Source: a bacterium | GTDB taxonomy: Bacteria > Babelota > Babeliae > Babelales > UBA12409 | Reading direction: 5' to 3' | NCBI GenBank assembly: GCA_021823685.1 | Contig: JAKANL010000003.1 | Span: 18,189 to 82,188 of the forward strand | DNA: 64,000 bases | In this document: positions 1 to 64,000 of the stretch, piece by piece | How positions within the stretch are numbered: position 1 is the first letter of the stretch | Layout: each line of letters begins with the position of its first letter | Position numbers and translations under genes: made by a program | Notes under the pieces: model-generated | The model's input: only the letters and a program-made list of their open reading frames with translations | What the model was told of the DNA's origin: nothing | The model's database searches: none

Positions 1-3000
1 CAAAACGCTGTCCACCAAACTGCGCCTTACCGCCCAACGGCTGCTGCGTAACCAACGAGTACGGACCAACGGAACGAGCGTGTAATTTATCATCAACCAT
101 GTGGTTCAGTTTCATCATGTAAATTGAACCAACCGTTACTGGCTGATCAAAATAATCGCCACTTCGACCGTCTTTAACGTAATACGCACCTGATTCAGAC
201 AAGCCCAATTTTTTCAAAATAGGTCTGACATCTTCCTCAAACTCGGGTCCATCAAACACCGGCGTAACAAAGTGCATGCCCTCTTTGGCAATCGATTGCG
301 CCAGCGCCTTCAAACCGTTTTTACCGTACGATTCCGCATACGTCTCAACGAATTTCTTACCAAACCATTCAGCCAAATAATCTTCGACGACGGTCTGTCC
401 GCTCGTTTCCATTAATTGCTGCAACTGGCGTCCGATTTCAGCACCGGCAAAGCCCAAAATGGTTTCTAAAATTTGTCCAACGTTCATACGCGAAGGAACA
501 CCAATTGGATTCAATACGATATCAATCGTACGCCCATCATCCAAGTGAGGCATGTCTTCACGCGGAACCAAAATCGAGACAACACCCTTGTTACCATGGC
601 GTCCGGCAAGCTTATCGCCCACCTGAACGTGGCGCTTAGAAGCAATATACACTTTAACCATCTTGATAACACCGGATGGTAAAGGATCACCTTTTTTCAA
701 TTCGTTAATGCGTTCTTTTTTGAGATTTTCAAGAACGGCAATCTGTGTTTGATACGATTTAGTCAAACTTTGTAATTTTGCGTTTATTTTTTCATCGTTG
801 GTGCGAACGGCTAAAAGCTTTTCAATCGCCAATTCAGCCAGCGCATCAACATCAAACGTTTTCTTATTTTTCAATAATTTCTGCGCAACTTTTGGTGCTG
901 GTTGTTCTTTTGCCATGAGCCCAATAAGTTTTTGTGCCACCATGCCCGATAAAATAACAACGTGTTTTTCGTGCTCGGCGTTAATTTTATTGGTTTGTGC
1001 AGCAACAACCTCCTTGTATCGCTTATCTTTGCGGATACCGCTACGTGAAAAGACTTTCACGTCAACTACCGTACCATCGACTCCAGGTGGTACGCGCAGC
1101 GAAGTATCACGCACTTCACGCGATTTTTCACCAAAAATGGCGCGTAACAATTTTTCTTCAGGCGAATATTGGATATCACCCTTGAGGGTAACTTTACCGA
1201 CCAAAATATCACCAGGTTTGACGCGTGCCCCAACTTTAACGACACCATCATCGTCCAACGCGCTCAATGCTTTTTCACTGACATTTGGAATATCACGCGT
1301 AATTTCTTCAGGTCCAAGCTTGGTATCACGTGCCTCAACAATGTAATCATCGATATGAACCGATGTTAACGTGCCATCAGCAACCAATCGACGATTAAGC
1401 ACAATAGCGTCTTCAAAGTTGTATCCATGCCATGGCATAAATGCAACCAGCAAATTGGTTCCCAACGCTAATTCGCCCTGAGCAATCGCAGCACCATCAG
1501 TTAACACCTGACCTTTTTCTACGCGCTGACCAGGACGCACGATAGGCCGTTGGTGAATCCACGTGCTGTGGCTCGACAATTCAAAGTTACGCAGATGATA
1601 CGTATCTACGCCCTGCGCAATCCACGAATCTGTAGTATTAAAAACCGTTTCATCGGCACGAATAATAATCGTATCGGCCGAAACGTACTCAACGGTTCCG
1701 TTACGACGAGCCAAAACAATGGCGCACGAAGCTTTACACACCTCGTTTTCCATGCCGGTTCCAACAATGGCAGCCTGACAACGTACGAGTGGTACGGCTT
1801 GGCGTTGCATGTTGGCGCCCATAAGCGCACGGCTTGCATCGTCGTGTTCCAAAAAGGGAATCAGAGCCGCAGCAACGGACACTAATTGTTTTGGCGACAA
1901 ATCGATATATTCAACGGTTTTAATATCGGTATATAAAAAGTTACCTTCGTAACGAGCCAATACTTGGTTATGGGCAATTTTTCTGCCGCTTTCGTCAACC
2001 GCATCGGCTTGCGCAATATAGCGGCCAGATTCTTGGAAGGCGTCTAAAAAGACAACTTCGTCAATAATTTTACCATCTTTAACCGGACGATACGCCGTTT
2101 CAATAAAACCTAAATCGTTAACCATGGCGTACGTAGCAAGCGAAGAAATAAGACCGATGGTTTGACCTTCTGGTGTTTCAATCGGACAAATACGGCCGTA
2201 GTGTGAAGTATGCACGTCACGAACTTCGTACGTCGCACGATCTTTCATAACACCGCCGGGTCCGAGGGCCGATAAACGACGTTTATGCGCCAACTCAGAC
2301 AACGGGTTCGTTTGATCCATAAACTGTGATAACTGTCCCGTTCCGAAAAATTCACGTAACACCGCGCTTAAAGGTTTCACGTTAAGCAGGTCTTGCGGCA
2401 TGAGCGTGCCATGTAAATCTTGTACACGGAAACGTTCGCGAACAATACGCTCTATGCGGGCAAAGCCAACATAAAATTGGTTGCCCAAAAGTTCGCCTAC
2501 CAAACGTACACGGCGATTTCCCAAGTGGTCGATATCATCAAGTTCGCCTTCACCACGTTCACGTAAATTAACCAGATAACGCATCGTTGCCAAAATATCT
2601 TCGCGCGTCAACGCCATAACGTCTTCGGCAATGTCAAGTTCGAGCTTTTTGTTCATGCGAACACGCCCAACACGCGTCAGATCATACATACGCGGCGAGA
2701 AGAAAAGATTTTCAAGGCGCTCTTGCATATCTTTTGCTGAAGCACTATCTCCCGGCCATACTTTATGATACACCTCTTTGATCGCTTGATCCTGCGTATG
2801 GCATGAATCGCTGGCCAACGTCATAGCAATCGTTGGCTGGAAGACATAACCGAATGACATAATCAATTCAAAAGAAAGCCCTTTATGAGCTTTAAATGAT
2901 TCAAAGTGTTCCTCGGTAAATGCCTCACCCTGAACGGCTAAAACTTCACCCGTTGAAGAAGCTACAACGTCTTTGGCAAACACTTTATTAAGCAATTGGG

Positions 3001-4093
3001 CTTGATTTAACTCAAAGCGATCAATTCCCGCGTTTTTTAACTCGTCAAGCATTTCCTGCGTAACGCGTCTTCCCGCAAACCGCGCCTCAGATTTCTTATC
3101 GAGCATGCCGCTTTCAATACGCTGACCGACAATGTGAGGACCCACCGGCTGAAAATAACCGGCCTTATCAACCACAACGCGGTACGGCGTGTAAAACTGC
3201 GACATAATTTGATTGCGTGCAATGCCAAGCGCTTGCAAGAAAGTCGTTGCAAGAACCTTCTTTTTTTTGTCGATACGCACATACAACAAGTCGTTGTTGT
3301 CAAACTCAAGATCAATCCATGAGCCACGCATAGGAATGATGCGCGCCAGATAATATGGACGACCGCGTAAATCGCTGGCCCTTTTACTCTTAGAAAATAC
3401 AACGCCCGGAGAACGGTGCATTTGGCTCACAACAACGCGATCAACCCCATTAATCAAAAATGTTCCTTGGTTGCCCAATTGGTAACGGCCGTCATCTTCA
3501 TACACGTCAGCCATCACCGGAACATCGGCTAAAAATATATCTTGTTCTTTGATGTCACGCACAAAACGTGATCCATCAGCGGTTTTATCCCAACCAACAA
3601 GTTGGACCTTAATGCGTAAAGGAAGTGCAAAAGTTTGTCCGCTTGAGCGGCAAGCAGCAACGGTCATTGGCAATTTTAATTGCACACGCGTCAAACAAAT
3701 GGCACATGTGCGATAACGAGACACGTCTTTTTTCTTGCACTTGGCACATGCAAAATCAGAACTCAAGCGCGAACACTCTTCGTGTCCACACGCGGTGCAT
3801 GTCCAGGTATATCGATTTGCAATACCGGTCAATTTGCCGCAGGTGCACGCCCAATCACCGAGCTGATAACTCACAAATTCCAGCGAGACTTTGTCCTCAT
3901 GATTGATTGGAAAAGTATCTCGCAATACTTTTTCCAATCCAACGGCAAGACGCTCCGATGGAAGATAATCGAGTTGCACAAAATCGTTAAACGATTTAGA
4001 CTGCACCTCAATTAAATTAGGAACAGCTACGGCGTCCTTTAATTTGCCAAACGCTCTACGAACGACCTGCTTGCTTAGCTCCGGATAAGACAT
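1..4093 (-). CDS. rpoB: DNA-directed RNA polymerase subunit beta; C-terminal end cut by window edge
   Basis: Manual minus-strand translation from ATG (4093-4091) gives MSYPELSKQVVRRAFGKLKDAVAVPNLIEVQSKSF...FLINGVDRVVVSQMHRSPGVVF. Near position 1 it reads ...MMKLNHMVDDKLHARSVGPYSLVTQQPLGGKAQFGGQRF. Both are classic RpoB blocks. No stop in the window, so it is absent from the ORF track. It follows rplL as in the conserved rplKAJL-rpoBC order. Confidence 0.95.
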   Translation of the reverse strand, partial: MSYPELSKQVVRRAFGKLKDAVAVPNLIEVQSKSFNDFVQLDYLPSERLAVGLEKVLRDTFPINHEDKVSLEFVSYQLGDWACTCGKLTGIANRYTWTCTACGHEECSRLSSDFACAKCKKKDVSRYRTCAICLTRVQLKLPMTVAACRSSGQTFALPLRIKVQLVGWDKTADGSRFVRDIKEQDIFLADVPVMADVYEDDGRYQLGNQGTFLINGVDRVVVSQMHRSPGVVFSKSKRASDLRGRPYYLARIIPMRGSWIDLEFDNNDLLYVRIDKKKKVLATTFLQALGIARNQIMSQFYTPYRVVVDKAGYFQPVGPHIVGQRIESGMLDKKSEARFAGRRVTQEMLDELKNAGIDRFELNQAQLLNKVFAKDVVASSTGEVLAVQGEAFTEEHFESFKAHKGLSFELIMSFGYVFQPTIAMTLASDSCHTQDQAIKEVYHKVWPGDSASAKDMQERLENLFFSPRMYDLTRVGRVRMNKKLELDIAEDVMALTREDILATMRYLVNLRERGEGELDDIDHLGNRRVRLVGELLGNQFYVGFARIERIVRERFRVQDLHGTLMPQDLLNVKPLSAVLREFFGTGQLSQFMDQTNPLSELAHKRRLSALGPGGVMKDRATYEVRDVHTSHYGRICPIETPEGQTIGLISSLATYAMVNDLGFIETAYRPVKDGKIIDEVVFLDAFQESGRYIAQADAVDESGRKIAHNQVLARYEGNFLYTDIKTVEYIDLSPKQLVSVAAALIPFLEHDDASRALMGANMQRQAVPLVRCQAAIVGTGMENEVCKASCAIVLARRNGTVEYVSADTIIIRADETVFNTTDSWIAQGVDTYHLRNFELSSHSTWIHQRPIVRPGQRVEKGQVLTDGAAIAQGELALGTNLLVAFMPWHGYNFEDAIVLNRRLVADGTLTSVHIDDYIVEARDTKLGPEEITRDIPNVSEKALSALDDDGVVKVGARVKPGDILVGKVTLKGDIQYSPEEKLLRAIFGEKSREVRDTSLRVPPGVDGTVVDVKVFSRSGIRKDKRYKEVVAAQTNKINAEHEKHVVILSGMVAQKLIGLMAKEQPAPKVAQKLLKNKKTFDVDALAELAIEKLLAVRTNDEKINAKLQSLTKSYQTQIAVLENLKKERINELKKGDPLPSGVIKMVKVYIASKRHVQVGDKLAGRHGNKGVVSILVPREDMPHLDDGRTIDIVLNPIGVPSRMNVGQILETILGFAGAEIGRQLQQLMETSGQTVVEDYLAEWFGKKFVETYAESYGKNGLKALAQSIAKEGMHFVTPVFDGPEFEEDVRPILKKLGLSESGAYYVKDGRSGDYFDQPVTVGSIYMMKLNHMVDDKLHARSVGPYSLVTQQPLGGKAQFGGQRF

Positions 4094-4134
4094 CAAGCGG
4101 TACCTCCTAAAACACAAATGGCCCTAAGCCTAAG

Positions 4135-4524
4135 TTAGGCTAATTCTACTTTCGCACCTGCAGCTTCCAACGTCTCCTTCATTTTTTTAGCTTCATCCTT
4201 AGGAGCAGCTTCGGCAATAACCGATGGCGCACCTTCAACCTGATTTTTGGCATCAGTCAAACTCAAACCGTTAACGACTGAGCGCAATGCCTTAATAACT
4301 TTAATTTTATCTGCGCCAGAATCTTTTAAGGTTACTTTGAATTCGGCCTTTTCTTCAACGGCGGCCGCAGGAGCACCCGCAGCTGGCGCAGCCACCGCTG
4401 CCGCGACCGGCATTGCAGCTGAAACACCAAATTCTTCTTCAAGCGCCTTAACCAAGGTAGCAAGATCTTTAACAGACATATCTGCTATTTGCTTAAGAAT
4501 TTCCTCTACACTTTTAGATGCCAT
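4135..4524 (-). CDS. rplL: 50S ribosomal protein L7/L12
   Basis: 129-aa ORF with Ala/Pro hinge and C-terminal ...[16 protein letters not shown]...[12 protein letters not shown]...[16 protein letters not shown], typical L7/L12; conserved position. Confidence 0.95.
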
Positions 4525-4557
4525 ATGAATTCTCCAAAAAATTAAATAATGACCAAC

Positions 4558-5073
4558 TCACGATTCTTTTTGTTTCTTCTCGGCGATTTGCGCCAAAACG
4601 ATTACCAAACGGCTCATCATAATATTTAACATGCCAACACAACGTGATATCGGCGCTTGCATAGTCCCTACCAGCTGGGCAAGCAACACTTCACGCGCAG
4701 GCAACGTTGCGATAAAACGTACCGTTTCCTTGTCGCAAACTTCATGCTCAAAATAACCACCGACTATTTCAAATTTTTCATTTTGTTCGGCAAATTGTTG
4801 CAATGTTTTCGCGATAGCCGTTGGTTCTTGCGCAGCAAATACTACCGCCCGTTGTTCCTTAAAATATGGGTCAAGCTCTTTGGTATCAAGAGCGCGTTTC
4901 AACAAACGCATTTTGACAACTTTAAAGCTACCACCCTTACTTCTCAGATCTTTGCGTAATTTTTGCAAAGCACTTACCGGCAACCCCTTATAGCCAACCA
5001 CATAGGCCGCGCTTGAAGCTCCGAATTGCTGTTTAAGCGTGCCTACCAAATCTTCTTTTTGCTGACGATTCAT
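4558..5073 (-). CDS. rplJ: 50S ribosomal protein L10
   Basis: 171-aa ORF MNRQQKEDLVGTLKQQF...; position between rplA and rplL; L10-like length and N-terminus. Confidence 0.92.
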   Translation of the reverse strand: MNRQQKEDLVGTLKQQFGASSAAYVVGYKGLPVSALQKLRKDLRSKGGSFKVVKMRLLKRALDTKELDPYFKEQRAVVFAAQEPTAIAKTLQQFAEQNEKFEIVGGYFEHEVCDKETVRFIATLPAREVLLAQLVGTMQAPISRCVGMLNIMMSRLVIVLAQIAEKKQKES

Positions 5074-5088
5074 ACTCGTTTCCCTGCC

Positions 5089-5790
5089 TTACACCTTAAA
5101 CGCGTCATCAAGCTCAACGAGCACGCCGGGCCCCATGGTTGAAGACACAATAACCTTTTTAACAAATCGCCCCTTTGCCGTTGCAGGACGAGAGGCAATC
5201 AATGCTTTCATAAACGCAACAAAATTGTCATGCAATTTTTGCTCGTCAAAAGAAACTTTACCAAGAGGCAAATGTACTAAGCCGCCACGATCACTCTTAA
5301 AGAAAGTTCGGCCACCCTTGAGATCTTTGATAATCGCCGTAACGTCAAAAGTCACGGTACCAGTCTTTTTATTAGGCAATAAGCCACGGGGCCCCAAAAT
5401 TTTTGCCAGACGCCCGATAACGCCCATTTGATCTGGCGTAGCAACCGCGCAATCAAAATCAAGCCAACCACCCTCAATTTTTTCGACCATATCTTCAACA
5501 CCGATATAGTCAGCGCCTGCCGCCGCGGCTTCGTCGGCATATTTACCTTTGGCGAAAACTACCACGCGCACTTTCTTGCCAATACCATGCGGATAAAGCA
5601 CTGATCCACGTACCGCCTGTTCACTCTTTTCTGGATCAATACCCAACGTCACGTCAACGCCAACCGTTTCATCAAATTTGGCGTGTGCCACTTTTTTGAC
5701 CAATCCAAGCGCTTGCTTAGAATCAACGGACGCAGGCATGGCTGCCAATTGCTCCATTGCGGCCTGATATTTCTTTCCTCGATCAGCCAT
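5089..5790 (-). CDS. rplA: 50S ribosomal protein L1
   Basis: 233-aa ORF ...KFDETVGVDVTLGIDP...VRGSVLYPHGIGK...PRGLLPNKKTGTVT..., typical L1 blocks. Confidence 0.95.
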   Translation of the reverse strand: MADRGKKYQAAMEQLAAMPASVDSKQALGLVKKVAHAKFDETVGVDVTLGIDPEKSEQAVRGSVLYPHGIGKKVRVVVFAKGKYADEAAAAGADYIGVEDMVEKIEGGWLDFDCAVATPDQMGVIGRLAKILGPRGLLPNKKTGTVTFDVTAIIKDLKGGRTFFKSDRGGLVHLPLGKVSFDEQKLHDNFVAFMKALIASRPATAKGRFVKKVIVSSTMGPGVLVELDDAFKV

Positions 5791-5809
5791 TGTGCATATC
5801 CTTACCAGT

Positions 5810-6235
5810 TTAATCTTTTACTTCGATGCCCATGCTGCGGGCACTTCCGGCGATAATTTTTTTTGCCTGTTCAATGTCGTGCGCGTTTAAGTCGGGCATT
5901 TTAATACGCGCTATTTCTTCCACATCTTTCCATGTGACGCGACCGACATACCCCGTGTGAACCGACGCTCCCTTTTCCACATTCGCCTTTTTTCGAATCA
6001 ATTCGCTGGCCGGCGGTGTTTTGCATACGAAATCAAACGTACGATCTTGATACACGGTAATGATAACCGGCACCGTCTGCCCCTTGCGATCTGCTGTGGC
6101 GGCATTAAACTTTTTGCAAAAATCCATAAGATTGACGCCATGTTGCCCTAACGCAGAGCCAACCGGTGGCGCCGGGTTAGCGCTTCCACCAGCAATCAGC
6201 AATTTTATATTTGCTTTAATCGGTTTTGTTGCCAT
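5810..6235 (-). CDS. rplK: 50S ribosomal protein L11
   Basis: 141-aa ORF ...[35 protein letters not shown]..., typical L11 N-terminal domain. Confidence 0.95.
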
Positions 6236-6250
6236 TTGTTTAACCTAACA

Positions 6251-6769
6251 CTATCGTTTTACCTGATCAAAATTTAATTCTACCGGCGTCATGCGACCAA
6301 AGATGCTCACCATAACCGTCAGACGCTCGTTTTCTTTGTCGACACTTTCTACAATCCCTACAAACCCGCCAAAGGCCCCGCCAACAATATCAACTTCATT
6401 GCCCACGGTGAAATCCGGCGCTTCACTTTTCACAACCACTTCACCTTTTACTGTTGCTCTAATGCGATCGATCTCACGCGCGGAAATTGCTTCAGGACTC
6501 TTACCGCCCAAAAACTTGAGCACACGCGGCGTTTGACTAACGAGCTGGATACTCTCGGGAACCGCGTCCATTTCAACAAGAACGTATCCCGGAAACAGAC
6601 GCTGATCCTTGGCTTCTTGTGTCGAAAATAATTCTTTAACTTGTGCAGACGGAATAAGAACCTCTCCAAACATACTCTCTAACCCGAGCTCTTTGATCCG
6701 CTTGGTTATATCGGCTTTTACGTGATCCTCGTAGCCGGCGTAAACCTGAACTACATACCAACGTTTCAT
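6251..6769 (-). CDS. nusG: transcription termination/antitermination factor NusG
   Basis: 172-aa ORF MKRWYVVQVYAGYEDHV... (NGN domain) with a KOW-like C-terminus ...GNEVDIVGGAFGGFVGIVESVD...; between secE and rplK. Confidence 0.93.
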   Translation of the reverse strand: MKRWYVVQVYAGYEDHVKADITKRIKELGLESMFGEVLIPSAQVKELFSTQEAKDQRLFPGYVLVEMDAVPESIQLVSQTPRVLKFLGGKSPEAISAREIDRIRATVKGEVVVKSEAPDFTVGNEVDIVGGAFGGFVGIVESVDKENERLTVMVSIFGRMTPVELNFDQVKR

Positions 6770-6808
6770 CGTAACAGCCCCCCGAATAAACTCACCACGT
6801 TATCGCAA

Positions 6809-7009
6809 CTATTGTGCATATAAGTATTCGCTTAATACTCGAAAGCCAAAATCAATAACACCCAAATAAACCGCAAAAGCAGCAATGATACAAAGTACTA
6901 CGACGGTTGTCCCAATAAACTCTGGAAAACTCGGCCAGGTAACCCGGCTGAGCTCTTGACGAACTTCTTTGAAAAAAATCACCAAATTTGTCATTGACTT
7001 ACACACCAC
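6809..7009 (-). CDS. secE: preprotein translocase subunit SecE
   Basis: Small ORF with ...FFKEVRQELSRVTWPS...EFIGTTVVVLCIIAAFAVYLGVIDF (single TM), immediately upstream of nusG. The GTG start at 7009 or the ATG at 6994 are both possible. Confidence 0.8.
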   Translation of the reverse strand: MVCKSMTNLVIFFKEVRQELSRVTWPSFPEFIGTTVVVLCIIAAFAVYLGVIDFGFRVLSEYLYAQ

Positions 7010-7107
7010 CGTTATTCAGACCAACAACCAGCCACATCACACATCCCCTTTACCCCATGGTACCCACCGCCGGCAAATTCCGGCCTCGCCGGGTCGCCTT
7101 GCAAGTC

Positions 7108-7183
7108 TGGCAGGCCAGGAGGGACTCGAACCCCCAACCTTCAGATTTGGAGTCTGTCGCTCTACCATTCGAGCTACTGGCCT
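7108..7183 (-). tRNA. tRNA-Trp (anticodon CCA)
   Basis: rc reads AGGCCAGTAGCTCGAATGGTAGAGCGACAGACTCCAAATCTGAAGGTTGGGGGTTCGAGTCCCTCCTGGCCTGCCA. Acceptor AGGCCAG/CTGGCCT pairs, loop is CT-CCA-AA, T-arm is GGTTCGAGTCC, and CCA is encoded. Confidence 0.9.
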
Positions 7184-7332
7184 CACTCGCGCGGCCACGC
7201 GCCGCGTTACTTAAACTGTTCTCCTCCACCGCTCCACTCGAACCCAATAAATTCGTCTCTTTTTCACCCCGCGCGGTCCTTTGCAAATCCCTGAAGATTG
7301 ACCACCCGGCATTTTCGACGAATCCACTGATC

Positions 7333-7408
7333 TGGAGCCCGCGACCGGGATTGAACCGGTGACCTCTCCCTTACCAAGGAAGTGCTCTACCAACTGAGCT
7401 ACGTGGGC
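7333..7408 (-). tRNA. tRNA-Thr (anticodon GGU)
   Basis: rc reads GCCCACGTAGCTCAGTTGGTAGAGCACTTCCTTGGTAAGGGAGAGGTCACCGGTTCAATCCCGGTCGCGGGCTCCA. Anticodon loop is TT-GGT-AA. There is one A-C mismatch in the acceptor stem. Confidence 0.85.
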
Positions 7409-7585
7409 TTCTCTTACCTAACAACCTCACACTTTTTATATATAGGTTAAAGTAAAAAAAGAAAAAAAACAACTCGCATAGTTGCGTTTTTATGCACGGT
7501 TGCCCTACTTTTACCTACCTTCGGCCTTCTAATTACAGTCAATTCCTCGATTTTATCGCCTTTTTTGACTGTCGCCGACACTTTT

Positions 7586-7661
7586 TGGAGCTGGCGATTG
7601 GATTCGAACCAACGACCTGCTGATTACAAATCAGCTGCTCTACCAGCTGAGCTACGCCAGC
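7586..7661 (-). tRNA. tRNA-Thr (anticodon UGU)
   Basis: rc reads GCTGGCGTAGCTCAGCTGGTAGAGCAGCTGATTTGTAATCAGCAGGTCGTTGGTTCGAATCCAATCGCCAGCTCCA. Acceptor pairing is perfect and the loop is TT-TGT-AA. Confidence 0.9.
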
Positions 7662-7676
7662 GCTCTTTGAATATGT

Positions 7677-7752
7677 TGGAGCGGGAAACGGGACTCGAAC
7701 CCGCAACCTGCAGCTTGGAAGGCTGCCGCTCTAGCCATTGAGCTATTCCCGC
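7677..7752 (-). tRNA. tRNA-Gly (anticodon UCC)
   Basis: rc reads GCGGGAATAGCTCAATGGCTAGAGCGGCAGCCTTCCAAGCTGCAGGTTGCGGGTTCGAGTCCCGTTTCCCGCTCCA. Loop is CT-TCC-AA. Confidence 0.9.
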
Positions 7753-7756
7753 AACC

Positions 7757-7841
7757 TGGTGGTGAGGGTAGGATTTGAACCTACGAAGGCAGAGCCAACG
7801 GATTTACAGTCCGTCCCCTTTGACCGCTCGGGAACCTCACC
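7757..7841 (-). tRNA. tRNA-Tyr (anticodon GUA), long variable arm
   Basis: rc reads GGTGAGGTTCCCGAGCGGTCAAAGGGGACGGACTGTAAATCCGTTGGCTCTGCCTTCGTAGGTTCAAATCCTACCCTCACCACCA. Loop is CT-GTA-AA. It has a class II extra arm. Confidence 0.9.
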
Positions 7842-8041
7842 ACGGATATTACTATGATAGAGATTTTTCAGTGTTTTTCAACTGTTTTGGCTCGTGTTAC
7901 CCCATCATTCGATAAGATTCAACACCCATCTCAAGCACCAGTTTTAGGCCCTATTCAATTGACTTTTTTGGCCCTTTTGTTATGCTTTATTTATGTACCG
8001 CTGAAATGGACGGCATCTTCTTTATCCGGTGGAGGTTATCT

Positions 8042-8830
8042 GTGAAAAAGTTTGTTTTTTCTCTCTTACTACTATCGCCAATAGTCGTACGTTCGTGCCC
8101 TGACGATTTGGTCAAATACACCGTCGATAACACGCACTTACCTCTCGTCAAACGTATTGTCGCCCATGGTTCGGCACGGCTCAATGCGCAAGAGCCGCCA
8201 GTCTATGTAACCGACTCCCTTGCCTCAACGGACATACTCAGAAAACCGTCGTGTATTTTTATCAGCGAAAACTTTAACAACGGTTCTTACCCTCTTAAAA
8301 AAATCGCTCTTTTAAGCACGGTCTATAATGGCCGGCAACGTAATGATGAAAAACACAATTTTCATAAAGTATTGCCAGGTTCACGTACTATTGAGCAAGA
8401 AGCGCACACTCAAGCAATTCTTTGCGCCAACTGCCCAGCGTGTGTGCACGATTTTAGCTGCAGTCACATGCACACCAGTGCACGAAATTTAACCGCACAG
8501 GAACTGGCCGATTTGACCAAACAACTTAAAGATGCGCCGCTTTGCCCATATCACCGCGCCATTGTCAACCGATTTACCTATCGCCTGGTCAACTGGATCT
8601 ATTTCTTGGGATCAAAAGTATACCCCAAAAACCGCATAACCGACGAAAACATAAACGCAATGATCAGGAGCAAAAACGAAAAGAGATATATCAAAGCCAT
8701 CTTCGATTGCGTTTGGATGACAGTGACCAGTATTCCTGAAGCCATCAACAAATCATTTTTTGAATACGCCAACCGATGGATCGGCCGTGACGTTGAAGAA
8801 AAAATCGCCAAGGGCGAATTAGAAGTTTAA
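8042..8830 (+). CDS. hypothetical secreted Cys-rich protein, paralog A (HExxH motif absent)
   Basis: ORF track gives 7982-8830. A GTG at 8042 preceded by GGAGG (8031-8035) gives a signal-like VKKFVFSLLLLSPIVVRS. Shares HGS.RL, CP.C.HD, LCPYHR and the C-terminus ANRWIGRDVEEKIAKGELEV with the next gene. Confidence 0.6.
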   Translation: MKKFVFSLLLLSPIVVRSCPDDLVKYTVDNTHLPLVKRIVAHGSARLNAQEPPVYVTDSLASTDILRKPSCIFISENFNNGSYPLKKIALLSTVYNGRQRNDEKHNFHKVLPGSRTIEQEAHTQAILCANCPACVHDFSCSHMHTSARNLTAQELADLTKQLKDAPLCPYHRAIVNRFTYRLVNWIYFLGSKVYPKNRITDENINAMIRSKNEKRYIKAIFDCVWMTVTSIPEAINKSFFEYANRWIGRDVEEKIAKGELEV

Positions 8831-8980
8831 ACCTACCCTCCATGGGGGCGCTTCCCAAGCTTACCGTGTCAAAATAGACAGCGGGTCCCTAAAAAATAAC
8901 AAAAAACTTCTTATGGCTATAATATCTGTAGGATCTTCGATAAATCAAAATATCGTTCGAAAGTTTAGGGAGGTTCAATC

Positions 8981-9811
8981 ATGCGGAAACTACTTTTTCT
9001 TTGTTTGTGTTTACCTGGCCTATGTCACGCCATGTCCACCAGCCAAGAAAGTACCTTCTCAATCGTAGACGCCTATGCAAGCGATACGCGTTTAGTTGAT
9101 CACATCGCTAATCAAGAAAATTCCCCGCTTATTAAGCGTTTAATCACCCATGGTTCACGATTGCTTGCCATCCCAGAACCAACCGTATGTGTTTCAATTT
9201 TTGATGCGCCTTTTTGCGCAGCAACTCGCCAATCAAATCCCCCCGTTATTTTTGTCTATCCTAGCTTTGAAGATCTCCCTTACCCTAAAAAAAAGCTCGT
9301 CCTTTTTCACGAACTTTATCACTGTCTACAAAAACGAACGGTTGGCCTTAACGGGCCCATAAATCCGTCAAAGTACCCCCGCGGGCGCGATCAAGAAGCC
9401 GATTTGCAATCCATTTTAATGGCAAATTGCCCATCATGCGCTCACGACATCGTCGGCTTTTCGCCGGATTCAGAGCAAGAATATGCATCATCGCTAGAAA
9501 TTGCCGCACTAGCCGAAACACTGAAAGACTCGCCACTATGCCCTTACCACCGTATCGTTTCCAACCGGCCAACCTATCGCCTTTCAAGCTTGGTTTACCA
9601 TGTAGCCAAAAAAATATGCCCTGAAAGCTTCCTGACTCACGAACGCATGAACCAAGCAACGCCAGATAGCATCCTGGGATTCCTGCGAGTGGCCGGGCTT
9701 TGGGCTATCAGCATACCTGCTCAAAACAACAAGCTATTTTTCAGCTTCGCCAACCGCTGGATCGGCCGTGACGTTGAAGAAAAAATCGCCAAAGGCGAAT
9801 TAGACGTTTAA
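8981..9811 (+). CDS. hypothetical secreted Cys-rich protein, paralog B, with HExxH (HELYH) motif; possible metallopeptidase
   Basis: 276-aa ORF with signal-like MRKLLFLCLCLPGLCHA. Contains ...KKLVLFHELYHCLQ.... Tandem paralog of 8042-8830. No family recognised. Confidence 0.65.
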   Translation: MRKLLFLCLCLPGLCHAMSTSQESTFSIVDAYASDTRLVDHIANQENSPLIKRLITHGSRLLAIPEPTVCVSIFDAPFCAATRQSNPPVIFVYPSFEDLPYPKKKLVLFHELYHCLQKRTVGLNGPINPSKYPRGRDQEADLQSILMANCPSCAHDIVGFSPDSEQEYASSLEIAALAETLKDSPLCPYHRIVSNRPTYRLSSLVYHVAKKICPESFLTHERMNQATPDSILGFLRVAGLWAISIPAQNNKLFFSFANRWIGRDVEEKIAKGELDV

Positions 9812-10233
9812 CGAACGGTTATTGCTCGTTTGTTCGGATCATTTTTATCCAAATCAAGCGTTACGCGTATCGTATGAGGCGGCAAAATGGGCTCAATAAT
9901 TTCTGGCCATTCAATGCATGCGCATCCTTTTTCTGATTGCAAGTAATCTGCAAATCCCAAATCGTAAAAACTTTCCAGCGTTTTAAGCCGATATAAATCA
10001 AAATGATAAATCGCAGAGCCATCCGCTGCGCGGTATATATTAAGATAATTAAACGTCGGACTCGTAACGGTATCCTTTGAGCCAAGCGCTGCGCATAATG
10101 TTCGTATCAACGTCGTTTTACCCGCGCCTAACCCACCATAAAAAGCAATAATCTTTCGCTCTTTGAGCATGCCAATCAACGCACGTGCTAGCTGCCCAAT
10201 TTCTGATAACGCAAAAATTTTAGATTCCATCAT
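9808..10233 (-). CDS. tsaE: tRNA threonylcarbamoyladenosine biosynthesis protein TsaE (YjeE ATPase)
   Basis: 141 aa with P-loop GGLGAGKTTLIR, then TSPTFNYLNIY and HFDLYRL, the TsaE signature string. Confidence 0.85.
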   Translation of the reverse strand: MMESKIFALSEIGQLARALIGMLKERKIIAFYGGLGAGKTTLIRTLCAALGSKDTVTSPTFNYLNIYRAADGSAIYHFDLYRLKTLESFYDLGFADYLQSEKGCACIEWPEIIEPILPPHTIRVTLDLDKNDPNKRAITVR

Positions 10234-10240
10234 GATCCCC

Positions 10241-10834
10241 TTATTTTAATTTATCGAGCAGCCGCTCACGCTTGCGCTCTTTTTTGGATAACTTTTCGGC
10301 CTGCGGCCGACGCACTACCTGCCCGTCATTGGGCTTATGAGATAGTTGCCGTGTAGATTCTTCCATGAGCGCATCTAATTCGCTGGGAGCATCAGCAGAA
10401 ATTTTAACCAACGGCGTCTGCACATGCCCCGGCTCTGGCTGCTCAGGCTGCTGCACGTAACGTTTATAAAATTCGTAGGCGTTAATCGTTTCTTTACCAA
10501 GGACATGTGCATGAACGCGTAATTCGTGATCAGACGAAACAAGTAAAATTTCGTCATTTTTATGTTCGTCCAAATATTTCTTTATAACGTCGTCGGCTGT
10601 TTGTTTATAGCCGGAAAAAATCACGGTCACGCAACCGCTCGTACTCTTATATGGATATGGCGCCTGCCCACCATCAAAAGCAATCACGCCAATCAAACCG
10701 CGCTTTTTTAAATAACCAGCAATTTTTGCAACAAACGCATCGCGCTGTTCATGCGCGACTTGTTTTTCATCATGTACTTGTTTGATAACATTATATCCAT
10801 CAATAAGAAGTATCATAAGTCCAGCGCCTTGCAT
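10241..10834 (-). CDS. NYN-domain (YacP-like) predicted RNase/RNA-binding protein
   Basis: N-terminus ...MILLIDGYNVIKQ... and ...VIFSGYKQTADDVIKKYL...LLVSSDHEL..., as in the YacP/NYN family. Basic Lys/Arg-rich tail. Confidence 0.75.
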   Translation of the reverse strand: MQGAGLMILLIDGYNVIKQVHDEKQVAHEQRDAFVAKIAGYLKKRGLIGVIAFDGGQAPYPYKSTSGCVTVIFSGYKQTADDVIKKYLDEHKNDEILLVSSDHELRVHAHVLGKETINAYEFYKRYVQQPEQPEPGHVQTPLVKISADAPSELDALMEESTRQLSHKPNDGQVVRRPQAEKLSKKERKRERLLDKLK

Positions 10835-10893
10835 TTATAGTGGTACGTGCATTACAATAAGTATACTACATCTTATCCGCGCAAGGGGAATAC

Positions 10894-11748
10894 ATGGCAC
10901 AACTGATACAGCTCACCCAGCGAATCAGAGCCGTTGATACCATAAAAAAAATAACGCATGCCACTCGGCTGGTAGCAATGTCAGCGCATACGCGCCTGGC
11001 GCATAAAGAACCGCTGCTAACGCACTACCGTACGCAAGTCCAGCGGTTATTAAATCACATGCTTGGCGGCAATCAAAGTGCACAAGAATCACTTTTTTCA
11101 ATCGCGCCTGATTCACCGCGCACCTTAATTTTTTTGGTTGGATCACAAAAGGGCCTGTGCGGAACGTTTAACGTTGGACTTTTTAAATCGTTTGAATACC
11201 ACTTTACACAACTGCAAAAAAATGGCGACGTTATCGTAATCGGTAAAAAAGCGCAGGAATACGTCAATCGCCGAACCATAACGCCCAAAGAAATTTTCAA
11301 TAACTTAACCACCGCAACGTTGCCCACCATCACCGAGCTCGTCACGCAGCTCATTGTTAAAGAAGCGCATCATTATAAAAAAATTGTTTTTTTCAGTAAT
11401 CAACCGCAGACGTTTTTTAGCCAAAAAATTGTACAAACAACCATTTTACCGCTGGAGCTTCTTGCAAAAAACACCAAAAATCAAGAACTGCTCAGCGAAG
11501 AATATATCTGGGAAGAGCCACAGGAAGCGATTTTGCCAACATTGGCTAAACTTTATCTGCAGGTAACGATCCAATCACTTCTTTTCTCGTCACTCGTGGC
11601 AGAACAAGCAGCACGTTTTCAATCAATGGATAGCGCAACACGCAACGCAGAAGATTTATTGGAAACGATGCGACGCGATTATAATAAATTACGCCAAGCA
11701 AAGATCACCAAAGAACTGCTTGAACTGGCAAGCTCAATGGGCCGCTAA
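10894..11748 (+). CDS. atpG: F-type ATP synthase gamma subunit
   Basis: 284 aa. N-terminus MAQLIQLTQRIRAVDTIKKITHATRLVAMS and C-terminus ...YNKLRQAKITKELLELASS match the conserved gamma-subunit terminal helices. Confidence 0.85.
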   Translation: MAQLIQLTQRIRAVDTIKKITHATRLVAMSAHTRLAHKEPLLTHYRTQVQRLLNHMLGGNQSAQESLFSIAPDSPRTLIFLVGSQKGLCGTFNVGLFKSFEYHFTQLQKNGDVIVIGKKAQEYVNRRTITPKEIFNNLTTATLPTITELVTQLIVKEAHHYKKIVFFSNQPQTFFSQKIVQTTILPLELLAKNTKNQELLSEEYIWEEPQEAILPTLAKLYLQVTIQSLLFSSLVAEQAARFQSMDSATRNAEDLLETMRRDYNKLRQAKITKELLELASSMGR

Positions 11749-11894
11749 GGGCTTTTCTGTATAATCACAAAAACTTAAACAAGCATTTGCGTTCTAATTC
11801 AAAAACATTATCCTGTAAGCTAATGTAAAATTACCGTCCGCCGTTTTGAAAATTGCGCATCTGAAGGGCGCAAGAAAGTTTTTGAAGGAAATGC

Positions 11895-12521
11895 GTGAAA
11901 TATTTAGTTTTACTTTGTAGCTTATTTTTTAGTTGCAGTATTCATCCCGAAGGCTTTATTGCCGGCACCCCGGTTGCCACCGAGGGTGGATATGCTTCAA
12001 TCGAAGCACTCCAAGAAGGTGATGAAGTTCTTTCCTACGACCTAAATTGTAAATCTTGCATCAACCCGGTAATCTTTTCAATCAAAAGAAATACACCCTT
12101 GCTCGTAAAAATAACTCTTAATGACAACGAAGTTATTTTTGCTGCGCCCGACCAACCATTCATGTTATGGACGCCTCCAATCATGCCATGGACACCCTCA
12201 ACCCGTTGGGCTGTTGCCGCATCTTTGAAAGAAGGCGACCAACTTAAGGGAACGGGAATTCCAATCGTCAAAAACATTGAACTTATTGAATCTGAAGCAA
12301 AAATATATGCTATTCATGTAGCAAGTACCGGAAATTTTTGTGTATCAAGACACCATATCGTTGCACACACTTCTCGCCCAAATTTTGGAGCGGCGCTAGC
12401 AGCGGAAAGAGGACGTGCCACTATGGAAAATATTGCAACAATAACGGTCCTTGGCGCCACTGCGTTTGGCGGCGCATGGCTCGTCAAGCGAATGCTTACA
12501 AAAAAACATTCCGACGATTAA
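11895..12521 (+). CDS. Hint (Hedgehog/intein-like) domain protein with C-terminal TM segment
   Basis: GTG-start ORF. Signal-like MKYLVLLCSLFFSCS, then GFIAGTPVATEGGYASIEALQEGDEVLSYD ... IYAIHVASTGNFCVSRHHIVAHTS (Hint N- and C-terminal blocks; the first-residue Cys is replaced). Hydrophobic tail ITVLGATAFGGAWLV. Confidence 0.6.
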   Translation: MKYLVLLCSLFFSCSIHPEGFIAGTPVATEGGYASIEALQEGDEVLSYDLNCKSCINPVIFSIKRNTPLLVKITLNDNEVIFAAPDQPFMLWTPPIMPWTPSTRWAVAASLKEGDQLKGTGIPIVKNIELIESEAKIYAIHVASTGNFCVSRHHIVAHTSRPNFGAALAAERGRATMENIATITVLGATAFGGAWLVKRMLTKKHSDD

Positions 12522-12559
12522 CATTTTGGTCGAGCCATAGATAATATAGGAATGATTAC

Positions 12560-13207
12560 ATGCAACTTATTCAAAAAACTATGCACCACGTTAGAGCAAA
12601 ACTAGAAAAAGAGTGCACGGGGCATGACTGGTGGCATGCACATCGTGTCTGGCAAATAGCTAACCACATAGCCGAAAAAGAAGGTGGTGATCGTACTATT
12701 ATCCAACTAGCTGCCCTTTTGCACGATATTTCTGATTGGAAATTTAACCAGGAGAAAAGTGAATCTGCCGGATCACTCATTACCCACGATTGGGTGATTC
12801 GTCTCGGCCTAAGCAGCGACGTTGCAGAAAAAGTAAGCGACATTATACAAAACATGTCTTTTAAAGGAGCGCGCGTTAAGCGTATTCCGCTCACGCTTGA
12901 AGGCCAAATCGTTCAAGATGCCGATCGCCTCGATGCAATAGGTGCCATCGGCATAGCCCGCGCATTTGCATACGGCGGTTTTAAGGGAAGCGAAGTATAT
13001 AATCCGGCAATTAAGCCTTGTCTGCATGAATCTTGCGAAGCCTACAAAAATAATTGTAGCTCTACAATCAACCATTTTTACGAAAAATTATTGTTACTCA
13101 AAGATCAAATGAACACACCAACGGCTCGTCAATTGGCTGAAGAAAAACATGCTTTTATGATCAAATATCTTGACCAATTCTTCAAAGAATGGGGAGCAAA
13201 TTATTAA
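12560..13207 (+). CDS. HD-domain metal-dependent phosphohydrolase
   Basis: 215 aa with ...HDWWHAHRVWQIA... and ...AALLHDISDWKF...DADRLDAIGAIGIARAF..., the HD-superfamily His/Asp pattern. Confidence 0.8.
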   Translation: MQLIQKTMHHVRAKLEKECTGHDWWHAHRVWQIANHIAEKEGGDRTIIQLAALLHDISDWKFNQEKSESAGSLITHDWVIRLGLSSDVAEKVSDIIQNMSFKGARVKRIPLTLEGQIVQDADRLDAIGAIGIARAFAYGGFKGSEVYNPAIKPCLHESCEAYKNNCSSTINHFYEKLLLLKDQMNTPTARQLAEEKHAFMIKYLDQFFKEWGANY

Positions 13208-13375
13208 TAAAAATAAATATACCTGAGCAAAGTCTCCGCTATACAAAATTTGAGATTTTGATATACTGTTAGTGTATTTGAAATCTCGCCGGAACTGGCT
13301 CTGGGTGCAGGCCAATAAAAATTTCATAACTGCAACAAACCGCTCTGGCGATTGGTGTAACACAAAGGTGATTAT

Positions 13376-13855
13376 ATGAAAAAGTACGTATCAATCAGCT
13401 TTTTGATGTTAGCAGCTTTTATGGTTCAATCTTGCCTGCTGGGCATGGAAGAAAATTCTGATAATATCAAACCAGATAATTTACAAACCGTCATTGACTC
13501 AAAGCCACGATCTACCCTGCTCGGCGCCGGGCTCATTACCATCGCAGCGGCCATCGGTCTTGTCAAAATAGCCCCTGCCGTCCCTCCAGTTTTAAAACGC
13601 ATCGGCGGCGCATTATACTACGGAAGCAAACATGGGCTTTTTTATTTATGGCATGGCACATCACTCGAAGAAGATACGCAGCAATTGCAAGAAAAACTAT
13701 GTGCAAACACGGCTGCTACACAGACACTCAGTATTCAAATGAGTCAGTTGTCGGTAAATATTCCCACAACCGGCGTTCCGATTGGTTATCCGCCGGCACC
13801 CGCACCGCTCTATTCTTCATCGGCACCAAGCTCTGACGGTACAAAGTCCAACTGA
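13376..13855 (+). CDS. hypothetical secreted/membrane protein
   Basis: ATG after AAAGGTGA. Signal-like MKKYVSISFLMLAAFMVQSC plus an internal hydrophobic segment. No family recognised. Confidence 0.5.
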   Translation: MKKYVSISFLMLAAFMVQSCLLGMEENSDNIKPDNLQTVIDSKPRSTLLGAGLITIAAAIGLVKIAPAVPPVLKRIGGALYYGSKHGLFYLWHGTSLEEDTQQLQEKLCANTAATQTLSIQMSQLSVNIPTTGVPIGYPPAPAPLYSSSAPSSDGTKSN

Positions 13856-13904
13856 CAGCACCAGAATCTTTGTTTGACACATTTAATCGATTGAAAGAGT
13901 TTTC

Positions 13905-14327
13905 GTGAAAAAAATAAGTATAGTATTGCTCTGCTTGTTCGCCGGACCTTCACCCTTGCGTGGCATGGAATCTGCCGTACCTCAAACGCAGCAACCGCCC
14001 GCTCTCGCATATAACCCATCAACTACCCCTAATCAAGCAACAAACCAACAGGCCATCCAAAAAACATATAAACAACAGTTTTACGATTGGATAAGAGATC
14101 ATCCGTTCGTAACTATCGGCAGCGCTGTAATAATCGTTGCACTGCTCAAAGAACGGATTCAAGGATCACTACGAGGAGCCCTTATCGGATTCGCCGCGCC
14201 AGAAACGATGGACGCGCTCCCCCTTTTCGCTGCATATCTGTTAGAGCTGAAAAAAGGAAAAACCGCACCGGCAGGTCCCTCAACCCCTATTTCAGCAGAC
14301 TCAAGTAAAACACAAAATGGAGTTTAA
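13905..14327 (+). CDS. hypothetical secreted/membrane protein
   Basis: GTG-start ORF with signal-like KKISIVLLCLFAGPSPLRG and one internal TM-like stretch. No family recognised. Confidence 0.45.
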   Translation: MKKISIVLLCLFAGPSPLRGMESAVPQTQQPPALAYNPSTTPNQATNQQAIQKTYKQQFYDWIRDHPFVTIGSAVIIVALLKERIQGSLRGALIGFAAPETMDALPLFAAYLLELKKGKTAPAGPSTPISADSSKTQNGV

Positions 14328-14329
14328 CG

Positions 14330-15307
14330 ATGATTACCATAAAACAATACTCAGTCACCATTCTGAGCGTGCTTTTTCTAAGCTTCGCACGTCCATCTCT
14401 GTGCATGATGCAGAGTATGGGAACCCCCGCCGCGCTCGGGACCCCAAGCGCTCAAACACCGCCGCCGCAAATCATTTATGTTCAAGCACCGCAGCAGGCA
14501 GCGCCCCATGCACCAGGTGCGTTGAACGTCTTGCTTTCAGACGGGCGCTTTCAGGGTCTTGCACTCTGTGTCGTTGGCTTGGGCGTTGTAAAATATAAAT
14601 TCCCCGCCCTATGGGGATGGGGTGGCGACATTCTTGCCACCGTTTTTAATCACGGGCCACTCAAGCGACTCAATGAACAAGTACACACATTAAACGATCG
14701 CGTACGCGCCTTGGGAACAATAGCCAAATGTGAACTACGCATGCTGTGCGGCATACAAACCGAACTGGTAACCCAGAAAGAAACGCTTAATGCAATGCAA
14801 GCCAGTATACATACCATCGGGCAGGCACAAGCGGGACATGCTGAACGATTAGAACGCATGAGCAGTCAAATGGAGGCGCTAACAAAAACAACCGAAGAAT
14901 TGACCCGGACAACGCAGGCAGGCAATCAGGATACGCACGCGCGTCTCGAGGAATTGGCCAACGATGTAACGCAAATCAAAAAACAGGTAGCAGAAATGTA
15001 CCTTGCATATAAAGGCGGGTCTAGTCACCCGCCGGCCGCCATCACCGATGGCGCAGCCCCAGGCTCGCCCGATCGAAGTCCGTCTCCTGCGGGAGGAGCT
15101 TTGCTAACCGATTTTCCGCAACTAACGTTTGTCTCGAGAATCACGCGCACACCAACCGAGGCGGCTCAAAACAAAACGCGGCCGCTCGTAGTAACAGGAT
15201 GGCCAGTGACGGGATCAAACTCGCTACATTTTGGCCAGATACCCTCCCCGTACGGGCGCATCGTTCACAGAGCTATGGAGCTACATTCTTCGACGAGCTC
15301 AGAATGA
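14330..15307 (+). CDS. hypothetical secreted coiled-coil protein
   Basis: 325-aa ORF starting 3 nt after the previous stop. Signal-like N-terminus and a heptad-looking middle (LNEQVHTLNDRVRAL...LERMSSQMEALTKTTEELTR...). The last codons run into the GC-rich repeat at about 15296. Confidence 0.55.
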   Translation: MITIKQYSVTILSVLFLSFARPSLCMMQSMGTPAALGTPSAQTPPPQIIYVQAPQQAAPHAPGALNVLLSDGRFQGLALCVVGLGVVKYKFPALWGWGGDILATVFNHGPLKRLNEQVHTLNDRVRALGTIAKCELRMLCGIQTELVTQKETLNAMQASIHTIGQAQAGHAERLERMSSQMEALTKTTEELTRTTQAGNQDTHARLEELANDVTQIKKQVAEMYLAYKGGSSHPPAAITDGAAPGSPDRSPSPAGGALLTDFPQLTFVSRITRTPTEAAQNKTRPLVVTGWPVTGSNSLHFGQIPSPYGRIVHRAMELHSSTSSE

Positions 15308-15500
15308 GCGGAGTAAAAAGCTACAATCTTCGATAGAGCGCCGACACACGCGGATCCGTCTCCGCCACGTACCCGCCATAGCCCACATGGGCGACGGCCG
15401 GGTTCGCCTGCCTGTTTTTCGAAGCTCAATGAGCGAAGTAAAAAGCTTCGCCGAACGCAGCAGGGTAAGCGGACGCATGGTGAATTTAAAGCGAACAGGA
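15296..15500. repeat. GC-rich palindromic intergenic repeat cluster, copy R1
   Basis: Contains (rc) CGAAGCTTTTTACTTCGCTCATTGAGCTTCGAAAAACAG at 15412-15450, and ACCCGCCATAGCCCACATGGGCGACGGCCGGGTTCG, which matches the rc of 26908-26939. Related units occur at 26790-27025, 27255-27440, 32895-33070 and 58920-59169. Confidence 0.65.
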
Positions 15501-15523
15501 GTAGGGAATTTAGGACAAAAATT

Positions 15524-16846
15524 TTAGTCAGTAATACTCGTGGTTAAACGATCGATGGGGTTCATCACGTGAGCCCCTTTTTCTATGGATACCCGTGCGC
15601 CCAGGGCGGTGAACTTATCCTCGAGCTTATCGTACCCACGACGCCAGTGATTCATTCCCGTCATCACCGTCTTACCTTTGGCAACTAAGCCGGCCAATAC
15701 CAATGCGCATGAAGCGCGAATATCGCTGGCAATAACCGGCATGCCATACAACGCGGTTACCCCTTTAATTTGTACCTTATCGCCGCAGACATATTTGATC
15801 TGTGCACCCATTTTTTGCAGCTCACGGACATGCAAAAATCTGTTTTCAAAAACCGTTTCGCTTATTTCGCAGATACCATTAGCAATACACTGCGCTGCCA
15901 TCATCGGTGCTTGCAAATCAGTTGGGAATCCGGGATATGGGCTCGTTTTAAATGATACCGCTTCTGGCAACGGCGTCGCCGTTACACGCACGCCAATACC
16001 ATTGACGCCAATATCAATGCGATGTCCCATTTCCTGCAGTTTCATTAAAAAAACATCCATATCTTCAGCGCGCGCATTAACCACTTCAACGCTACCGCCA
16101 CTGATCGCCCCGGCAAGCAAAAGCGCGCCGACTTCAAGACGATCGACCATCACATCGTGGGTAAATGGCCGCAACGAAGAAACACCGGTAATGACGATGG
16201 TCGCCGGCGCCTGAATCGCGATATTAGCACCCATAGCGCGTAACACGGTAACCAAATCAAACACTTCTGGCTCGATAGCAGCATTAACAATCGTTGTCAC
16301 GCCCTGGCATAATGTTGCCGCTAGCAAAATATTTTCAGTGGCACCGACGCTTGGATATTCCAACGCAATGCGCGTTGCCTGCAGGCCGGTTGTCTGTGCA
16401 TGCAAAAGATCATCAATTTGTGTAAATTGAACACCTATTTTTTTGAAATTTTTTATGTGAAAATCGATTGGCCGTGCGCCTATGGTGCAGCCGCCTGGCA
16501 AGACCACACGTGCACGCCCAAAACGCGCCAAAAGCGGCCCCATAACCAAAATAGAAGCGCGCATCTTTTTCATTAAATCCGGACTTACTTCAAAACGATT
16601 GACGGTTGTTGTATCAATCGTTAACGTCCGCCTGATAACATCAAAAGCAACATGCGCCCCCATGCTTTCAAGCAATGCAATCATATAGGTAACATCGGCA
16701 GATACGGGCACATTGGTCAGGGTGGAAACCCCTTCGGTCAAAAGCGTTGCCGCCATAGTTACCAGCACGGCATTTTTAGCACCTACAAGGCTGGCCTGAC
16801 CATGAAGCGGCCCAACAGACTCGATAACTATACAATCGTCATTCAC
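15524..16846 (-). CDS. murA: UDP-N-acetylglucosamine 1-carboxyvinyltransferase
   Basis: 440 aa with ...GAKNAVL...LLTEG...LTNVP...DV... and the active-site loop LPGGCTIGARPIDFHI, typical MurA. Confidence 0.93.
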   Translation of the reverse strand: MNDDCIVIESVGPLHGQASLVGAKNAVLVTMAATLLTEGVSTLTNVPVSADVTYMIALLESMGAHVAFDVIRRTLTIDTTTVNRFEVSPDLMKKMRASILVMGPLLARFGRARVVLPGGCTIGARPIDFHIKNFKKIGVQFTQIDDLLHAQTTGLQATRIALEYPSVGATENILLAATLCQGVTTIVNAAIEPEVFDLVTVLRAMGANIAIQAPATIVITGVSSLRPFTHDVMVDRLEVGALLLAGAISGGSVEVVNARAEDMDVFLMKLQEMGHRIDIGVNGIGVRVTATPLPEAVSFKTSPYPGFPTDLQAPMMAAQCIANGICEISETVFENRFLHVRELQKMGAQIKYVCGDKVQIKGVTALYGMPVIASDIRASCALVLAGLVAKGKTVMTGMNHWRRGYDKLEDKFTALGARVSIEKGAHVMNPIDRLTTSITD

Positions 16847-16977
16847 GTAAAAAATCCTTTAAAAATACCCTTACTTCTGCTTTTAAGTATGACATTGCAT
16901 ACCGAGCTGACAAGTCATTTTTTTGGAGTATGCTGAAGATTACGATCTGAAGTATAAAAAGAAATAAGGACGTTACC

Positions 16978-17601
16978 ATGATCAACAAGCGCACAGGAAG
17001 CCTGGAAATCATTTGTGGATCAATGTTTTCCGGCAAAACCGAAGAACTCATTCGCCGAATCAGACGCGCACAATATGCCCAACAATCGGTTATGTCGTTC
17101 AAACACAGTCTCGATCAGCGCCACGAAATAGAACAGGTATCCTCGCATAGCGGCATTCGATTAACAGCAATACCAACCGACAACCCTCAAACTATCGCAA
17201 ATTTTGTCACAACGGGCACGCAAGTCGTGGGTATTGATGAAATCCAATTTTTTTCTAACGACATTGTCGACGTCGTTGTTGATTTGATAGCGCAAGGTAA
17301 AAAAGTAATCGCTGGCGGTCTGGATCTCGATTTTCGTGGGATTCCATTCAGCTGTATGCCAACGCTTATGGCGCTGGCCGATTCCGTTACCAAATTAAAA
17401 GCTATTTGTATGCGCTGCGGGCAAGACGCGCATTTTTCACAACGCCTTATTAACGGCCAGCCAGCACTTTTTGACGATCCGATTATCTTGATCGGCGCAC
17501 AAGAATGTTACGAAGCACGGTGCCGCAGCTGTTTTGTTATCGATAAACAAATGCCTTTTGCGCAAAAAACTGCTCAGGAAAACCAACCAGAAATGATTTA
17601 G
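16978..17601 (+). CDS. tdk: thymidine kinase
   Basis: 207 aa. GSLEIICGSMFSGKTEELIRRIRR (P-loop), VVGIDEIQFF, and C-terminal Cys pairs CMRCG...ARCRSC, typical type II TK. Confidence 0.9.
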   Translation: MINKRTGSLEIICGSMFSGKTEELIRRIRRAQYAQQSVMSFKHSLDQRHEIEQVSSHSGIRLTAIPTDNPQTIANFVTTGTQVVGIDEIQFFSNDIVDVVVDLIAQGKKVIAGGLDLDFRGIPFSCMPTLMALADSVTKLKAICMRCGQDAHFSQRLINGQPALFDDPIILIGAQECYEARCRSCFVIDKQMPFAQKTAQENQPEMI

Positions 17602-17607
17602 TTATTC

Positions 17608-18978
17608 ATGCTACAAAAAGCCAAACAATGTTTTTCATGCACCAACTGCCAACACACCTCGGGAAAGTGGCAAGGCAACTGTCCAGAATGCGGTCAGTGG
17701 AATACGTTCGTTGAAGAATGTGTCACAGCAGCACACACAACGGGCAAAGCAGCGCGAGGTCCGATACTCGAACTCAGGCCGTTAAATCAAATTGCGCAAC
17801 ATGAGCTCAAGCGGATCACGACGCACTGCGGCGAATGGGATCGCGTTTTAGGCGGCGGTCTTATGCCCGGCTCTTTTATCATGCTCACGGGCGACCCCGG
17901 CATTGGCAAATCAACCCTTCTTTTACAAATTGCGCATCAGCTCGCGCACAAGCAAAGCGTTTTTTATTTTTCATCGGAAGAATCACTTGCGCAAGTAAGA
18001 GCGCGAGCACAGCGCATCGGCGCCATGCATGAGCAGCTCCTCTTTTCAGACAGTTCTGATTTAGATGCCATTATCGCCACAGCACTGGCTCAAAAGCCGG
18101 CCATTATTATTGTCGATTCTATTCAAAATTGTTATTTAACGGCGGCGGCTAACACGCTGAGCACCCCGGCACCGGGCAGTATTGGTCAATTACGTGAAGC
18201 CGGCTTTCGGCTCATGCGGCTAGCAAAAGAAGAAAATATTACCATTATTGCCACGGGCCATATTACCAAAGAAGGAGTCATTGCTGGACCAAAAACACTT
18301 GAACATATGGTCGACGCCGTATTTTACCTGCAAGGCGAAGATAAGTGGGATACGCGCATGTTGCGCGCCGTTAAAAACCGATTCGGCTCCATCAATGAGC
18401 TCGGTTTTTTTCATATGGACGAAAATGGCCTGAAAGAAATTCCTGATATCAATGAACATGTATTGCAGGAAGCAAGTTGTTCCCCCGGCGCCGCGCTGAT
18501 CAGCTATACCGAGGGTTCACGCCCCCTTCTTTTGGAGGTACAGGCGCTTACCATTCCGTCAAAATTAGGCATTCCCCAACGGGTTATCACCGGCGCAGAC
18601 CATAAACACGTGGTACTCATTGCCGCCATTTTGGAAAAATATGTACAGGTTAAATTGAGCATGCATGATATTTTTTTCAAAGTGAGCGGCGGCTTCAAAA
18701 TTAAAGAAAGTTCGGCCGATTTGGGTATCGCGCTCGCGTTACTTTCAAGCTACTTTCAACAAGCATTGCCCGCGCGCTGCCTAGCCCTGGGCGAAATCAG
18801 CTTGACGGGCACGATTAAACCGGTTAATCACTTCACGGTCCACATGCACGAAGCACAAAAATTTGGCTTTAAACAGCTCTTTGTGGCAAAAAATCAATCG
18901 CCAACAACGGCGAGCGGTATTGCGCGCGTCTCATTGGGGCATGTGTACGAACTCCTTTCGCTGTTCCAACCTTCGTAA
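17608..18978 (+). CDS. radA: DNA repair protein RadA/Sms
   Basis: 456 aa. N-terminal zinc finger CTNCQHTSGKWQGNCPECGQWNTF, Walker A GDPGIGKSTLLLQ, KNRFG motif, and a Lon-like C-terminal domain. Confidence 0.93.
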   Translation: MLQKAKQCFSCTNCQHTSGKWQGNCPECGQWNTFVEECVTAAHTTGKAARGPILELRPLNQIAQHELKRITTHCGEWDRVLGGGLMPGSFIMLTGDPGIGKSTLLLQIAHQLAHKQSVFYFSSEESLAQVRARAQRIGAMHEQLLFSDSSDLDAIIATALAQKPAIIIVDSIQNCYLTAAANTLSTPAPGSIGQLREAGFRLMRLAKEENITIIATGHITKEGVIAGPKTLEHMVDAVFYLQGEDKWDTRMLRAVKNRFGSINELGFFHMDENGLKEIPDINEHVLQEASCSPGAALISYTEGSRPLLLEVQALTIPSKLGIPQRVITGADHKHVVLIAAILEKYVQVKLSMHDIFFKVSGGFKIKESSADLGIALALLSSYFQQALPARCLALGEISLTGTIKPVNHFTVHMHEAQKFGFKQLFVAKNQSPTTASGIARVSLGHVYELLSLFQPS

Positions 18979-19019
18979 AATACCGCTATGCTAGCCAAAA
19001 TAGATTGAGGCATAAATCA

Positions 19020-19862
19020 ATGAAATTAGTTCTTTTATCACTCCTAATCAGCACATCTCTTGTGGCTATGGATCTTGAAGAATCATACGTCAGTGCACTT
19101 GGTAGCACCTACAAAAAAAGTACGAGCCCTGTATCAGCATCCTCGCTATCACCCTGGCCCGAATCGTTTGGCGAACAATCCTACGCCGAATCACTCTCTA
19201 GCAGCCCCTCAAATTTCGTTTTTGAGGCAGACCGAGAGATCGCAGTATCCTCCCCCGGCCAATCTGCCAACATAGGCCTACCCGTCGGCCTCGAATGGTG
19301 GCCACCGCTCCCCTGCCCAGCATCTCCGCCACCGACCTCCCAGCCAACAGCTAAAGAAGAACTGCTGTACGCTGCGCCCGAAGATTTGAGCAACGTGCAA
19401 GCTGATAAGCAGCCGATCAGGGATACGCGACGCTGGCATTCTTACCGGCTCGGGTATTTTAATCCTTCCCTTGAGACATGGTTCGAGAGCATTATGGGCA
19501 GCGCAAAACGAGCGCATAAACCGATCGAAATACCGCACGCCCCCGGACCAGTACGCAAGCAAACGCCCCCATCGGCTGACGATCTTGCCCGGCGACTTGC
19601 GTTACTTGACGCGCTCAGTTGCATACGAAGAAGCAGTCACGGTATATTAGTAACTTCAACCAAAGACGAAAGAGAAACCCATGACAAAATTTTTTCTCAC
19701 GACGGTACTGCTGATATTAGCCAACACAACAGAAGCAACGCACAAAATCCCGCTCGAGATCCTCTTCGGCAACCCCAAACAGAGGAACCTCAAAATATCT
19801 CCCGGTGGGCATTATATTTCGTATCTTGCCCCATTCAAGGGCGTCCTCAACCTGTGGGTTAA
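19020..19862 (+). CDS. hypothetical secreted Pro/Ser-rich protein
   Basis: ORF track gives 19005-19862. The ATG at 19020 gives signal-like MKLVLLSLLISTSLVA. The last ~180 nt overlap the next gene, so the 3' end is uncertain. Confidence 0.4.
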   Translation: MKLVLLSLLISTSLVAMDLEESYVSALGSTYKKSTSPVSASSLSPWPESFGEQSYAESLSSSPSNFVFEADREIAVSSPGQSANIGLPVGLEWWPPLPCPASPPPTSQPTAKEELLYAAPEDLSNVQADKQPIRDTRRWHSYRLGYFNPSLETWFESIMGSAKRAHKPIEIPHAPGPVRKQTPPSADDLARRLALLDALSCIRRSSHGILVTSTKDERETHDKIFSHDGTADISQHNRSNAQNPARDPLRQPQTEEPQNISRWALYFVSCPIQGRPQPVG

Positions 19863-21558
19863 ATCGGTTCATGACGATGATGCACGCGTGATAACCAACG
19901 ATACCGGCCGCGGCATTCATCAATACGTCTGGACGTTTGACGAAGAAGCGCTGCTCTATCTTTACGATGCAAACGGCCGCGAAAACCATCACCTGCACAA
20001 AGTAAGCTTGAAAACGGGTGCTGATACTGATCTGACCCCATTTGATAATACTGCTGTTCATATCGTTCAATATAGCCGCCGCGTACCCGATCGCATGCTC
20101 ATCGCCATGAATAAAGAACGCAAACATTTATTTGACGTGTACGAGCTTAATCTGAATACGGGCAGTATTATCCCCATCGAACAAAATCCGGGCGATATCA
20201 TGTACTTTATCGCCGACGATCAGCTTGCAATCTGCGGCGCCATGAGGGCGCTCCCCGATGGCGGCCAAACATTACTGATGCGCGATAATAATCAAAGCGC
20301 CTGGCACCCGTATATCACCTGGACGCTTGATGACGAGCATTCCGGCCCGCTCTGTCTACATAACGAGTTTCTCTACATGCTCGATTCATCGCAGGCCAAC
20401 ACCACCCAATTCGTTAAAATTAATATGAAAACCAACGAACGCACCATCCTGGCAAGCGACCCGGAATACGACATTGCCGACGTTGTTTTTCACCCTGAAA
20501 CGCACGAACCCGTTGCCATCGTCACCGTCAAAGAAAAAGAAGAGATACGTTTTGTTGATGCCAGTTTTGCGCAAGACGCACAAATCATCGATGCGGCACT
20601 TAAAGGCCCCTGGATTATTAACAGCGCAACGCTGAAACTGGATATCTGGCTTATTGCGGCGTATAGCGACGTATCAACAGCCAGCTATTATCTTTATGAT
20701 CGCGCAAGCAAAAAGCTCACATTTTTGTGCGCCTCGCGCCCAGAATTGGCGCAATATCAATTGCAACCGATGAAGCCCATAACATTCACCGCACGCGACG
20801 GCCTTACCATTCACGGTTATCTTACGCTACCCAGAAGCGAGCACAATAAACCAGTTCCGCTCATCTTGCTCGTGCATGGCGGCCCATGGTTACGTGACGG
20901 CTGGGATTTCGATCCTGAAGTACAGTTTTTGGCTAATCGCGGCTATGCCGTTTTGCAAGTTAATTTCCGCGGCTCAGATGGCTATGGCAAAGCGTTTCTC
21001 AACGCCGGCAATCACGAGTGGGGACGTAATATGCATAACGATCTTATCGATGCGGTAGCCTGGTCCATAAAAACCGGTGTCGCCGATCCAAAACACATCG
21101 CAATTATGGGCGGCTCGTATGGCGGCTATAGTGCATTGGCCGGTGTTACCTTTACCCCAGATACCTTTTGCTGCGCCGTCGATCTTTTTGGCATATGCAA
21201 TCTGATCACGCTCATCAAAAATTCTCCACCATATTGGCACCTTGCGTTGATCAAATTTGCCAAGCGTGTCGGAGATATTCATACACAAGAAGCACTGCTC
21301 AAAGAACGTTCGCCACTCTTTTACGCGACCAATATTAAAGTACCGGTACTCTACGCACAAGGGCTTAATGATATCCGCTGCACGCCGCTGGAAACTAAAC
21401 AAATGATTGCCGAGCATCAAAAACACCAGATTCCCTACGAATATTACGAATTTGAAAACGAGGGACATGGCTTGGCCAAACCAGAAAATAAGTTCAGGTT
21501 ATACGCAGCCATCGAAACGTTTTTGGCTAAGTATTTAGCCCCACAACCAGCCGCTTAA
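19681..21558 (+). CDS. S9-family serine peptidase (prolyl oligopeptidase / dipeptidyl aminopeptidase-like)
   Basis: 625 aa. Signal-like N-terminus, a beta-propeller-length N-half, and a C-terminal hydrolase with GGSYGGY (GxSxGG nucleophile elbow) and later D/H-containing blocks. Confidence 0.88.
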   Translation: MTKFFLTTVLLILANTTEATHKIPLEILFGNPKQRNLKISPGGHYISYLAPFKGVLNLWVKSVHDDDARVITNDTGRGIHQYVWTFDEEALLYLYDANGRENHHLHKVSLKTGADTDLTPFDNTAVHIVQYSRRVPDRMLIAMNKERKHLFDVYELNLNTGSIIPIEQNPGDIMYFIADDQLAICGAMRALPDGGQTLLMRDNNQSAWHPYITWTLDDEHSGPLCLHNEFLYMLDSSQANTTQFVKINMKTNERTILASDPEYDIADVVFHPETHEPVAIVTVKEKEEIRFVDASFAQDAQIIDAALKGPWIINSATLKLDIWLIAAYSDVSTASYYLYDRASKKLTFLCASRPELAQYQLQPMKPITFTARDGLTIHGYLTLPRSEHNKPVPLILLVHGGPWLRDGWDFDPEVQFLANRGYAVLQVNFRGSDGYGKAFLNAGNHEWGRNMHNDLIDAVAWSIKTGVADPKHIAIMGGSYGGYSALAGVTFTPDTFCCAVDLFGICNLITLIKNSPPYWHLALIKFAKRVGDIHTQEALLKERSPLFYATNIKVPVLYAQGLNDIRCTPLETKQMIAEHQKHQIPYEYYEFENEGHGLAKPENKFRLYAAIETFLAKYLAPQPAA

Positions 21559-21810
21559 AAAATAATTTCCGTTATTTTCCCATGCTAGAAAAATAATCGC
21601 CTTTTCCCACAAATAAGAAAATGCCGGGCCCACCCGACAAAGAAAATAATTTTGCGCAATTTTATCAAAAGTATTGCTTTCTGCAATTTTATTTTGGTAC
21701 CCTGAAGGTAGAAATGAGAGCAGTAGGTGCCTCCAAAAGTTGCGTGCTAAGCCCGGCTTAGTCTTATAAAAATCCCCCTAGGGCGGGTTTAGTACGCGCT
21801 GAATAACGTA

Positions 21811-21846
21811 GGGCCGCGGTTTAACGGCTGCGGCCCTGCCTTTTTC
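21811..21846 (+). terminator. candidate intrinsic terminator
   Basis: GGGCCGCGG-tttaacgg-CTGCGGCCC hairpin (one mismatch) followed by TGCCTTTTTC. Confidence 0.45.
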
Positions 21847-21921
21847 AAAATTCTTGCACATTGGTCTTTCGGCTTGATAGCCTGAAAGGCAAGTTTAAAC
21901 AGGCTTAAAAAGGAGCTTTTT

Positions 21922-22089
21922 ATGAAGAAATATGTGCCATGGATTGTTGTTGTCGGCCTTTTGATTGCCGGCCTTACGGCTTGGTACGTCTACAGTGCGG
22001 GTCATCCAACAATACAAACACCTACGTGCCCTACAGGGTCATCATGTCCTGAGGTTATAAAAGAGGCTAGGGATATGTCCGGAGTATAG
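21922..22089 (+). CDS. mini membrane protein, tandem paralog 1 (55 aa)
   Basis: ATG after AAAGGAG gives MKKYVPWIVVVGLLIAGLTAWYVYSAGHPTIQTPTCPTGSSCPEVIKEARDMSGV. Below the ORF-track size cut-off; translated manually. Confidence 0.5.
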   Translation: MKKYVPWIVVVGLLIAGLTAWYVYSAGHPTIQTPTCPTGSSCPEVIKEARDMSGV

Positions 22090-22131
22090 CCATCTGAAGA
22101 GTCATAGAAAAAATGTTATTAGGAAAATCGT

Positions 22132-22320
22132 ATGAAGAGATATTTACCATGGCTTGTCGCCATCGGCCTCATAATCGCCGGCGCTACGGTTTGGTACGTG
22201 TACAGCGATGCCACGAGCAGTGAAAGCACGCCAACAAAAACAAAACAATGCTCGGGATGCCCCAAAACTGAAACCGAAGATGAAGTTATAAAAGTGACTG
22301 AGGCTATATCCCCAATGTAG
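22132..22320 (+). CDS. mini membrane protein, tandem paralog 2 (62 aa)
   Basis: MKRYLPWLVAIGLIIAGATVWYVYSD...CSGCP...EVIKVTEA. The same leader AGAAAAAATGTTATTAGGAA.ATCGT precedes paralogs 2 and 3. Confidence 0.55.
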   Translation: MKRYLPWLVAIGLIIAGATVWYVYSDATSSESTPTKTKQCSGCPKTETEDEVIKVTEAISPM

Positions 22321-22357
22321 CCGAAGGGTCACAGAAAAAATGTTATTAGGAAGATCG

Positions 22358-22474
22358 TTGAAGAGATATTTACCATGGTTCATCGCGATTGGGCTTATCA
22401 TCGCCGGCGCCACGGTTTGGTTTACGGTCAACAACATAAAAAAATCCGATCATCCAACCGTGCAGACCGGATAA
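22358..22474 (+). CDS. mini membrane protein, tandem paralog 3 (38 aa, TTG start; possibly decaying)
   Basis: LKRYLPWFIAIGLIIAGATVWFTVNNIKKSDHPTVQTG. The start context CGTTGAAG versus CGTATGAAG in paralog 2 suggests a 1-nt loss that destroyed the ATG. Confidence 0.35.
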   Translation: MKRYLPWFIAIGLIIAGATVWFTVNNIKKSDHPTVQTG

Positions 22475-22511
22475 AAAGGTAGCATAAGCTAAAATGTAAA
22501 AACCCCTTTTC

Positions 22512-22598
22512 GGCTGGCTCAAGTTGGTCGAATCTGGCGCGCAAGAAATCACGATCGAAAGCCAGGATGACGAGCACTACACGATAACGGGAAAATGA
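22512..22598 (+). pseudogene. 3' remnant of an EndoU-immunity-family gene
   Basis: GGCTGGCTCAAGTTGGTCGAATCTGGCGCGCAAGAAATCACGATCGAAAGCCAGGATGACGAGCACTACACGATAACGGGAAAATGA is near-identical to the last ~85 nt of 26420-26785 (…WLKLVESGAQEITIESQDDEHYTITGK*). There is no upstream ORF. Confidence 0.75.
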
Positions 22599-22615
22599 AG
22601 CATGGTGCTTGGCTT

Positions 22616-23761
22616 TTAATTCGGCCTGGTCCCCTCGCCCAGGATAGTAAGATATCGCGCATACACAAATCGCCGCCCACGTTTTTTACCGGTAATTTCT
22701 TTCAAGATCCCGATTTTTTCAAATTGATTGATCAGATTTGAAGCCGCTTGATGAGAAAGCTTAAATTCACGCTGTACATCGCTAACACGTATTAACGGCG
22801 TATAAAAAAGCTTATCTAATAACATGATTGCAAGCGGTGATGATATCCTTCTTTTTCCAAGCAGCGCCTGATGTGTTTCGCGTAACTGTAGTATGCGTTT
22901 AATGTTTTCAGTAGCATCTTGGCATGTTTGGATAACGCCAACCAAAAAAAACTCTACCCACTGCTCATAATCGCCTTTTTCGCGTACAAGCGTAAGCCGA
23001 TCATAGTATTCTTGACGATTTTTTTTCAAATAATAACTCAAATACAAAAGAGGCTTTTTAAGAATGCCACGCCAATAAAGATAAAACGTGATAAGTAAGC
23101 GTCCCAACCGTCCGTTGCCGTCCAAAAAGGGGTGGATGGTTTCAAACTGATAGTGAATCAACGCGCAGTTGATCAGTTCCGGCATCACCGATTTTTTATG
23201 CATGTATACTTCAAGATCGCCCATGGCTTTTAACGCCTCAGCTGGCGTTGGCGGAACGTAACGAGCCGTTTTCATGGTACAGCCAGGAGCTCCGATCCAA
23301 TTTTGTATTTTTTTAAATTCGCCGGGTGTCTTTTCTGCGCCGCGTACACCCTTAAGCAAAATCGCATGCAACTCTTTGATAAGCTTCAGGCTCATAGGTA
23401 ATGAATCGAGTCGATCGATACCATAGTGAAGCGCTTTAATATAATTTACAACTTCGACAACATCATTGACGTTTTCAAGCTTGGCACCACTTTCGAATTC
23501 AAAGACGTCTTCAAGCGAGGCTTGCGTACCTTCGATCTGGGCGCTCAATAATGCTTCTTTTTTTACGTACATGGTAATAAAAAGATCGGTGTTGGGCAGG
23601 GCATAAGCCATACCGTCCAAACGTGCAAGATGGAGAGTCGCATCCCACAGAAGTTTTTGCATGTTCTCGTTAATATTAATCGCTGGATGCGGCGGCAAGG
23701 ATGTTGGTACAAAAGCCTTGAACCCAGCCGGTTGATTTACATAAATACCACTTCGATTCAT
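22616..23761 (-). CDS. Fic-family protein (AMPylase-type) with N-terminal inhibitory-helix motif and C-terminal wHTH
   Basis: 381 aa. Fic motif HPFLDGNGRLGRLL (HxFx[D/E]GNGRxxR). N-terminal SAQIEG fits (S/T)xxxE(G/N). The C-terminus looks like a winged helix. Confidence 0.9.
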   Translation of the reverse strand: MNRSGIYVNQPAGFKAFVPTSLPPHPAININENMQKLLWDATLHLARLDGMAYALPNTDLFITMYVKKEALLSAQIEGTQASLEDVFEFESGAKLENVNDVVEVVNYIKALHYGIDRLDSLPMSLKLIKELHAILLKGVRGAEKTPGEFKKIQNWIGAPGCTMKTARYVPPTPAEALKAMGDLEVYMHKKSVMPELINCALIHYQFETIHPFLDGNGRLGRLLITFYLYWRGILKKPLLYLSYYLKKNRQEYYDRLTLVREKGDYEQWVEFFLVGVIQTCQDATENIKRILQLRETHQALLGKRRISSPLAIMLLDKLFYTPLIRVSDVQREFKLSHQAASNLINQFEKIGILKEITGKKRGRRFVYARYLTILGEGTRPN

Positions 23762-23788
23762 CTAACCCTCGTTTTTTACGTATGTTAC

Positions 23789-23893
23789 TTATTCAGAATT
23801 CCCTGAATAATAAGCCCCCCAATATTCTCGTTATTCAAAAATACTTACATAACGCCCCTTATTTTGCAACGTTATTCAAAAATACTTACATAA
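23789..23893. promoter_or_regulatory. inverted and direct repeat array (TGAATAA/TTATTCA half-sites) between Fic and toxin 1
   Basis: TTATTCAG-aattcc-CTGAATAA (23789-23810). A 24-bp direct repeat CGTTATTCAAAAATACTTACATAA occurs at 23829-23852 and 23870-23893. The CCCTGAATAA...CGTTATTCAA arrangement recurs at 57083-57120 upstream of toxin copy 3. Confidence 0.4.
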
Positions 23894-23990
23894 GAACACA
23901 AAGCTACTGCCCGCTCATCGAGTCTGTCGCACTGAGCAACGACACCTCAAAAAAGCAAAGAATATCTTTAGACAATGAGAGGTACGTTCC

Positions 23991-24020
23991 TTGAATAACT
24001 TTGAGACAATGCGCTAAGCT
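23991..24020 (+). promoter_or_regulatory. candidate sigma70-like promoter TTGAAT-18-TAAGCT of toxin 1
   Basis: TTGAAT (23991-23996), 18-nt spacer, TAAGCT (24015-24020), ~36 nt before the GTG start. The same hexamers and spacing occur at 33209-33238. Confidence 0.4.
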
Positions 24021-24056
24021 GCCGAAAATGTTTGGGAGGTCTTTAGGGGAGTTGTA

Positions 24057-26423
24057 GTGAAGCGATTGGGAATATTTTTTGCACTTACCGTGCAAGGGTT
24101 GGGGGCAATAAATAGCGAAGTACAATGGCACGATCTTCAAGATTTTTGTATGGGTTTACGGGAAAGTCCTTCGCCCATAAAAGTCCAGTCGAGAAACGAA
24201 TTTGTTGATGGTGGTTCGGCGCTTATTGATTGGGTTGTTCGGCAACATGATTACGGACCTGTAGATTACGAAAATTTTCAAAGCTCACCGAGCGAACAAA
24301 CTTCTTCGCAGAAAGATACTGCGTCACCAACAGATTCCGTTCAGCCCCTAGGCGGGAGGCCCCGCTTCGCTCAAGCTTCCGCCTTCGCTAAAGCTACTGC
24401 GGACAAGATGGCGGACAGGTCTCCGGGCAGCCAGCGATTGACCCCGAAATCCCCCGCTCACTGTTTGAAAAAACTCTCCACTCACAAAAAACTCTCCGCT
24501 CACACTGAGCTTGTCGAAGTGTGCCCATCTTCTCGCCCAGGGCAACACCCGCAGGGCAAGACCCAAAATTTAAAAAATGTTAAAAAAGCTGCAGTTTTCA
24601 AAAGCATGCTCCAACAAAGTAGTAGTATTTCGCAAGTCAAATTGCTTTATACAAACTACTGTTCGCAACTCGATAACCATTTGCTCAATCCAGCCAACTA
24701 CCAGTTGATCGATAAGCGCGTTCGTGCGCTCAAAGCAACGCTCGATCATCCGGGCCAGATTCAGGAGCGAAACATAAAATTTTCAGCGCAAGAACGAGCC
24801 GAGCTTTTAAAATCTGGCGTATCGGCGGCAGCTCTCGCCTCTCTGCGTGGCAGTGCCGCGCAGCTTGAACTGCACGAAGAATACACGTCCGTCTTTGAGC
24901 AATGGGCACAAAAGAGCCACGAAATCCGACGCTCGCTCGTGCAAGAAAGTATTGCGCAGATAACATTACAGTTTGCTGATCTTGCCGATGAATGTAATCG
25001 TAGCAATAATCTTGCTGGCAGTTACGCCATGGCCGACGTTATGCACGCGGCGTGGCAGAGTGTGCAAGAATTTTTTACGCTGGCCAAAGCGACAGCACAG
25101 GTCGATTACGAAGTTCTGGGCATACTGGGCGCAAGCGCGCTTGACGGAGCTCTCTGTGCCGGCTGTTCAACGGCGCAGGCGATCAGCCATCCGGTTCAAA
25201 CGCTCAAGGCTCTTGGCTCAACAATTGCGCGCGTAGCATATACGGCAGATATTTTGCTCGGTAATGATAAGCAGCGCAGTGCCCAAACGCGCGCTGAACT
25301 TTATGCCATGCTCAAGGCAGCAGCCAACGAATTGTCTGCCAAAGCACAATCCCAACACCCCCTCATGACGTTCAGTGACTGCGTATCCGGCGGCACGCAG
25401 TTTGTTGCCGAAGGCGTATTGGCTTCCAAATGCATGACGCTATCAGCAAACGTTCTGAGCAAAAGCGCACAAGCACTTAACAAACTTCCTGAACTGGCAA
25501 AAACAGCCGGCACCAAAATCCGCTTGCCCCTCACCGGCCCACAACGCGAACTGGCTCTTGCGCACGCCCAGGCAAGTATAGGTGAGGGATTTATTGAGGA
25601 AATGGCCCGCGCACAGACAGGTATTAGCGGAGCCCGGCGTAGCCCGATCGTAGCCACGCCCAGCCGTCGCCAAGGGCTATGGCGGGCACGGGTCGAAGAG
25701 GGGCGAAGACGGGTGCTCAAGCAAGAGCAAGAGGCGGTTCAAAAGATACCGGCTCAACAGGCTACTCCAAACGCTTCTGCCGGTTTACAATCGCAAAAAC
25801 CGTCTGCCCAACCGACGACGCCAGTTTCTCCTTCCGGTTTGCAGCCAGCCGTGCCGGGAAAACCGTCGGTTACCACCGCTTTTCCCGGGCCGTTACCAGC
25901 GCCGGGTACCCAGCAACTGCTCAAAGTGTTTGCCCTGCCAGAGCAGCAACGTGCGGCAATTATTGCGCGATACGGCAAACCCATTCCAGAAATTGGTGGC
26001 GGACAATTTAAAAATCCGCTTCACTTAATTGCGATTGATGTGAGAAAAATTGATCAAAAAACGGGTATTGTCAAAGAGTGGATGGGTTTTCACCATGATT
26101 ACCAGCATGTGTTTGAACGTAACAATGTGATTACCTTAACCGAAAAACAAAATTTGGGCGGAGGATTTTACAAAGCAAAACCAATATATGGCACGCAAAT
26201 TCCGAAGTGGAAATCGTTTTTCCCTGCCGAGTGGCCACCGGAAAAGGTTTTTGAAAAGGTTATCGAAGCACACAATAATATAAAAGATATACTGCCTGCG
26301 AGGGGTGGCAGGAAAGAATTAATTGGTTGGCTTGAGCATGAACAAAAAGCAATATCGATTATCGTTGATGACAACAAAGATATTATTACCGCATATCCGA
26401 ATTTTTCTTACCGAGGAAGATGA
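24057..26423 (+). CDS. Sec-signal polymorphic-toxin-like protein with EndoU-like RNase C-terminal domain (copy 1)
   Basis: GTG start after GGGGAG. Signal-like MKRLGIFFALTVQGLGA. The C-terminal ~170 aa read ...PLHLIAIDVRKIDQKTGIVKEWMGFHHDY...KSFFPAEWPPEKVFEKVIEAHNNI...ISIIVDDNKDIITAYP. This fits my memory of the bacterial EndoU nuclease toxin pattern (HIL.G...G.H...K..FP..W....I......I.VV.....I.TAYP). No Rhs/YD, LXG, PAAR or haemagglutinin repeats recognised. Confidence 0.75.
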   Translation: MKRLGIFFALTVQGLGAINSEVQWHDLQDFCMGLRESPSPIKVQSRNEFVDGGSALIDWVVRQHDYGPVDYENFQSSPSEQTSSQKDTASPTDSVQPLGGRPRFAQASAFAKATADKMADRSPGSQRLTPKSPAHCLKKLSTHKKLSAHTELVEVCPSSRPGQHPQGKTQNLKNVKKAAVFKSMLQQSSSISQVKLLYTNYCSQLDNHLLNPANYQLIDKRVRALKATLDHPGQIQERNIKFSAQERAELLKSGVSAAALASLRGSAAQLELHEEYTSVFEQWAQKSHEIRRSLVQESIAQITLQFADLADECNRSNNLAGSYAMADVMHAAWQSVQEFFTLAKATAQVDYEVLGILGASALDGALCAGCSTAQAISHPVQTLKALGSTIARVAYTADILLGNDKQRSAQTRAELYAMLKAAANELSAKAQSQHPLMTFSDCVSGGTQFVAEGVLASKCMTLSANVLSKSAQALNKLPELAKTAGTKIRLPLTGPQRELALAHAQASIGEGFIEEMARAQTGISGARRSPIVATPSRRQGLWRARVEEGRRRVLKQEQEAVQKIPAQQATPNASAGLQSQKPSAQPTTPVSPSGLQPAVPGKPSVTTAFPGPLPAPGTQQLLKVFALPEQQRAAIIARYGKPIPEIGGGQFKNPLHLIAIDVRKIDQKTGIVKEWMGFHHDYQHVFERNNVITLTEKQNLGGGFYKAKPIYGTQIPKWKSFFPAEWPPEKVFEKVIEAHNNIKDILPARGGRKELIGWLEHEQKAISIIVDDNKDIITAYPNFSYRGR

Positions 26424-26785
26424 TGAAAAAACTGGTATTGGTCGATAGCGAGCATGGCTACTGGAAGACGAAAGAAGATTTTGATGATGATATGGATCTT
26501 TTAAGAGCATTTCTGAATAGCAATCCAGTGCCTGACCTAAAAGAGTTTCTTGACGATCTCAATAAAGATTGGGAATTCGGGGGGGGGGATCTTGTAAATT
26601 TTGAACGTCATGATGGCCAAATAACGTTGGGCTATGATTTTGAGGACGACGGACACAAATTTACGATCAAAGAAAGTGAACTCGAAAAACTTATCATCGA
26701 CTGGCTCAAGTTGGTCGAATCTGGCGCCAAAGAAATCACGATCGAAAGTCAGGATGACGAGCATTATACGATAACGGGAAAATAG
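26420..26785 (+). CDS. candidate cognate immunity protein (copy 1)
   Basis: 121-aa ORF whose ATG overlaps the toxin stop (ATGA). Acidic. Paralogs sit in the same position after toxin copies 2 and 3. No family recognised. Confidence 0.7.
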   Translation: MMKKLVLVDSEHGYWKTKEDFDDDMDLLRAFLNSNPVPDLKEFLDDLNKDWEFGGGDLVNFERHDGQITLGYDFEDDGHKFTIKESELEKLIIDWLKLVESGAKEITIESQDDEHYTITGK

Positions 26786-26789
26786 AGGG

Positions 26790-27025
26790 CGCGTGGGGGC
26801 ACCCTTCGATGAAGCGCATATCGCGCGGAATCTCGTCGCAACCTAGGACCGCACCAACGATCTACCTGCGTAGCCCGAGCGTAGCTTTAGCGTAGACGGG
26901 CGTAGGTGAACCCAGCCGTCGCCCATGTGAGCTATGGCGCCAGCCAGGCGTAGCTTAGCATTTCTTCGAAGAAATACCTGCGTAAGCGAAGACTGGCGCG
27001 CAGGCAGGATGAGCGGAGGAACGTG
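26790..27025. repeat. GC-rich palindromic intergenic repeat cluster, copy R2
   Basis: Starts right after the immunity stop. GCACCCTTCGATGAAGCGCATATCGCGCGGAATCTCGTCG parallels 58967-59015. GAACCCAGCCGTCGCCCATGTGAGCTATGGCG is the rc match of 15371-15406. Ends with GGATGAGCGGAGGA. Confidence 0.65.
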
Positions 27026-27136
27026 CAAAACAAAGCCCCATGTTGTCATGAGGCTCGATTAATTTATTTATTAAATTATTGCAAATTGGATTATATGCAT
27101 GTTAGGCTGAAAGTAAGTTTAAAAGAGGAGAACAAG

Positions 27137-27265
27137 ATGAATAGGTATGTATTACTTAGCCTGTTTGCTGCAATCTTTGTTACGGCTTTAGCAGACAGAA
27201 AATACGTCTGTAAGGTGGTTAGGGACCGCGTTGTATGCGTATACGATCCCAGCGCTTCCAGCTAA
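27137..27265 (+). CDS. small secreted peptide candidate (42 aa)
   Basis: ATG 7 nt after AAGAGGAG gives MNRYVLLSLFAAIFVTALADRKYVCKVVRDRVVCVYDPSASS (signal-like, then a Cys-containing tail). Part of track ORF 27023-27265. Confidence 0.4.
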   Translation: MNRYVLLSLFAAIFVTALADRKYVCKVVRDRVVCVYDPSASS

Positions 27266-27440
27266 GTTTCTCACCCCGCTCGTTGAGCTTCGAAAAACAG
27301 ACAAGTGCGAAGTAGGGGCCTGTTTGCCGCAATCTTTGTTACGGCTTCAGTTAAAGCATTTCTTGTCGACCTGTTCTGCGAAGCTTTTTACTCCGCTCGC
27401 TGAGCTTCGAAAAATAGGCAAAAGCGAAGCAGAAAGATAT
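27255..27440. repeat. GC-rich palindromic intergenic repeat cluster, copy R3
   Basis: Two units of ...CCGCTCG(T/C)TGAGCTTCGAAAAA(C/T)AG... (27275-27300 and 27379-27417). Also a duplicated fragment of the small-peptide gene (GCCTGTTTGCCGCAATCTTTGTTACGGCTTCAG, about 27318-27350). Confidence 0.65.
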
Positions 27441-27539
27441 TGAGGCTAAAGACCAACAACAAGGCACCCCTACGTCGGCTATGGGCGCATCACCTAAGGT
27501 AAAGAGCTGTATTGGCCTTCCGTGGGAATGCTAAAGTCG

Positions 27540-28730
27540 TCAGGGTACAACCACAGCCAGCAGTCGATCCCTCACTGGATTGGGGATGTTAAGAGCTTGA
27601 CGCGTTTGATCTGATGGATGCTGAAATGTCTGTTGAACCCCATTGATGGCCGTATGCGCTGAGTACATGTTAAAAAACAAGGACAGAAGCGTATTTTTAA
27701 ACTTCTTGGCAGCGCAATGTCCTGGAACTATGTTACGAATAGTCAATTCGTCTGTAGCGCCCCATAAGCCAAAAGAAACCGCCAAACGACCTGCGGCATT
27801 GCCGTACTTCCGGGTAACTTCTTCCGCCCGTTCACCGCTCGCAAATGATACGAGCGATGCTATCGCTTCGTTATCCAACATGCAATACCCAACATATGAC
27901 GTCCCGCCTGATACTGCTGCGAGTGCGAGCAATTCTGCCGTATCGGTTAGGCCTGTTCTGTGCTTACGGAACCAATTTTTGATTTTACCGAGGCACGTTT
28001 CGGGAACGATAACGCCGCTTGGCTCTTTGCCCTTGTCTAGCGCAGCTACTGGCTGCTTTAACTTGGCCAATTCTTGGACCGTCAACCCACTTTCTATATC
28101 CAGCTCCATCAGCGGCCCAACAGCTTGGGACTCTCGCTCTTTTTCAGCCGCCTTGGACGCCACTTCTTGCGTCAAAATACCTGTGGCTTGTGTGTCAAGC
28201 GTTTGCTTAGATTTTTCAGTACCCAACCTGCCAGGATACAATTTTTCACAAGGCCCATCTGCCGCAGTCAATAAATCTTTAAGTTGCTCTTTAAGGCTTT
28301 TTGGCGTTGGCGAATCCGAATCTGATGACGAGTTAAGCGGCGATTCATACGGCGGCGAATCTGAATCTGGCGGTGAATCTGAGCCTGATGAAGAGTAAAG
28401 CGACGGTTCGTACGGCGGCGAATCTGAACCTGATGAAGAGTTTAGTGGCGATTCGTATGGCGGCGAATCGGTTGCCAACGAACCAGCGTCTGATGAAGAA
28501 CTTGAATATCTTTGATCTGGCGATTGACTTCGTGGCGTTGATAACCCAGCCTTTTCCAGAGCGTCTCTCAGAGGAAGATTTTTAGTCTCCATTGCATATA
28601 AACAACTATTGATTACTGCTACCCCCACCAAGACTTTCAGCATATCTTTGCATCTGATCATGATACACCTGTACTTTCCGCAATCCCCAGGTTTAATACT
28701 CTTAATTTCCATTGTACTCTTTTTTTTCAT
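27540..28730 (-). CDS. hypothetical secreted protein with Ser/Pro tandem repeats and hydrophobic C-terminal domain (family member 1)
   Basis: 396-aa ORF. Probable start at M30 (28643), giving MLKVLVGVAVINSCLYA. Repeats SDSPPYE(S/P)(P/S)L(N/Y)SSSGSD. The C-terminal hydrophobic region resembles that of the three genes downstream. Confidence 0.6.
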   Translation of the reverse strand: MKKKSTMEIKSIKPGDCGKYRCIMIRCKDMLKVLVGVAVINSCLYAMETKNLPLRDALEKAGLSTPRSQSPDQRYSSSSSDAGSLATDSPPYESPLNSSSGSDSPPYEPSLYSSSGSDSPPDSDSPPYESPLNSSSDSDSPTPKSLKEQLKDLLTAADGPCEKLYPGRLGTEKSKQTLDTQATGILTQEVASKAAEKERESQAVGPLMELDIESGLTVQELAKLKQPVAALDKGKEPSGVIVPETCLGKIKNWFRKHRTGLTDTAELLALAAVSGGTSYVGYCMLDNEAIASLVSFASGERAEEVTRKYGNAAGRLAVSFGLWGATDELTIRNIVPGHCAAKKFKNTLLSLFFNMYSAHTAINGVQQTFQHPSDQTRQALNIPNPVRDRLLAVVVP

Positions 28731-28855
28731 TTTGTCAAGTTTTTTAGAGCATAAAAGCGCTTTTTATCGCTCTTTTTAGGCTCTCTATTTCAAAAATTTG
28801 TTTATATTCCCCGCTCAATTTAAGCCTTCAGAGCTCTATTTACACCACATTGTTT

Positions 28856-29761
28856 TTAAGCCGCATGCTCTTTTGCCTGCGCAATTCTTCGCTCAAGCGC
28901 GGGCAGCAGCTCTTTTACATGAACTGCCGATGAAAGCCTCAGCATACGCTGGGTAATCGACAATCGATTATGCTGATCTTGCGCGCTCAGACGCTCAAAA
29001 TCAGGAAAATAGGTCTGCCAAAGCATGGTCAATGGCGGCATCGTATTCGAATGATCTTTGGCAAGATTAAAGTATTCTGAACACAGCCTAAGAAATGCTT
29101 GCTGCTCAGGCACGGGCCAGCAACTAATCGTATCATAGAGCACGCGCAACTGTGCCCGACGGTAATATTCATTGGCAACGCTCGCGCTCCCCAAACAAAC
29201 CATGTAAAGCCACAAATAGCCCGTATCTGGCAATTGAAAGCCAAGAGCGCGGTAATAGTTAAGCGCTACGTCGACGGGAATCTCAATGGCACAAGCAAGC
29301 ACAACCTTCCACAATGGCCAACGATCACCAGGCCCGAAGGCGGTCGCCGTTCCGGTGGCAATGGAGGCAAGCTGTGGAAACTCGGTGTTACCGCCCCACC
29401 ACACCTCAGTATTGATACCAAAAGTAGCCGTAGCCAGTAACGCCGTCTCCAACGCATTACGCGCTGGCTCACTCAGCCGCCACCATGCGCGGCTAACGCC
29501 TCTTCCGCACGATTGGCAGCCATGCCACAACCCAAGACACCAGCGAACTGGAGCCGCGTGCTGCTGCAGCACAACGGGGCGCTCTTCTTCCATTTGTTCG
29601 ATCGATTGCGCATCAGCAAGTAAATGGCTCGTTAATGCCACTTGACGATCACTCGACATACCAGCGAGCTGATTTATGAGGCCAACACACAAAAACGCGT
29701 ATAATAATTTTTTGCTCAACATGATAAACCTTTCTTCAACGACCGTTTTAACGTCTCGCAT
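28856..29761 (-). CDS. hypothetical secreted membrane protein (family member 2)
   Basis: 301-aa ORF; probable start at 29722 (MLSKKLLYAFLCVGLINQLAG). Central block ...SRAWWRLSEPARNALETALLATATFG...IEIPVDVALNYY... aligns with 31719-32753 (...DSWRGLSQGTRNTLVVSILLATTLA...IEVPVDVTTNWF...). Confidence 0.6.
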   Translation of the reverse strand: MRDVKTVVEERFIMLSKKLLYAFLCVGLINQLAGMSSDRQVALTSHLLADAQSIEQMEEERPVVLQQHAAPVRWCLGLWHGCQSCGRGVSRAWWRLSEPARNALETALLATATFGINTEVWWGGNTEFPQLASIATGTATAFGPGDRWPLWKVVLACAIEIPVDVALNYYRALGFQLPDTGYLWLYMVCLGSASVANEYYRRAQLRVLYDTISCWPVPEQQAFLRLCSEYFNLAKDHSNTMPPLTMLWQTYFPDFERLSAQDQHNRLSITQRMLRLSSAVHVKELLPALERRIAQAKEHAA

Positions 29762-31331
29762 GAACCGATAAATACCCAGGTTCTGGAGAATTTTTCGCTG
29801 TTCCCGATGAGCTCCCTGCCGAGCTCGTAGCGCCTTCAGCAGAAGGCGTAATCACGATTTGTGGCGCATCGGCACTGGTTAATCCACATGACTCTTTTTT
29901 AAGTACAATGTCGGACAAGTCTTGGTTCGCTGCTGCTAAATCAAGGCGTTGATCCACCATGAGCTTAATGCCAGCCTGCACAAGTTCGGCATATCGCACT
30001 CGCTCAACGTCACTCCAATTTTTAAAGTCACCAACAAAAACCAGGCAAATCGCCGACGTCATCGTAAAATCGATTTGACTAAGCGCTGGCACACGCGTCC
30101 CCTTAACAATCTCCAACAGATCTTGCGTGATAGGAGCTTGCTGAGCAAGCGCCTCAAATCCCAACGCACCACGAAACTTTGCGTAATGTGCAAAATCGTC
30201 AGTTGGATCGGAAAACTGTTGAATACGATTCAATAATTCGACGACAATTTTTAAATGATACCTTTGTCCCGTTGCATCTTGGCTTCCAAACGGATCCCAT
30301 ATACGCAAACAAGTATCATACAAAGCGCTGAGCGATTCTTTCCCATCGGTAGCAATAAACTTTTTCATCGATTCAGGAGTAGGGTCGCTTGGTAGCGCAT
30401 CAATAACGGTTTTGAGTTGTTCAAATGTTGTACCACTGTTGTATAGCTGGTCCAAACACCACACAAAAAGCTCGACAAAGTTTACCTGCATTTCCTGCGG
30501 GAAGCGCTGTATTTGAGGATCATTGGAGCAAAAGGCAACAACATCCTGCCAAAGCTCTTCCTGGGTCAATTGGCTATTTTGATGAACGCGTAAATAGGCG
30601 GCAAGCATATCAGCAAAGAGGTCCTTTTCAAAACCAGCATTGTAATAGGCATTGAAGGGAATGCGATAGCCGCGGCGAACACGCAATTCATTGAACATGA
30701 TCGCGACAGCCGTCGAAAGTGCATATAACGAGACTAGACCGGTTTTTCTGTATTCATTTTTAAGAGCATCAATCTGAGAACACATATATACGTCTCCGGC
30801 AATTACCCCGCTGCAAATAAGGAGCTTGAGCCAGAAATTATATCGATCAGTAATATTAGCCGCTGCTTTTCCCATCAAAATCGCGGCACTCATTGAGATA
30901 CCGCTGCGATTGACGGCATGCGCTAAAACGTTAGCACCCACTTGAGCGGTTGTTATCCCCAGCGTTAAAAGAACATCTTTTGCCCATCGCGGCAATTTTT
31001 GCACATATACCGAACAGCACCCGGGCTCTTCTTCGCGTACCCCGCCAGCCTGCCCAGCAACTGGGCTCATTGACGAACTGGCAGCGGCCGGCGCAGATGG
31101 CCCAGCGGGCGAACCAGAATCAGAAGACATCTCGCCCATTTCAACAGCGCAAGGCGCGGCTAAAAGCGATTGTTTGAGTTCTTTCTGACGTGCAATAACT
31201 AATTTTTCTTTGCCATCATCGCGCTCCATACCGATCAAAGGCATAAAGGCCAGACACAACATGGCGTATAAGACATGACGAGAATTCATAGTACCTCCAT
31301 TAAGTACTTCTTTAGCTACCATAATCCCCAT
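29748..31331 (-). CDS. hypothetical secreted membrane protein (family member 3, long C-terminal extension)
   Basis: 527-aa ORF. The N-terminus MGIMVAKEVLNGGTMNSRHVLYAMLCLAFMPLIGMER is near-identical to that of 31719-32753. Hydrophobic middle. No family recognised. Confidence 0.65.
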   Translation of the reverse strand: MGIMVAKEVLNGGTMNSRHVLYAMLCLAFMPLIGMERDDGKEKLVIARQKELKQSLLAAPCAVEMGEMSSDSGSPAGPSAPAAASSSMSPVAGQAGGVREEEPGCCSVYVQKLPRWAKDVLLTLGITTAQVGANVLAHAVNRSGISMSAAILMGKAAANITDRYNFWLKLLICSGVIAGDVYMCSQIDALKNEYRKTGLVSLYALSTAVAIMFNELRVRRGYRIPFNAYYNAGFEKDLFADMLAAYLRVHQNSQLTQEELWQDVVAFCSNDPQIQRFPQEMQVNFVELFVWCLDQLYNSGTTFEQLKTVIDALPSDPTPESMKKFIATDGKESLSALYDTCLRIWDPFGSQDATGQRYHLKIVVELLNRIQQFSDPTDDFAHYAKFRGALGFEALAQQAPITQDLLEIVKGTRVPALSQIDFTMTSAICLVFVGDFKNWSDVERVRYAELVQAGIKLMVDQRLDLAAANQDLSDIVLKKESCGLTSADAPQIVITPSAEGATSSAGSSSGTAKNSPEPGYLSVHARR

Positions 31332-31520
31332 AGTTATATCCTAACAAATATATTCAATTTGTCAACCAATACAACAAAATAATTCAAAATAAGCAAAATA
31401 AGTAATGTATATTTTTATCGCCAAGATTAAGTATGAAAGAGGCTAAAAGATTGTCAACAAGGGGAAAAACGACTGTCATAGCAACGTGATAATGTCATAT
31501 TCACTGCAACAGAAAATATC

Positions 31521-31691
31521 ATGAGAAAATTGATGCTTGAGCATGGATTGCCTGTTGGCTTTTATACCAATCGAGGGTCTGTCTTCAAGGTTTACCCTTT
31601 GGCTCCAAAGTGGCGCTTACAGTCTCAAAATGAGCTAAGGACGCCTAAAAATGATTTTCTCATAAAAAAGCCGCGGTTTGCCGGAGCTTAA
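31521..31691 (+). pseudogene. possible DDE integrase/transposase core fragment
   Basis: A 56-aa ORF MRKLMLEHGLPVGFYTNRGSVFKV... The G.P..FYT(D/N)RGS.F string resembles the rve integrase-core block. It is an isolated fragment. Confidence 0.3.
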
Positions 31692-31718
31692 CAGCTTGTA
31701 AAGACTTTAAAAAACGCA

Positions 31719-32753
31719 TTAAACCGCTTGCGCAGATTGCGCTTTAACTAATTTTGCTTTCAATACTTCTTGAAGCTTTGGTATCGCACCTAGATCCCTC
31801 CACGCAATGACCTTTTCTACTTGAAGACTCGCGCGATCAAGATCACGGACTTCCCAGCCAAAAGCGCGCGCATCTTCTTGATAGAGTGAACGAATAGCGG
31901 CCACTCGTTGCGTAAGGGTTGCGGGTGTACGATCATCACGCTCAATCTTTTGGAGCGCATCAATTACTTTAGGCGCCACGCTTAAGGCCAAGGCCAATTC
32001 GCGCAATGTCCATCTGCGTGCTTCGCTCACCGCTTCGCGTTTATTTTTTTCAACCATTATGCTTGAAAGGCCAGTAAGTCCCATCGCCACAGCAAGAAAA
32101 CCAGTGTGCGGACAATGCATCTGCCCAGCGCGCGCTAAAAACCAATTAGTTGTCACGTCAACAGGCACTTCAATGCCAACCGCTAAGGCTTTGCCCCAAA
32201 AGGCATATTTTGCCAGTGGGCCATAACCCATAGCAACGCCCGTTGCGGCATGAATAAGCGCGGGCACCAACTCATTGCCCCCAAATGCATCCTCTGCCGA
32301 CGCTGCTAATGTGGTAGCTAAAAGTATTGAGACAACGAGGGTGTTTCGCGTTCCCTGCGATAAGCCGCGCCAGGAATCGGTGATATGGTTCCCGCACGAA
32401 TGCATACTTTCTCTGACACGCTGCCAGCAGCTTGGGCTTGGCCGAGCGGCATCACGATGCACCACGACAATCGGCGTTTTGGTCGGAGAAGATTCAACAA
32501 CGCTCGTATTAGGCATAGCTAAAGCGGCAGATGGTGCAGCAGCACCAGAACCCATGTCGCTCATTTCAACAGCAGGCGCTGCTAAAAGAGGCCTTCTAAA
32601 TTCGCTCGCCCAACCGGACTTTTTGCCCTTGCTATCGAAACGCTCCATGCCGATTAATGGCACAAAAGCCAGACAGAGCATGGCGTATAAGACGTGACGA
32701 GAATTCATCGAGCCTCCATTTATGAATACTTCTTTAGTTCCAATAATTCCCAT
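31719..32753 (-). CDS. hypothetical secreted membrane protein (family member 4)
   Basis: 344-aa ORF with N-terminus MGIIGTKEVFINGGSMNSRHVLYAMLCLAFVPLIGMER. Paralog of 28856-29761 and 29748-31331. The upstream ~130 nt are also duplicated. Confidence 0.65.
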   Translation of the reverse strand: MGIIGTKEVFINGGSMNSRHVLYAMLCLAFVPLIGMERFDSKGKKSGWASEFRRPLLAAPAVEMSDMGSGAAAPSAALAMPNTSVVESSPTKTPIVVVHRDAARPSPSCWQRVRESMHSCGNHITDSWRGLSQGTRNTLVVSILLATTLAASAEDAFGGNELVPALIHAATGVAMGYGPLAKYAFWGKALAVGIEVPVDVTTNWFLARAGQMHCPHTGFLAVAMGLTGLSSIMVEKNKREAVSEARRWTLRELALALSVAPKVIDALQKIERDDRTPATLTQRVAAIRSLYQEDARAFGWEVRDLDRASLQVEKVIAWRDLGAIPKLQEVLKAKLVKAQSAQAV

Positions 32754-32894
32754 AGATACATCCTAATAAAATATTCAATTTGTCGGTTTAGAATCGGATT
32801 TAATTTAAAATAAGCAAAATAAATAATGCGTTTTTTGCTCCAACGTTAAGTATGAAAGAGGCTAAAATATTGTCAATAACTGGCCAAACGACCA

Positions 32895-33070
32895 GAATTT
32901 GCGAAAGCCACCCAAGCCGGACATTCTTCGCCATACTACGGCGGGCAGGCTTGGCCAAAGCGCATGTATAATGGGCGGCTGCGAAGTGCCAACAGGCCTG
33001 CCCGGTGAAGCTTTTACTCCGCTCGTCGAGCTTCGAAAAACAAGCAAGCGAAGTCGGGCGCGAATGCCAA
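32895..33070. repeat. GC-rich palindromic intergenic repeat cluster, copy R4
   Basis: Contains TGAAGCTTTTACTCCGCTCGTCGAGCTTCGAAAAACAAG (33007-33044), the same unit as 27379-27417 and rc 15412-15450. Confidence 0.65.
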
Positions 33071-33208
33071 ATTTCATAAAAAATTAACCCTTCAGCATGC
33101 TCCACAAATCCTGATTCTTACGTGCGCCCATTTTTACACAAGAGTGGCGATTGGCTCCATGGCAATATTGGGTTTTTTGTTGTTAAACCAAATTGCCGTT
33201 ACTGTGCT

Positions 33209-33238
33209 TGAATAATTTTTTGGCTATGTGTTAAGCTG
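33209..33238 (+). promoter_or_regulatory. candidate promoter TTGAAT-18-TAAGCT of the Hint/E3 toxin gene
   Basis: TTGAAT 33209-33214, 18-nt spacer, TAAGCT 33233-33238. The surrounding ATAATTTTTTGGCTATGTGTTAAGCTGCC closely matches 57156-57182 (ATATTTTTTGGCAATGAGCTAAGCTGTC). Confidence 0.4.
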
Positions 33239-33277
33239 CCGTGGGTTTTTATCACAGCATCTTTTTTTTGGAGAATT

Positions 33278-34435
33278 GTGGTGAAGTGGGCAGTAGTATT
33301 TGCGGCCTTAAGTACCGCCAAGTGTTTGTTGGGAGATGGATTTTGCGCAGGGACGCATGTTAAAACGCCTGGTGGTTATGCCGCGATTGAACAGATTAAA
33401 CAAAAAGATCTCATTATTGGTTTTGATGCACGGCTCGGCGTATGCGCACCTTGCATCGTAAATGCGATTAACAAAAAACGTGTGAATCAAGTTATTAGGC
33501 TGACCACTGGGGGGCAAGAGCTCTATGTTGGATGCCAGCAGCGATTTTTGTGCCTGAACCAAAGAAGAAATGATCTGAAGCGCTGGTTGATTTGGACAAA
33601 GGTGCGTGATCTTAAACGGGGTATGCGGCTATTGAGCGCGAATAAAATCAGCGTTTGTGTTGATACCGTTCAGCGTATGGCCAGGCCGATAGATGTATAT
33701 GAGTTAAGTGTAGCTGGGGCGCATACGTATATTGTAACTGAACATGATCTTGTTGCGCACAATGTCGCTCCCATTGTAATTCCCTTTGTTTATACCGTCG
33801 GAGAGGGCGTAACAATTGCCTGGGGAGCTGCGGCGGCGTTGCTTGGATATGCGACGATCCATCACGCTGTAGGAAACCGCTGTGATACGTCAGGATTATG
33901 CGGACCACACACGGTTGATGAAATACAAAATCATCAGGACAATTGGAGTCGCTTAGTCCGCGAGCGAACGATCAGCGCTGATCGTTCTAAACTGCACTTG
34001 TGCTATGGTGGCAGTAATGGAGGGCCAGATCGCAATAATAAGTCGCCATGTAATCCCAATAAGGGAAAAAATAAAAATCCTCAGCAGCCATCGGATCCGA
34101 ATAATGCGCGTAATAAAAATCAAAGGCAAGGGCCGAAAAATGTAAACTCAAGACAAGTTGCTGCCAAAGAACGTAAATTTAATACGATGGAAAGGGCGGA
34201 GGTTTTTCGGAAAGGTAAATTTAAGCAAGACTATAAAACGTGCAAAAACGGCCGTTATGTAAAAAAAACCGGTGTCGAAGGATTTGGGAAAAGAGCGCAA
34301 TATTTAGAGTGGGATAATTTTCATAAAGATATGGAAATGTATGATAAATTTGGCCGGCATCAAGGATGTATAGAGCCGATTACTGAAAAAATATATAAAC
34401 CAGCCGTACCTGGCCGAACGATTAATGTAAGGTAA
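33278..34435 (+). CDS. Hint-domain polymorphic toxin with colicin-E3-like 16S rRNase C-terminal domain
   Basis: 385 aa. Signal-like N-terminus, then Hint blocks GFCAGTHVKTPGGYAAIEQIKQKDLIIGFD ... YELSVAGAHTYIVTEHDLVAHN, then a hydrophobic segment and an Asn/Lys/Pro-rich linker. The C-terminus ...KRAQYLEWDNFHKDMEMYDKFGRHQGCIEPITEKIYKPAVPGRTINV aligns with the colicin E3 end ...KIYEWDSQHGELEGYRASDGQHLGSFDPKTGNQLKGPDPKRNIKKYL recalled from memory. The D, H and E of the catalytic WD..H...E string are retained. Confidence 0.8.
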   Translation: MVKWAVVFAALSTAKCLLGDGFCAGTHVKTPGGYAAIEQIKQKDLIIGFDARLGVCAPCIVNAINKKRVNQVIRLTTGGQELYVGCQQRFLCLNQRRNDLKRWLIWTKVRDLKRGMRLLSANKISVCVDTVQRMARPIDVYELSVAGAHTYIVTEHDLVAHNVAPIVIPFVYTVGEGVTIAWGAAAALLGYATIHHAVGNRCDTSGLCGPHTVDEIQNHQDNWSRLVRERTISADRSKLHLCYGGSNGGPDRNNKSPCNPNKGKNKNPQQPSDPNNARNKNQRQGPKNVNSRQVAAKERKFNTMERAEVFRKGKFKQDYKTCKNGRYVKKTGVEGFGKRAQYLEWDNFHKDMEMYDKFGRHQGCIEPITEKIYKPAVPGRTINVR

Positions 34436-34438
34436 TGT

Positions 34439-35647
34439 ATGAAGAAAATCGACATTCTGGATAAATTGTACAAAAAAATGATCACGCAGAGAGAGGCTGA
34501 GGCCATTTATGTAGACGTTTTTGATAAATTCAATCGAGGGATATTAAAAACTGATCCGGTAAAACTTTTATGTTTATCCCATAAAGAGAAAATTGCGATT
34601 CGGCTGCATGATATATCGCTTAAAGTCTTGGCAAAATGGCGGTATGAGGGTTGGCCAAAAACCTGCGCCATTTGCGATAAACCTGTGGCGATAGGAAAAG
34701 TTGATTGGTGCGTCTTTGAGCGAAAGAAAATTGGCGGTAAAATGCGCAGCGAGGTGGTTATGCATGGGGATTGTTACTCAGCAATGCCCACCCCGAAAAA
34801 GGCATCGCAAGATCTCTACGAGATTTTTGATCGAGCGTGTGCGAAGGCCTCTGATGAACGATTGATGCGCCTTTTAGCGCGATTTAAAAAAATGGATTAC
34901 CTTGCAGCTCCCATCATTTTTGATCTCATTTGTGCAAAAAGAATCAGAGTTCTTAAATTATTGCATGAGCAACACGTACCATTTTCTTATTTGGCTTCTT
35001 CTGGTGGTAACGCACTTCACGCCGCCTGTGGCATTTCAGGCAGCCTTGAGGCGGTAAAATTTTTAATCAAAAATAATATTCTTACGGATATTAATGCCGA
35101 ATGCGATGATGGAGAAACGCCATTTCTTTTGGCTGTGATGTACAATCACATGGATATTGTTGAGTATTTTTTTGAACATTTTACTCCGAATGTAACCATT
35201 TCCACACTTCATGGTGATACACCGCTTTCACTTGCCAAAAAAAATGGCAACACACTATTATACGCTCTTATCACAGCGCATTTGCCAGAAACAAGTACGC
35301 CGATTTTAAAATTAAGTAGAAATGAGCTCAAACACGCTTTCGAAGGTGTATTGGCCATATTAATCGACGACGACATAAAGGAAATTGAATTTCCGGACAG
35401 AGCAATCTATTTTTGTCGGATCTTGAACAAAAAAGATGAAAATGACGGCTCGCCCGAATCAAACATTGTTGGATCATTAAGCGAAGATATGGCATCGCTT
35501 AAAGAAAGTATACATGGTAAAAAAGGATGGTTTGAATTAGACATCGAACGCTTTGGAGCGATACTTCTTGCACTTGGTGCACGAGTAAAAAGTACATATC
35601 CCAAACGCAGAGCACGGGTGTCTGGGCGTAAGATTGACGTGAGATAA
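34439..35647 (+). CDS. ankyrin-repeat protein; candidate immunity partner of the E3-like toxin
   Basis: 402-aa ORF starting 3 nt after the toxin stop. Middle ANK repeats (GGNALHAACGISGSLEAVKFLIKNN...DGETPFLLAVMYNHMDIVEYFF...HGDTPLSLAKKNGNTLL). The N-terminal ~130 aa are unassigned and carry C..C/H..C pairs. Confidence 0.75.
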   Translation: MKKIDILDKLYKKMITQREAEAIYVDVFDKFNRGILKTDPVKLLCLSHKEKIAIRLHDISLKVLAKWRYEGWPKTCAICDKPVAIGKVDWCVFERKKIGGKMRSEVVMHGDCYSAMPTPKKASQDLYEIFDRACAKASDERLMRLLARFKKMDYLAAPIIFDLICAKRIRVLKLLHEQHVPFSYLASSGGNALHAACGISGSLEAVKFLIKNNILTDINAECDDGETPFLLAVMYNHMDIVEYFFEHFTPNVTISTLHGDTPLSLAKKNGNTLLYALITAHLPETSTPILKLSRNELKHAFEGVLAILIDDDIKEIEFPDRAIYFCRILNKKDENDGSPESNIVGSLSEDMASLKESIHGKKGWFELDIERFGAILLALGARVKSTYPKRRARVSGRKIDVR

Positions 35648-35799
35648 CGCGTGTTTTTTTGCGATAGGTTTGCCTTTTAACAAGTGTCGCCGCTTTAAAA
35701 TAATTTTTTGGCAAAACGTGATTTGATTAGAAATGATGGAATAAGTGATATTCCAAGAAAATTTGGTTCTGAAATGGGTTTATGTAAGGCGGGATAAGA

Positions 35800-36006
35800 A
35801 TGAAACATTTGACAGAAGTTCAAGCTTTCAATGCAATGATAAAATTTTTAGAACTTTATTATGAGAGAACATTGTCTGATGATATAGGCTCCTTGTTGGG
35901 TGATCTGCAATTTTTGAAAGATGGCAAAACAGCTGATCCAGCGGCTTGGCAAGATTGGAGCAATTGTATTTGCGAAGTTTTAGAAAAAAGCAAAAAACAG
36001 GCGTGA
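35800..36006 (+). CDS. small conserved-looking hypothetical protein (68 aa)
   Basis: MKHLTEVQAFNAMIKFLELYYERTLSDDIGSLLGDLQFLKDGKTADPAAWQDWSNCI... The LG.L....DG...DPA.W.DW pattern recalls a widespread small helical family of unknown function. Confidence 0.5.
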   Translation: MKHLTEVQAFNAMIKFLELYYERTLSDDIGSLLGDLQFLKDGKTADPAAWQDWSNCICEVLEKSKKQA

Positions 36007-36138
36007 TTTGTCTGATTGCTGCCATTAACAAATTTTACAAAAGAGTAATTACGTCCCATGGTGTCATGAGGTTCTTTTGCTATACTTAAATAGGGGTTTA
36101 AAGAACTGTGAAAACATGTTTTTAGGCATGGAGTTCCC

Positions 36139-37236
36139 ATGAATTTTCGTATTTTCTTTTTAGCGGCCGGCTTGTTTTTTGCTCCGGCGATGGGCATGTT
36201 TAAGTGTTGCATGTCCAGAAAACGTGCGGCCGATTATCACTCATTTGATTCGGCGACGCCATTAAGGGCCGAGCGTGCTGAACAGCCTCAGGCGAATATT
36301 ATTGTATCTACTCATGTCAAGCCTGATTTTACAAAAATGTTAGCCATTGTGAGAGCATTGTTCCCAAGAGCAGATACCCCTACAGCACTTAATTATGTAA
36401 AAATTCTAGCCTCGGGGCGGACTCAGCCTGTGCCAGTGTTTACTAAAGCGTTGATACCCTGCGAGCTCATATTTGGCAAATCGATTGCTGTTCGTTCTTC
36501 CGTTACTCACAACTATGGCAGCCCGGCGGTAAGCGCTGCGGCGTTGACCGCTGAGCAATGGAGAAAAATTGATATTGCTCTTGTGGAAGAGGGGAGAGAT
36601 GCCGCGTTGGCAATCATTATGAGTACCGGTGTCGATGTTGATGAAGCTGATCGCATACTTGTACAAATTGGCAAACAGCCACTCCGCGCACGATCAACCC
36701 CCCCACAAGCACATGCTGAAAGAAATTCTGACATAGAAAAATTAAATCAGCTTTATTCGGAAGGTTCGGCCGCTAAACCAGAAACGCGGGCATCCACTGC
36801 AAGGCGTGCGCCGTTGACTGCGGAGCAGTTGGCAAAAATTGAGGCTGCCCTCGCGAAAAATAACGCGGATGATGCGCTAGCCATTATTATGAGTGCTGGT
36901 ATCGGATTTGAGGAAGCTGACCGCATGCTTGCGCAAATAGGCAAAGAGCCAACTCGCACACCATCAATGCCGCTACGAGCACACGCTGGGGGAAGTTCAG
37001 GCATAGAAAGTGATCAGCTTTCTCGAGAAAGTTCGGCTGGCGGGTCCGAAACGCGGGCATCCACTGCAAGGCGTGCGCCACTGACTGCCGAGCAGCTAAC
37101 AAAAATTGAAGCGGCTCTCACTGAAAGTAGCGTAGACGCTGCATTGGCCGGCATTATGAACGCTGGCATCGAATTTGAAGAAGCTAACCGTATGCTTGTG
37201 CAAATGGGCAAAAAGTCGGTTCAGCCATTGTCATAG
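36139..37236 (+). CDS. hypothetical secreted protein with three ~75-aa tandem repeats
   Basis: 365 aa with signal-like MNFRIFFLAAGLFFAPAMG. Repeats LTAEQ(W/L).KI(D/E)-AL...DAALAIIMS.G...EEADR(I/M)L.QIGK occur three times (about 36535-36700, 36805-36950, 37085-37215). Confidence 0.6.
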   Translation: MNFRIFFLAAGLFFAPAMGMFKCCMSRKRAADYHSFDSATPLRAERAEQPQANIIVSTHVKPDFTKMLAIVRALFPRADTPTALNYVKILASGRTQPVPVFTKALIPCELIFGKSIAVRSSVTHNYGSPAVSAAALTAEQWRKIDIALVEEGRDAALAIIMSTGVDVDEADRILVQIGKQPLRARSTPPQAHAERNSDIEKLNQLYSEGSAAKPETRASTARRAPLTAEQLAKIEAALAKNNADDALAIIMSAGIGFEEADRMLAQIGKEPTRTPSMPLRAHAGGSSGIESDQLSRESSAGGSETRASTARRAPLTAEQLTKIEAALTESSVDAALAGIMNAGIEFEEANRMLVQMGKKSVQPLS

Positions 37237-37356
37237 CAAACGAGTTAAAGCGTTTGATAAAAATGATTTCGCATACGCTGGGAAGCTTCAGCAAATTTTC
37301 CGGCGGTACGGGCTTGTGGCGTGTTTAAACCAACCGATTATTTTTTGTCCATCGGT

Positions 37357-37776
37357 TCAAGAAGCACTATTGGCGCTAAGAATACGCGTTATTTCTGCGT
37401 CATTATGTATCGCATAAACGCGGTAATCATCACCATCTTGCGTAATAAGTATTTTTGGCGGTTGTTGCGCGTAAACGGTTTTCCATTGCTCAAGAAGAGA
37501 AATGAATGACTGAACTGGAATTGAATATTCTTCATTCTCAGTTTCAGACCATTCATATGAGAGTTTAACTACCTTTCCATCCATTTCGTAGCACATGTCA
37601 TAAACCTGAACAAAACTTTCTTGTGGATTGCGTGCCCACGCAATAAAATCGTCGGCATCATATCTGACAATACCCCTCAAAAAATGCGCAGCAGCACAAA
37701 GCGATAACGAGGTTGCCTCGTTATCTTCAATGGTATAGCTTATGATTTCTGATTTTTTCAAAATAATGTAACTCAT
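37357..37776 (-). CDS. candidate immunity protein of the orphan EndoU module
   Basis: 139-aa ORF whose ATG abuts the stop of the orphan toxin module. The C-terminus ...SFISLLEQWKTVYAQQPPKILITQDGDDYRVYA distantly parallels ...LEKLIIDWLKLVESGAKEITIESQDDEHYTI of immunity copies 1-3. Confidence 0.55.
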   Translation of the reverse strand: MSYIILKKSEIISYTIEDNEATSLSLCAAAHFLRGIVRYDADDFIAWARNPQESFVQVYDMCYEMDGKVVKLSYEWSETENEEYSIPVQSFISLLEQWKTVYAQQPPKILITQDGDDYRVYAIHNDAEITRILSANSAS

Positions 37777-38229
37777 TTATACGACTGCCTTAAAATTTTC
37801 TTCCCAGGGATAAACCGTAATAACTTTACCGTTTCTAATGCATGTTACAATAACCATCCCATCATTTGTCTTCCCCATAAAAATTCCCGTCTTGCTCTCA
37901 TAGGAAATCTCATTATTCCATGATTCAACAATTTTTTTGGCGAGTCCATCCATGGTCCACTGCGACGGAAAAAGCGTAGCCTTTGGTTTTATAACATCGC
38001 CTATTTTTAATTTACATAAAACAGCTCCACTTGAGTGTACTTTTGGTTCGATCAGTTGAACTTTACCAGCTTTTTGCAATGCGCCATTCTGATCCCAGTG
38101 AAATCCAAAAATTTTAGTTTTGCGTTTGGCCGGATTATAGCGTACATCGGCAGCGAGGATGTGCCACAGATCAATGGATGCTATCTTAACGGGTAACTGA
38201 GGCTGCTGTGCAACAGTTATAACATGTGC
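37777..38229 (-). pseudogene. orphan EndoU-like toxin C-terminal module without a canonical start
   Basis: The frame is open from the TGA at 38232-38230 down to 37777 and reads AHVITVAQQPQLPVKIASIDLWHILAADVRYNPAKRKTKIFGFHWDQNGALQKAGKV...KATLFPSQWTMDGLAKKIVESW...GMVIVTCIRNGKVITVYPW. That is a complete divergent EndoU-type pattern. The only start-like codon is a TTG at 38079, inside the domain. Confidence 0.6.
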
Positions 38230-38241
38230 TCAAGTTAACCG

Positions 38242-38610
38242 CTATTTTCCCGTTATCGCGTAGTGCTCGTCATCCTGACTCTCGATGGTAATCTCTTTTG
38301 CGCCCGATGCGACGAGCTTGAGCCAGCCGATCAAAATCTTTTCAAGCTCACTTTCTTTGATGGTGAATGAGGGCCCATCTTCTTCGAATTCGTAACTTAG
38401 CTTTATATAACCATCATGGCGTTCAAGAGTAATAAGATTTCCTCCAGCAGAATCCCAATCTTTATTTTTTTGTAAGAACTCGAGGCTGTATTCGAGAAAA
38501 TCGGGGCAATCACCAACTAAAAATAGCATTAAAAATCCAAAGCCCGCTTCAGGCTCTTCTTTGGGTTTCCAATAGCCCGACTTACTTTCAAATAGAACCA
38601 TTTTTTTCAT
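38242..38610 (-). CDS. candidate cognate immunity protein (copy 2)
   Basis: 122-aa ORF with ATGA overlap with toxin copy 2. Its C-terminal half is near-identical to copies 1 and 3; its N-terminal half is diverged. Confidence 0.7.
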   Translation of the reverse strand: MKKMVLFESKSGYWKPKEEPEAGFGFLMLFLVGDCPDFLEYSLEFLQKNKDWDSAGGNLITLERHDGYIKLSYEFEEDGPSFTIKESELEKILIGWLKLVASGAKEITIESQDDEHYAITGK

Positions 38611-41042
38611 TTTTTTACTTTCTTCAATAAATCCGGATACGCCGTAATGATATTCTTACTCTTATCGATAATAATTTTTATTGCTTTTTGTTCAGTTTCG
38701 AGCCACCCAACCAGTACCTGTCTACCCGCTTCTGCTGGATAAATTTCCTTTATATTTCCATATGCCTCAAGAACTTTCTCAAAGACTTTTTCTGGCGGCC
38801 AGTCTGCTGGGAAAAATGATTTGGGAGTCGGTTTTTGCATTCCATATTTTGCCTCTTTAACAAAATAAAAACCACCACCATAATCAAGCTTGTTAGGCAA
38901 ACTAATCACATTATTTCGCTCAAGCACACATCGGTAATCATGGTGAAATCCCATCCATTTTTCAACAAGGCCACTTTTTTGATCAATTTTTCTGACGTCA
39001 AGCGCAATCAAATGGAGCGGTTGTGTAAAACATGCACCACCAATTTCCGGAATCGGTTTGCCATATCGCGCAATAATCGCTGCACGTTGTTGCTCCGGCA
39101 GGGCAAACACTTTGAGCAATTGCTGGGTACCCGGCGCGGGTAACGGCCCGGGAAAAGCGGTGGTAACGGTTGGTTTCTCAGGTACGGCTGGTTGCAAACC
39201 GGAAGAAACTGGCTTCGTCGGCTGAGCAAGCGGATTCTGCGGCTGTGACCCTGAAGAAGCTCCTGCTGGCTGGGTGGGTATTTTTTGAGCCGCCTGTTGC
39301 TCTTGCTTGAGCAGATTGCTGGCAAGCGATTTTTTCGGCGCATGGGCAAGCTCTTCGGCAAAGCCCTCGCCGATACTGGCTTGTGCATGAGCAAGGGCGA
39401 ATTCGCGCTGTGAGCCGGCAAGCGGCAAGCGGATTTTGGTGCCCGAGGCCCTGTCCGCCATCTTGTCCGCCATAGTCTTGACGACGGCGGAAGTCTTGAC
39501 GGCGGCGGAGGCTTTTGCCAGCGCGGGAAGTTTGTTAAGTGCTTGTGCGCTTTTGTTCAGAACGTTTGCCGATAGCGTTAAACATTTGGAAGCCAATACG
39601 CCTTCGGCAACAAACTGCGTACCGCCGGATACGCAATCACTGAACGTCATGAGAGGGTGTTGGGACTTAGCTTTGGCACACAATTCGTTGGCTGCTGCCT
39701 TGAGCATGGCATAAAGTTCAGCGCGCGTTTGGGCACTGCGTTGCTCATCATCGCCGAGCAAAATATCTGCCGTATATGCCACGCGTGCAATTGTTGCACC
39801 GAGAGTTTTCAGCGAGGCGAAAAGATTTTCGGCTGTTTGAAGGGGATGAACAACCATCTGCGCTGTTGAGCAGCCGGCACAGAGAGCTCCGTCAAGCGCG
39901 CTTGTGCCCAGTATGCCCAGAACTTCGTAATCGACCTGTGCTGTCGCTTTGGCCAGCGTAAAAAATTCTTGCACACTCTGCCACGCCGCATGCATAACGT
40001 CGGCCATAGCGTAACCGCCAGCAAGATTATTGCCGCGGTTAAACGCATCGGCACATTCGGCAAATTGCAGCGCAATATGCGCAATATGTTCTTGAACGAG
40101 CGAGCGTCGGATTTCGTGACTCTTTTGCGCCCATTGTTCAAAGACGGACCTGTATTCTTCGTGCAGTTCTACCTGCGCAGCGTTACCACGCAGGGGAAGA
40201 AGTGCAGCCGCTGGCATACCAGCTTTTGTAAGCTCAGTCCGTTCCTGCGCTGAAAGTTTTATGTTGCGCTCGTGCAATTGCCCCGGGTGATCAAGGGTTG
40301 CTTTGAGCGCACGAACGCGTTTATCGATTATTTGGTAACTGGTTGGATTAAGCGAACGGTTATCGAGCTGTGAACAGTAGTTTGTGTAGAGTTGTTTGGC
40401 CTGCCCTGCGGAGCCTTGGCAAAGCGGGGTTTGAGCAATACTGCTGTTTTGTTGGAGCATGTTTTTTGCCGCGATAGTTGTCTTAAAATGATTTTGAGCC
40501 TTTGCGCTCACTGTTGTGGTCTGAGCCGAATGCTCGAACTTCTCGTTCGGGGTCGACAGGCGAGCGGCCACCTTGGGAGCGCAGGGTTTCCAAAGGGGTT
40601 TACCCCCTTTGGCGTGGGGATTGGAAAGGGCCGAACGAGGGGTCCTTTCCGGCCTCCCGCGTAGGGGCAAAACTGAATTTGATATGGTAACGTTCTGCGT
40701 AGAATGGTACTCACAATGTCTCTGCGCGTTCTCGTACTCTTGGCAAGCCTGTATCCATCGTTGTTCGCGCATCTGCTCAATAATTTCAAAGTTTTCTGGC
40801 ATACTCTGATGGTCGGTTCGATATGATACGTCTATCTGTACAGGATTGTGGTACGTTAATGCGTCACTTGATCGAGGCAAACACATTCGTATAGTAGCCG
40901 ATTCTGGCCATTGAACGTGCAAAGCTTGCTCTTTGTGTTGTCTTAACAAAGCCGTCTGGGCAGCCAGCTTAATATCACGTGCTGGCAAATTACTTTGACA
41001 AGCAATACTTGTCAGAAAAATAACTACTCTCAATCGTTTCAC
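38607..41042 (-). CDS. Sec-signal polymorphic-toxin-like protein with EndoU-like RNase C-terminal domain (copy 2)
   Basis: 811 aa. GTG start after AGGGG. Signal-like MKRLRVVIFLTSIACQS. Central region near-identical to copy 1. C-terminus ...HLIALDVRKIDQKSGLVEKWMGFHHDY...KSFFPADWPPEKVFEKVLEAY...IKIIIDKSKNIITAYP. Confidence 0.75.
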   Translation of the reverse strand: MKRLRVVIFLTSIACQSNLPARDIKLAAQTALLRQHKEQALHVQWPESATIRMCLPRSSDALTYHNPVQIDVSYRTDHQSMPENFEIIEQMREQRWIQACQEYENAQRHCEYHSTQNVTISNSVLPLRGRPERTPRSALSNPHAKGGKPLWKPCAPKVAARLSTPNEKFEHSAQTTTVSAKAQNHFKTTIAAKNMLQQNSSIAQTPLCQGSAGQAKQLYTNYCSQLDNRSLNPTSYQIIDKRVRALKATLDHPGQLHERNIKLSAQERTELTKAGMPAAALLPLRGNAAQVELHEEYRSVFEQWAQKSHEIRRSLVQEHIAHIALQFAECADAFNRGNNLAGGYAMADVMHAAWQSVQEFFTLAKATAQVDYEVLGILGTSALDGALCAGCSTAQMVVHPLQTAENLFASLKTLGATIARVAYTADILLGDDEQRSAQTRAELYAMLKAAANELCAKAKSQHPLMTFSDCVSGGTQFVAEGVLASKCLTLSANVLNKSAQALNKLPALAKASAAVKTSAVVKTMADKMADRASGTKIRLPLAGSQREFALAHAQASIGEGFAEELAHAPKKSLASNLLKQEQQAAQKIPTQPAGASSGSQPQNPLAQPTKPVSSGLQPAVPEKPTVTTAFPGPLPAPGTQQLLKVFALPEQQRAAIIARYGKPIPEIGGACFTQPLHLIALDVRKIDQKSGLVEKWMGFHHDYRCVLERNNVISLPNKLDYGGGFYFVKEAKYGMQKPTPKSFFPADWPPEKVFEKVLEAYGNIKEIYPAEAGRQVLVGWLETEQKAIKIIIDKSKNIITAYPDLLKKVKK

Positions 41043-41132
41043 TACAACCCCTTTTTCTTTCGAGAATCATGCAACGCAGAATGCAGAGTCAACAAAAACG
41101 ATTGGGAAACGGCCCAAAAAAATTTGAAAAAA

Positions 41133-41420
41133 CTAACGCGCTTCAGGTACCAGTTTTTGAAATTGCTGCGCAAGGCGATAAGAACGCGCTTTATTTGATG
41201 GATTTGCAATAATCAAAAAACCGTCAGTTACCCACTGGCTACAAAGATGCGCACTCGTGCGTGGCTTGAAACCAAAAAGCTCACCAACTTGGCGCGCCGT
41301 AACCGTTTCGGCATGCTCAAAGAGTTCCAACGCACGCTGCTGTTTATGATCGAGGTGGCGTATCAAAAAGGAATATGCGTAAAATGCATACTTCTTCTTG
41401 CTTATGTACACTTTGCCCAC
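41133..41420 (-). CDS. small winged-helix (wHTH) DNA-binding-like protein
   Basis: 95 aa. ...QQRALELFEHAETVTARQVGELFGFKPRTSAHLCSQWVTDGFLIIANPSNKARSYRL resembles the wHTH tail found at the C-terminus of Fic-family proteins. Lies 91 nt upstream of toxin copy 2 on the same strand. Confidence 0.5.
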   Translation of the reverse strand: MGKVYISKKKYAFYAYSFLIRHLDHKQQRALELFEHAETVTARQVGELFGFKPRTSAHLCSQWVTDGFLIIANPSNKARSYRLAQQFQKLVPEAR

Positions 41421-41461
41421 GTTTGGTATCCTTTGTGTAGTACAAAACTTGGGGAATTTTT

Positions 41462-41737
41462 ATGAGACATATTGTTTTATTAATACTGAGCGCATCGGCA
41501 TTATCAAACACCTTTTCTGCACCGGTAATACCCATCTCACCAAAATCACCAACGTCAGCAACTGGATTTATCCTGCCTGTCAGAAACTATTCAACATCAG
41601 TGTTAAACCGCGAAAGCGCCAAAGGCAATATGCCAACGGTAAGGTCGGCGGCAGCAATACGCGTAGATCGCCAAAACAGCGCACGCGACCTCTTCCCCCA
41701 TGGCGAATTTCCGTTGCGCAATCAAACACCTCATTAA
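41462..41737 (+). CDS. hypothetical small secreted protein
   Basis: 91-aa ORF with signal-like MRHIVLLILSASALSNTFSAP. Overlaps an alternative-frame ORF (41398-41781). Weak call. Confidence 0.35.
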   Translation: MRHIVLLILSASALSNTFSAPVIPISPKSPTSATGFILPVRNYSTSVLNRESAKGNMPTVRSAAAIRVDRQNSARDLFPHGEFPLRNQTPH

Positions 41738-41786
41738 ATCGATATATTGAAGGCCGTATCGCTAAGCAAATGAGGCAATAATCTCT

Positions 41787-43154
41787 ATGGAAAAAGGAAC
41801 ATTTGTGGCATTGAAAGCATTCTTAAAAATAACACTTATCACAGGCGTGTTTTGTTGTTTTTTTTCAAAACACATACACGCCCGAGCAAAAGCGTATTTA
41901 CACTCGTCAAAGAGGCCCTATCTTAAACCAACCACTCCTGACCCAAAACTCAAAGTTGGCGGCTATTTACGGCTTGATACCTTCTTTGATACGCGACAAA
42001 CAGGAGGTTCGCACGATGGATCGGGTGTTTTTTTACCCCTACCACCGCGGTACGATTCCAACCACTGCGATATCTACACCCGCGGCCGCTTTGGCATGAC
42101 GCCATCGGTTTCTAGTCTTAATCTCACCCTGCTCCCCATGGATGCCGGTAACGCCAAAATTGATGGTTATGGTGAAATCGATTTTGTGGGCAATTACGAT
42201 TTAACCATCGGCATGCCCAAACTTCGCTTGGCTATGATCCAGGCGCAATGGCCGAAGGTAAGCGTTTTGGCCGGATTATATTATCATCCATTAACCCCTG
42301 AAGGCTGCCAGCCAAGCACGGTTGGTTATCATGGTGGCGTTCCGCCAGCGTCCTACGGCCGCGTCCCACAAATTACTACAACATGGCTCAGTGACCATAT
42401 CAGCATCGCCGGAACCATACACTCACAATATTTGCCCTTAACCAGCGATGGCCCACTCGGCCCCGACGAATCATATACGCACAACAGCATGACGCCAGCA
42501 GTAAGCGTAAGTCTTGAATGGCGAAACAAGCAGTCCATGTCATGTAATGTTTTGTTCGGCATGGGCGTTGATATGACACGATTGCTCCCCGCCCTTGCCG
42601 TCACCACCACGGCAACTGTTTCACCAAAAATGTCTGCAACCAATGCGGAAATTATGAGTTTTATCGGCACGCTCTATTCAACGCTTAATATAGGCGATTA
42701 CACCATCATGAGTCAGGTAATGTTTGGGCAAAACGGCAACTACCCACTCTTAAACCTGGGTGGATATGCGGTGCGCTGCCTTAATCCAGAAACGGGACTC
42801 CGAACATACACCAATACCAACTGCCTTTCAGCGTGGGTTGATTTTGAGTGGCACAAAGATAAAAAGATGATGCCCGGATTTTACATGGGCATTGGTAAAA
42901 CAACCGGCTCGCAACACCCTCTCTACCTTAATCCTACAACTGGCAACCCTATCTTTTATGGGGTCAGCCGCGAAGCAGATAAAGCATTTCGATTGTGCCC
43001 ACGCATCATCAGCGTGTTTGGACATATGGCCCTTGGCTTTGAAATGGACTATCTCAAAGTGTGGTACGGCACCATGGACCGCTGCGGCAGACATCCCGGC
43101 GCGTGCCCGGTAAGCAATCTGCGATTTCTGGTCGTTACGCAATATAATTTCTAG
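41787..43154 (+). CDS. putative outer-membrane beta-barrel (porin-like) protein
   Basis: 455 aa. Signal/TM-like N-terminus, alternating-hydrophobicity Gly/Tyr-rich sequence, and a C-terminal ...VVTQYNF ending in Phe as in OMP barrel signals. Confidence 0.6.
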   Translation: MEKGTFVALKAFLKITLITGVFCCFFSKHIHARAKAYLHSSKRPYLKPTTPDPKLKVGGYLRLDTFFDTRQTGGSHDGSGVFLPLPPRYDSNHCDIYTRGRFGMTPSVSSLNLTLLPMDAGNAKIDGYGEIDFVGNYDLTIGMPKLRLAMIQAQWPKVSVLAGLYYHPLTPEGCQPSTVGYHGGVPPASYGRVPQITTTWLSDHISIAGTIHSQYLPLTSDGPLGPDESYTHNSMTPAVSVSLEWRNKQSMSCNVLFGMGVDMTRLLPALAVTTTATVSPKMSATNAEIMSFIGTLYSTLNIGDYTIMSQVMFGQNGNYPLLNLGGYAVRCLNPETGLRTYTNTNCLSAWVDFEWHKDKKMMPGFYMGIGKTTGSQHPLYLNPTTGNPIFYGVSREADKAFRLCPRIISVFGHMALGFEMDYLKVWYGTMDRCGRHPGACPVSNLRFLVVTQYNF

Positions 43155-43253
43155 CGGTATTACAAACTTTGCATCAACGGCAGACCCTGTTGCGCTTGTG
43201 TAAAGATCGGGTACACTTGCGTGGGGATTATAATTGCATAAGCAAAGGAATGT

Positions 43254-43883
43254 ATGTTTGCCGATCGCGCAGATGCCGCTGGCCAATTGACAGCGCTTAT
43301 AATCGAACAGGTCAAAACTAAAAATGCCGTTGTGCTCGCCGTCCCCCGAGGCGGATTGCCCATCGGTGCTGCAGTAGCAACCGCTCTCAAAGCTCCCCTT
43401 GACGTCATACTCACTAAAAAAATTGGTGCACCAGGCAACCCCGAGTTTGCCATCGGCGCCGTAACTGAGCACGGATATTTTGTTGATCCGGCATACGATA
43501 CGCAGGAACTCGGCAGCTATTTACGCACCGAAATTGAACGTATCCAAAAACTGCTGGCAAAACGCGCACACCTCTATCGTCAGGACCGCCAGACTCCAAC
43601 TTTACGCGATAAAGTGGTCATTATCGTTGATGATGGCGTCGCAACCGGACGTACACTCATCGCAGCCCTTAATGATATTGCGCAGCAGCAGCCGGATCAT
43701 GTTATTATCGCAACACCAGTTATTACTCCCGATGCCCGCGAATTATTACACGATCATGGTGCGCGCGTTATCAGTGTCCTAACACCAGAACACTTACAAG
43801 CTATCGGACAATTTTACTACGATTTCTCCCAGGTAAGCGACGAAGAAGCCATGCGTATTCTTCACGCATACCAACAAAGGTAA
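43254..43883 (+). CDS. type I phosphoribosyltransferase-domain protein
   Basis: 209 aa. ...VLAVPRGGLPIGAAVA... and the PRPP-binding loop VVIIVDDGVATGRT. Confidence 0.8.
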   Translation: MFADRADAAGQLTALIIEQVKTKNAVVLAVPRGGLPIGAAVATALKAPLDVILTKKIGAPGNPEFAIGAVTEHGYFVDPAYDTQELGSYLRTEIERIQKLLAKRAHLYRQDRQTPTLRDKVVIIVDDGVATGRTLIAALNDIAQQQPDHVIIATPVITPDARELLHDHGARVISVLTPEHLQAIGQFYYDFSQVSDEEAMRILHAYQQR

Positions 43884-43893
43884 GGAGCAATCG

Positions 43894-44742
43894 ATGAACA
43901 TCACTTTTTGTACATGCGCAACGCAACACTTGTTGCCTTTTATTAAAACGCCGCAGGGCGCCTATCGCCTGGTTACGTTTAATGACGGCGAATTGTATCT
44001 CAGACTTGATTCTGACGTAAACCAACAGCCGGTTACCGTTGTGGCTGCAACGCCAGCGCCAGCAACACATCTGCTCGAACTCTGGTTTTTGCTTGATACC
44101 CTTAACCAATCGAACGCACGCATTCACCTATTCTTTACTTACTTTGGATATGCACGCCAAGATCACCCCAAACCACTCGTTGCACGTTCAGCGCGCATTA
44201 TAAGCACCATATTGAAACAGTTCGCCATCGAACGCATGACGATCCTGCATCCGCACAACGAACACCTGCATGAACACCTTACATTCACCCCGTTTATCCC
44301 CTATGAACTCTACACCCCAATCGCTCAAGAGCTGGGTATAGAGGTCGTGCTCGCACCGGATCGCGGCGCGCTTGCTATCTGCCAAACCCTTGCCAAACGT
44401 ATCAAGTGCAACTGGGGACACGTTAATAAGGTACGCCCGACGCTCGATGCAGCCAAGGCCCTAACGTTAAAAGCAGACGTTAAACATAAAAAAGTGCTTA
44501 TTTTTGATGATATTATCAGCACGGGCAATACGATCATCCAAGCGGCCCAACTCGCCCAAGAACACGGCGCCCGAGAAATATATGCGCTCGTTACCCACAA
44601 CGTGGCAAACGAGGCAACGCTCAATCTGCTTGCGCAAAGCCCCATTAAACACCTGTGGGTAACTAATAGCCTTGCGCCGCGAGCACGTACCGATCAGATG
44701 AGCGTTATCAATATTGCACCAACACTGACCACGCCCAAATAA
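43894..44742 (+). CDS. prs: ribose-phosphate pyrophosphokinase (divergent, short)
   Basis: 282 aa. FNDGELYLRL, YFGYARQD and VLIFDDIISTGNT blocks are characteristic of PRPP synthetase. Confidence 0.78.
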   Translation: MNITFCTCATQHLLPFIKTPQGAYRLVTFNDGELYLRLDSDVNQQPVTVVAATPAPATHLLELWFLLDTLNQSNARIHLFFTYFGYARQDHPKPLVARSARIISTILKQFAIERMTILHPHNEHLHEHLTFTPFIPYELYTPIAQELGIEVVLAPDRGALAICQTLAKRIKCNWGHVNKVRPTLDAAKALTLKADVKHKKVLIFDDIISTGNTIIQAAQLAQEHGAREIYALVTHNVANEATLNLLAQSPIKHLWVTNSLAPRARTDQMSVINIAPTLTTPK

Positions 44743-44898
44743 AAAGGTTTCAAATAGAATTTGGCCAATGCCCGGCGGCTGGCTCTTTAGTGGACAAAAA
44801 TCGTGATTTTGGTATACTTTTAAGTGTCATACGATATTGAAACCGGCCTTTAACAAGACCGGATTGTACGTCAACTTATAGTGGAAATGGAGGTTTTC

Positions 44899-45387
44899 AT
44901 GAAAAAGTCACTTTATATACTTATCTTGTTATTCACTGCGACGGCAAACCAAACCGTATCAGCGTGGCCGTTTGGCAAAAGCGAGCCCATTGTGGACACG
45001 GTGGAACAGCACATAAAAGATGTCGCCATACAACACATCCCTGCCCTCAAAGGGGTTAATCTTGTTCCGGCCGCCATCGCTGTTGGCGCCCTATTCAGCT
45101 TTGCCCACGCCGGCGGCAACGATTGGCGAACATGGTCAAGAAATTGGTATAAGCTCCATACGCTTGGGCTTCTTTCCAGCGGCGCGTTTGCATGGCACAC
45201 CAAAAGCTGGCCGGTTTTACTCAGTTATCTCGCAGGTGCAGCTGCCGTAACGGTTTTTCGCCTCGGGCATGGCCTTTGCCAGCAAGCGGTTGAATACGTG
45301 CACGGTTGCTTTAGCGTCCAAGCCGCGCCAAACGCCCGTGAAGCGGCACCGCAGGCCCCTCACGTAAACGTTAACATCCAACAATAA
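44899..45387 (+). CDS. hypothetical membrane protein
   Basis: Track ORF is 44881-45387. The ATG at 44899 gives MKKSLYILILLFTATANQTVSA. Several Gly/Ala-rich hydrophobic stretches. Confidence 0.45.
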   Translation: MKKSLYILILLFTATANQTVSAWPFGKSEPIVDTVEQHIKDVAIQHIPALKGVNLVPAAIAVGALFSFAHAGGNDWRTWSRNWYKLHTLGLLSSGAFAWHTKSWPVLLSYLAGAAAVTVFRLGHGLCQQAVEYVHGCFSVQAAPNAREAAPQAPHVNVNIQQ

Positions 45388-45449
45388 ATTTGACCCCCAA
45401 CAGGGCGAATTTTATACTGGTACTCGGTTAAAAATAAACAGGATCTTTT

Positions 45450-46040
45450 ATGCGTCGGATTATCGGTTTTTTTATGCTCGCATTCTGTTGTCCGGCCAAG
45501 AGCATGGTCTGCCTTGAAAAATTTCTGCGCAACACACAGATAACCACCGAAGATGGGTATAATCCAGTCGCCATGGCCACGATAGGCACCAGTTTTCTGA
45601 CCAGCGGCATACTTAATGCAACCAGCGATGAATGGGGCATGCCAACCCTGATTGGCGGAGCCCTGGGAACAGGGACGGGCTACATCGGTGGCGCGCCCAG
45701 TGTACGTGAAGTAGCCAAACAAAAAGCAGAAACATTTGTACTTGAAACCGTTGGCACACTTTTCAATGCACAATTTACCCGCAAACTCAGTACTGAATCG
45801 CAAAAACTCGCCCCCGGATTTACGTGGTCGGCTAATATCGAACAAGCAAGTATAGGCGCCCTCGCCGGCATGGTTATTGGCAAAAGTGCCCGTTACAGCT
45901 GGAAGGGATTCGTTTTTTGCTTAAATAGGCTCATAAAATGGGCAAAAGAATCTTATACCGGAAAAATATCTCATGACCCTAAACAGCCAACAACTATTTT
46001 ACCCGGCCAAGCACTCTCCACAGCTGGCATACCGCAATGA
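45450..46040 (+). CDS. hypothetical membrane protein
   Basis: 196-aa ORF with signal-like N-terminus and Gly-rich hydrophobic segments (TLIGGALGTGTGYIGGAP). Its stop overlaps the acpS start. Confidence 0.45.
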   Translation: MRRIIGFFMLAFCCPAKSMVCLEKFLRNTQITTEDGYNPVAMATIGTSFLTSGILNATSDEWGMPTLIGGALGTGTGYIGGAPSVREVAKQKAETFVLETVGTLFNAQFTRKLSTESQKLAPGFTWSANIEQASIGALAGMVIGKSARYSWKGFVFCLNRLIKWAKESYTGKISHDPKQPTTILPGQALSTAGIPQ

Positions 46041-46396
46041 CAACGTGTATACGAGTCGGGTGCGATCTTGTCTTTCTCCCGCGCTTTGAACAAACGATAA
46101 AGAGCGGGGGCCAAGAATTACTCCAACGACTATTCACCGAACATGAACTTGCATATGCCGACCGGCTTGAACGCCTGGCCGGCATTTTTGCAATCAAAGA
46201 AAGTATGATCAAAGCACTTGGAAAAGCACCGCAAACATGGCATGACATGGAAATCTACCATGAACATGGAAAACCGTTTGTGCGATGCACCATGCAGGCC
46301 AGCATTATGCATAGCGATGTATCGGTAACCCACGACGGCGACTATGCATTTGCATGTGTAGTGCTTGTGTTACCAAAAGATAATTGCATAGAATAA
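46037..46396 (+). CDS. acpS: holo-[acyl-carrier-protein] synthase
   Basis: 119 aa. GCDLVFLPRF..., FTEHELAY, FAIKESMIKALG and HDGDYA blocks are typical of AcpS-type PPTases. Confidence 0.85.
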   Translation: MTTCIRVGCDLVFLPRFEQTIKSGGQELLQRLFTEHELAYADRLERLAGIFAIKESMIKALGKAPQTWHDMEIYHEHGKPFVRCTMQASIMHSDVSVTHDGDYAFACVVLVLPKDNCIE

Positions 46397-46432
46397 GACC
46401 GACTGTACGGCTTAACCTTTGAAAGTATCAGT

Positions 46433-48904
46433 ATGACCTTAGTCGATATATTACATAACAGCGCACAACAACAGCCAAACGGTGCCGCCGTCACTATGAA
46501 GCGCGGCTACCGCACCGTTACCCTAACCTATTCTGAATTATACACGCTGGCGAAACGTGTTGCCGTTCTTCTCACTGATAACGGCATTCAACCAGGCGAA
46601 AATATCGTCATGCTTGCGCCCAATTCACCCTATTGGGTTGCCGTATTTTTTGGCATTATCATGCGCGGCTGCCATACCGTCCCGCTTAATACCCAAAGCA
46701 CGCAAGAATTTGTTAATCGTACGCTTGAACACACACAATCGAAAATCTTCTTCAAGCACGTTTTTTTCAAAGAAACCACCCCACAACACGTAACCGTTTT
46801 TGATATTGATTTTATTGATGAACTCGTAGCCGATTGCCCCGCTGAACGGTATGAGCCGGTTACCACACACGATAATGATTTAGTCCAAATTTTATACACC
46901 TCAGGAACCACCGGAGACCCCAAGGGCTCTATGCTTACGCACCACAATTTGGTCTCAAACGTCGTTGCCGTTGGCGAACTCATTCACCCTGTTTCGGGCA
47001 AAGATCGCATTCTTTCCGTTTTGCCGCTCAGCCACATTTTGGAACAAACCGTTGGCATGCTCTTGCCCATCTATAAGGGGGTAGAAATTATTTACGCACA
47101 CTCACCAGCCGCTATCGCGCCACTGATGAAAAAGTATCACATCACCAAAATGGTTGGGGTGCCAGAATTTTTGCAAATCATTCGATCACGCGTTATGGCG
47201 CAAATACAGCAGTATAAACTTGAACGCGTCATGCAATGGGCGATAAAAATAGCGCAAAAAATCAATCATCCACGCTTTTCGCGGATACTGTTTTACCCCA
47301 TTTTAAGACCTTTTGGCGGTACATTGGATACGCTAGCCAGCGGCGGTGCCCCACTGAGCCCTGATCTGGAAGCCTGGTGGAATAACCTCGGGGTGCGCAT
47401 CTTACAGGGATACGGGTTAACGGAAACGTCACCGATCGTAACCACCAACACCTACGAGCAACACCGTTTTGCCTCGGTTGGCAAAGTGTTGCCCGGCGTG
47501 CACGTGCAGATCGCCGCTGATGGCGAAATCTGGGTCAAGGGTCCCAACGTCTTTCACGGCTATTATCGTAGCCCGGAACTTACTGAAAAAACATTTACCG
47601 ATGACGGTTGGTTTAAAACGGGCGATATGGGCGCTTTTGATACCGATGGATTTCTGTTTTTACGCGGCCGTAAAAAATACATGATTCTCGGACCGGGCGG
47701 ACAAAACGTATTCCCCGAAGATATTGAAGAAGTATTAAACCGTATTGCCGGCGTTAAAGACAGCACCGTTATCGGCATCGAACGCGATCACGAAGGCGTT
47801 GAGATTCACGCATCGCTGCTTTTAGTTGATCCATCAATAAACGCAGAGATTATTATCAATCAGGCCAACGAAAAACTTGCTTCGTACCAACAAATCACAG
47901 GATGGAGCGTTTGGCCAGAAGAAGATTTTCCACGGTCAGCAACCCGTAAAGTGAAAAAAGAAGTCGTACGAACGTATATTTTGGGCAAACGTGAACCAAT
48001 ACAAAAAACAACCGCGACTCTCAGCCCGCTCGTGCGTATTTTAAGCCAAATTTCGGGCATAGAAGCCTCAAAAATTAATCCAACGATGCGGCTGACCAGT
48101 GACTTACAATTCGATTCGTTACGCCGTGTGGAACTCGTTGCTCGTATCGAGCAAGATCTTCATGTAACTATCGATGAAACCGCACTCACGCCAACGTTTA
48201 CGGTAGAACAATTACAAGAAACGATCCGCACCAAAGCGCCAACCAAGCCGTTACCAGAACTTTCACGTTGGCCACGCTGGCTCGTAATACGCGTTATACG
48301 CTTTGTTCTTCAAGAACTCTTTTTCTTACTTTCACGTATTTTTATGCGCATTCAGGTGCACGGCAAAGAAAACGTAGATACCGCACACGGTCCATTAGTT
48401 ATTATGCCTAATCACGCCAGCTATTGGGACGCCATTGCCGTTGCACGCGCACTTCCCTTGCGCATGCGCTGGCATATGTCATTTGCCGCAGCGCAAGACG
48501 TTGTTTATGGCGAATATAAATATTTCGCCTGGCTTACTGAACTTACGTTTAATTGTTTTCCGCTACCACGCCAAGAGGGAGAAAATATCAAGATTGGCTT
48601 AGAAAATAGCGGCCGCATGCTCGATGCGGGGTATCACGTCGTTATTTTCCCGGAGGGAAAAATGAGCGTAGACGGATCGCTCTTACCATTTAAAGATGGC
48701 GCCGGGCTCTTTGCAACACAGATGAACACACCGGTTGTTATGATCAAAATCTCCGGCATTCAAAAAATATTCCCGTACGACGTGTTCTTGCCACGTTCAC
48801 GCGCAACCATTCAGGTAATTATTGGCAAACCAACGAAATTTTCGCGAAGGGCGCCGTACTTGCAGGCAACACAACAATTGCACGACGCTCTAAAAAAGCT
48901 CTAG
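46433..48904 (+). CDS. tri-domain fusion: AMP-forming acyl ligase + carrier-protein domain + PlsC-type acyltransferase (Aas-like)
   Basis: 823 aa. Adenylation motifs YTSGTTGDPKG, GYGLTETS and TGDMG...GRKKYMI. Carrier motif LQFDSLRRVELV (DSL serine). Acyltransferase motifs PNHASYWD (HX4D) and FPEGKMS. Confidence 0.85.
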   Translation: MTLVDILHNSAQQQPNGAAVTMKRGYRTVTLTYSELYTLAKRVAVLLTDNGIQPGENIVMLAPNSPYWVAVFFGIIMRGCHTVPLNTQSTQEFVNRTLEHTQSKIFFKHVFFKETTPQHVTVFDIDFIDELVADCPAERYEPVTTHDNDLVQILYTSGTTGDPKGSMLTHHNLVSNVVAVGELIHPVSGKDRILSVLPLSHILEQTVGMLLPIYKGVEIIYAHSPAAIAPLMKKYHITKMVGVPEFLQIIRSRVMAQIQQYKLERVMQWAIKIAQKINHPRFSRILFYPILRPFGGTLDTLASGGAPLSPDLEAWWNNLGVRILQGYGLTETSPIVTTNTYEQHRFASVGKVLPGVHVQIAADGEIWVKGPNVFHGYYRSPELTEKTFTDDGWFKTGDMGAFDTDGFLFLRGRKKYMILGPGGQNVFPEDIEEVLNRIAGVKDSTVIGIERDHEGVEIHASLLLVDPSINAEIIINQANEKLASYQQITGWSVWPEEDFPRSATRKVKKEVVRTYILGKREPIQKTTATLSPLVRILSQISGIEASKINPTMRLTSDLQFDSLRRVELVARIEQDLHVTIDETALTPTFTVEQLQETIRTKAPTKPLPELSRWPRWLVIRVIRFVLQELFFLLSRIFMRIQVHGKENVDTAHGPLVIMPNHASYWDAIAVARALPLRMRWHMSFAAAQDVVYGEYKYFAWLTELTFNCFPLPRQEGENIKIGLENSGRMLDAGYHVVIFPEGKMSVDGSLLPFKDGAGLFATQMNTPVVMIKISGIQKIFPYDVFLPRSRATIQVIIGKPTKFSRRAPYLQATQQLHDALKKL

Positions 48905-49366
48905 TTATTTAGATTTCCACGGAGCCGGCGTTCCAGGACGCACACAACATTTTTTGGAAGCTCTCCTGCCATCAGAGCCATCCCCGTCACGCAAACGTTT
49001 AACACCAACGCCGCACGCCGACGTGACCCCACCATTTATGTGTTCATCAGCAAGAGGTGCAGAAGGTGCCGCGTCTTCTTGCTGCATGCGCTCAAGCGCC
49101 ATGGAGGTGCGCGATAAATCCGGCGTTAGGCAGGTAAGAGAAGAATTGACTGAAGAAATGGCATGTTGCTGCGAAGTTTCACGGGAACCTTCGCTTGGAG
49201 ATTCCGTTAAATTTCTAACCGCCAAACTTAAGTGTATCAACTCACCTTCCACGTCACTCAAAAAATCCTCTGGGGCCCCATCCCCATCTGTAATCGGAGA
49301 TGCCAAAACAGCACCCATAATACAAAAAGGGGCAATCCAGCCTAATTGATATTTCACAATAAGCAC
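48905..49366 (-). CDS. hypothetical secreted protein
   Basis: 153-aa ORF with a hydrophobic N-terminus. The opposite-strand ORF 48954-49349 competes. Weak call. Confidence 0.35.
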   Translation of the reverse strand: MLIVKYQLGWIAPFCIMGAVLASPITDGDGAPEDFLSDVEGELIHLSLAVRNLTESPSEGSRETSQQHAISSVNSSLTCLTPDLSRTSMALERMQQEDAAPSAPLADEHINGGVTSACGVGVKRLRDGDGSDGRRASKKCCVRPGTPAPWKSK

Positions 49367-49427
49367 TTTCGGTAAAAATGGTTAATAAACACGGTCAGTG
49401 TAGCATTTTTACCGAAAAAGAAAAAAT

Positions 49428-49898
49428 TTACTTTCTGCTTTTTTTACTTTCCGGACCATCCATAAAGCATATCGATGAAAAGCTTGTCGCATCTATCGCC
49501 GGCGATGGCAGTTGCAACGGCGACAAAAAAACCAAAAATCGACGATCTTTGCCCGTAATCGATTTACGATGCACAACTACCGGATGCCCGGCCACGTGCG
49601 CAGGACTTGTAATGGGCGACGAACACGCCACGTCGGCAGTTTTATCCGGCATAATGAGCGGCCTGAGCCCGAGCGCGTCTGGCGTTTTTGTTGCACCTGA
49701 TATGTACGCTGCAGGGCTGGAACCGCAACAGGCAAATTCCTGCGCCCCCAATTCCAACCGCTCAAGATCCTCGGATATACTTTGCGATCGCTTAAGCAAT
49801 CGCGCTTCATCCGGAGAATTTGGTTGCGCTTCACGATCCATACAAAAAAGGTTCATCGTACAAACAAGCATCATCACCACCCAGCGCGTTTCTTTCAT
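49428..49898 (-). CDS. hypothetical secreted protein
   Basis: 156-aa ORF with signal-like MKETRWVVMMLVCTMNLFC. The plus-strand ORF 49378-49971 competes. Strand chosen on the signal peptide only. Confidence 0.35.
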   Translation of the reverse strand: MKETRWVVMMLVCTMNLFCMDREAQPNSPDEARLLKRSQSISEDLERLELGAQEFACCGSSPAAYISGATKTPDALGLRPLIMPDKTADVACSSPITSPAHVAGHPVVVHRKSITGKDRRFLVFLSPLQLPSPAIDATSFSSICFMDGPESKKSRK

Positions 49899-49967
49899 GC
49901 ATTTCTCTCCAAAAAATCCCTTACATGCCTTATACTATAGCCGATCATGGCAGAAAGGGAACTTTTT

Positions 49968-50426
49968 ATGAAACATGTGTGGCTCATCGTAGCCATTATC
50001 CCCCTCTTTTTTGGGTGCCAACATAAGCCAACAAAAAAAGCGGTTATTGTCCCCAAACCCGCACAAAAAGTCACACCGCCAACCGTTGTAAAATCAGCCA
50101 TTATCCGGCGTGGGGACAAGTCAGCGCAAAAACCGCGCGCAGGCAACACCGTTGCTATCCACTATACGTGTTGGTTGGCCGATGAACATAATAAACGAAC
50201 GCGTCGAATCAGGAGCAGCTTAGACAGCGGCAAACCGCTTACTTTTATCGTTGGTGTCAACCAGGTTATCAGGGGAATTGACAGCGGCATTCGCATGATG
50301 CACATCGGCGAGCAACGGAGCTTCATTATTCCACCCGATCTGGCCTATGGCGCCATTGGACACGGCACTATTATTCCTCCGCAAGCAACACTTATTTTCG
50401 ATATTCAACTCCTTGCCGTTATATAA
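49968..50426 (+). CDS. FKBP-type peptidyl-prolyl cis-trans isomerase, lipoprotein-like (Mip-like)
   Basis: Track ORF is 49947-50426. The ATG at 49968 after AAAGGGA gives MKHVWLIVAIIPLFFGC (lipobox-like). C-terminal FKBP blocks VAIHYTCWL...FIVGVNQVIRGIDSGIRMMHIGEQRSFIIPPDLAYG...IPPQATLIFDIQLL. Confidence 0.85.
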   Translation: MKHVWLIVAIIPLFFGCQHKPTKKAVIVPKPAQKVTPPTVVKSAIIRRGDKSAQKPRAGNTVAIHYTCWLADEHNKRTRRIRSSLDSGKPLTFIVGVNQVIRGIDSGIRMMHIGEQRSFIIPPDLAYGAIGHGTIIPPQATLIFDIQLLAVI

Positions 50427-50515
50427 AAAATACACTGAATAAACGCAAAAGAACATCATCGTTGATTGCACACACAAGATCGTTATATGATAACTACGCT
50501 GCGCTTGAAAGGAGA

Positions 50516-51985
50516 ATGGTGAAGAAGATTCTTTATGGAATCATTGTTGTATGTTTAATCCTGACCGCACTGGTGTTCTGGCACCGTTCTCGTTTTTATG
50601 CCATTGGATTTTTCATGCCTATTGATCAGGAAAACCAGAAAACAAATACGCTCATTTACCGCGGGTTATACGAAACCCTGCAGTTGGGACTGGCTGATGC
50701 CAAGTCACTGAAAAATGTTGCGGTATCTCAAATCATCATTCCCCCCGATTTTAACGAATCAATCCCGACACTCAAAAAAAGTATCTTTCAGTTCCTTACC
50801 GATCACCGGCGCTGGTGGTGGGACGACAAAAAACTGCTCATCATCGCTGGTGTAAGCAGCGGGCAACTACAGGCAGCCAAGGAAACGGTCCGGGCAATGC
50901 ACAGATCAGTCATGTGCGTAAGCCCAGGATCGACCACACCTCGAGCCGCCGAGTGGCCAAATGTCTTACAAATGGTTCACAATGACGAATTTGCCGCACA
51001 GGCAATCGGCATGTTCATACGCCGCAAACAATTCGATAAGGCCGCCATCATATACATTCACAATGATTCCTACAGCCATGAATACACCACCGTTTTAGTG
51101 AAGGTACTTGCCCAGCAAGAAGTACCATACAAAACTTTTACGCTTGATAGGCGTTCAATGTTAACCGTTGCCGCAAAAGAGATAAATACGTTTTTGCGCG
51201 CATCAGAAAAACCTGTGCTCATCTACACCGGATTTTCACCTGAAATTATCGCCATCGAAAAAGTGCTCGACCCCCACATAGCCCTCATTTGCACCGACAC
51301 CTGTAATGATCTAGGTGACGCCTTCGGGCCCAACCGCCAGGCAACAGTTGTAATCCCTGCAATTATGGATTACACGATGACCACACGGTCGGTATATGAA
51401 CGGATTTTCAATATATTTGAGAAAAGCAACCACACGTTCAACTATAACCTCTCCTTTGCCGTTCCTTTTCTCTATGATTTTGCGTACCAAACCGGCAATT
51501 TAATCGCTCAGCATTTTGACTTAACCTGGAAATCATACGCCATCAAAGCACAGGCTGCCGTGCCAAGCGCGGCACTTGAATCGACATGGTATACCCCAAA
51601 AAGAAATGGCCCGGCGCACGGCGGCTATTGGTTTATCTACACGCATGATCCAAAAACGTCCGACCTAATCGCATACCGCAAGCAACTATTTGGCAATACC
51701 GACACGCTGCCGCAAAGCGCCGCCGTTGCGTATCAAATAGGCCATTACGCATGGGCAGGATTATCTGGCTGGAATATGTATCAAAATACGTGGGAAAATT
51801 ATTATTTACACGGAAAATCGCTGGGCACAAAATTGTCGTACAGCAACTATCAGGCCACCGATGGCATAATCAATTGGGCACCTTTTCATGTAAAAAAATA
51901 CCGCGACGCTCGTGGCAAATGGTGGTTTGCAAGCAATATACTCGACAGCTACCCGCTTGAAGAAAAACGATACGATCTTGAATGA
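50516..51985 (+). CDS. hypothetical membrane-anchored protein
   Basis: Track ORF is 50462-51985. The ATG at 50516 after AAAGGAG gives MVKKILYGIIVVCLILTALVFW. Large extracytoplasmic part; no family recognised. Confidence 0.5.
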   Translation: MVKKILYGIIVVCLILTALVFWHRSRFYAIGFFMPIDQENQKTNTLIYRGLYETLQLGLADAKSLKNVAVSQIIIPPDFNESIPTLKKSIFQFLTDHRRWWWDDKKLLIIAGVSSGQLQAAKETVRAMHRSVMCVSPGSTTPRAAEWPNVLQMVHNDEFAAQAIGMFIRRKQFDKAAIIYIHNDSYSHEYTTVLVKVLAQQEVPYKTFTLDRRSMLTVAAKEINTFLRASEKPVLIYTGFSPEIIAIEKVLDPHIALICTDTCNDLGDAFGPNRQATVVIPAIMDYTMTTRSVYERIFNIFEKSNHTFNYNLSFAVPFLYDFAYQTGNLIAQHFDLTWKSYAIKAQAAVPSAALESTWYTPKRNGPAHGGYWFIYTHDPKTSDLIAYRKQLFGNTDTLPQSAAVAYQIGHYAWAGLSGWNMYQNTWENYYLHGKSLGTKLSYSNYQATDGIINWAPFHVKKYRDARGKWWFASNILDSYPLEEKRYDLE

Positions 51986-51988
51986 AAG

Positions 51989-52384
51989 CTACTTTACCGC
52001 CTCAGCCGTCACGTATGATGCAGCGCCGAGAGGACTTAGCGTGTATTCGCCGTTGGCGCTTCTGACCTGTGATTTATCTAAAACGGTACGGATACTCAGT
52101 GAGACATACCCATTTTCGTCAATAAAGCCCAGCTCGCGCGCCTCGTCCAAAACGCGCCCCTCTAATTTATATGAAGAATCGTAGCAAGCATAAAAAAATT
52201 TAGATCGATCCGTTTCGCTCAACACGGCATGCAGCTGCGCCAAACGATGCGCAACAAGAGCTACAAATGGTTTTGACAATGCCAAGCCGTCACAGCCTTT
52301 ACCATACTGACAATCCGGTTGCATCGCATTGCCAGTATTGGCCACTAAAACAGTTGCAAGCATCGCACACAATTTTGCTTTCAT
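51989..52384 (-). CDS. hypothetical secreted protein
   Basis: Track ORF is 51989-52441. The internal ATG at 52384 after AAGGAG gives MKAKLCAMLATVLVANTGNA. Confidence 0.4.
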   Translation of the reverse strand: MKAKLCAMLATVLVANTGNAMQPDCQYGKGCDGLALSKPFVALVAHRLAQLHAVLSETDRSKFFYACYDSSYKLEGRVLDEARELGFIDENGYVSLSIRTVLDKSQVRSANGEYTLSPLGAASYVTAEAVK

Positions 52385-52466
52385 CGCGGACTCCTTAAAA
52401 AAATAAAATCTACTCGTAGTATACCGTGGCCGCAGACGCATTCAAGTAAAAAAATTTGAAGAATTT

Positions 52467-52826
52467 TTAGAGGCACGATGCGAGATATTTACCAACAAAT
52501 ACCGCAAGCAAGCATAATGCAACATTTGCCAAAATATTGCCGGCAGCAGCACCATATCGCTCGGTCTGCCACAGCGCAACCGTTTCCAGCGCAAAGGCAG
52601 ACATCGTGGTATAAGCACCGCAAAAGCCAACGATCAGCCAGTTGCGCGTCTGAGGCGTAATATAGCCAGAAGAAACACCACCAATAACCATACCGGCAAT
52701 AAAGCAACCCGTCACATTAACGACCAGAGTTGCTAGGGGAAATGCTGTAGCTACAAACCACCGTAAAACGGCATATCTGGCGCATATACCACACAACCCA
52801 GCGATGATAACATTCAAAACGTTCAT
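52467..52826 (-). CDS. crcB: fluoride ion channel CrcB/FluC
   Basis: 119 aa, four hydrophobic segments. ...PLATLVVNVTGCFIAG... and ...GFCGAYTTMSAFALE... are typical CrcB motifs. Confidence 0.85.
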   Translation of the reverse strand: MNVLNVIIAGLCGICARYAVLRWFVATAFPLATLVVNVTGCFIAGMVIGGVSSGYITPQTRNWLIVGFCGAYTTMSAFALETVALWQTERYGAAAGNILANVALCLLAVFVGKYLASCL

Positions 52827-53431
52827 ACCATCTCCTGTTTAAGTGCACGTAATGCCTGGGGTAAGAAATCGCTCAGCTCATGAGTATTAACAATCAAAAA
52901 ACGATCGGGCGCGCGACGGCACGTTTCGCAGGTAGAATCGGCATTTTCGCACAAAGGGTTATATGCCTTTGCCCCCATAGCAAGCGCATACATTGCCAAG
53001 CGACCGTTACCATCTTGTATGGCGCGCTTCAAAACAACATCGCGCGTACCGGGCAAGCCAGTAATTTCTGCGAGATATTCGGGATCAGCCTGTTTAGACA
53101 ATCGAGCAAGATCCTGACAGCGACAACCGCCTTTGTGAACCATCAGCTTCATAAAAACATATGCGTTAACATAGGGGCGTAACCATTCTGGGCACTGAGC
53201 GCAAAAGTGAAGCAAACGCGCGCATTGCCGAGGCAAATAACGCGCATGAGATCGAAATAATACAATACAATGCTCTGCCGCCTCTTGAGCAACAGTGTGA
53301 ACTTCATGTTCACGAGGGTCCCGGCGCAGTGAACGCATCTGCGCAAATAGCGTTTTTTCAGCCGAACCTTTGTCCATGCCATAACTTAAAGTAAAGAACC
53401 CCAGCACTAAAGGCCCAATCATTTTATTCAT
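52823..53431 (-). CDS. hypothetical secreted protein
   Basis: 202-aa ORF with signal-like MNKMIGPLVLGFFTLSYG. Its stop overlaps the crcB start (ATGA). Cys-rich. No family recognised. Confidence 0.45.
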   Translation of the reverse strand: MNKMIGPLVLGFFTLSYGMDKGSAEKTLFAQMRSLRRDPREHEVHTVAQEAAEHCIVLFRSHARYLPRQCARLLHFCAQCPEWLRPYVNAYVFMKLMVHKGGCRCQDLARLSKQADPEYLAEITGLPGTRDVVLKRAIQDGNGRLAMYALAMGAKAYNPLCENADSTCETCRRAPDRFLIVNTHELSDFLPQALRALKQEMV

Positions 53432-53472
53432 AAAAAATCCCTCTATTCAAATCCCTTATCAATACGTGTCTA

Positions 53473-53853
53473 TCAAAAATCATCAGCAAATATCACCGGT
53501 ACAGCATTTTGCTTTTCTTCATCAGATTTGATTGGTTTTTTACCACAATAATGTGCATATAACATACTAACCGCATGCCCGACCAAGATCCCCAACCCAG
53601 TTCCGCGCATAAGCGCCGGTATCCCGGTAAAATGTAACACAACGTTGTCAGAAGCATACCCAACGCAATAAAGCGTTAACCCAATCCATGGCGATGGATC
53701 TTGAATGGCGCTTGCGCACACACCACATGCAATCCCAACACCGCACGGCTCGCTTATTGAATAACCATAAACATCAACACTCAATAGAACAAAAGAAATC
53801 AACCACAATTTTATCACTTCGCTTCCCATGCTCATGTCAAACGCACTCACCAT
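53473..53853 (-). CDS. hypothetical integral membrane protein
   Basis: 126-aa ORF with 3-4 hydrophobic segments. Confidence 0.45.
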   Translation of the reverse strand: MVSAFDMSMGSEVIKLWLISFVLLSVDVYGYSISEPCGVGIACGVCASAIQDPSPWIGLTLYCVGYASDNVVLHFTGIPALMRGTGLGILVGHAVSMLYAHYCGKKPIKSDEEKQNAVPVIFADDF

Positions 53854-54033
53854 GCCACATTAAAAAGGTACACAATCCCGTAATCGCTTCAACTTTTTAG
53901 TTTTGCACGCGCGCACGGGAAATTTCTACGTTTTTATTATTTTATCGGTAAATATTGCGTCCCGAATCTTCTATTGCTTATCCATCATGCGATGGTGTAA
54001 AATCACCCATGAAATGGTGTCGACACCGGACTA

Positions 54034-54273
54034 ATGACATTTTTACGCGGTATGTCGATCAAAAGCCACGCTCCTTACGCGCAGGTAGGCGCGCTCCTTG
54101 AAAATTTTGTTGTAGCCGAATTGACCAAACAAATCACGTGGAGCCAGCCGCGCGTCAAATTATTCCACGCGCGTACAACGGCAGGAATTGAAGTTGATTG
54201 TCTTTTGGAAGATGCGGCAGGACGTATTGTGGGCATCGAGATTAAAAACGCCCAATATGCTTCTCTTCGGTAA
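54034..54273 (+). pseudogene. C-terminal fragment of an AAA-ATPase-associated DUF4143-like domain
   Basis: 79 aa. ...GALLENFVVAELTKQITWSQPRVKLFHARTTAGIEVDCLLEDAAGRIVGIEIKNA resembles the restriction-endonuclease-like tail of ATPase (DUF4143) proteins. The ATPase part is missing. Confidence 0.5.
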
Positions 54274-54391
54274 GTTGAGCTAATTTTTTTCCTATAACAA
54301 GTATCGCCGCGGCCGGCAGCTTTTGAAGATCTTTTTGAGTGCTTTTTGTCAAAACAACCGAATAACCCTTGAGAACGTTGATGAAAGTCAT
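54242..54391 (-). pseudogene. truncated RelE/ParE-like toxin fragment
   Basis: Manual translation gives MTFINVLKGYSVVLTKSTQKDLQKLPAAAILVIGKKLAQLTEEKHIGRF*. The (Y).I.....A.KDL.KLP pattern is that of RelE/ParE N-termini. It is cut short where it collides with the ATPase fragment. Confidence 0.35.
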
Positions 54392-54501
54392 TTTTTCATT
54401 AGCGCCAACGTTTCTTGAACGGCTTTTTCGAAGGGAATAAATTTTTCTTTTTTACCGCTTCTTGCACGAATTAATTGATAATCTTGGTAATCCTCAAGCA
54501 T
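54388..54501 (-). CDS. possible short antitoxin-like ORF (37 aa)
   Basis: MLEDYQDYQLIRARSGKKEKFIPFEKAVQETLALMKK. Its stop overlaps the RelE-like ATG (ATGA). Too short for a confident call. Confidence 0.3.
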   Translation of the reverse strand: MLEDYQDYQLIRARSGKKEKFIPFEKAVQETLALMKK

Positions 54502-54514
54502 AGTAATGCATTTT

Positions 54515-55252
54515 TCAAAATCCTTGATGATTAAGGAGCATTTTTGCCACGGTTTTATCCCCATTTTTTATGGCATAGCAAAGCGCTGTTAGATAGTGGC
54601 CTCCGTAGGTAAAAGGCTCATCTATCCTGATGTTTGGTTGATCTAAAAGTATTCGCATAATCGTCACGTTTCCGTTTACTACAGCCCAAGTAAGCGCGGT
54701 TGCGCGGTTTCGATTATGTGCGTTTACATTAACACCATGAGCTAAACATGCCAATAATTTTTTTGGATCGTTGTTCCGTGCAGCCTTTACAAGCTGTTCG
54801 GCATTAAAAATGGAAGTGCAGAGGGCAGGTGCTGGCGCATGGCCGGCCGGGGCGACCGGATCTTCTGCAAGGGCAGCTTGCACCAGAGAAGGCAGTTTGC
54901 GTAAGCCTTTTCGGCAAAACGGGCATGTTATTGGTAAACCTTCTTTCTTACAACGTTCTATCCAACGAGCCATGCAGGCGTCGTGGTAGCGATAGTTGGG
55001 ATGGTGGCAAACAAACGGCAATCCTTCACTGTCGGCCACTTCACCGCCAGAAGATAGTGAATCAGAACAAATAGGGCAATCTGCATCAGTTGAACTGACT
55101 GCAGCGCTGTGATCTACGGTTTGTGCCACAGCGCATAGGGCTTTTTTCTTTTCATCTCCTGAGCCGCCTGCAGTGTCGTGATTCATGGCATGCATGTTTC
55201 GGCTGCTCAAGAGTACAGCGCTGCACAATACCATTTTATGTATATTTTTCAT
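54515..55252 (-). CDS. secreted RING-H2-like zinc finger + ankyrin-repeat protein (eukaryote-like E3 ligase effector candidate)
   Basis: 245 aa. Signal-like MKNIHKMVLCSAVLLSS. CPICSDSL-x-VCHHPNYRYHDACMARWIERCKKEGLPITCPFCRK follows C-x2-C...C-x-H...H-x2-C...W...C-x2-C. C-terminal ANK repeats (NRNRATALTWAVVNGNVTIMRILL..., LTALCYAIKNGDKTVAKMLL). Confidence 0.7.
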   Translation of the reverse strand: MKNIHKMVLCSAVLLSSRNMHAMNHDTAGGSGDEKKKALCAVAQTVDHSAAVSSTDADCPICSDSLSSGGEVADSEGLPFVCHHPNYRYHDACMARWIERCKKEGLPITCPFCRKGLRKLPSLVQAALAEDPVAPAGHAPAPALCTSIFNAEQLVKAARNNDPKKLLACLAHGVNVNAHNRNRATALTWAVVNGNVTIMRILLDQPNIRIDEPFTYGGHYLTALCYAIKNGDKTVAKMLLNHQGF

Positions 55253-55289
55253 GGGGACATTACTCCTAAACGATTTTGATTTTACTTAT

Positions 55290-56170
55290 CGATATGATAG
55301 CACCGTAAAAAAGCCACGATAAATAACATTTTTTAAGCGGTGCTATCATGAGAAAAGAGTATATCAATGAATTTGCTTGGAACAAAATTTTTAAATTTTT
55401 GCGATCTCAAAAAGGTTTGTACGTAAAAACAGAAGCCTCAGCCAAAAATTTTGCTGAAGGAGTCTTCTGGATGGCGCGAACCGGAGCTCAATGGCGAGAG
55501 TTGCCGGAGAATTATGGAAAGTGGAACAGTGTGTTCAAAAGATTTAACGAATGGTCACAAAAAGAAGTTTGGAGCAAACTTCTTGAATTTTGCGTCGAAG
55601 ATCCCGATCTTGAATATATAAGTATTGATGCAACTATAGTACGTACGCATGTGCTGCTGGATATGGGAATCAGGCCGCTGAGGGGCTTGGTCGAAGTCGG
55701 GGTGGTTTTACCAGTAAAATTCATGCAAAAGCTGATGCACTTGGAAATTCATTGAAAATGTTGATTACCCCTGGTCAAACAAGTGACTTTGTAAGCGCCC
55801 CAGAGTTACTTACAAACATTGAAGGAACAATCTATGTGTTAGGAGACAGGGGATATGATTCAGCACAGATCAGAGAACGAATAAGAGGCCAAAAAAGTGC
55901 GCCAGTTATACCGTCCAAATCAAACAGCAAATCGCCTGCTGATTATGACAAATATATTTATAAAGAACGCCATGTTGTTGAATGCTTCTTTTTAAAATTA
56001 AAGTATTTCAGGCGGATTTTTTCTCGTTTTGATAAATCAATGCGAAATTTGCTTCGTTTCTATCGTTTGTTGGAGCTTGCATATGGTTGCGATGAAAACT
56101 CAACAGAACCTAATCATCATTGCATAAATTATCACAGTAACTCTTCAAAACGATAGACTTGATCAAGTCG
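55290..56170 (+). mobile_element. IS5-family (IS427/IS1031-like group) insertion sequence, ends not defined, transposase disrupted
   Basis: Transposase blocks ...WMARTGAQWRELPENYGKWNSVFKRFNEWS..., ...GRSRGGFTSKIHAKADALGNSLKMLITPGQ... (seen in a shifted frame), ...VLGDRGYDS..., ...YKERHVVECFFLKLKYFRRIFSRFDK.... I could not identify terminal inverted repeats. Confidence 0.7.
55348..56095 (+). pseudogene. IS5-family DDE transposase with two frame disruptions
   Basis: Track ORFs 55348-55755 and 55752-56156. Homology continues in the -1 frame from about 55650 (ACAAGYGNQAAEGLGRSRGGF...) with no slippery heptamer. The canonical end FASFLSFVGACIWLR* (stop 56093-56095) is in a different frame from FDKSMRN. 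Confidence 0.7.
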
Positions 56171-56231
56171 TGACTTCTTAATTTTAACTTTATGAGCCTA
56201 TTTCCCTAAAAAAATGATTTATAGGAAAAAA

Positions 56232-57050
56232 CTAAAAACCACCCATTTTATTGTAGATCCAATCGGGAGTTATGTTTAGAAGAAGCCCGATGAGCAGCCA
56301 GCGTTTAGGAACATAGGCAACCTTTTTTTTAGCCTCAATGGCAGCAACAATATCTTTTGCCGCGACCGTTGATGGCACAACCCAATACCCATAATTTTGA
56401 TTTTCTTTATCGATTATCACTTCTTCGGTCGTTTGAATCCAACCGGGACGTATTTCGGTTACATCAATCGGTATATTGAGCTGAATAAAACGGTTCCGCA
56501 TACCCTCCAAAAGCGTCGCCATAAACGATTTAGAGGCGCAATATGACGGATTTAAAGAATTGCCGCGCAACGCGTCAGTCGAAGATATCCCGACAATGTG
56601 CCCGTGATTTTGTTTCAAGAAATAATTTAAAGCGAAGTTAAAAACTGCCGTACAGCCCATCACGTTTACGGTAATGGTATCGCGCTGCCAACTAAAGGGA
56701 ATTTGCTTATCTTTGGGCATCATCCCTTGCTGACTTTCTGGCCAAATCCCTGAATTAACAACAACCAAATCAAGCCCGCCTAATTCCGTTACTAACTCCT
56801 GGAGCACGCCCTGAATCTTATCCGTCTCCATAAGATCTAACGATCGTACACAGGTTTTGGTTGGCAGCTCTTGCTTAAGCGTATTAAGTAACTCAATCTT
56901 TCTGCTACAGATACCCAGTTCATAGCCCTTGCCGACAAGCACTTTGGCAATTTCGCGCCCAATCCCCGTCGATGCGCCAACCACGATAGCCTTTTTAGCT
57001 ACCGGATATGTAAAAAAAACAGTACCGAAAAAATAACCCGAAAAAAACAC
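56232..57050 (-). CDS. short-chain dehydrogenase/reductase (SDR)
   Basis: 272 aa. KKAIVVGASTGIGREIA (TGxxxGxG), NSG, and YCASKSF (YxxxK). Confidence 0.85.
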   Translation of the reverse strand: MFFSGYFFGTVFFTYPVAKKAIVVGASTGIGREIAKVLVGKGYELGICSRKIELLNTLKQELPTKTCVRSLDLMETDKIQGVLQELVTELGGLDLVVVNSGIWPESQQGMMPKDKQIPFSWQRDTITVNVMGCTAVFNFALNYFLKQNHGHIVGISSTDALRGNSLNPSYCASKSFMATLLEGMRNRFIQLNIPIDVTEIRPGWIQTTEEVIIDKENQNYGYWVVPSTVAAKDIVAAIEAKKKVAYVPKRWLLIGLLLNITPDWIYNKMGGF

Positions 57051-57149
57051 TACTCTTCATGCGCTCCCTCTAAAAAACCCTACCCTGAATAACACGTAGC
57101 ATAATAAACGTTATTCAAGCAATGCTTTTGCCCGCTATAAGCCCCACTC

Positions 57150-57179
57150 TAGAAATATTTTTTGGCAATGAGCTAAGCT
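57150..57179 (+). promoter_or_regulatory. candidate promoter (TAGAAA-18-TAAGCT) of toxin copy 3
   Basis: TAAGCT at 57174-57179 lies within a ~27-nt block shared with 33215-33241. The -35 is weaker than in the other two copies. Confidence 0.3.
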
Positions 57180-57208
57180 GTCACTTTGTCTTTTTTAGGA
57201 GGGTTGGC

Positions 57209-58554
57209 GTGAGACAGTTGTGGATCGTTTTTTTACTTGCCGCGCAAAGCATAATAGCAGTCGATTGGATGGTGCCGCCGCGCATTTTACGCCAGCAAGA
57301 AACAGCAATCGCAGTGGCGTTTTTGCCACAAAAAACGCCACTGCAAGTTCAGTCACAAAACGAGTTTGTCGATGGCGGTTCTGCGCTTATGGATTGGGTC
57401 ATCCGGCAGCGTGATTACATGCCTGCATATCACGAAAGCATTCCAACCCCAGAAAATACTGTGTCGCCAACAAACCAAAATAATAATCAGCCTAAAAAAG
57501 TCGTGCTCGCGCATGCTTCCGCCGTCGCTAAAGCTAAGGCGGACAGGTCTTCGGGCAACTGGCGATCGACCAAAAAAACAACTGGTCAAGCCAACGCGGC
57601 TGCTGCGGCCGTCTTGCGGAAGCAACAGATAAAACAACTCTACACAAACTTCTGTTCACAACTCGATAATAAAACAATTGATACCAAGAATTACCAAATA
57701 ATCGATAAACGCGTTCGCGCACTCAAAGCAACTCTCGACCATCCTGGTCAGATTCAGGAACGAAGCATAAAATTTTCAGCGCAAGAACAAGCCGAGCTTT
57801 TAAAATCTGGCGTGCCAGCAGCGGCGCTTACTTCGCTACGCGGCAACGCTGCGCAAGCCGAACTACACGAAGAATACGGGTCAGTTTTTGAACAGTGGGC
57901 ACAAAAGAACAGCAGACTGCCCAACAAATATCCACCCAGCAAGCAACACCGATTTCTTCTCCCGGCCTACAACCAGCTGTTTCTGAAAAACCAATCGTTA
58001 CCGCCGCTTTTTCTGGGCCATTACCAGCGCCTGGCACCCAACAGTTGCTCAAAGTGTTTGCGCTGCCCGAACAGCAACGGAAGGCAATTATTGCCCGATA
58101 CGGCAAACCAATTTCTGAAACAGATGGCCTTTGTTTTAAGAATCCACTCCATTTGATAACAATTGATGTGAGAAAAATTGATCAAAAAACTGGTATCGTC
58201 AAAGAGTGGATGGGATTCCATCATGATCATTTAAATACACTTGAGCGGAACAATGTTGTCAAAATAACCAGCAGGAATGATTTTGGTGATAGTTTTTATG
58301 AAGCAATCGTAGCGTATGGAACGCAAGTGCCAAAGAAAAAATCTTTTTTCCCAGCCGAATGGCCGCCGGAAAAAGTCTTTGAAAAAGTTCTTGAGGCCTA
58401 TGAAAACATTATCGAAACAACTTCAACAAACTCAGGTGGACAAAAAATAATTGGTTGGCTTGAAAAGGAGCAAAAAACAATCGAGATTATAATGGACAAA
58501 AACAGGAATATTATTACAGCATACCCAAAACTGCTATACGAGGGGTCCAAATGA
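57209..58554 (+). pseudogene. EndoU-like toxin copy 3, internally deleted (~0.8 kb) and frameshifted
   Basis: GTG 57209 after AGGAGG gives VRQLWIVFLLAAQSIIA. Homology to copy 1 runs to ...FEQWAQK (about 57900), then jumps to ...EQQTAQQISTQQATP... in another frame (track ORFs 57122-58156 and 57895-58554). The C-terminal EndoU-like domain is intact (GFHHDH...KKSFFPAEWPPEKVFEKVLEAY...IITAYP). Confidence 0.7.
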
Positions 58555-58919
58555 AAAAATTATTTCTATATAAAAGTGCATGCGGCTATTGGAAACCAAA
58601 AGAGAGCCTCGATTCAAACATGGAGCTTCTCTGGTCTTTTTTCGCTGACGATTCAATCAAATTTCTCGAATATAGTCTGGAATTTTTACAAAAAAACAAA
58701 GATTGGGAATCCGCGGGGGGCGATGCTATCGATCTTAGACGCCATGATGGCCAAATAACTTTAAGTTACGAATTCGAAGAAGATGGACCATCGTTTACGA
58801 TCAAAGAAAGTGAGCTGGAAAAGATTCTTGTCGGATGGCTTAAATTGGTCAAATCGGGCGCAAAGGAAATCATGATCGAAAGCCAAGATGATGAGCATTA
58901 TACGATAACGGGAAAATAG
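58551..58919 (+). CDS. candidate cognate immunity protein (copy 3)
   Basis: 122-aa intact ORF with ATGA overlap with the toxin remnant. Closest to copy 2 (…FLEYSLEFLQKNKDW.SAGG…). Confidence 0.7.
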   Translation: MKKLFLYKSACGYWKPKESLDSNMELLWSFFADDSIKFLEYSLEFLQKNKDWESAGGDAIDLRRHDGQITLSYEFEEDGPSFTIKESELEKILVGWLKLVKSGAKEIMIESQDDEHYTITGK

Positions 58920-59169
58920 CGGACACGTGGTAACATCCTTCGATAAACTCAGGATGAGCGGGGTGTGATGTGTGAAGTTACCCTTCGATGGAGCGCGTCG
59001 ATGCGCACAGAATCTCGCCGTGCCCGTTCATAGCTGTAAGCGTAGACAGGCATAGCCCGCGCGTAGCCACAAGCGAAGACGGGCGACGACGGATAAGCGA
59101 GCACGTGGAAACATCCTTCGACATACTCAGGATGATTGGGTGTGAGTTCGGAATGAGCGGGGTGTGAAA
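58920..59169. repeat. GC-rich palindromic intergenic repeat cluster, copy R5
   Basis: Direct repeats CACGTGG(T/A)AACATCCTTCGA(T/C)A(A/T)ACTCAGGATGA at 58924 and 59102. The middle section parallels R2 (ACCCTTCGATGGAGCGCG...GAATCTCGCCG; GTAAGCGTAGACAGGC...). Confidence 0.65.
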
Positions 59170-60057
59170 TCAGGATTGGCGCGGCTTGAAATACTGATAA
59201 GCAGGGGCGGTGGTCGGAATGAGCGAATGTACGAGCCCTCGGACCGGGGCTGGTTGCATTTGGCGATCCAAGAGCGCAATTGATTCATCATCCAATTCAA
59301 AATTTTTCACTTTTTCATCCAAATACCCATATCGCAACCCAATAAATTTACAACCACGTTGTTTGGCGATTTTTGCGGCGGAGCGCAAATGCGACTCTTT
59401 GTCGTCGATAAATACGATCATGCGCGGATTAAAACCAAGGCGATCTAACAATTGGGAAACCGCTACGCCTTTATCATTGCCCCAACAAAAAAGAATACCG
59501 TGTTCAAACCGCATACGAGAAGATCCATCGTTAAGCGCAATCGTTTGTCCGGCAAGCACGCTAGAATCAAACATGATGCCAACACCATGTAATTGGCGCA
59601 TCGTCAACGCCGCTAACGATAATTGACGCGCAGTAACGGCAATAACCGGAACCCGTGCGCTTATCAGCTCACGCACCAATTGAGCACCCTGCGCTTCAAC
59701 GGGTTGCATGATCACCCGATACAACAACCGTATCCATAATGGCCTCACATGCTCAATGGCTTCCTGAAACGCGAGCCCTTTGGCTTGGCAATACCGCACA
59801 CAGGCATCAAACCACTGGTCGCTGGCAATATCTGTTGTCGGTTCAATTAACGTGTTATCGATATCGAATAAAATAAGAACGTCGGTGACCGATCCGCGGT
59901 TGAGCGCGTCAGAAAATATAATATCGCGCACCTGCGCCATTGAAGAAACGTTGATAATGCGGCTGCTTGGCCGACGCCACGCAACAACACACCCAACCGC
60001 CATGATCCCCAACAAACCGAGAACTAGTATTACTTTTTTTATCGTCACCTTGAACAT
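59170..60057 (-). CDS. HAD-superfamily hydrolase-like protein with N-terminal membrane anchor
   Basis: Track ORF is 59170-60183. The ATG at 60057 gives MFKVTIKKVILVLGLLGIMAVGCVVAW and removes the overlap with the NUDIX gene. LILFDIDNTLIE carries the HAD DxDxT motif. Confidence 0.65.
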   Translation of the reverse strand: MFKVTIKKVILVLGLLGIMAVGCVVAWRRPSSRIINVSSMAQVRDIIFSDALNRGSVTDVLILFDIDNTLIEPTTDIASDQWFDACVRYCQAKGLAFQEAIEHVRPLWIRLLYRVIMQPVEAQGAQLVRELISARVPVIAVTARQLSLAALTMRQLHGVGIMFDSSVLAGQTIALNDGSSRMRFEHGILFCWGNDKGVAVSQLLDRLGFNPRMIVFIDDKESHLRSAAKIAKQRGCKFIGLRYGYLDEKVKNFELDDESIALLDRQMQPAPVRGLVHSLIPTTAPAYQYFKPRQS

Positions 60058-60130
60058 GTTTCCCCTATAAAACAAATCACCTGGCACGAAAACTATCGTT
60101 TTGGCAAAACGTTCAAAAAATCTCTCACCC

Positions 60131-60679
60131 CTATGAAGATAACGAAATCCACTTATCAAACATAGCAATAACCGATGGCTCATTGGTAGGTAATTGTGTG
60201 CGATCTTGAGTTATCCAGCGTAATTCTTTCGATTCGGAATTGCCGACGGTGGTTTCAGATCCGATTACCTGCAGTAAAAAACGCACATCGTAATGCAAAT
60301 GATCCGGATGAGATTTACTCGCCGGAAGAAAGTGAATGTCGATATCAAAGATATCTTTATGCACGCACGATATCTCCTGAATACCTGATTCTTCTTGCGC
60401 CTCTTTAACCGCAACGGCAAGCACGTCGGGATTGCCATCACAATGTCCGCCCAGCTGCAGCCATTTATCAAGTTTGGTATGGTGCATTAAGAGTGCTCTT
60501 GAGTGATCGTTATTCAAGAGCCACGCCGAAGCCGTAACATGTCCTATAGAAAGCGAACGCTCAAAACAATCAGAATGCGCTTGCACAAACGCCAGAATTT
60601 TTTGTTTACACAGTTGCTCTCTCTGAGCAATGGGTTCGTAGGCTCGGAGCAAATCGATCAACGGCTTACGTATAGGCAT
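60131..60679 (-). CDS. NUDIX hydrolase
   Basis: 182 aa. Nudix box GGHCDGNPDVLAVAVKEAQEESGI (Gx5Ex7REUxEExGU-like). Confidence 0.85.
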   Translation of the reverse strand: MPIRKPLIDLLRAYEPIAQREQLCKQKILAFVQAHSDCFERSLSIGHVTASAWLLNNDHSRALLMHHTKLDKWLQLGGHCDGNPDVLAVAVKEAQEESGIQEISCVHKDIFDIDIHFLPASKSHPDHLHYDVRFLLQVIGSETTVGNSESKELRWITQDRTQLPTNEPSVIAMFDKWISLSS

Positions 60680-60739
60680 AGTTAATCCACGATTACCAAC
60701 ACTAAACCAACATTACGCACAAAAAAACTTTGCGGATAT

Positions 60740-60773
60740 AAAAAAAGGGCGCTTGTCATACAACAAACGCCCC
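60740..60773 (-). terminator. intrinsic terminator after 5S rRNA
   Basis: rc reads GGGCGTTTG-ttgtatga-CAAGCGCCC (one mismatch) followed by TTTTTTT, located ~10 nt downstream of the 5S 3' end. Confidence 0.6.
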
Positions 60774-60782
60774 AAATTAAAA

Positions 60783-60896
60783 CCTGGCAGTACCTACTTT
60801 CCCAGGCCGTCGCCAGCCAAGTATAATCGGCGCTGTGGACTTCACTGCCGTATTCGGAATGGGAACGGGTGTTACCCCACAGCTATTGCCACCAGG
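60783..60896 (-). rRNA. rrf: 5S ribosomal RNA
   Basis: rc reads CCTGGTGGCAATAGCTGTGGGGTAACACCCGTTCCCATTCCGAATACGGCAGTGAAGTCCACAGCGCCGATTATACTTGGC...GGGAAAGTAGGTACTGCCAGG. Canonical 5S helices and the CCGAAC/CCGAAT loop region are present. Confidence 0.92.
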
Positions 60897-60989
60897 AAAC
60901 TTTTAAAAATTTCAATTCTTGTGAACATGTTTGTAATTCGAGCCTACCGTTAACAACGATTGCTCAATGAGTAGTTTCTAGAATTTATA

Positions 60990-64000
<3,011 letters not shown>

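Follow-up and report, generated by a model that had tools for sequence, protein, structure and literature searches.

The window, by which we mean the whole 64,000-nucleotide stretch of DNA analysed here, carries three loci, A, B and C, that self-BLAST identified as true paralogues. A first-pass annotation had described three loci of one architecture, each with a large protein, and spoke of a three-fold amplification. The paralogy and the layout of A and B stand, but C encodes no large protein, so that the set actually comprises two intact genes plus a pseudogene, a silent cassette and a remnant; the earlier reading had overlooked a fourth EndoU module (37777-38229) and the remnant (22506-22596). 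The features are listed below.

22506..22596, + strand: remnant of an immunity-gene 3' end, 30 codons, 87% identical to the C-termini encoded by immA and immB
24057..26423, + strand: toxin gene A, intact ORF, 788 aa (P0002 in public assemblies)
24645..25475, + strand: constant all-alpha middle domain of A, residues 197-473, homologous to the metagenomic proteins P0010-P0013
25908..26423, + strand: pre-toxin junction (TQQLLKVFALPEQQR...) and EndoU RNase domain of A, residues 618-788
26420..26785, + strand: putative immunity gene A, 121 aa, pI 4.4, ATGA overlap with the toxin stop
37357..37776, - strand: putative immunity gene of the orphan cassette, 139 aa, pI 4.4, ATG directly after the cassette TAA
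37777..38229, - strand: orphan (silent) EndoU cassette, a complete toxin domain with both His motifs and without the N-terminal region
38242..38610, - strand: putative immunity gene B, 122 aa, pI 4.6, ATGA overlap
38607..41042, - strand: toxin gene B, intact ORF, 811 aa (P0001)
38607..39128, - strand: pre-toxin junction and EndoU domain of B, residues 639-811
39540..40403, - strand: constant all-alpha middle domain of B, residues 214-501
57209..57919, + strand: N-terminal fragment of copy C, running from the signal-peptide-like start through the variable region into the constant domain, of which the first third is kept
57895..58554, + strand: separate frame of copy C, 219 aa from a GTG, with the linker end, the junction and an intact EndoU domain, no signal peptide
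58551..58919, + strand: putative immunity gene C, 122 aa, pI 4.8, ATGA overlap

Toxin genes A and B both start with GTG, located 5-8 nt downstream of a Shine-Dalgarno-like GGAG/GGGG motif (GGGGAG in the case of A). A divergent Fic gene lies upstream of A and an unrelated 95-aa ORF upstream of B, and an ENA assembly contains toxin B with a one-residue variation (P0003). The two proteins share the same order of parts: a signal-peptide-like start (approximately residues 1-17 of A), a variable region of ~190 aa, a conserved all-alpha domain of ~300 aa, a Pro/Gln-rich linker of ~130 aa, and the EndoU C-terminus. The "~500-aa middle" of the first-pass annotation was correctly described as lacking a known trafficking module, but it is actually made up of three regions, the variable region, the conserved domain and the linker. 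The Pro-rich linker, the linker-toxin junction ...AFPGPLPAPGTQQLLKVFALPEQQR... and the HLIA / GFHH / KSFFP / ITAYP string were all confirmed in A and B. Conservation between the two is uneven: the variable regions are 34% identical and the constant domains 85% identical in amino acids, with local nucleotide identity of 97-99% in the latter, the junction is 89-93% identical in nucleotides, the C-terminus 71%, and the N-terminal half of the immunity genes ~50% in nucleotides.

Each of A, B and C is followed by an acidic ORF of 121-122 aa (pI 4.4-4.8) whose ATG overlaps the toxin stop as ATGA, as had been claimed. These ORFs match immunity genes in position, in size, in charge and in being translationally coupled, which supports labelling them putative immunity genes. 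Four intact immunity genes and the remnant are retained in the window, and their divergence is greatest in the N-terminal half. The divergent immunity proteins can be related to one another with little statistical support (hhalign probability 7-22%), and the protein of the orphan cassette gives a weak colinear profile match to the others (hhalign P=0.001). A homologue search with immunity protein B across 5.8 billion protein clusters returned the paralogues alone.

The orphan cassette starts 12 nt past the stop of immunity gene B, and its toxin domain is 25% identical to the C-terminus of B. It has no start codon ahead of TTG 38079, which is located downstream of the catalytic His residues. 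Such start-less C-terminus/immunity cassettes downstream of full-length genes were found at B and in one distant relative (locus L007). Copy C is split into a 315-aa fragment and the 219-aa ORF because an internal deletion of ~0.9 kb shifts the frame: positions 24916-25824 of A (~909 nt) correspond to just 44 nt in C, most of the middle domain is gone, and the deletion junction (...EQWAQK/KEQQTAQQ..., near 57908) is 1 nt out of frame. The upstream frame continues out of register to a stop at 58156, and its product is P0009 in public assemblies. The EndoU ORF at 57895..58554 is part of a pseudogene or, effectively, an orphan cassette. Together with the remnant, the orphan cassette and broken copy C may be the residue of C-terminus/immunity replacement, and all three probably still provide immunity.

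Multi-copy loci in a metagenome-assembled genome can reflect collapsed or chimeric repeats. A and B do share stretches at 97-99% nucleotide identity, and contigs of other assemblies break inside or beside locus B (39979, 39612, 37742). However, three independent assemblies (NCBI GCA_027347085.1, Logan SRR13300764 and ENA ERZ27237587) contain locus B, together with its immunity gene and the orphan cassette, at 100% identity. Along most of the sequence, the three copies and likewise their immunity genes are 27-40% different; the ORFs are intact, and conservation follows sensible patterns. We therefore regard an assembly artefact as barely credible. The frameshifted product of copy C likewise recurs in the NCBI, Logan and ENA assemblies.

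The proposed EndoU nature of the C-termini was supported by the profile PF14436 (EndoU_bacteria; gathering threshold 25.3 bits), which scored at or above its cutoff, though not far from it, in four sequences: A at 25.3 bits, exactly the cutoff, B at 28.1 bits over its whole length and at 31.5 when only the C-terminus was scanned, C at 35.1, and the orphan cassette at 31.4 (profile positions 17-127 of 129). Pairwise identity among these four falls as low as 25%, and the H, GFH, K-S/T and T positions are conserved among C-termini of 25-29% identity. The first His (in HLIA, HILA or HIFG) and GFH are invariant in five of five C-termini, with K-S or K-x-T ahead of the FP motif, and the T within I-T-x-Y-P is found in four of the five, the exception being the distant relative P0013, which stops short of this motif. 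The candidate catalytic residues are H656, H679, K719-S720 and T778 in A, and H677, H700, K741-S742 and T800 in B. Tox-EndoU domains have the signature H, H, [SNT], [SNT] (PMC3482391), and CdiA-CT STECO31 uses H187, H204, K261 and T262, with a His-His-Lys triad (PMC9086364). The His/His/Lys-Ser pattern of the window appears to fit both, if residues are equated by motif order. PDB sequence searches with the C-terminus gave no match, and in an AF2 model of the full-length protein the C-terminus had a pLDDT below 52. From its sequence, the EndoU domain would be expected to cut target RNA, most likely tRNA or other uridylate-containing RNA.

The constant domain is defined by the motifs G..AQ.ELH.E, AD, HPxQT and F..EG.L..K. 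An AF2 model of the B domain is a helical bundle (pLDDT 68.6, pTM 0.64) and found no fold match in PDB or BFVD; the middle domain had no sequence match in Pfam, NCBIfam or PDB. Consistent with the first-pass annotation, no Rhs/YD, FHA/TPS, LXG, PAAR, MafB-N (DUF1020) or colicin T/R domain was detected with Pfam (E ≤ 1) or NCBIfam; WXG (T7SS), VgrG (T6SS) and pyocin T/R domains likewise gave no Pfam hit at that threshold. An exhaustive HMMER search of 1.84 billion protein representatives with residues 1-625 of B yielded six proteins only, namely A, the copy C fragment and four metagenomic relatives, P0010 (E 5e-10) and P0011-P0013 (E ~2e-4), with the matches confined to residues ~190-526 of B. 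The constant domain is common to the window proteins, to these four and to a further relative, P0014; the relatives come from several divergent metagenomic lineages at 22-27% identity.

These relatives carry assorted C-termini. That of P0010 matches PDB 5T86_A, "CdiA toxin" (E 1e-20), and the next gene is CdiI_ImmP (87 bits). The C-terminus of P0011 matches 5I4Q_A, "Contact-dependent inhibitor A" (E 6e-17); the gene after it has a precomputed CdiI-like annotation, PF28101, which was not reproduced on rescanning at E ≤ 0.01. P0012 and P0014 have two other, unassigned C-terminal types, and P0012 is followed by a DUF2247 gene. The C-terminus of P0013 is EndoU-like (27% identity to B, E 2e-7; PF14436 18.0 bits, below the cutoff), and the ORF downstream weakly resembles the window immunity proteins. 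In the start-less cassette of L007, an 81-aa orphan 53% identical to the P0010 C-terminus precedes a CdiI_ImmP gene. The C-termini of the relatives thus differ, and behind three of them lie genes from Pfam families to which CdiI immunity proteins belong. We consider this a true polymorphic-toxin family. The C-terminal polymorphism is shown across lineages, not within this genome, since the three main C-termini here are of one toxin type.

The RadA protein is 59-63% identical to those of Dependentiae/Babeliales MAGs, which places the source organism among uncultured Dependentiae (TM6) and bears out the earlier guess of a host-associated lifestyle. This phylum, widespread but with hardly any cultured members, consists of obligate intracellular symbionts or parasites that live in protists, and its secreted proteins are mostly orphans. 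The window is rich in eukaryote-like effector candidates (ANK proteins and one RING+ANK protein) and in orphan ORFs, some with signal-peptide-like N-termini. It also holds a second Sec-type polymorphic toxin (33278-34435, PT-HINT + ColE3), separate from the EndoU toxin genes, whose PT-HINT is the sole known pre-toxin module in the window. No paper linking Dependentiae with polymorphic toxins or immunity proteins was found in the searchable literature.

By heuristic judgement, the N-termini of A and B resemble Sec signal peptides in both n-region and h-region. A positive n-region, a hydrophobic h-region of 9-10 residues and an A-x-A-like site were recognised, on the same heuristic basis, in A, B, C and four of five distant relatives, that is, in seven of eight family members, and in none of the immunity proteins. 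Toxin B has a Cys at position 15 without a canonical lipobox. A T2SS, with gspD present twice, belongs to the core genome of TM6 (PMC4776705), and 44% of the CDS of C. destructans have signal peptides (PMC6561590). The precursor would cross the inner membrane via Sec and may leave the periplasm through this T2SS or in outer-membrane vesicles.

If the N-terminus were no functional signal peptide, the loci could instead be intracellular toxin-antitoxin-like addiction modules, or a housekeeping RNase with its inhibitor. The tight coupling of a basic nuclease (pI 9.4) to an acidic partner (pI 4.4-4.8) would suit this explanation, copy C could express a leaderless C-terminus from GTG 57895, and an endoU of C. 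destructans is annotated as a cytoplasmic endonuclease (PMC6561590). However, an N-terminal extension of ~640 aa, headed by a conserved leader, does not resemble TA toxins, the signal-peptide-like starts recur across nearly the whole family, and the C-terminus swapping shared with CDI, together with the orphan cassettes, is a hallmark of secreted polymorphic toxins. A non-exported function is accordingly very improbable in our assessment.

We conclude that the loci are likely a paralogous family of Sec-dependent polymorphic toxin/immunity modules in an uncultured Dependentiae bacterium. In such modules, each immunity protein would pair one-to-one with its own toxin in the producer cytoplasm, the constant domain may anchor or present the toxin or aid entry into the target cell, and the variable N-region may determine target specificity. 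The likeliest targets would be competing bacteria, such as related strains infecting the same protist, because the other C-termini of the family are CdiA-type antibacterial tRNases and the immunity genes co-diversify with the toxins.

The exported EndoU could also act on protist RNA, for host shutdown or nucleotide scavenging, with the immunity protein guarding the producer before export. The obligate intracellular life of Dependentiae and the effector candidates and orphan ORFs noted above would agree with a host-directed role; a bacterium living this way could equally well turn an RNase on its host, and the substrate, RNA, is universal. According to Zhang et al. 2012, some endosymbiont toxins whose N-domains are lineage-specific (APD1/2) are directed at the host (PMC3482391). 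In C. destructans, secreted nucleases were tied to the breakdown of host structures, and, separately from that statement, endoU was listed among the cytoplasmic endonucleases in host biopolymer degradation (PMC6561590). Effectors aimed at a host, however, do not usually come with dedicated immunity genes that diversify alongside them, or with silent C-terminus/immunity cassettes, whereas the window keeps four intact immunity genes and a remnant, most diverged in the N-terminal half, and constant-domain relatives combine CdiA-type C-termini, of toxins known to kill bacteria, with CdiI-family genes. We consider host-directed action unlikely and favour toxins aimed at competing bacteria.

The first-pass annotation had suggested an undescribed toxin-delivery family, but the kind, down to its immunity genes and start-less orphan cassettes, has already been described. 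Zhang et al. 2012 (section 37) defined in silico a class with a signal peptide, a lineage-restricted N-domain and variable toxins, comprising MAFB-N, Microscilla-N and APD1/2, and foresaw the discovery of more lineage-specific N-domains (PMC3482391). Jamet et al. 2015 demonstrated the same kind experimentally for Neisseria MafB, EndoU C-terminus included: MafB of MGI-1 from strain NEM8013 is an EndoU RNase blocked by its own MafI (PMC4287609). MafB/MafI and the window toxins share a type-I signal peptide (a predicted one in the window toxins), a lineage-restricted N-domain, a junction motif, a variable C-terminal toxin, an immunity gene directly downstream, several copies per genome, and further C-terminal cassettes downstream that may or may not have a start codon and are each trailed by an immunity gene. 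Unlike MafB, the window toxins lack DUF1020/MAFB-N (PF06255; none of the three copies gave a Pfam match at E ≤ 1), no Neisseria protein was among the HMMER matches of B residues 1-625, and no MafA-like lipoprotein gene lies upstream of A or B. The constant domain is all-alpha and follows the variable region rather than coming straight after the signal peptide, the Pro/Gln-rich linker is an addition, the immunity family differs, and the organism belongs to another phylum and lives inside protists.

Microscilla-N and the Amoebophilus APD1/APD2 proteins also combine a signal peptide, a lineage-restricted domain and polymorphic C-termini; they were noted especially in amoeba endosymbionts and parasites and proposed to serve surface anchoring or clustering (PMC3482391). 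The window toxins differ from APD1/2 in the absence of a lipobox and in the domain family, and their domain spans several divergent metagenomic lineages rather than a single species. CDI (CdiA/CdiB/CdiI) resembles the window in its modular C-terminal toxin, cognate immunity gene and orphan cassettes, in an EndoU-class nuclease with a His-His-Lys site (CdiA-CT STECO31, PDB 5HKQ; a candidate site in the window toxins), and through the relatives whose 5T86- and 5I4Q-matching C-termini precede genes annotated to CdiI Pfam families. In contrast to CdiA, the window toxins have no TPS secretion domain, FHA repeats or VENN/PT domain by Pfam and NCBIfam, no cdiB-like gene was present among the flanking ORFs scanned with Pfam, and the proteins are ~800 aa rather than >3000 aa, with a predicted Sec leader instead of two-partner secretion. 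Nuclease colicins and S-type pyocins are likewise soluble multi-domain toxins with a C-terminal RNase and a coupled acidic immunity protein, and their N-terminal or central uptake domains could, speculatively, serve as a functional model for entry into target bacteria. However, no T/R domain, lysis gene or SOS context was detectable in the window, and colicins have no signal peptides, whereas the window toxins have signal-peptide-like starts.

The novelty lies in this specific constant domain, in the immunity family and in the phylum. As a speculative and rather doubtful extension, the all-alpha "HPxQT" domain and the preceding variable region might together act as a novel, self-sufficient unit for recognising and entering target cells, free of any contact apparatus, for a toxin released by Sec/T2SS or in vesicles; it would be colicin-like, would have arisen independently in Dependentiae, and would be used between symbionts in a shared protist or against the host.

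The finding adds a lineage-restricted constant domain to the MafB/APD class. Because this domain is small, helical and paired with several well-understood C-termini, it would be a tractable system, and it offers a way to ask how Sec-exported polymorphic toxins exit a diderm cell and reach their target. The toxin/immunity reading suggests that bacteria inside protists compete with one another, which would fit the idea of exclusion among co-infecting symbionts.

Two large toxin genes, A and B, lie intact in the window, together with a broken third copy (C) and two features absent from the first-pass annotation, a start-less EndoU module (the orphan cassette) and an immunity-gene remnant:

24057-26423, + strand: toxin gene A, 788 aa, intact
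38607-41042, - strand: toxin gene B, 811 aa, intact
57209-58919, + strand: copy C, broken
37777-38229, - strand: orphan EndoU cassette, an open frame 12 nt past the stop of immunity gene B
22506-22596: immunity-gene remnant, 30 codons

The ORF tables place an ORF of 121-122 aa directly after each of A and B. The toxin/immunity junction sequences at the three loci are, in listed order, AGATGATG, AAATGAAA and AAATGAAA, and therefore the ATGA overlap of toxin stop and immunity start is real. For A and B, the first-pass description of large genes coupled in this way to small downstream ORFs agrees with both tables and junctions, the linker and motif strings it quoted were found in the toxins, and its view that the copies are related is borne out by self-BLAST, in which the A, B and C loci are paralogues. 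All three proposed starts are GTG, 5-8 nt downstream of a GGAG/GGGG motif. Scanning for promoters and terminators near A and B yielded no more hits than shuffled sequence did. The downstream proteins have acidic pI values of 4.4-4.8, against a basic pI of 9.4 for the last 185 aa of the toxins. Along the protein (residues of B), identity between A and B is 34% aa in the leader and variable part (1-205), 85% aa in the constant domain (~206-510; locally up to 97-99% nt), 73% aa in the Pro/Gln-rich linker (511-638), 89-93% nt at the junction (~614-644) and 71% aa in the C-terminus beyond it; divergence peaks in the immunity gene, in its N-terminal half (~50% nt). Polymorphic-toxin paralogues usually show a homogenised constant part together with diversifying toxin and immunity.

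The claim of three loci with one architecture holds for A and B but not for C, which is internally deleted and frameshifted. Positions 24916-25824 of A (~909 nt) correspond to just 44 nt in C, and the deletion junction (...EQWAQK / KEQQTAQQ...) lies inside an A4 run at ~57905, one base out of frame. What remains is an N-terminal piece of 315 aa and, in its own ORF of 219 aa, the EndoU domain. Assemblies in NCBI, Logan and ENA have the same frameshifted fragment on record (protein P0009). About 1 kb upstream of this degraded copy is an ORF for a DDE transposase, which is truncated (PF01609; 55752-56156, +).

The orphan cassette carries an EndoU domain that is complete and of a second type (...LWHILAADVR...FGFHWD...KATLFPSQW...VITVYP), has no start codon 5' of its predicted catalytic histidines and is directly followed by a 139-aa acidic ORF. 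In two further assemblies of this organism, the contigs (L001, window 37742-39979; L002, 37742-39612) both end at 37742, within the immunity gene of the cassette, which suggests a repeat or strain-variable boundary there. A Fic/DOC protein gene (Fic_N, Fic and C-terminal HTH; 22616-23761, -) lies between the immunity remnant and gene A; upstream of B is an ORF of 95 aa, which proved not to be the remnant of a Fic gene.

The C-termini had been likened to EndoU, and the Pfam EndoU_bacteria profile (PF14436; cutoff 25.3 bits) matches all four domains at or above its cutoff, with scores of 25.3 bits for A, 28.1 bits for B (31.5 bits for its C-terminus alone), 35.1 bits for C and 31.4 bits for the orphan cassette. 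In an alignment that took in the orphan and one metagenomic relative (25-29% identity), H, D, G-F-H, D, F-P, W, K and E are invariant, the Lys-Ser/Thr ahead of F-P is kept in place or, in the orphan, shifted by one residue, and the threonine of I-T-x-Y-P is conserved except in the metagenomic protein P0013, whose sequence stops before the motif. The published Tox-EndoU signature is H, H, [SNT], [SNT] (PMC3482391), and the solved EndoU toxin CdiA-CT STECO31 has a His-His-Lys(-Thr) site (PMC9086364); judged by motif order, the window C-termini fit both, with putatively equivalent residues. Searching PDB sequences with the EndoU C-terminus, by itself and in profile form, gave no match, and in an AF2 prediction of full-length B from a two-sequence alignment (pLDDT 33.5) the C-terminus was modeled too poorly to judge its fold.

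The N-terminal 640 aa had been said to hold no known trafficking module, and indeed scans of Pfam (E≤1) and NCBIfam (E≤0.01) gave no meaningful match there, with DUF1020, CDI, Rhs, LXG, PAAR and colicin modules all absent. Fold searches with the better model of the middle (constant) domain returned only designed helical repeats from the PDB (TM ≤0.36) and only noise from BFVD. A transmembrane or pore-forming middle domain was rejected because it has a single borderline hydrophobic window, whose counterpart in relatives is a Gly-rich amphipathic stretch.

Relatives of the toxins are few. Among 5.8 billion clusters, word-index searching with toxin B retrieved no proteins but B and A, and with immunity B only paralogues; with the middle-domain alignment, the same kind of search found only the copy C fragment and the metagenomic protein P0014 and is uninformative, since it missed its own query members. 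Scans of genome and metagenome contigs with the A/B alignment gave no matches. An exhaustive HMMER search with residues 1-625 of B against 1.84 billion representatives (E≤0.001) returned six proteins, namely A, the C fragment and four distant metagenomic proteins matching only in the constant domain (P0010, E 5e-10; P0011, P0012 and P0013, ~2e-4). The constant-domain family is therefore rare, with six matches at this threshold in 1.84 billion proteins. P0014, a fifth distant relative, is akin to P0012 but shortened. The constant-domain relatives have the motifs G..AQ.ELH.E, AD, HPxQT and F..EG.L..K in common, and four of the five distant ones have N-termini judged heuristically to be signal-peptide-like. 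tblastx of the window against their contigs gave no taxonomic information on them.

Beyond the constant domain these proteins differ. The C-terminus of P0010 matches 'CdiA toxin' (PDB 5T86_A, E 1e-20) and the next gene is CdiI_ImmP (87 bits); that of P0011 matches 'Contact-dependent inhibitor A' (5I4Q_A, E 6e-17), and its next gene has a precomputed PF28101 CdiI-like annotation that a Pfam rescan at E≤0.01 did not reproduce. The C-terminus of P0012 had no match in a PDB search; its gene is followed by a DUF2247 protein, an 81-aa orphan 53% identical to the P0010 C-terminus and a CdiI_ImmP gene. P0013 ends in an EndoU-like domain (27% identity to B, E 2e-7), and the 125-aa ORF after it is colinear with the window immunity proteins, with weak likeness (hhalign P=0.005). 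Two relatives' loci, L007 (3072-4352; toxin, DUF2247, start-proximal orphan C-terminus, CdiI_ImmP) and L008 (10240-10617; on a 109-kb contig with ankyrin protein genes as well), have the same locus grammar as the window. These differing C-termini and downstream genes show the constant domain to be a shared scaffold for swapped, unrelated toxin/immunity cassettes, the behaviour by which polymorphic toxin families are defined.

The window RadA shares 59-63% identity with its counterparts in seven MAGs, five of them labelled Candidatus Dependentiae or Babeliales; this places the organism in Dependentiae, for which reason an origin in Chlamydiae or as a T3SS effector was rejected. Members of this phylum live in protists as obligate intracellular parasites. 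An identical locus is found in GCA_027347085.1, Logan SRR13300764 and ENA ERZ27237587. The Dependentiae core genome includes a T2SS with two gspD copies (PMC4776705), and 44% of CDS in C. destructans carry signal peptides (PMC6561590). With the architecture, coupling, EndoU assignment, cassette swapping and orphan cassettes established, we propose that the toxin would be exported by Sec and released via the T2SS or in vesicles, that the constant domain may serve in anchoring, presentation or entry, that the EndoU domain would cut RNA in the target, and that each immunity protein would neutralise its own toxin one-to-one. The intracellular life of the bacterium would make the host a conceivable target, which we consider unlikely; the antibacterial C-termini of CdiA type, some with CdiI-family genes downstream, the diversifying immunity genes and the silent cassettes favour a bacterial one.

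The window holds a second Sec-type polymorphic toxin, unrelated to A, B and C, with a probable immunity gene (33278-35647, +). The toxin, of 385 aa, has a signal-peptide-like start, a pretoxin HINT domain (PF07591) and a Cytotoxic domain of colicin-E3 type (PF09000). Encoded 3 nt further on is an ankyrin-repeat protein of 402 aa, probably the immunity protein of this toxin. A eukaryote-like protein with a RING finger and ankyrin repeats (54515-55252, -) is a candidate effector of the host ubiquitin system. Three tandem paralogous ORFs of 55, 62 and 44 aa (21922-22474, +; motif MK(K/R)Y(V/L)PW..IGL.IAG; DNA repeat 22050-22195 vs 22281-22421) look like single-pass membrane peptides. Proteins with no Pfam match are a 365-aa protein (36139-37236, +) with a signal-peptide-like start and three internal ~90-aa repeats (...APLTAEQL.KIEAAL...IIMSAGI.FEEADRMLAQIGK...), an orphan with SDSPPYE-type Ser/Pro-rich repeats (27540-28730, -) and two orphans (29748-31331, -; 31719-32753, -) whose genes have paralogous 5'-end regions (31115-31473 vs 32540-32892). 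A Tyr-Gly-Thr-Thr-Trp tRNA cluster (7108-7841, -), with no tuf gene between the tRNAs, has ORFs downstream that are nusG-rplK-rplA-rplJ-like by size and position only.

The closest known system is Neisseria MafB/MafI, in which a signal peptide is combined with a constant domain confined to the genus (DUF1020), a junction motif and variable C-termini, among them an experimentally shown EndoU RNase blocked by MafI; maf forms several islands per genome, where every start-less C-terminal cassette has its immunity gene, and MafB secretion needs the signal peptide, its outer-membrane step being unknown (PMC4287609). Zhang et al. (2012) extended the pattern to Microscilla-N and Amoebophilus APD1/APD2 and foresaw further lineage-specific domains (PMC3482391). 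The window system works like these, yet belongs to none of them: DUF1020 is absent from its toxins in Pfam, NCBIfam and HMMER searches, as are the modules that mark CDI, Rhs, LXG, PAAR and colicin systems. The toxins are not flanked by any conserved MafA- or CdiB-type partner gene, and we found no literature on such toxins in the phylum Dependentiae. The system is real and well-formed, and the core of the first-pass interpretation is correct, but its suggestion of a possibly undescribed toxin-delivery family goes too far, as the MafB/APD-like kind is already described; what is new here is an uncatalogued constant domain and an uncatalogued immunity family.

Follow-up and report, generated by a model that had tools for sequence, protein, structure and literature searches.

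Paralogous EndoU toxin/immunity cassettes with unevenly conserved segments in a genome of Candidatus Dependentiae

Cassettes, orphan module and immunity-gene relic

The window, which is the whole 64-kb stretch of DNA that was analysed, carries three toxin/immunity cassettes (C1, C2 and C3) and one orphan module without a start codon. Its source belongs to Candidatus Dependentiae (TM6), which are obligate associates of protists; RadA has 59–63% identity to Dependentiae/Babeliales MAGs. In C1, the toxin gene (24057–26423, plus strand) is an ORF of 788 aa, and its product is built, in this order, of a signal-peptide-like N-terminus, a variable N-region, a conserved helical body, a P/Q/S-rich linker, a pre-toxin segment and a C-terminal EndoU RNase. 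Segment comparison across the cassettes placed the pre-toxin arm TAFPGPLPAPGTQQLLKVFALPEQQRAAIIARYGKPIPEIGG at 25860–25985 (plus strand), and the EndoU nuclease core with its variable loops was assigned to 25986–26423 of the same strand by segment comparison, motifs and Foldseek. The C1 immunity gene (26420–26785, plus strand; 121 aa) shares 4 nt (ATGA) with the toxin stop codon, an overlap also found in C2 and C3, and consists of a variable N-half (26420–26659) and a conserved C-half (26660–26785).

The second cassette lies on the minus strand, with a toxin ORF of 811 aa (38607–41042; PF14436, E 2.8e-6), a pre-toxin arm at about 39051–39176 and an immunity gene of 122 aa (38242–38610), the conserved C-half of which occupies 38242–38370. 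In C3 (plus strand), the toxin is disrupted (57122–58554; PF14436, E 2e-8). About 900 nt of the body, corresponding to C1 24916–25824, are deleted and the frame shifts at about 57909, leaving one ORF of 344 aa and another of 219 aa (GTG at 57895), the latter retaining the pre-toxin arm (57988–58113) and an intact EndoU domain. The C3 immunity gene beside this disrupted toxin is intact (58551–58919, plus strand; 122 aa; conserved C-half 58794–58919). The coordinates and the layout that an earlier note had given for the cassettes are correct, and all the peptide strings quoted there were found in them.

The orphan EndoU module (37777–38232, minus strand) begins 10 nt past the stop codon of the C2 immunity gene and comprises 150 open codons. 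It holds a complete EndoU domain including the catalytic residues (PF14436 model positions 17–127 of 129, E 2.8e-7), with no start codon ahead of an internal TTG at 38079 and no N-terminal body; neither arm is present, and it has no nucleotide match with the three full cassettes. The adjoining orphan immunity gene (37357–37776, minus strand; 139 aa) encodes a distant member of the cassette immunity family, which has 16% identity to I1, fits the family motif F.I..F..LL..W..L....I.I in the alignment and was retrieved by the family profile search as P0028 (E 2e-29).

Another remnant is the immunity-gene relic at 22498–22598 (plus strand), which consists of the last ~29 codons and the stop codon, encodes ...WLKLVESGAQEITIESQDDEHYTITGK up to the stop and is nearest to the C1 immunity gene. 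Positions 22510–22596 are 93% identical to C1 26697–26783 over 87 nt (C2 86%, C3 85%), and 22498–22596 are 89% identical to C1 over 99 nt. The earlier note had described a relic at 22512–22598 that was exactly the conserved 3' arm; the relic is real, but it spans no more than roughly the distal two thirds of the 126-nt arm. Leftovers such as the orphan module, this relic and the deletion-bearing C3 toxin are typical of the turnover in such families.

EndoU domain, carrier body and immunity family

The Pfam family PF14436 (EndoU_bacteria) is matched at the C-terminus of all four copies, with 25.3 bits for T1, which is exactly the curated cut-off of 25.3 bits, 28.1 for T2, 35.1 for T3 and 30.4/31.4 for the orphan; in the C1 toxin, the match spans aa 676–781 (E 2.2e-5). 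Across 11 sequences including the orphan, there is little or no variation at H63, G84-F85-H86-(H87)-D88, F129-P130, W133 and T185-Y187-P188, and the C1 core carries the motifs H, GFHHD, FP..W and TAYP with invariant catalytic-type residues. The AF2 model of the toxin domain has XendoU (2c1w) as its top Foldseek match in the PDB (E 3.5e-3, probability 1.0), at a modest structural score (TM 0.43), while a sequence search of the toxin C-terminus against the PDB returned noise only. In the C1 pre-toxin segment, AF2 predicts order for the LLKVF strand and the EQQRAAIIARY helix and disorder for the Pro-rich start. The toxin regions of the cassettes share 57–64% amino-acid identity and all have the one EndoU fold. 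Judged from sequence and structural models, each toxin combines an EndoU domain, of predicted RNase activity, with a lineage-specific body.

A search of 5.8 billion proteins with the full-length toxin returned T1 and T2 only, and the N-terminal body has no homologue outside the source genome. A scan of GTDB genomes with T2 and a metagenome scan with the CT alignment A3 gave no relatives; a scan with alignment A5 picked up L019 and L020, both of them distant loci. No trafficking domain of known type was matched in the toxins in Pfam or NCBIfam at E<=1, and no carrier domain common to the EndoU proteins of other contigs was found by BLASTP. By eye, the toxins have a signal-peptide-like N-terminus. 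Other assemblies of these loci are 99.99–100% identical, L001 and L017 being the same strain (99.99% and 100%) and P0003 differing by one residue.

The same immunity family recurs immediately behind EndoU toxins in five further, unrelated contigs (L002, L016, L018, L019 and L020). Because of this recurrence and of the 4-nt overlap, the neighbour of the toxin was assigned as its immunity protein; the small downstream proteins are presumably immunity proteins, and neutralisation is presumed. In the alignment of 17 family members, W95 is the sole invariant column. Two members of the family, P0009 and P0018, come from contigs shorter than 1 kb, whose gene context carries no information. The immunity protein has no Pfam match, including none to a Pfam Imm family, and no PDB match by sequence profile or by fold. 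Neither sequence nor fold matched the Imm families linked to Tox-EndoU, namely Imm-SUKH, Imm-SuFu and Imm28 (PMC3482391). The C1 protein is modelled by AF2 with a pLDDT of 91. This immunity family is unannotated, and its predicted fold is a confident one.

Constraint and recombination along the cassettes

Identity is not uniform along the toxin and immunity genes. In a sliding window it reaches 0.83–0.95 in the pre-toxin segment, 0.43–0.60 in the immunity 5' half and 0.73–0.90 in its 3' half, and is 0.3 just past the stop codon. By segment, the pre-toxin arm (42 codons) has nucleotide identities of 0.92/0.83/0.79, with pN of 0/0.076/0.075 and pS of 0.30/0.45/0.61. The EndoU core (140 codons) has 0.67–0.68 (pN 0.21–0.22, pS 0.69–0.75), the immunity N-half 0.60–0.70 (pN 0.23–0.30, pS 0.59–0.86) and the immunity C-half (43 codons) 0.79–0.81 (pN 0.07–0.10, pS 0.55–0.74). 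The toxin core and the immunity N-half are therefore diverged, as the earlier note had said. Its description of the two flanking segments as near-identical in DNA is overstated; they are conserved above the interior, at 79–92% in the pre-toxin segment and 79–81% in the immunity 3' half, and the arms are near-identical as protein, with DNA above 90% solely in the C1–C2 pre-toxin arm. The longest exact runs within the arms measure 16–29 nt, no longer than those of the core, and include a 29-nt run between C1 and C2 in the pre-toxin arm (25869–25897) and a 27-nt run between C1 and C3 at the extreme 3' end of the immunity gene.

The difference between arms and interior lies mainly in the protein. 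With three sequences, interior dS near saturation and wide intervals on the segment estimates, pN is 0–0.10 in the arms and 0.21–0.30 in the interior, and the bootstrap intervals do not overlap; for pS (NG86), the intervals of the two immunity halves do overlap. Among distant homologues from other organisms, the immunity C-half is likewise the conserved half (0.56–0.59 versus 0.39–0.41 for the N-half with L002, and 0.76 versus 0.36 between L002 and L018), so protein constraint explains much of the 3' arm. On these counts, most of the contrast between arms and interior is amino-acid constraint.

Such constraint could in principle account for the whole pattern. The cassettes would then be old duplicates that diverged in place without any recombination, and the arms would be their most constrained protein segments, one a structural extension to the toxin domain, the other the core around which the immunity protein folds. 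The mostly non-synonymous contrast, the family-wide conservation of the immunity C-half, the partly ordered pre-toxin model and the shortness of the exact runs are in its favour. So are the synonymous sites of C2 and C3, where the excess of codon identity over its expectation (computed by exact convolution) does not differ between arms and interior (0.22 versus 0.28). Against it, the same excess is significantly higher in the arms for C1–C2 (0.48 versus 0.10, P=4e-4) and C1–C3 (0.45 versus 0.15, P=0.01), a result that is unchanged under the cassettes' own codon usage; in the pre-toxin arm, it is 0.63/0.47/0.30 for the three pairs. In addition, the pre-toxin segment shows no more conservation than the core in L018, a 50%-identical homologue (0.40–0.47 versus 0.45–0.52), and is thus not intrinsically more constrained; its identity within this genome calls for homogenisation or for a partner specific to the lineage. 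A constraint acting on the arms at the nucleotide level, as from RNA structure or regulatory sequence, was rejected because C2–C3 has no synonymous excess.

Further signals against divergence in place come from the pre-toxin/EndoU junction and the body. The max-chi-square breakpoint falls at alignment codon 87, which is the pre-toxin/EndoU junction (permutation P<0.0005 for all sites; 0.04, marginal, for third positions). Branch proportions shift at this junction as well; C3, being a pseudogene, may distort the branch-length patterns, and rooting with the outgroups L002 and L018, with just 7 and 9 informative amino-acid sites, gave no information. In the central body, pS between C1 and C2 drops to 0.00–0.25 within 25011–25480, against 0.7–1.0 in the N-terminus and the EndoU core, and exact runs of 84, 61, 38 and 34 nt occur. 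Since pS is near 0 in these tracts, conversion between C1 and C2 demonstrably happens. We consider divergence without recombination unlikely. Old recombination or gene conversion did occur, as far as the synonymous sites record it, and with a synonymous divergence of 0.3–0.7 in the arms, any exchange there is old. The locus is a clean case in which synonymous sites separate segments that are conserved because constrained from those that are conserved because recombined.

The reading that we favour, and hold to be probable, is that these are paralogous, polymorphic-toxin-like EndoU/immunity cassettes whose uneven conservation results from protein constraint together with patchy gene conversion. 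Each cassette would encode an exported protein of ~800 aa that ends in an EndoU ribonuclease and is translationally coupled to an immunity protein of 121–122 aa, which presumably binds and blocks its own toxin. Purifying selection is strong on the pre-toxin segment and on the beta-alpha-beta-beta C-half of the immunity protein, while several toxin loops and the two N-terminal immunity helices vary freely and are probably contact surfaces that co-evolve pairwise. As the synonymous sites show, gene conversion between the paralogues is recent in the central body of C1 and C2, older in the pre-toxin segment and, with a weaker signal, also older in the 3' end of the C1 immunity gene. Given this patchwork and the junction breakpoint, the block of toxin core and immunity N-half in C1 dates back further than the segments on either side of it.

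The earlier note had gone further and read the pattern as the one expected for cassette exchange by homologous recombination with diversifying selection, as in CDI, Rhs and MafB loci; in its full form, this model has the arms kept as recombination substrates, by which blocks of toxin core and immunity N-half are swapped between loci and strains. The mosaic with both flanks conserved, the younger synonymous age of the C1 flanks, the existence of an orphan module and the relic that ends inside the 3' arm all agree with this. Against it, CDI, Rhs and MafB systems do not, to our knowledge, require a conserved arm within the immunity gene. As substrates the arms are poor today, since no exact run in them exceeds 29 nt and their pS is 0.3–0.7, and the orphan has neither arm. 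In all windows pN/pS stays under 1, and dS is saturated, so the data do not demonstrate diversifying selection. The cores belong to a single EndoU lineage that diverged gradually, their identity showing no sharp cliff, and no second strain with a swapped toxin/immunity combination was found, the matches to these loci being the same strain. Exchange by homologous recombination thus stands in part, as an old signal in C1–C2 and C1–C3 and at the junction breakpoint, but C2–C3 shows no signal; the proposal as a whole is improbable.

Relation to known toxin systems and possible role

Polymorphic toxins are defined by a downstream immunity gene, an N-terminal trafficking domain and C-terminal toxin domains that vary through recombination with stand-alone cassettes (PMC3482391, PMC4436062). 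The present cassettes belong to this kind, here in Dependentiae, as the PF14436 matches, the catalytic residues, the XendoU fold match, the 4-nt overlap, the orphan module and the occurrence of the immunity family behind EndoU elsewhere bear out. With regard to differing C-termini, these are more diverged than the central body and an orphan cassette is present, but every C-terminus is EndoU, variation extends to the N-termini, and the signal of recombination is modest and dates far back. The cassettes resemble Tox-EndoU polymorphic toxins (Zhang, Iyer & Aravind 2011/2012; PMC3482391), including CdiA-CT EndoU and the EndoU-type MafB of Neisseria (PMC4287609), in having a large exported protein with C-terminal EndoU and the immunity gene next downstream, several diverged copies, a start-less orphan module, relics and a conserved segment just ahead of the toxin domain. 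Unlike them, they have no detected CdiA/TPS, Rhs/YD, MafB-N (DUF1020), LXG or PAAR domain, a body unique to the genome, one toxin fold in all copies, no Pfam Imm match and a Dependentiae host.

The particular likeness to CDI, Rhs and MafB that the earlier note had drawn is not upheld, since the cores form one diverging EndoU lineage, unlike in those systems, where unrelated domains are swapped at a sharp boundary. Each of the three systems was also considered by its own hallmarks, and membership was rejected for want of the domains that define it. For CDI, there is no TPS domain or FHA repeat (Pfam E<=1, T1 and T2), no VENN in the alignment and no CdiB-like gene among the neighbours scanned. 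For Rhs, there is no RHS/YD Pfam match, and the PxxxxDPxGL motif is absent from the alignment. For MafB, there is no DUF1020 Pfam match at E<=1, and the neighbours are Fic, ORFan and ankyrin genes, not mafA.

The orphan (37357–38232) is similar to the orphan cdiA-CT/cdiI and rhs-CT/rhsI pairs, being a promoterless and start-less toxin and immunity pair directly behind a full cassette. Known orphans, in contrast, retain a pre-toxin or core stretch for recombination, and the one here has no detectable nucleotide homology to the full cassettes. The short tracts of near-zero synonymous divergence (25011–25480) in old duplicates of patchwork ancestry recall concerted evolution among dispersed paralogues, but here the conversion tracts end at the toxin-specificity block, so that the toxin/immunity pairs stay distinct. 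The locus reveals no new mechanism.

The target of the toxins may be sought in the host or among bacteria. Dependentiae depend on the Sec and T2SS routes, and the many effectors that they export with signal peptides include nucleases (PMC6561590, PMC4776705). Most toxins of intracellular bacteria have been argued to target the host (Zhang et al., 2012; PMC3482391). The EndoU proteins could accordingly be host-directed effectors and the small proteins antidotes that protect the producer before export, the paralogues having diverged without bacterial competition. The lineage of intracellular parasites, its exported nucleases and the surroundings of the cassettes, which are rich in ankyrin, Fic, DUF2608 and ORFan genes, fit this proposal. 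Host-directed toxins of intracellular bacteria, however, usually lack immunity genes, and adjacent ones, as in Odyssella, point to conspecific conflict (PMC3482391). In the window, every copy of the toxin is accompanied by a diverged immunity gene of its own, the one beside the disrupted C3 toxin has remained intact, and there is an orphan toxin/immunity module. We regard host-directed effectors as rather doubtful.

Under the favoured reading of polymorphic-toxin-like cassettes, the toxin would probably be secreted via Sec, followed by T2SS or vesicles. It would cut RNA inside the cell that it targets, be this the host or a bacterial competitor in the same infection, while the producer and its kin would be shielded by the immunity protein. 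As a tentative possibility, we suggest a Dependentiae-specific weapon against bacteria that co-infect one protist cell, in which EndoU is delivered via Sec/T2SS or vesicles on a lineage-specific carrier and is neutralised by an undescribed immunity fold, with gene conversion homogenising most of the gene but leaving the specificity blocks distinct.

A full-text literature search returned no paper in which 'polymorphic toxin' occurs together with 'Dependentiae'. Obligate intracellular bacteria seldom carry toxin/immunity pairs (PMC3482391). Odyssella, an intracellular protist-associated bacterium of a different phylum, likewise has immunity genes next to its toxins (PMC3482391). In the present genome, several diverged EndoU/immunity pairs, an orphan and an immunity gene beside a dead toxin would suggest that Dependentiae also fight each other.

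EndoU cassettes and their relatives

Three paralogous loci, C1 to C3, lie inside the window, each consisting of a toxin gene (encoding T1 to T3) and an immunity gene, and the cassette coordinates and peptide strings of the earlier note were correct. In C1 the toxin gene (24057-26423, plus strand, 788 aa) overlaps the immunity gene (26420-26785, plus, 121 aa) by 4 nt, and C2 comprises a toxin gene at 38607-41042 (minus, 811 aa) and an immunity gene at 38242-38610 (minus, 122 aa). The C3 immunity gene (58551-58919, 122 aa) is intact and the toxin gene (57122-58554, plus) is disrupted: about 900 nt of its middle, corresponding to C1 24916-25824, are gone, and a frame change at the junction leaves ORFs of 344 and 219 aa. 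At this junction (57909-57952) ...EQWAQK and the linker region are joined in different frames, and the EndoU part is unharmed. An IS4/IS5-family transposase in two ORFs (DUF4096, DDE_Tnp_1; 55348-56156, plus) is located about 1 kb upstream of C3.

In each of the three toxins, the last ~130 residues match the bacterial EndoU nuclease family PF14436 in Pfam (E 2e-5 to 2e-8), T1 scoring exactly at the curated cut-off. The H, GFHHD, FP..W and TAYP positions are invariant in a toxin alignment including more distant relatives, and XendoU (2c1w) is the top PDB match (probability 1.0, E 3.5e-3) for the C1 C-terminus as modelled by AlphaFold (pLDDT 81.5). The pre-toxin LLKVF strand and EQQRAAIIARY helix are predicted to be ordered beside the nuclease domain, and the Pro-rich start to be disordered.

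The small downstream proteins have no match in Pfam or NCBIfam. Searching with a profile of the three recovered 22 hits among 1.84 billion representatives, a sparse and diverse family of 120-135-aa proteins whose members stand directly downstream of EndoU proteins where the context is readable. Such pairs occur on contigs L019, L020 and L016, the last with a 311-aa EndoU protein (PF14436 E 2e-13), and on those of the two closest relatives, L002 and L018, with a 4-nt overlap as in C1. On L013 (5465-8369), an 842-aa protein of unrelated body carries a weakly matched EndoU at its end and is followed by the family member P0008. These EndoU-adjacent relatives support, from gene context, a putative immunity role of the small proteins. 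On L021 (8001-9033), EndoU sits on a stand-alone 202-aa protein followed by a 133-aa protein; L013 and L021 are ankyrin-rich metagenomic genomes with EndoU plus a small protein, probably from intracellular organisms.

Divergence along the cassettes

The earlier note had described near-identical homology arms (the pre-toxin segment and the immunity 3' half) around a diverged interior, and had read this as cassette exchange under diversifying selection. Divergence is indeed non-uniform: in 60-nt sliding windows over the cassette alignment, identity is 0.83-0.95 in the pre-toxin segment and 0.5-0.8 in the EndoU core; within the immunity gene it is 0.43-0.60 for the 5' half and 0.73-0.90 for the 3' half, and directly past the stop codon it falls to about 0.3. 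Codon alignments (Nei-Gojobori with bootstrap) gave nucleotide identities of 0.92, 0.83 and 0.79 for the pre-toxin arm (42 codons, C1 25860-25985; pN 0, 0.076 and 0.075; pS 0.30, 0.45 and 0.61), 0.67-0.68 for the EndoU core (140 codons; pN 0.21-0.22, pS 0.69-0.75), 0.60-0.70 for the immunity N-half (pN 0.23-0.30, pS 0.59-0.86) and 0.79-0.81 for the C-half (43 codons; pN 0.07-0.10, pS 0.55-0.74). The unevenness is real and far beyond chance, and a mosaic with conserved flanks stands; near-identity at the DNA level holds loosely for the C1-C2 pre-toxin arm only, the rest lying at 0.79-0.83, and the longest exact matches of the arms (16-29 nt) are not better than those of the core. The contrast between segments is mostly non-synonymous, pointing to purifying selection on the protein, and diversifying selection is not borne out.

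The two arms differ in their distant relatives. Immunity proteins of L002 and the window share 0.56-0.59 identity in the C-half vs 0.39-0.41 in the N-half, and those of L002 and L018 0.76 vs 0.36; W95, inside the C-half, is the sole invariant column of a 17-member alignment, and residues 80-120 form a beta-alpha-beta-beta unit in the AF2 model (pLDDT 91). Since the C-half is better kept in distant relatives and W95 is located there, much of the 3' arm is the folding core of the immunity protein and reflects ordinary protein constraint. In P0031, the 50%-identical homologue on L018, pre-toxin identity (0.40-0.47) is not above that of the EndoU core (0.45-0.52), so that the 93-100% pre-toxin amino-acid identity among the window cassettes calls for homogenisation or a lineage-specific partner.

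An immunity relic (22498-22598, plus) exists, and covers only the distal two thirds of the 3' arm, not exactly the arm as had been claimed; C1 is its closest cassette (93% identity over 87 nt, 89% over 99 nt). A Fic/Fic_N-domain gene (22616-23761, minus) separates it from the C1 toxin gene. Directly upstream of the relic, three tandem ORFs (21922-22474, plus; 55, 62 and 44 aa) are each predicted to encode a single hydrophobic helix (MK[KR]Y[VL]PW..IGLIIAG..VW) and share 76-86% identity over 63 nt.

Synonymous sites and gene conversion

Because the contrast is mostly non-synonymous, synonymous sites were analysed separately. At same-amino-acid codons, the identical-codon fraction was compared with independent codon choice, the excess being put on a 0-1 scale, and the test was run again with the cassettes' own codon usage, with the same outcome. 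For pair 1-2, the excess is 0.63 in the pre-toxin segment, 0.13 in the core, 0.03 in the immunity N-half and 0.29 in the C-half (arms vs interior 0.48 vs 0.10, P=4e-4); for pair 1-3, it is 0.47, 0.18, 0.09 and 0.42 (0.45 vs 0.15, P=0.01). Pair 2-3, with 0.30, 0.24, 0.35 and 0.13, has no difference (0.22 vs 0.28), which rules out nucleotide-level constraint on the arms as the source of the synonymous effect. The effect instead reflects more recent ancestry of the C1 flanks with the other cassettes than of the C1 interior.

In the three-sequence alignment, the shares of odd-one-out sites (copy 3:2:1) change from 48:17:9 to 88:91:113 at alignment codon 87, the pre-toxin/EndoU junction (permutation P<0.0005 with all sites and 0.04 when third positions alone are used). 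Synonymous sites support an old history of recombination or gene conversion bounded at this junction; present-day cassette swapping is not supported.

Gene conversion demonstrably occurs between C1 and C2. Their pS, 0.7-1.0 over the first 200 codons and in the EndoU core, drops to 0.00-0.25 across 25011-25480, where exact runs of 84, 61, 38 and 34 nt are found. The two longest are inverted perfect identities (25047-25130 vs 39906-39989; 25275-25335 vs 39680-39740); they are evidence for recent C1/C2 conversion, and could potentially let the ~12.5-kb segment between both genes invert. A 54-nt ...ADKMADR... piece (24376-24429 vs 39440-39493, 81% identity), near the N-terminus in T1 and in the linker in T2, suggests movement within the toxin gene family.

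Orphan module and genomic setting

The region 37357-38232 (minus) is a classical orphan toxin/immunity module. Its EndoU frame (38232-37780, minus, 150 open codons) starts 10 nt past the stop codon of the C2 immunity gene, with an internal TTG as first possible start and neither carrier region nor pre-toxin segment. The domain is complete and very divergent (PF14436 E 2.8e-7; 23-28% identity to other EndoU domains), and the immunity gene behind it (139 aa, minus) encodes a distant member of the cassettes' family. Nucleotide homology between orphan and full cassettes was not detectable, and therefore the proposed arms cannot mobilise it. Beside it, a 365-aa ORFan (36139-37236, plus) contains a 267-nt unit in ~2.2-3 copies (36476-37215, 61-77% identity).

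Among polymorphic toxins EndoU is a familiar domain, and stand-alone-cassette recombination is their textbook mechanism (PMC3482391, PMC4436062, PMC4287609). The cassettes resemble such systems in their toxin-immunity pairs, in having several diverged copies, and in the accompanying orphan module and relics, and are a likely further example of this known kind. Membership in CDI, Rhs or MafB was rejected because the defining domains are absent; Pfam detected none of the known trafficking domains (CdiA, Rhs, MafB, LXG and others) in the toxins, and no homologue of the ~550-aa toxin body was found beyond the window genome. Unlike in classical polymorphic toxins, the C-termini are all one gradually diverged fold, the N-termini vary as well, the orphan lacks homology arms, and the immunity family is unannotated, with no PDB fold match in Foldseek.

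The window RadA has 59-63% identity to Candidatus Dependentiae/Babeliales MAGs, and a literature search returned no paper linking Dependentiae with polymorphic toxins. Immunity genes are usually absent in intracellular bacteria, and exceptions such as Odyssella imply conspecific conflict (Zhang et al., PMC3482391). For export, published Dependentiae genomes depend on Sec together with a type II system, and many signal-peptide proteins, nucleases among them, are exported (PMC6561590, PMC4776705). By eye, the starts of T1, T2 and T3 are signal-peptide-like, each having a pair of basic residues and then 9-10 hydrophobic residues.

Neighbouring genes include Fic, ankyrin and DUF2608 genes and many ORFans. 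Short paralogous stretches in neighbouring genes (31203-31473 vs 32622-32892; 8728-8830 vs 9709-9811; 78-82% identity) point to frequent tandem duplication of genes in this region. A ~50-nt dispersed repeat with the palindrome CGAAGCT...AGCTTCG (15395-15458, 27254-27315, 27373-27432 and 33004-33060), possibly a REP-like or terminator element, has two of its copies shortly past the end of the C1 immunity gene.

Follow-up and report, generated by a model that had tools for sequence, protein, structure and literature searches.

The central similarity between two inverted, predicted toxin genes, here called toxin A and toxin B, probably reflects ectopic gene conversion between old paralogs, a reading drawn from sequence comparison to which we give a probability of about two in three; inversion between the copies would be at most rare and near-neutral. 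The two genes form a mosaic in which synonymous divergence (dS) is depressed in two central tracts at unchanged dN/dS, and outside these tracts three gene copies show an older, approximately equal divergence. Both genes lie in a window of 64,000 nt (the whole stretch of DNA analysed) from a Dependentiae-like, protist-associated bacterium, with the following features:

24057..26423, plus strand: toxin A, an ORF of 788 aa; the same protein is found in ENA and NCBI records
38607..41042, minus strand: toxin B, 811 aa, GTG start; a paralog with the architecture of toxin A
26420..26785, plus strand: candidate immunity gene of toxin A, 120-121 aa, overlapping the toxin stop codon; a called gene in L001
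38242..38610, minus strand: candidate immunity gene of toxin B, 122 aa
57209..58919, plus strand: copy 3, a degraded third paralog in two overlapping frames, without the central scaffold (equivalent to toxin A aa ~291-565)
58551-58919, plus strand: immunity-like ORF of copy 3, intact
22510..22596, plus strand: orphan immunity 3' fragment, 93% identical to the 3' end of immA (blastn)
37777-38079, minus strand: orphan EndoU tip (Pfam E 5.7e-7)
37357-37776, minus strand: 139-aa ORF after the orphan EndoU tip
26789..38238: segment between the toxin-immunity modules, including four minus-strand ORFs without Pfam families
33278-34435: PT-HINT/colicin-E3-type toxin, inside the bracketed segment
34439-35647: ankyrin protein, inside the bracketed segment
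36139-37236: repeat-containing ORF, inside the bracketed segment

Toxins A and B are predicted to be polymorphic toxins bearing a Sec signal and an EndoU RNase tip. Toxin B shares 64% amino acid identity with toxin A across 91% of the latter. Toxin A opens with a signal-peptide-like N-terminus and a variable N-region, continues with a helical scaffold core (aa ~195-490), a P/Q/A-rich linker, and a pre-toxin segment that is conserved, and ends in an EndoU nuclease domain at the C-terminus. The Pfam family EndoU_bacteria matches aa 676-781 of toxin A (E 2.2e-5; 25.3 bits, exactly the gathering cut-off) and also matches toxin B (E 2.8e-6; 28.1 bits), and more than 150 HMMER matches to the toxin are confined to aa ~655-785. 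The hydrophobic, signal-peptide-like N-terminus seen in the hydropathy profiles is the sole secretion-type feature visible: Pfam and NCBIfam returned no known trafficking domain (e.g. T5SS, T6SS, T7SS, MafB, or LXG) in the N-terminal and central parts, and the toxin drew no matches from NCBIfam or from a sequence search of the PDB. The scaffold is nearly family-less, with two distant matches among 1.84 billion representative proteins. An AF2 model of toxin A, based on a 4-sequence alignment, had a pLDDT of 34.8 and was unusable. A and B share a conserved core and differ more in their tips, while the first ~200 aa are, atypically, the most variable of all. Scans for promoter and terminator consensus sequences gave background levels only.

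In all three copies an immunity-like ORF of 120-122 aa overlaps the toxin stop codon. The immunity-like ORFs of A, B, and copy 3 have 59-62% mutual amino acid identity, paralleling the divergence of the tips, and the candidate immunity ORF matched no Pfam or NCBIfam family. The fragment at 22510..22596 is a scar of an earlier cassette. For annotation, the locus represents a toxin/immunity island that combines three EndoU modules and a HINT/colicin-E3-type toxin with orphan cassettes.

The first-pass annotation described A and B as inverted copies bracketing 26.8-38.2 kb. This is borne out by the paralogs at 24057-26423 (plus strand) and 38607-41042 (minus strand), whose paired arms (24632-26788 with 40404-38239) form an inverted repeat of ~2.2 kb of diverged coding sequence. 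It also held that the central blocks are more similar than the rest of the genes and that the N-terminal ~200 aa are far more diverged; in the alignment the DNA of the two genes is indeed most alike in the centre, and the first ~195-230 aa have a dN of 0.71-0.74 and a dS of ~1.5-1.7. Its description of several hundred nucleotides as almost identical was overstated, as 24632-25502 is 84% identical. The block it placed at 24880-25480 does contain two tracts of high similarity, but the interval is a mosaic with a divergent patch between them. The shared core as a whole has 72-84% nucleotide identity, from which only these two candidate conversion tracts stand out:

24996..25165, plus strand: tract 1, A side, with an 84-nt perfect match at 25047-25130
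39871..40040, minus strand: tract 1, B side, with the 84-nt perfect match at 39906-39989
25250..25502, plus strand: tract 2, A side, ~92% identical, with perfect runs of 61, 38, and 30 nt
39513..39765, minus strand: tract 2, B side

Within tract 1, 25047-25165 carries a single mismatch in 119 nt, and tract 2 has 19 differences in 250 nt (25250-25499). The intervening 25166-25249 is divergent and carries a 21-nt indel. The longest perfect matches between A and B are 84, 61, 38, 34, and 30 nt. The tracts have abrupt edges, which fall at indels: the mismatch map shows 1 difference in 25050-25149 versus 29 in 25200-25249 and 71 in 25500-25549. The tracts are also the exact sites at which short-read assemblies of this organism break. 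A contig of GCA_027347085.1 ends at 39979, within the 84-nt run of tract 1, and a Logan contig ends at 39612, within the 38-nt perfect run of tract 2.

Synonymous sites carry the case for conversion. dS is 0.14 in tract 1 (24996-25133) and 0.22 in tract 2, with wide errors given that the tracts span 46-86 codons; outside the tracts it is 0.84 in the left part of the core (core-left), 0.58 between the tracts, 1.63 in the linker, and 2.13 in EndoU. Over the homologous part from 24631 on, dN/dS is 0.11-0.21 throughout, except in the pre-toxin segment (0.08). Depressed dS with unchanged dN/dS (~0.2) indicates younger shared ancestry and not stronger constraint. Where A and B encode the same amino acid, the same codon is used at 104 of 117 positions in the blocks and at 197 of 319 outside (Fisher p = 1.2e-8). 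An unbiased max-chi-square scan selected 24858-25524, a result reached by none of 1000 permutations. Copy 3 served as the outgroup and lacks the tract region, so this test covers the flanks only. There, the three pairwise dS values among A, B, and copy 3 are 0.82/1.14/1.01 in core-left and 1.48/1.78/1.78 in the pre-toxin segment plus EndoU; outside the tracts the three copies are thus roughly equidistant wherever copy 3 is present (dS 0.8-1.8). GC3 and codon composition show no anomaly in the tracts, and without elevated GC3 nothing points to biased conversion.

We therefore favour the following history for the central similarity. Toxins A and B would be old paralogs which, with the degraded copy 3, make up a family of three, each toxin having its own immunity gene. 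At least two non-reciprocal homologous-recombination events would then have overwritten scaffold-coding DNA of one copy with that of the other, over ~170 nt (tract 1) and ~250 nt (tract 2), tract 1 being the younger. The exchange was presumably carried out by the host's general recombination machinery, and the donor was probably the other intragenomic copy, although the central region exists in two sequences only, from which donor and direction of conversion are not determinable. The annotation's proposal of recent gene conversion thus stands as regards conversion, with dS of 0.14 and 0.22 in the tracts against 0.58-2.1 around them, whereas "recent" applies only in a relative sense. In an independent metagenome, the population of this organism is just ~0.01% different from the window, which, set against the ~8% divergence in tract 2, means that the events are not recent on a strain timescale. 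An identical two-sequence pattern would arise if A and B had both taken up one external allele, or if the flanks had been replaced after a younger partial duplication.

A history in which the centre is the younger part by duplication is unlikely. Cassette displacement is typical for polymorphic toxins, and the centre could represent a true, fairly recent duplication (dS ~0.2) whose flanks were later replaced by diverged alleles; in one or both copies this would have affected the N-terminal part, linker, toxin tip, and immunity gene. The EndoU tips stand apart in composition (GC 0.38-0.39 versus 0.5-0.6 elsewhere in the toxin genes), suggesting separately acquired cassettes. Further, the remnants at 37777-38079 and 22510-22596 reveal that cassette turnover has happened, and a two-sequence mosaic is silent on which part is "old". 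However, displacement needs replacement on both sides of the centre plus the 84-nt patch at 25166-25249. The near-equal distances among A, B, and copy 3 in core-left and the tip are more simply explained by old paralogy with later exchange between A and B, and no external donor alleles appeared in sets of 5.8 billion or 1.84 billion proteins, in which this lineage is poorly sampled.

It is very unlikely that no recombination occurred and that the central blocks merely mark where the protein is most constrained, in its helical scaffold. The central tracts do have the lowest dN of the A/B comparison (0.03-0.04), and the scaffold is still recognisable at 25% identity in P0118, a distant toxin-like protein with a different C-terminus. 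However, purifying selection on the protein reduces dN and not dS, and here dS falls 4-10 fold while dN/dS stays at ~0.2. Pure protein constraint is exemplified by the pre-toxin segment, where dN is ~0 and dS is 0.46 between A and B and 0.8-1.5 against copy 3. This segment and the 3' end of the immunity gene were considered as additional conversion tracts and excluded: a dN of ~0-0.08 with a dS of 0.46-1.8 indicates that they are conserved as proteins. The central region is itself the most protein-constrained, and purifying selection accounts for part of its nucleotide similarity.

Nor does a conserved second reading frame or an anomaly in GC3 or codon composition account for the silent sites. 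The out-of-frame ORFs shared by the two copies were rejected as real overlapping genes, as they contain stops or have dN/dS of at least 1. The toxin frame alone is stop-free with a dN/dS of 0.15-0.21. One antisense frame has a low dN/dS (0.20-0.37) yet contains stops in both copies, and its low ratio is read as a third-position phase artefact. With no alternative frame that looks coding, an overlapping gene cannot explain the silent-site conservation.

The first-pass annotation also raised inversion. Inverted repeats with five perfect runs of at least 30 nt make inversion possible in principle, and the data give it no support. The same homology that would have mediated conversion could occasionally resolve as a crossover, and the segment flipped would be not the ~11.5 kb first proposed but ~14.8 kb (25101-39935), a stretch that takes in the 3' half of each toxin gene and the two immunity genes. 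Such a crossover would swap promoters and N-terminal halves between the two toxin-tip/immunity modules. When simulated, it yields in-frame chimeras of 790 and 809 aa, so each product would be full-length and would keep the protection of its cognate immunity gene. The rearrangement would accordingly be nearly neutral, and not an on/off or regulatory switch.

That the inverted copies are an actively used inversion system, in which ~11.5-15 kb flips appreciably often and reshuffles N-terminal halves and promoters with tip/immunity modules, is highly improbable. Their inverted orientation, the perfect runs of 30-84 nt, and the evidence that recombination intermediates formed between the copies would all suit such a system, as would the GC skew of 24-42 kb, which departs from both flanks. 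However, this departure does not mirror the flanks, which leaves GC skew ambiguous as a tracer of past inversion. Only one independent assembly is able to resolve the repeat (megahit k=141, sample ERZ27237563); it runs through A and B collinear with the window and unbroken at the tracts. In three other assemblies or samples, short contigs stay 100% B-type as far as they reach, two of the three simply ending within perfect repeats. No A/B chimeric protein was recorded in searches of either protein set (5.8 billion and 1.84 billion); the variant P0003, one residue apart from toxin B, is uninformative for conversion. A Pfam scan of 27 window ORFs found no recombinase family. In RecA-dependent recombination, diverged homology and short perfect runs make crossovers rare, and the homology here is 8-16% diverged with no perfect run above 84 nt. 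The two products would also be functionally equivalent, which leaves no logic for a switch. There is no sign of inversion at a detectable frequency, and it is a theoretical possibility only.

Least credible of all is that the inverted toxins act as a low-frequency shuffling device in a host-dependent bacterium, with crossovers in the conserved scaffold flipping a ~15-kb effector island and swapping the highly divergent N-terminal targeting/secretion regions and promoters between different EndoU tip/immunity modules, in which case subpopulations would have different toxin delivery specificities and the conversion tracts would be a by-product of homology kept for that purpose.

Relatives of the toxins were found neither in GTDB species genomes nor in JGI metagenomes. 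Dependentiae loci related via RadA have only murA-tk-radA in common with the window and contain no toxin island, and our literature search found no paper mentioning polymorphic toxins in Dependentiae-like bacteria. The locus offers a clean synonymous-site test suggesting that paralogous polymorphic toxins of a poorly known lineage exchange sequence through a conserved scaffold. The same evolutionary logic is already known from Rhs, CDI, and Maf toxins and is ordinary for such genes. Nothing about the locus opens a long-standing question. The near-relativeless scaffold may interest cataloguers of secretion and trafficking domains.

The classification of polymorphic toxins by Zhang, Aravind and colleagues reportedly includes EndoU (PF14436) C-terminal domains, e.g. 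in CdiA-CT. Toxins A and B resemble such EndoU toxins in their C-terminal EndoU_bacteria domain, the small immunity-like gene directly downstream, and the presence of several paralogs and orphan cassettes; they differ in that their N-terminal and central parts match no trafficking domain. Unlike CdiA of CDI systems, they are only ~800 aa long and show EndoU alone in Pfam, without haemagglutinin/FHA repeats. No VENN motif occurs in the A and B translations, and no CdiB/POTRA family was matched among the 27 window ORFs scanned with Pfam.

As in shufflons, invertons, and Hin/Gin-type switches, inverted repeats flank a segment and C-terminal coding parts are exchangeable in principle. Those elements use short specific sites, a dedicated invertase, and one promoter or constant N-terminal part, whereas A and B are complete genes whose repeats span 2.2 kb of diverged coding sequence, and none of the window ORFs scanned matched an invertase.

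Recombination among paralogous toxin/immunity genes has been described for T7SS EsaG/TsaI arrays (Garrett et al. 2022, PMC9484751) and for Neisseria MafB cassettes (Jamet et al. 2015, PMC4287609). There, as is likely for A and B, intragenomic recombination of non-identical paralogs reportedly produces mosaic toxin or immunity genes. The arrays described there are mostly tandem direct repeats that undergo deletions and expansions, in contrast to the two inverted full-length genes 12 kb apart in the window.

A precedent comes from Salmonella, where rhs-main and rhs-orphan recombine via shared homology (Koskiniemi et al. 2014, PMC3967940). A and B lack YD/Rhs repeats, PAAR, and the DPxGL motif (Pfam), and their scaffold is an almost family-less helical region. 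Their inverted orientation means that a crossover would invert DNA instead of deleting or duplicating it, and they show apparent patchy conversion without observed rearrangement. Like Rhs, they are paralogous toxin genes with a conserved core upstream of a variable tip and immunity gene, accompanied by orphan tip/immunity remnants near the main gene. In Rhs the shared core is the homologous recombination substrate that reassorts the tips, and here too the core would be the substrate.

The locus consists of two oppositely oriented paralogous toxin genes, each followed by a small ORF (120-122 aa) that overlaps its stop codon:

24057-26423, plus strand: toxin A, a 788-aa ORF that contains the interval 24880-25480
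26420-26785: ORF in the immunity position after toxin A
38607-41042, opposite to toxin A: toxin B, an 811-aa paralog of A
38242-38610: ORF in the immunity position after toxin B

Both toxins carry a C-terminal EndoU_bacteria nuclease domain (PF14436; E = 2.2e-5 for A and 2.8e-6 for B, at or just above the Pfam gathering score). The downstream ORFs, 59% identical to each other, occupy the usual place of the immunity gene and are thus candidate immunity genes. The first-pass annotation described inverted copies bracketing 26.8-38.2 kb, a geometry borne out by the opposed paralogs and their inverted arms: a repeat search paired 24632-26788 with 40404-38239 as several segments with 75-90% complementarity, and blastn gave 84% over 24632-25502 and 72% over 25714-26788. 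The EndoU tips (25996-26420 and 38610-39040) are AT-rich (GC 0.38-0.39, GC3 0.31-0.35, versus GC 0.48-0.60 in the rest of the genes), which suggests that the tip cassettes have a separate origin from the remaining toxin gene.

In a codon-aware alignment the shared core of A and B is 72-83% identical, with two blocks reaching 90-99%. The N-terminal ~195-230 aa are, as had been proposed, more diverged than the centre, being weakly alignable with 32-64% nucleotide identity over most of their length. A nucleotide-level alignment divides the centre as follows:

24996-25165: tract 1, in which 25047-25165 (119 nt) contains a single mismatch
25166-25249: divergent patch between the tracts, with a 21-nt indel
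25250-25499: tract 2, with 19 differences in 250 nt

The near-identity over several hundred nucleotides claimed earlier is therefore overstated and only partly confirmed: the blocks are less alike, and their similarity more structured, than was claimed, the divergent patch makes the centre a mosaic, and no perfect match exceeds 84 nt (the next longest are 61, 38, 34, and 30 nt). Past 25502 the alignment collapses at an insertion specific to B. Directly after tract 2, B contains a 63-nt insertion (39440-39499; …KTMADKMADRASG…) matching an N-terminal segment of A (24371-24429; …KATADKMADRSPG…) at 82% over 60 nt (E = 7e-9). This short piece has been relocated within the toxin gene family.

Between A and B, dS is 0.84 in core-left (the shared core segment left of tract 1), 0.14 in tract 1, 0.58 in the patch, 0.22 in tract 2, 1.63 in the linker, and 2.13 in the EndoU domain, with dN/dS at 0.11-0.21 in all six segments. 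Where both genes encode the same amino acid, the same codon is used at 104/117 positions in the tracts versus 197/319 outside (p = 1.2e-8). Independently of any predefined blocks, a max-chi-square scan picks 24858-25524, a result matched by 0 of 1000 permutations. A degraded third paralog, copy 3 (57209-58919, plus strand), served as the outgroup for the flanks. Pairwise dS values among A, B, and copy 3 are 0.82, 1.14, and 1.01 in core-left and 1.48, 1.78, and 1.78 in the pre-toxin plus EndoU part, indicating that the three genes are old and roughly equidistant, while the central tracts of A and B are 4-10 times younger. Pure protein-level constraint in the tracts is argued against by the pre-toxin segment (LPAPGTQQLLKVFALPEQQRAAIIARYGKPI), where such conservation in these genes takes the form of an A-B dN of ~0 with a dS of 0.46 (0.8-1.5 against copy 3). 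The out-of-frame ORFs from which conversion was first proposed do expose DNA identity, but the other five frames across the tracts show no coding behaviour, having stops and/or dN/dS of at least 1. The one antisense frame with low dN/dS was rejected, as it contains stops in both copies and its low value is attributed to its being in third-position phase with the sense frame.

The low dS of the tracts, the unchanged dN/dS, and the permutation result uphold the proposed gene conversion, and mosaic conversion between the inverted EndoU toxin paralogs, through at least two ectopic events, is a well-supported reading of the sequences. We conclude that tract 1 was converted later than tract 2. The description of conversion as recent applies only relative to the flanks: the tracts are younger, but tract 2 is ~8% diverged, whereas 1-2 substitutions in 13-22 kb separate the window from an independent metagenome population.

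From what is generally known of RecA-type recombination, exchange between inverted repeats may end in a crossover, and with five perfect runs of at least 30 nt an inversion between A and B is mechanistically possible. A crossover simulated within the 84-nt run would invert 25101-39935, a segment of 14.8 kb rather than the ~11.5 kb first suggested. The simulated products are two in-frame chimeras (790 and 809 aa), in each of which one toxin supplies the N-terminal half and the other the C-terminal half, with the cognate immunity ORF still adjacent. Because each arrangement contains two complete toxin genes, inversion has no ON/OFF logic; it would swap only promoters and N-terminal regions and, were it to happen, would be functionally bland.

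The available evidence is all against this inversion, which is unsupported. Assembly ERZ27237563 was built by megahit with k=141, exceeding every perfect A/B repeat, and its contigs k141_756021 (window 14057-27574) and k141_115660 (51042-28607) match the window at 99.99% identity and run collinear with it through the tracts. Short contigs of GCA_027347085.1, Logan SRR13300764, and ERZ27237587 are 100% B-type to their ends; the starts at 39979 in GCA_027347085.1 (in the 84-nt run) and 39612 in SRR13300764 (in the 38-nt run) are ordinary k-mer breakage. No A/B chimeric protein was found in a word-indexed search of 5.8 billion clusters or an exhaustive HMMER search of 1.84 billion representatives, and no recombinase family among the 27 window ORFs scanned. 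GC skew of the 24-42 kb island (~0 to +0.16; flanks -0.07 to -0.2) deviates in a manner that is not a mirror image; it is regarded as uninformative on inversion and possibly reflects foreign origin. The GCA_027347085.1 and SRR13300764 contigs also both stop exactly at 37742; a hairpin with a perfect 10-bp stem (37703-37725) lies 17 nt away. The sequence there has no repeat within the window, and the position could be a junction that varies between strains or a repeat with copies elsewhere in the genome.

RadA, flanking the island, shares 59-63% identity with its counterparts in Candidatus Dependentiae/Babeliales MAGs, which share the murA-tk-radA synteny, pointing to a Dependentiae-like host that is presumably protist-associated. 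The island is absent from the MAGs compared around RadA. The toxin family is nearly unique, with only A and B recovered among the 5.8 billion clusters. Apart from copy 3's own fragments (P0004 and P0006), two distant proteins, and P0005, a family-like EndoU C-terminal protein, all HMMER matches are confined to the EndoU tip or the segment immediately before it. One of the two distant proteins, P0118, matches residues 158-487 of toxin A at 25% identity; its C-terminus is unrelated, and a small ORF comes after it. The converted region therefore codes for a piece of an old scaffold domain whose distribution is sparse. By prediction this domain consists entirely of helices, and each of the two tracts encodes one of moderate hydrophobicity; the AlphaFold2 (AF2) model is too poor for more (pLDDT 35).

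Copy 3 is a deletion/frameshift derivative comprising two overlapping ORFs. What it lacks is exactly the scaffold at the centre, which corresponds to A aa ~291-565 and is the same region homogenised between A and B; it retains an intact immunity-like ORF (58551-58919). Further features of the island and its surroundings are:

22510-22596: orphan immunity-gene 3' end, 87 nt, 93% identical to the candidate immunity gene of toxin A
37777-38079: orphan EndoU tip, followed by a 139-aa ORF (37357-37776)
within 33278-35647: second, unrelated toxin with a PT-HINT pre-toxin domain and a colicin-E3-like 'Cytotoxic' domain
27276-27300, 27386-27420, 33012-33042, and 15409-15456 (inverted): intergenic repeat …CCGCTCGYTGAGCTTCGAAAAA…

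The orphan immunity fragment is probably a scar left by an earlier cassette and is located upstream of both toxin A and a Fic-domain gene (22616-23761, minus strand). Just upstream of the fragment, at 21921-22421, a unit of ~75-146 nt that codes for a small hydrophobic peptide (…KRYLPWLVAIGLIIAGATVW…) is present as three diverged copies in tandem (79-86% nt). A 402-aa ankyrin-repeat protein directly follows the PT-HINT toxin at the expected immunity-gene position. The orphan tip, orphan immunity fragment, PT-HINT toxin, and ankyrin protein are standard polymorphic toxin locus anatomy. The window contains at least four copies of the intergenic repeat (~25-48 nt, enclosing a small palindrome), with 90-96% identity. 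ORF 36139-37236 contains three ~270-nt tandem repeats (36476-37215; 61-77% identical). Minus-strand ORFs 29748-31331 and 31719-32753 are a tandem paralog pair in the bracketed segment, their 5' ends and upstream regions being 76-82% identical (31103-31473 versus 32528-32892) at a constant spacing of 1419-1425 nt. No Pfam family was found for these three ORFs. At 54515-55252, a 245-aa protein joins a RING finger (zf-RING_2) to ankyrin repeats, an arrangement of E3-ligase type that resembles eukaryotic proteins and hints at a host-directed effector.

Toxins A and B fall outside the Rhs and CdiA families, with no YD repeats, PAAR, FHA repeats, or VENN motif in Pfam searches or the translations, and we found no paper mentioning both Dependentiae and polymorphic toxins. 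Nor does the locus qualify as a site-specific invertible switch. Rhs denotes a rearrangement hot spot, and recombination between Salmonella rhs-main and orphan sequences takes place in shared homology (PMC3967940). The A/B mosaic is a real but ordinary evolutionary signature, and the locus behaves functionally like Rhs, CDI, and Maf-type loci, in which conserved regions upstream of variable tips recombine homologously.
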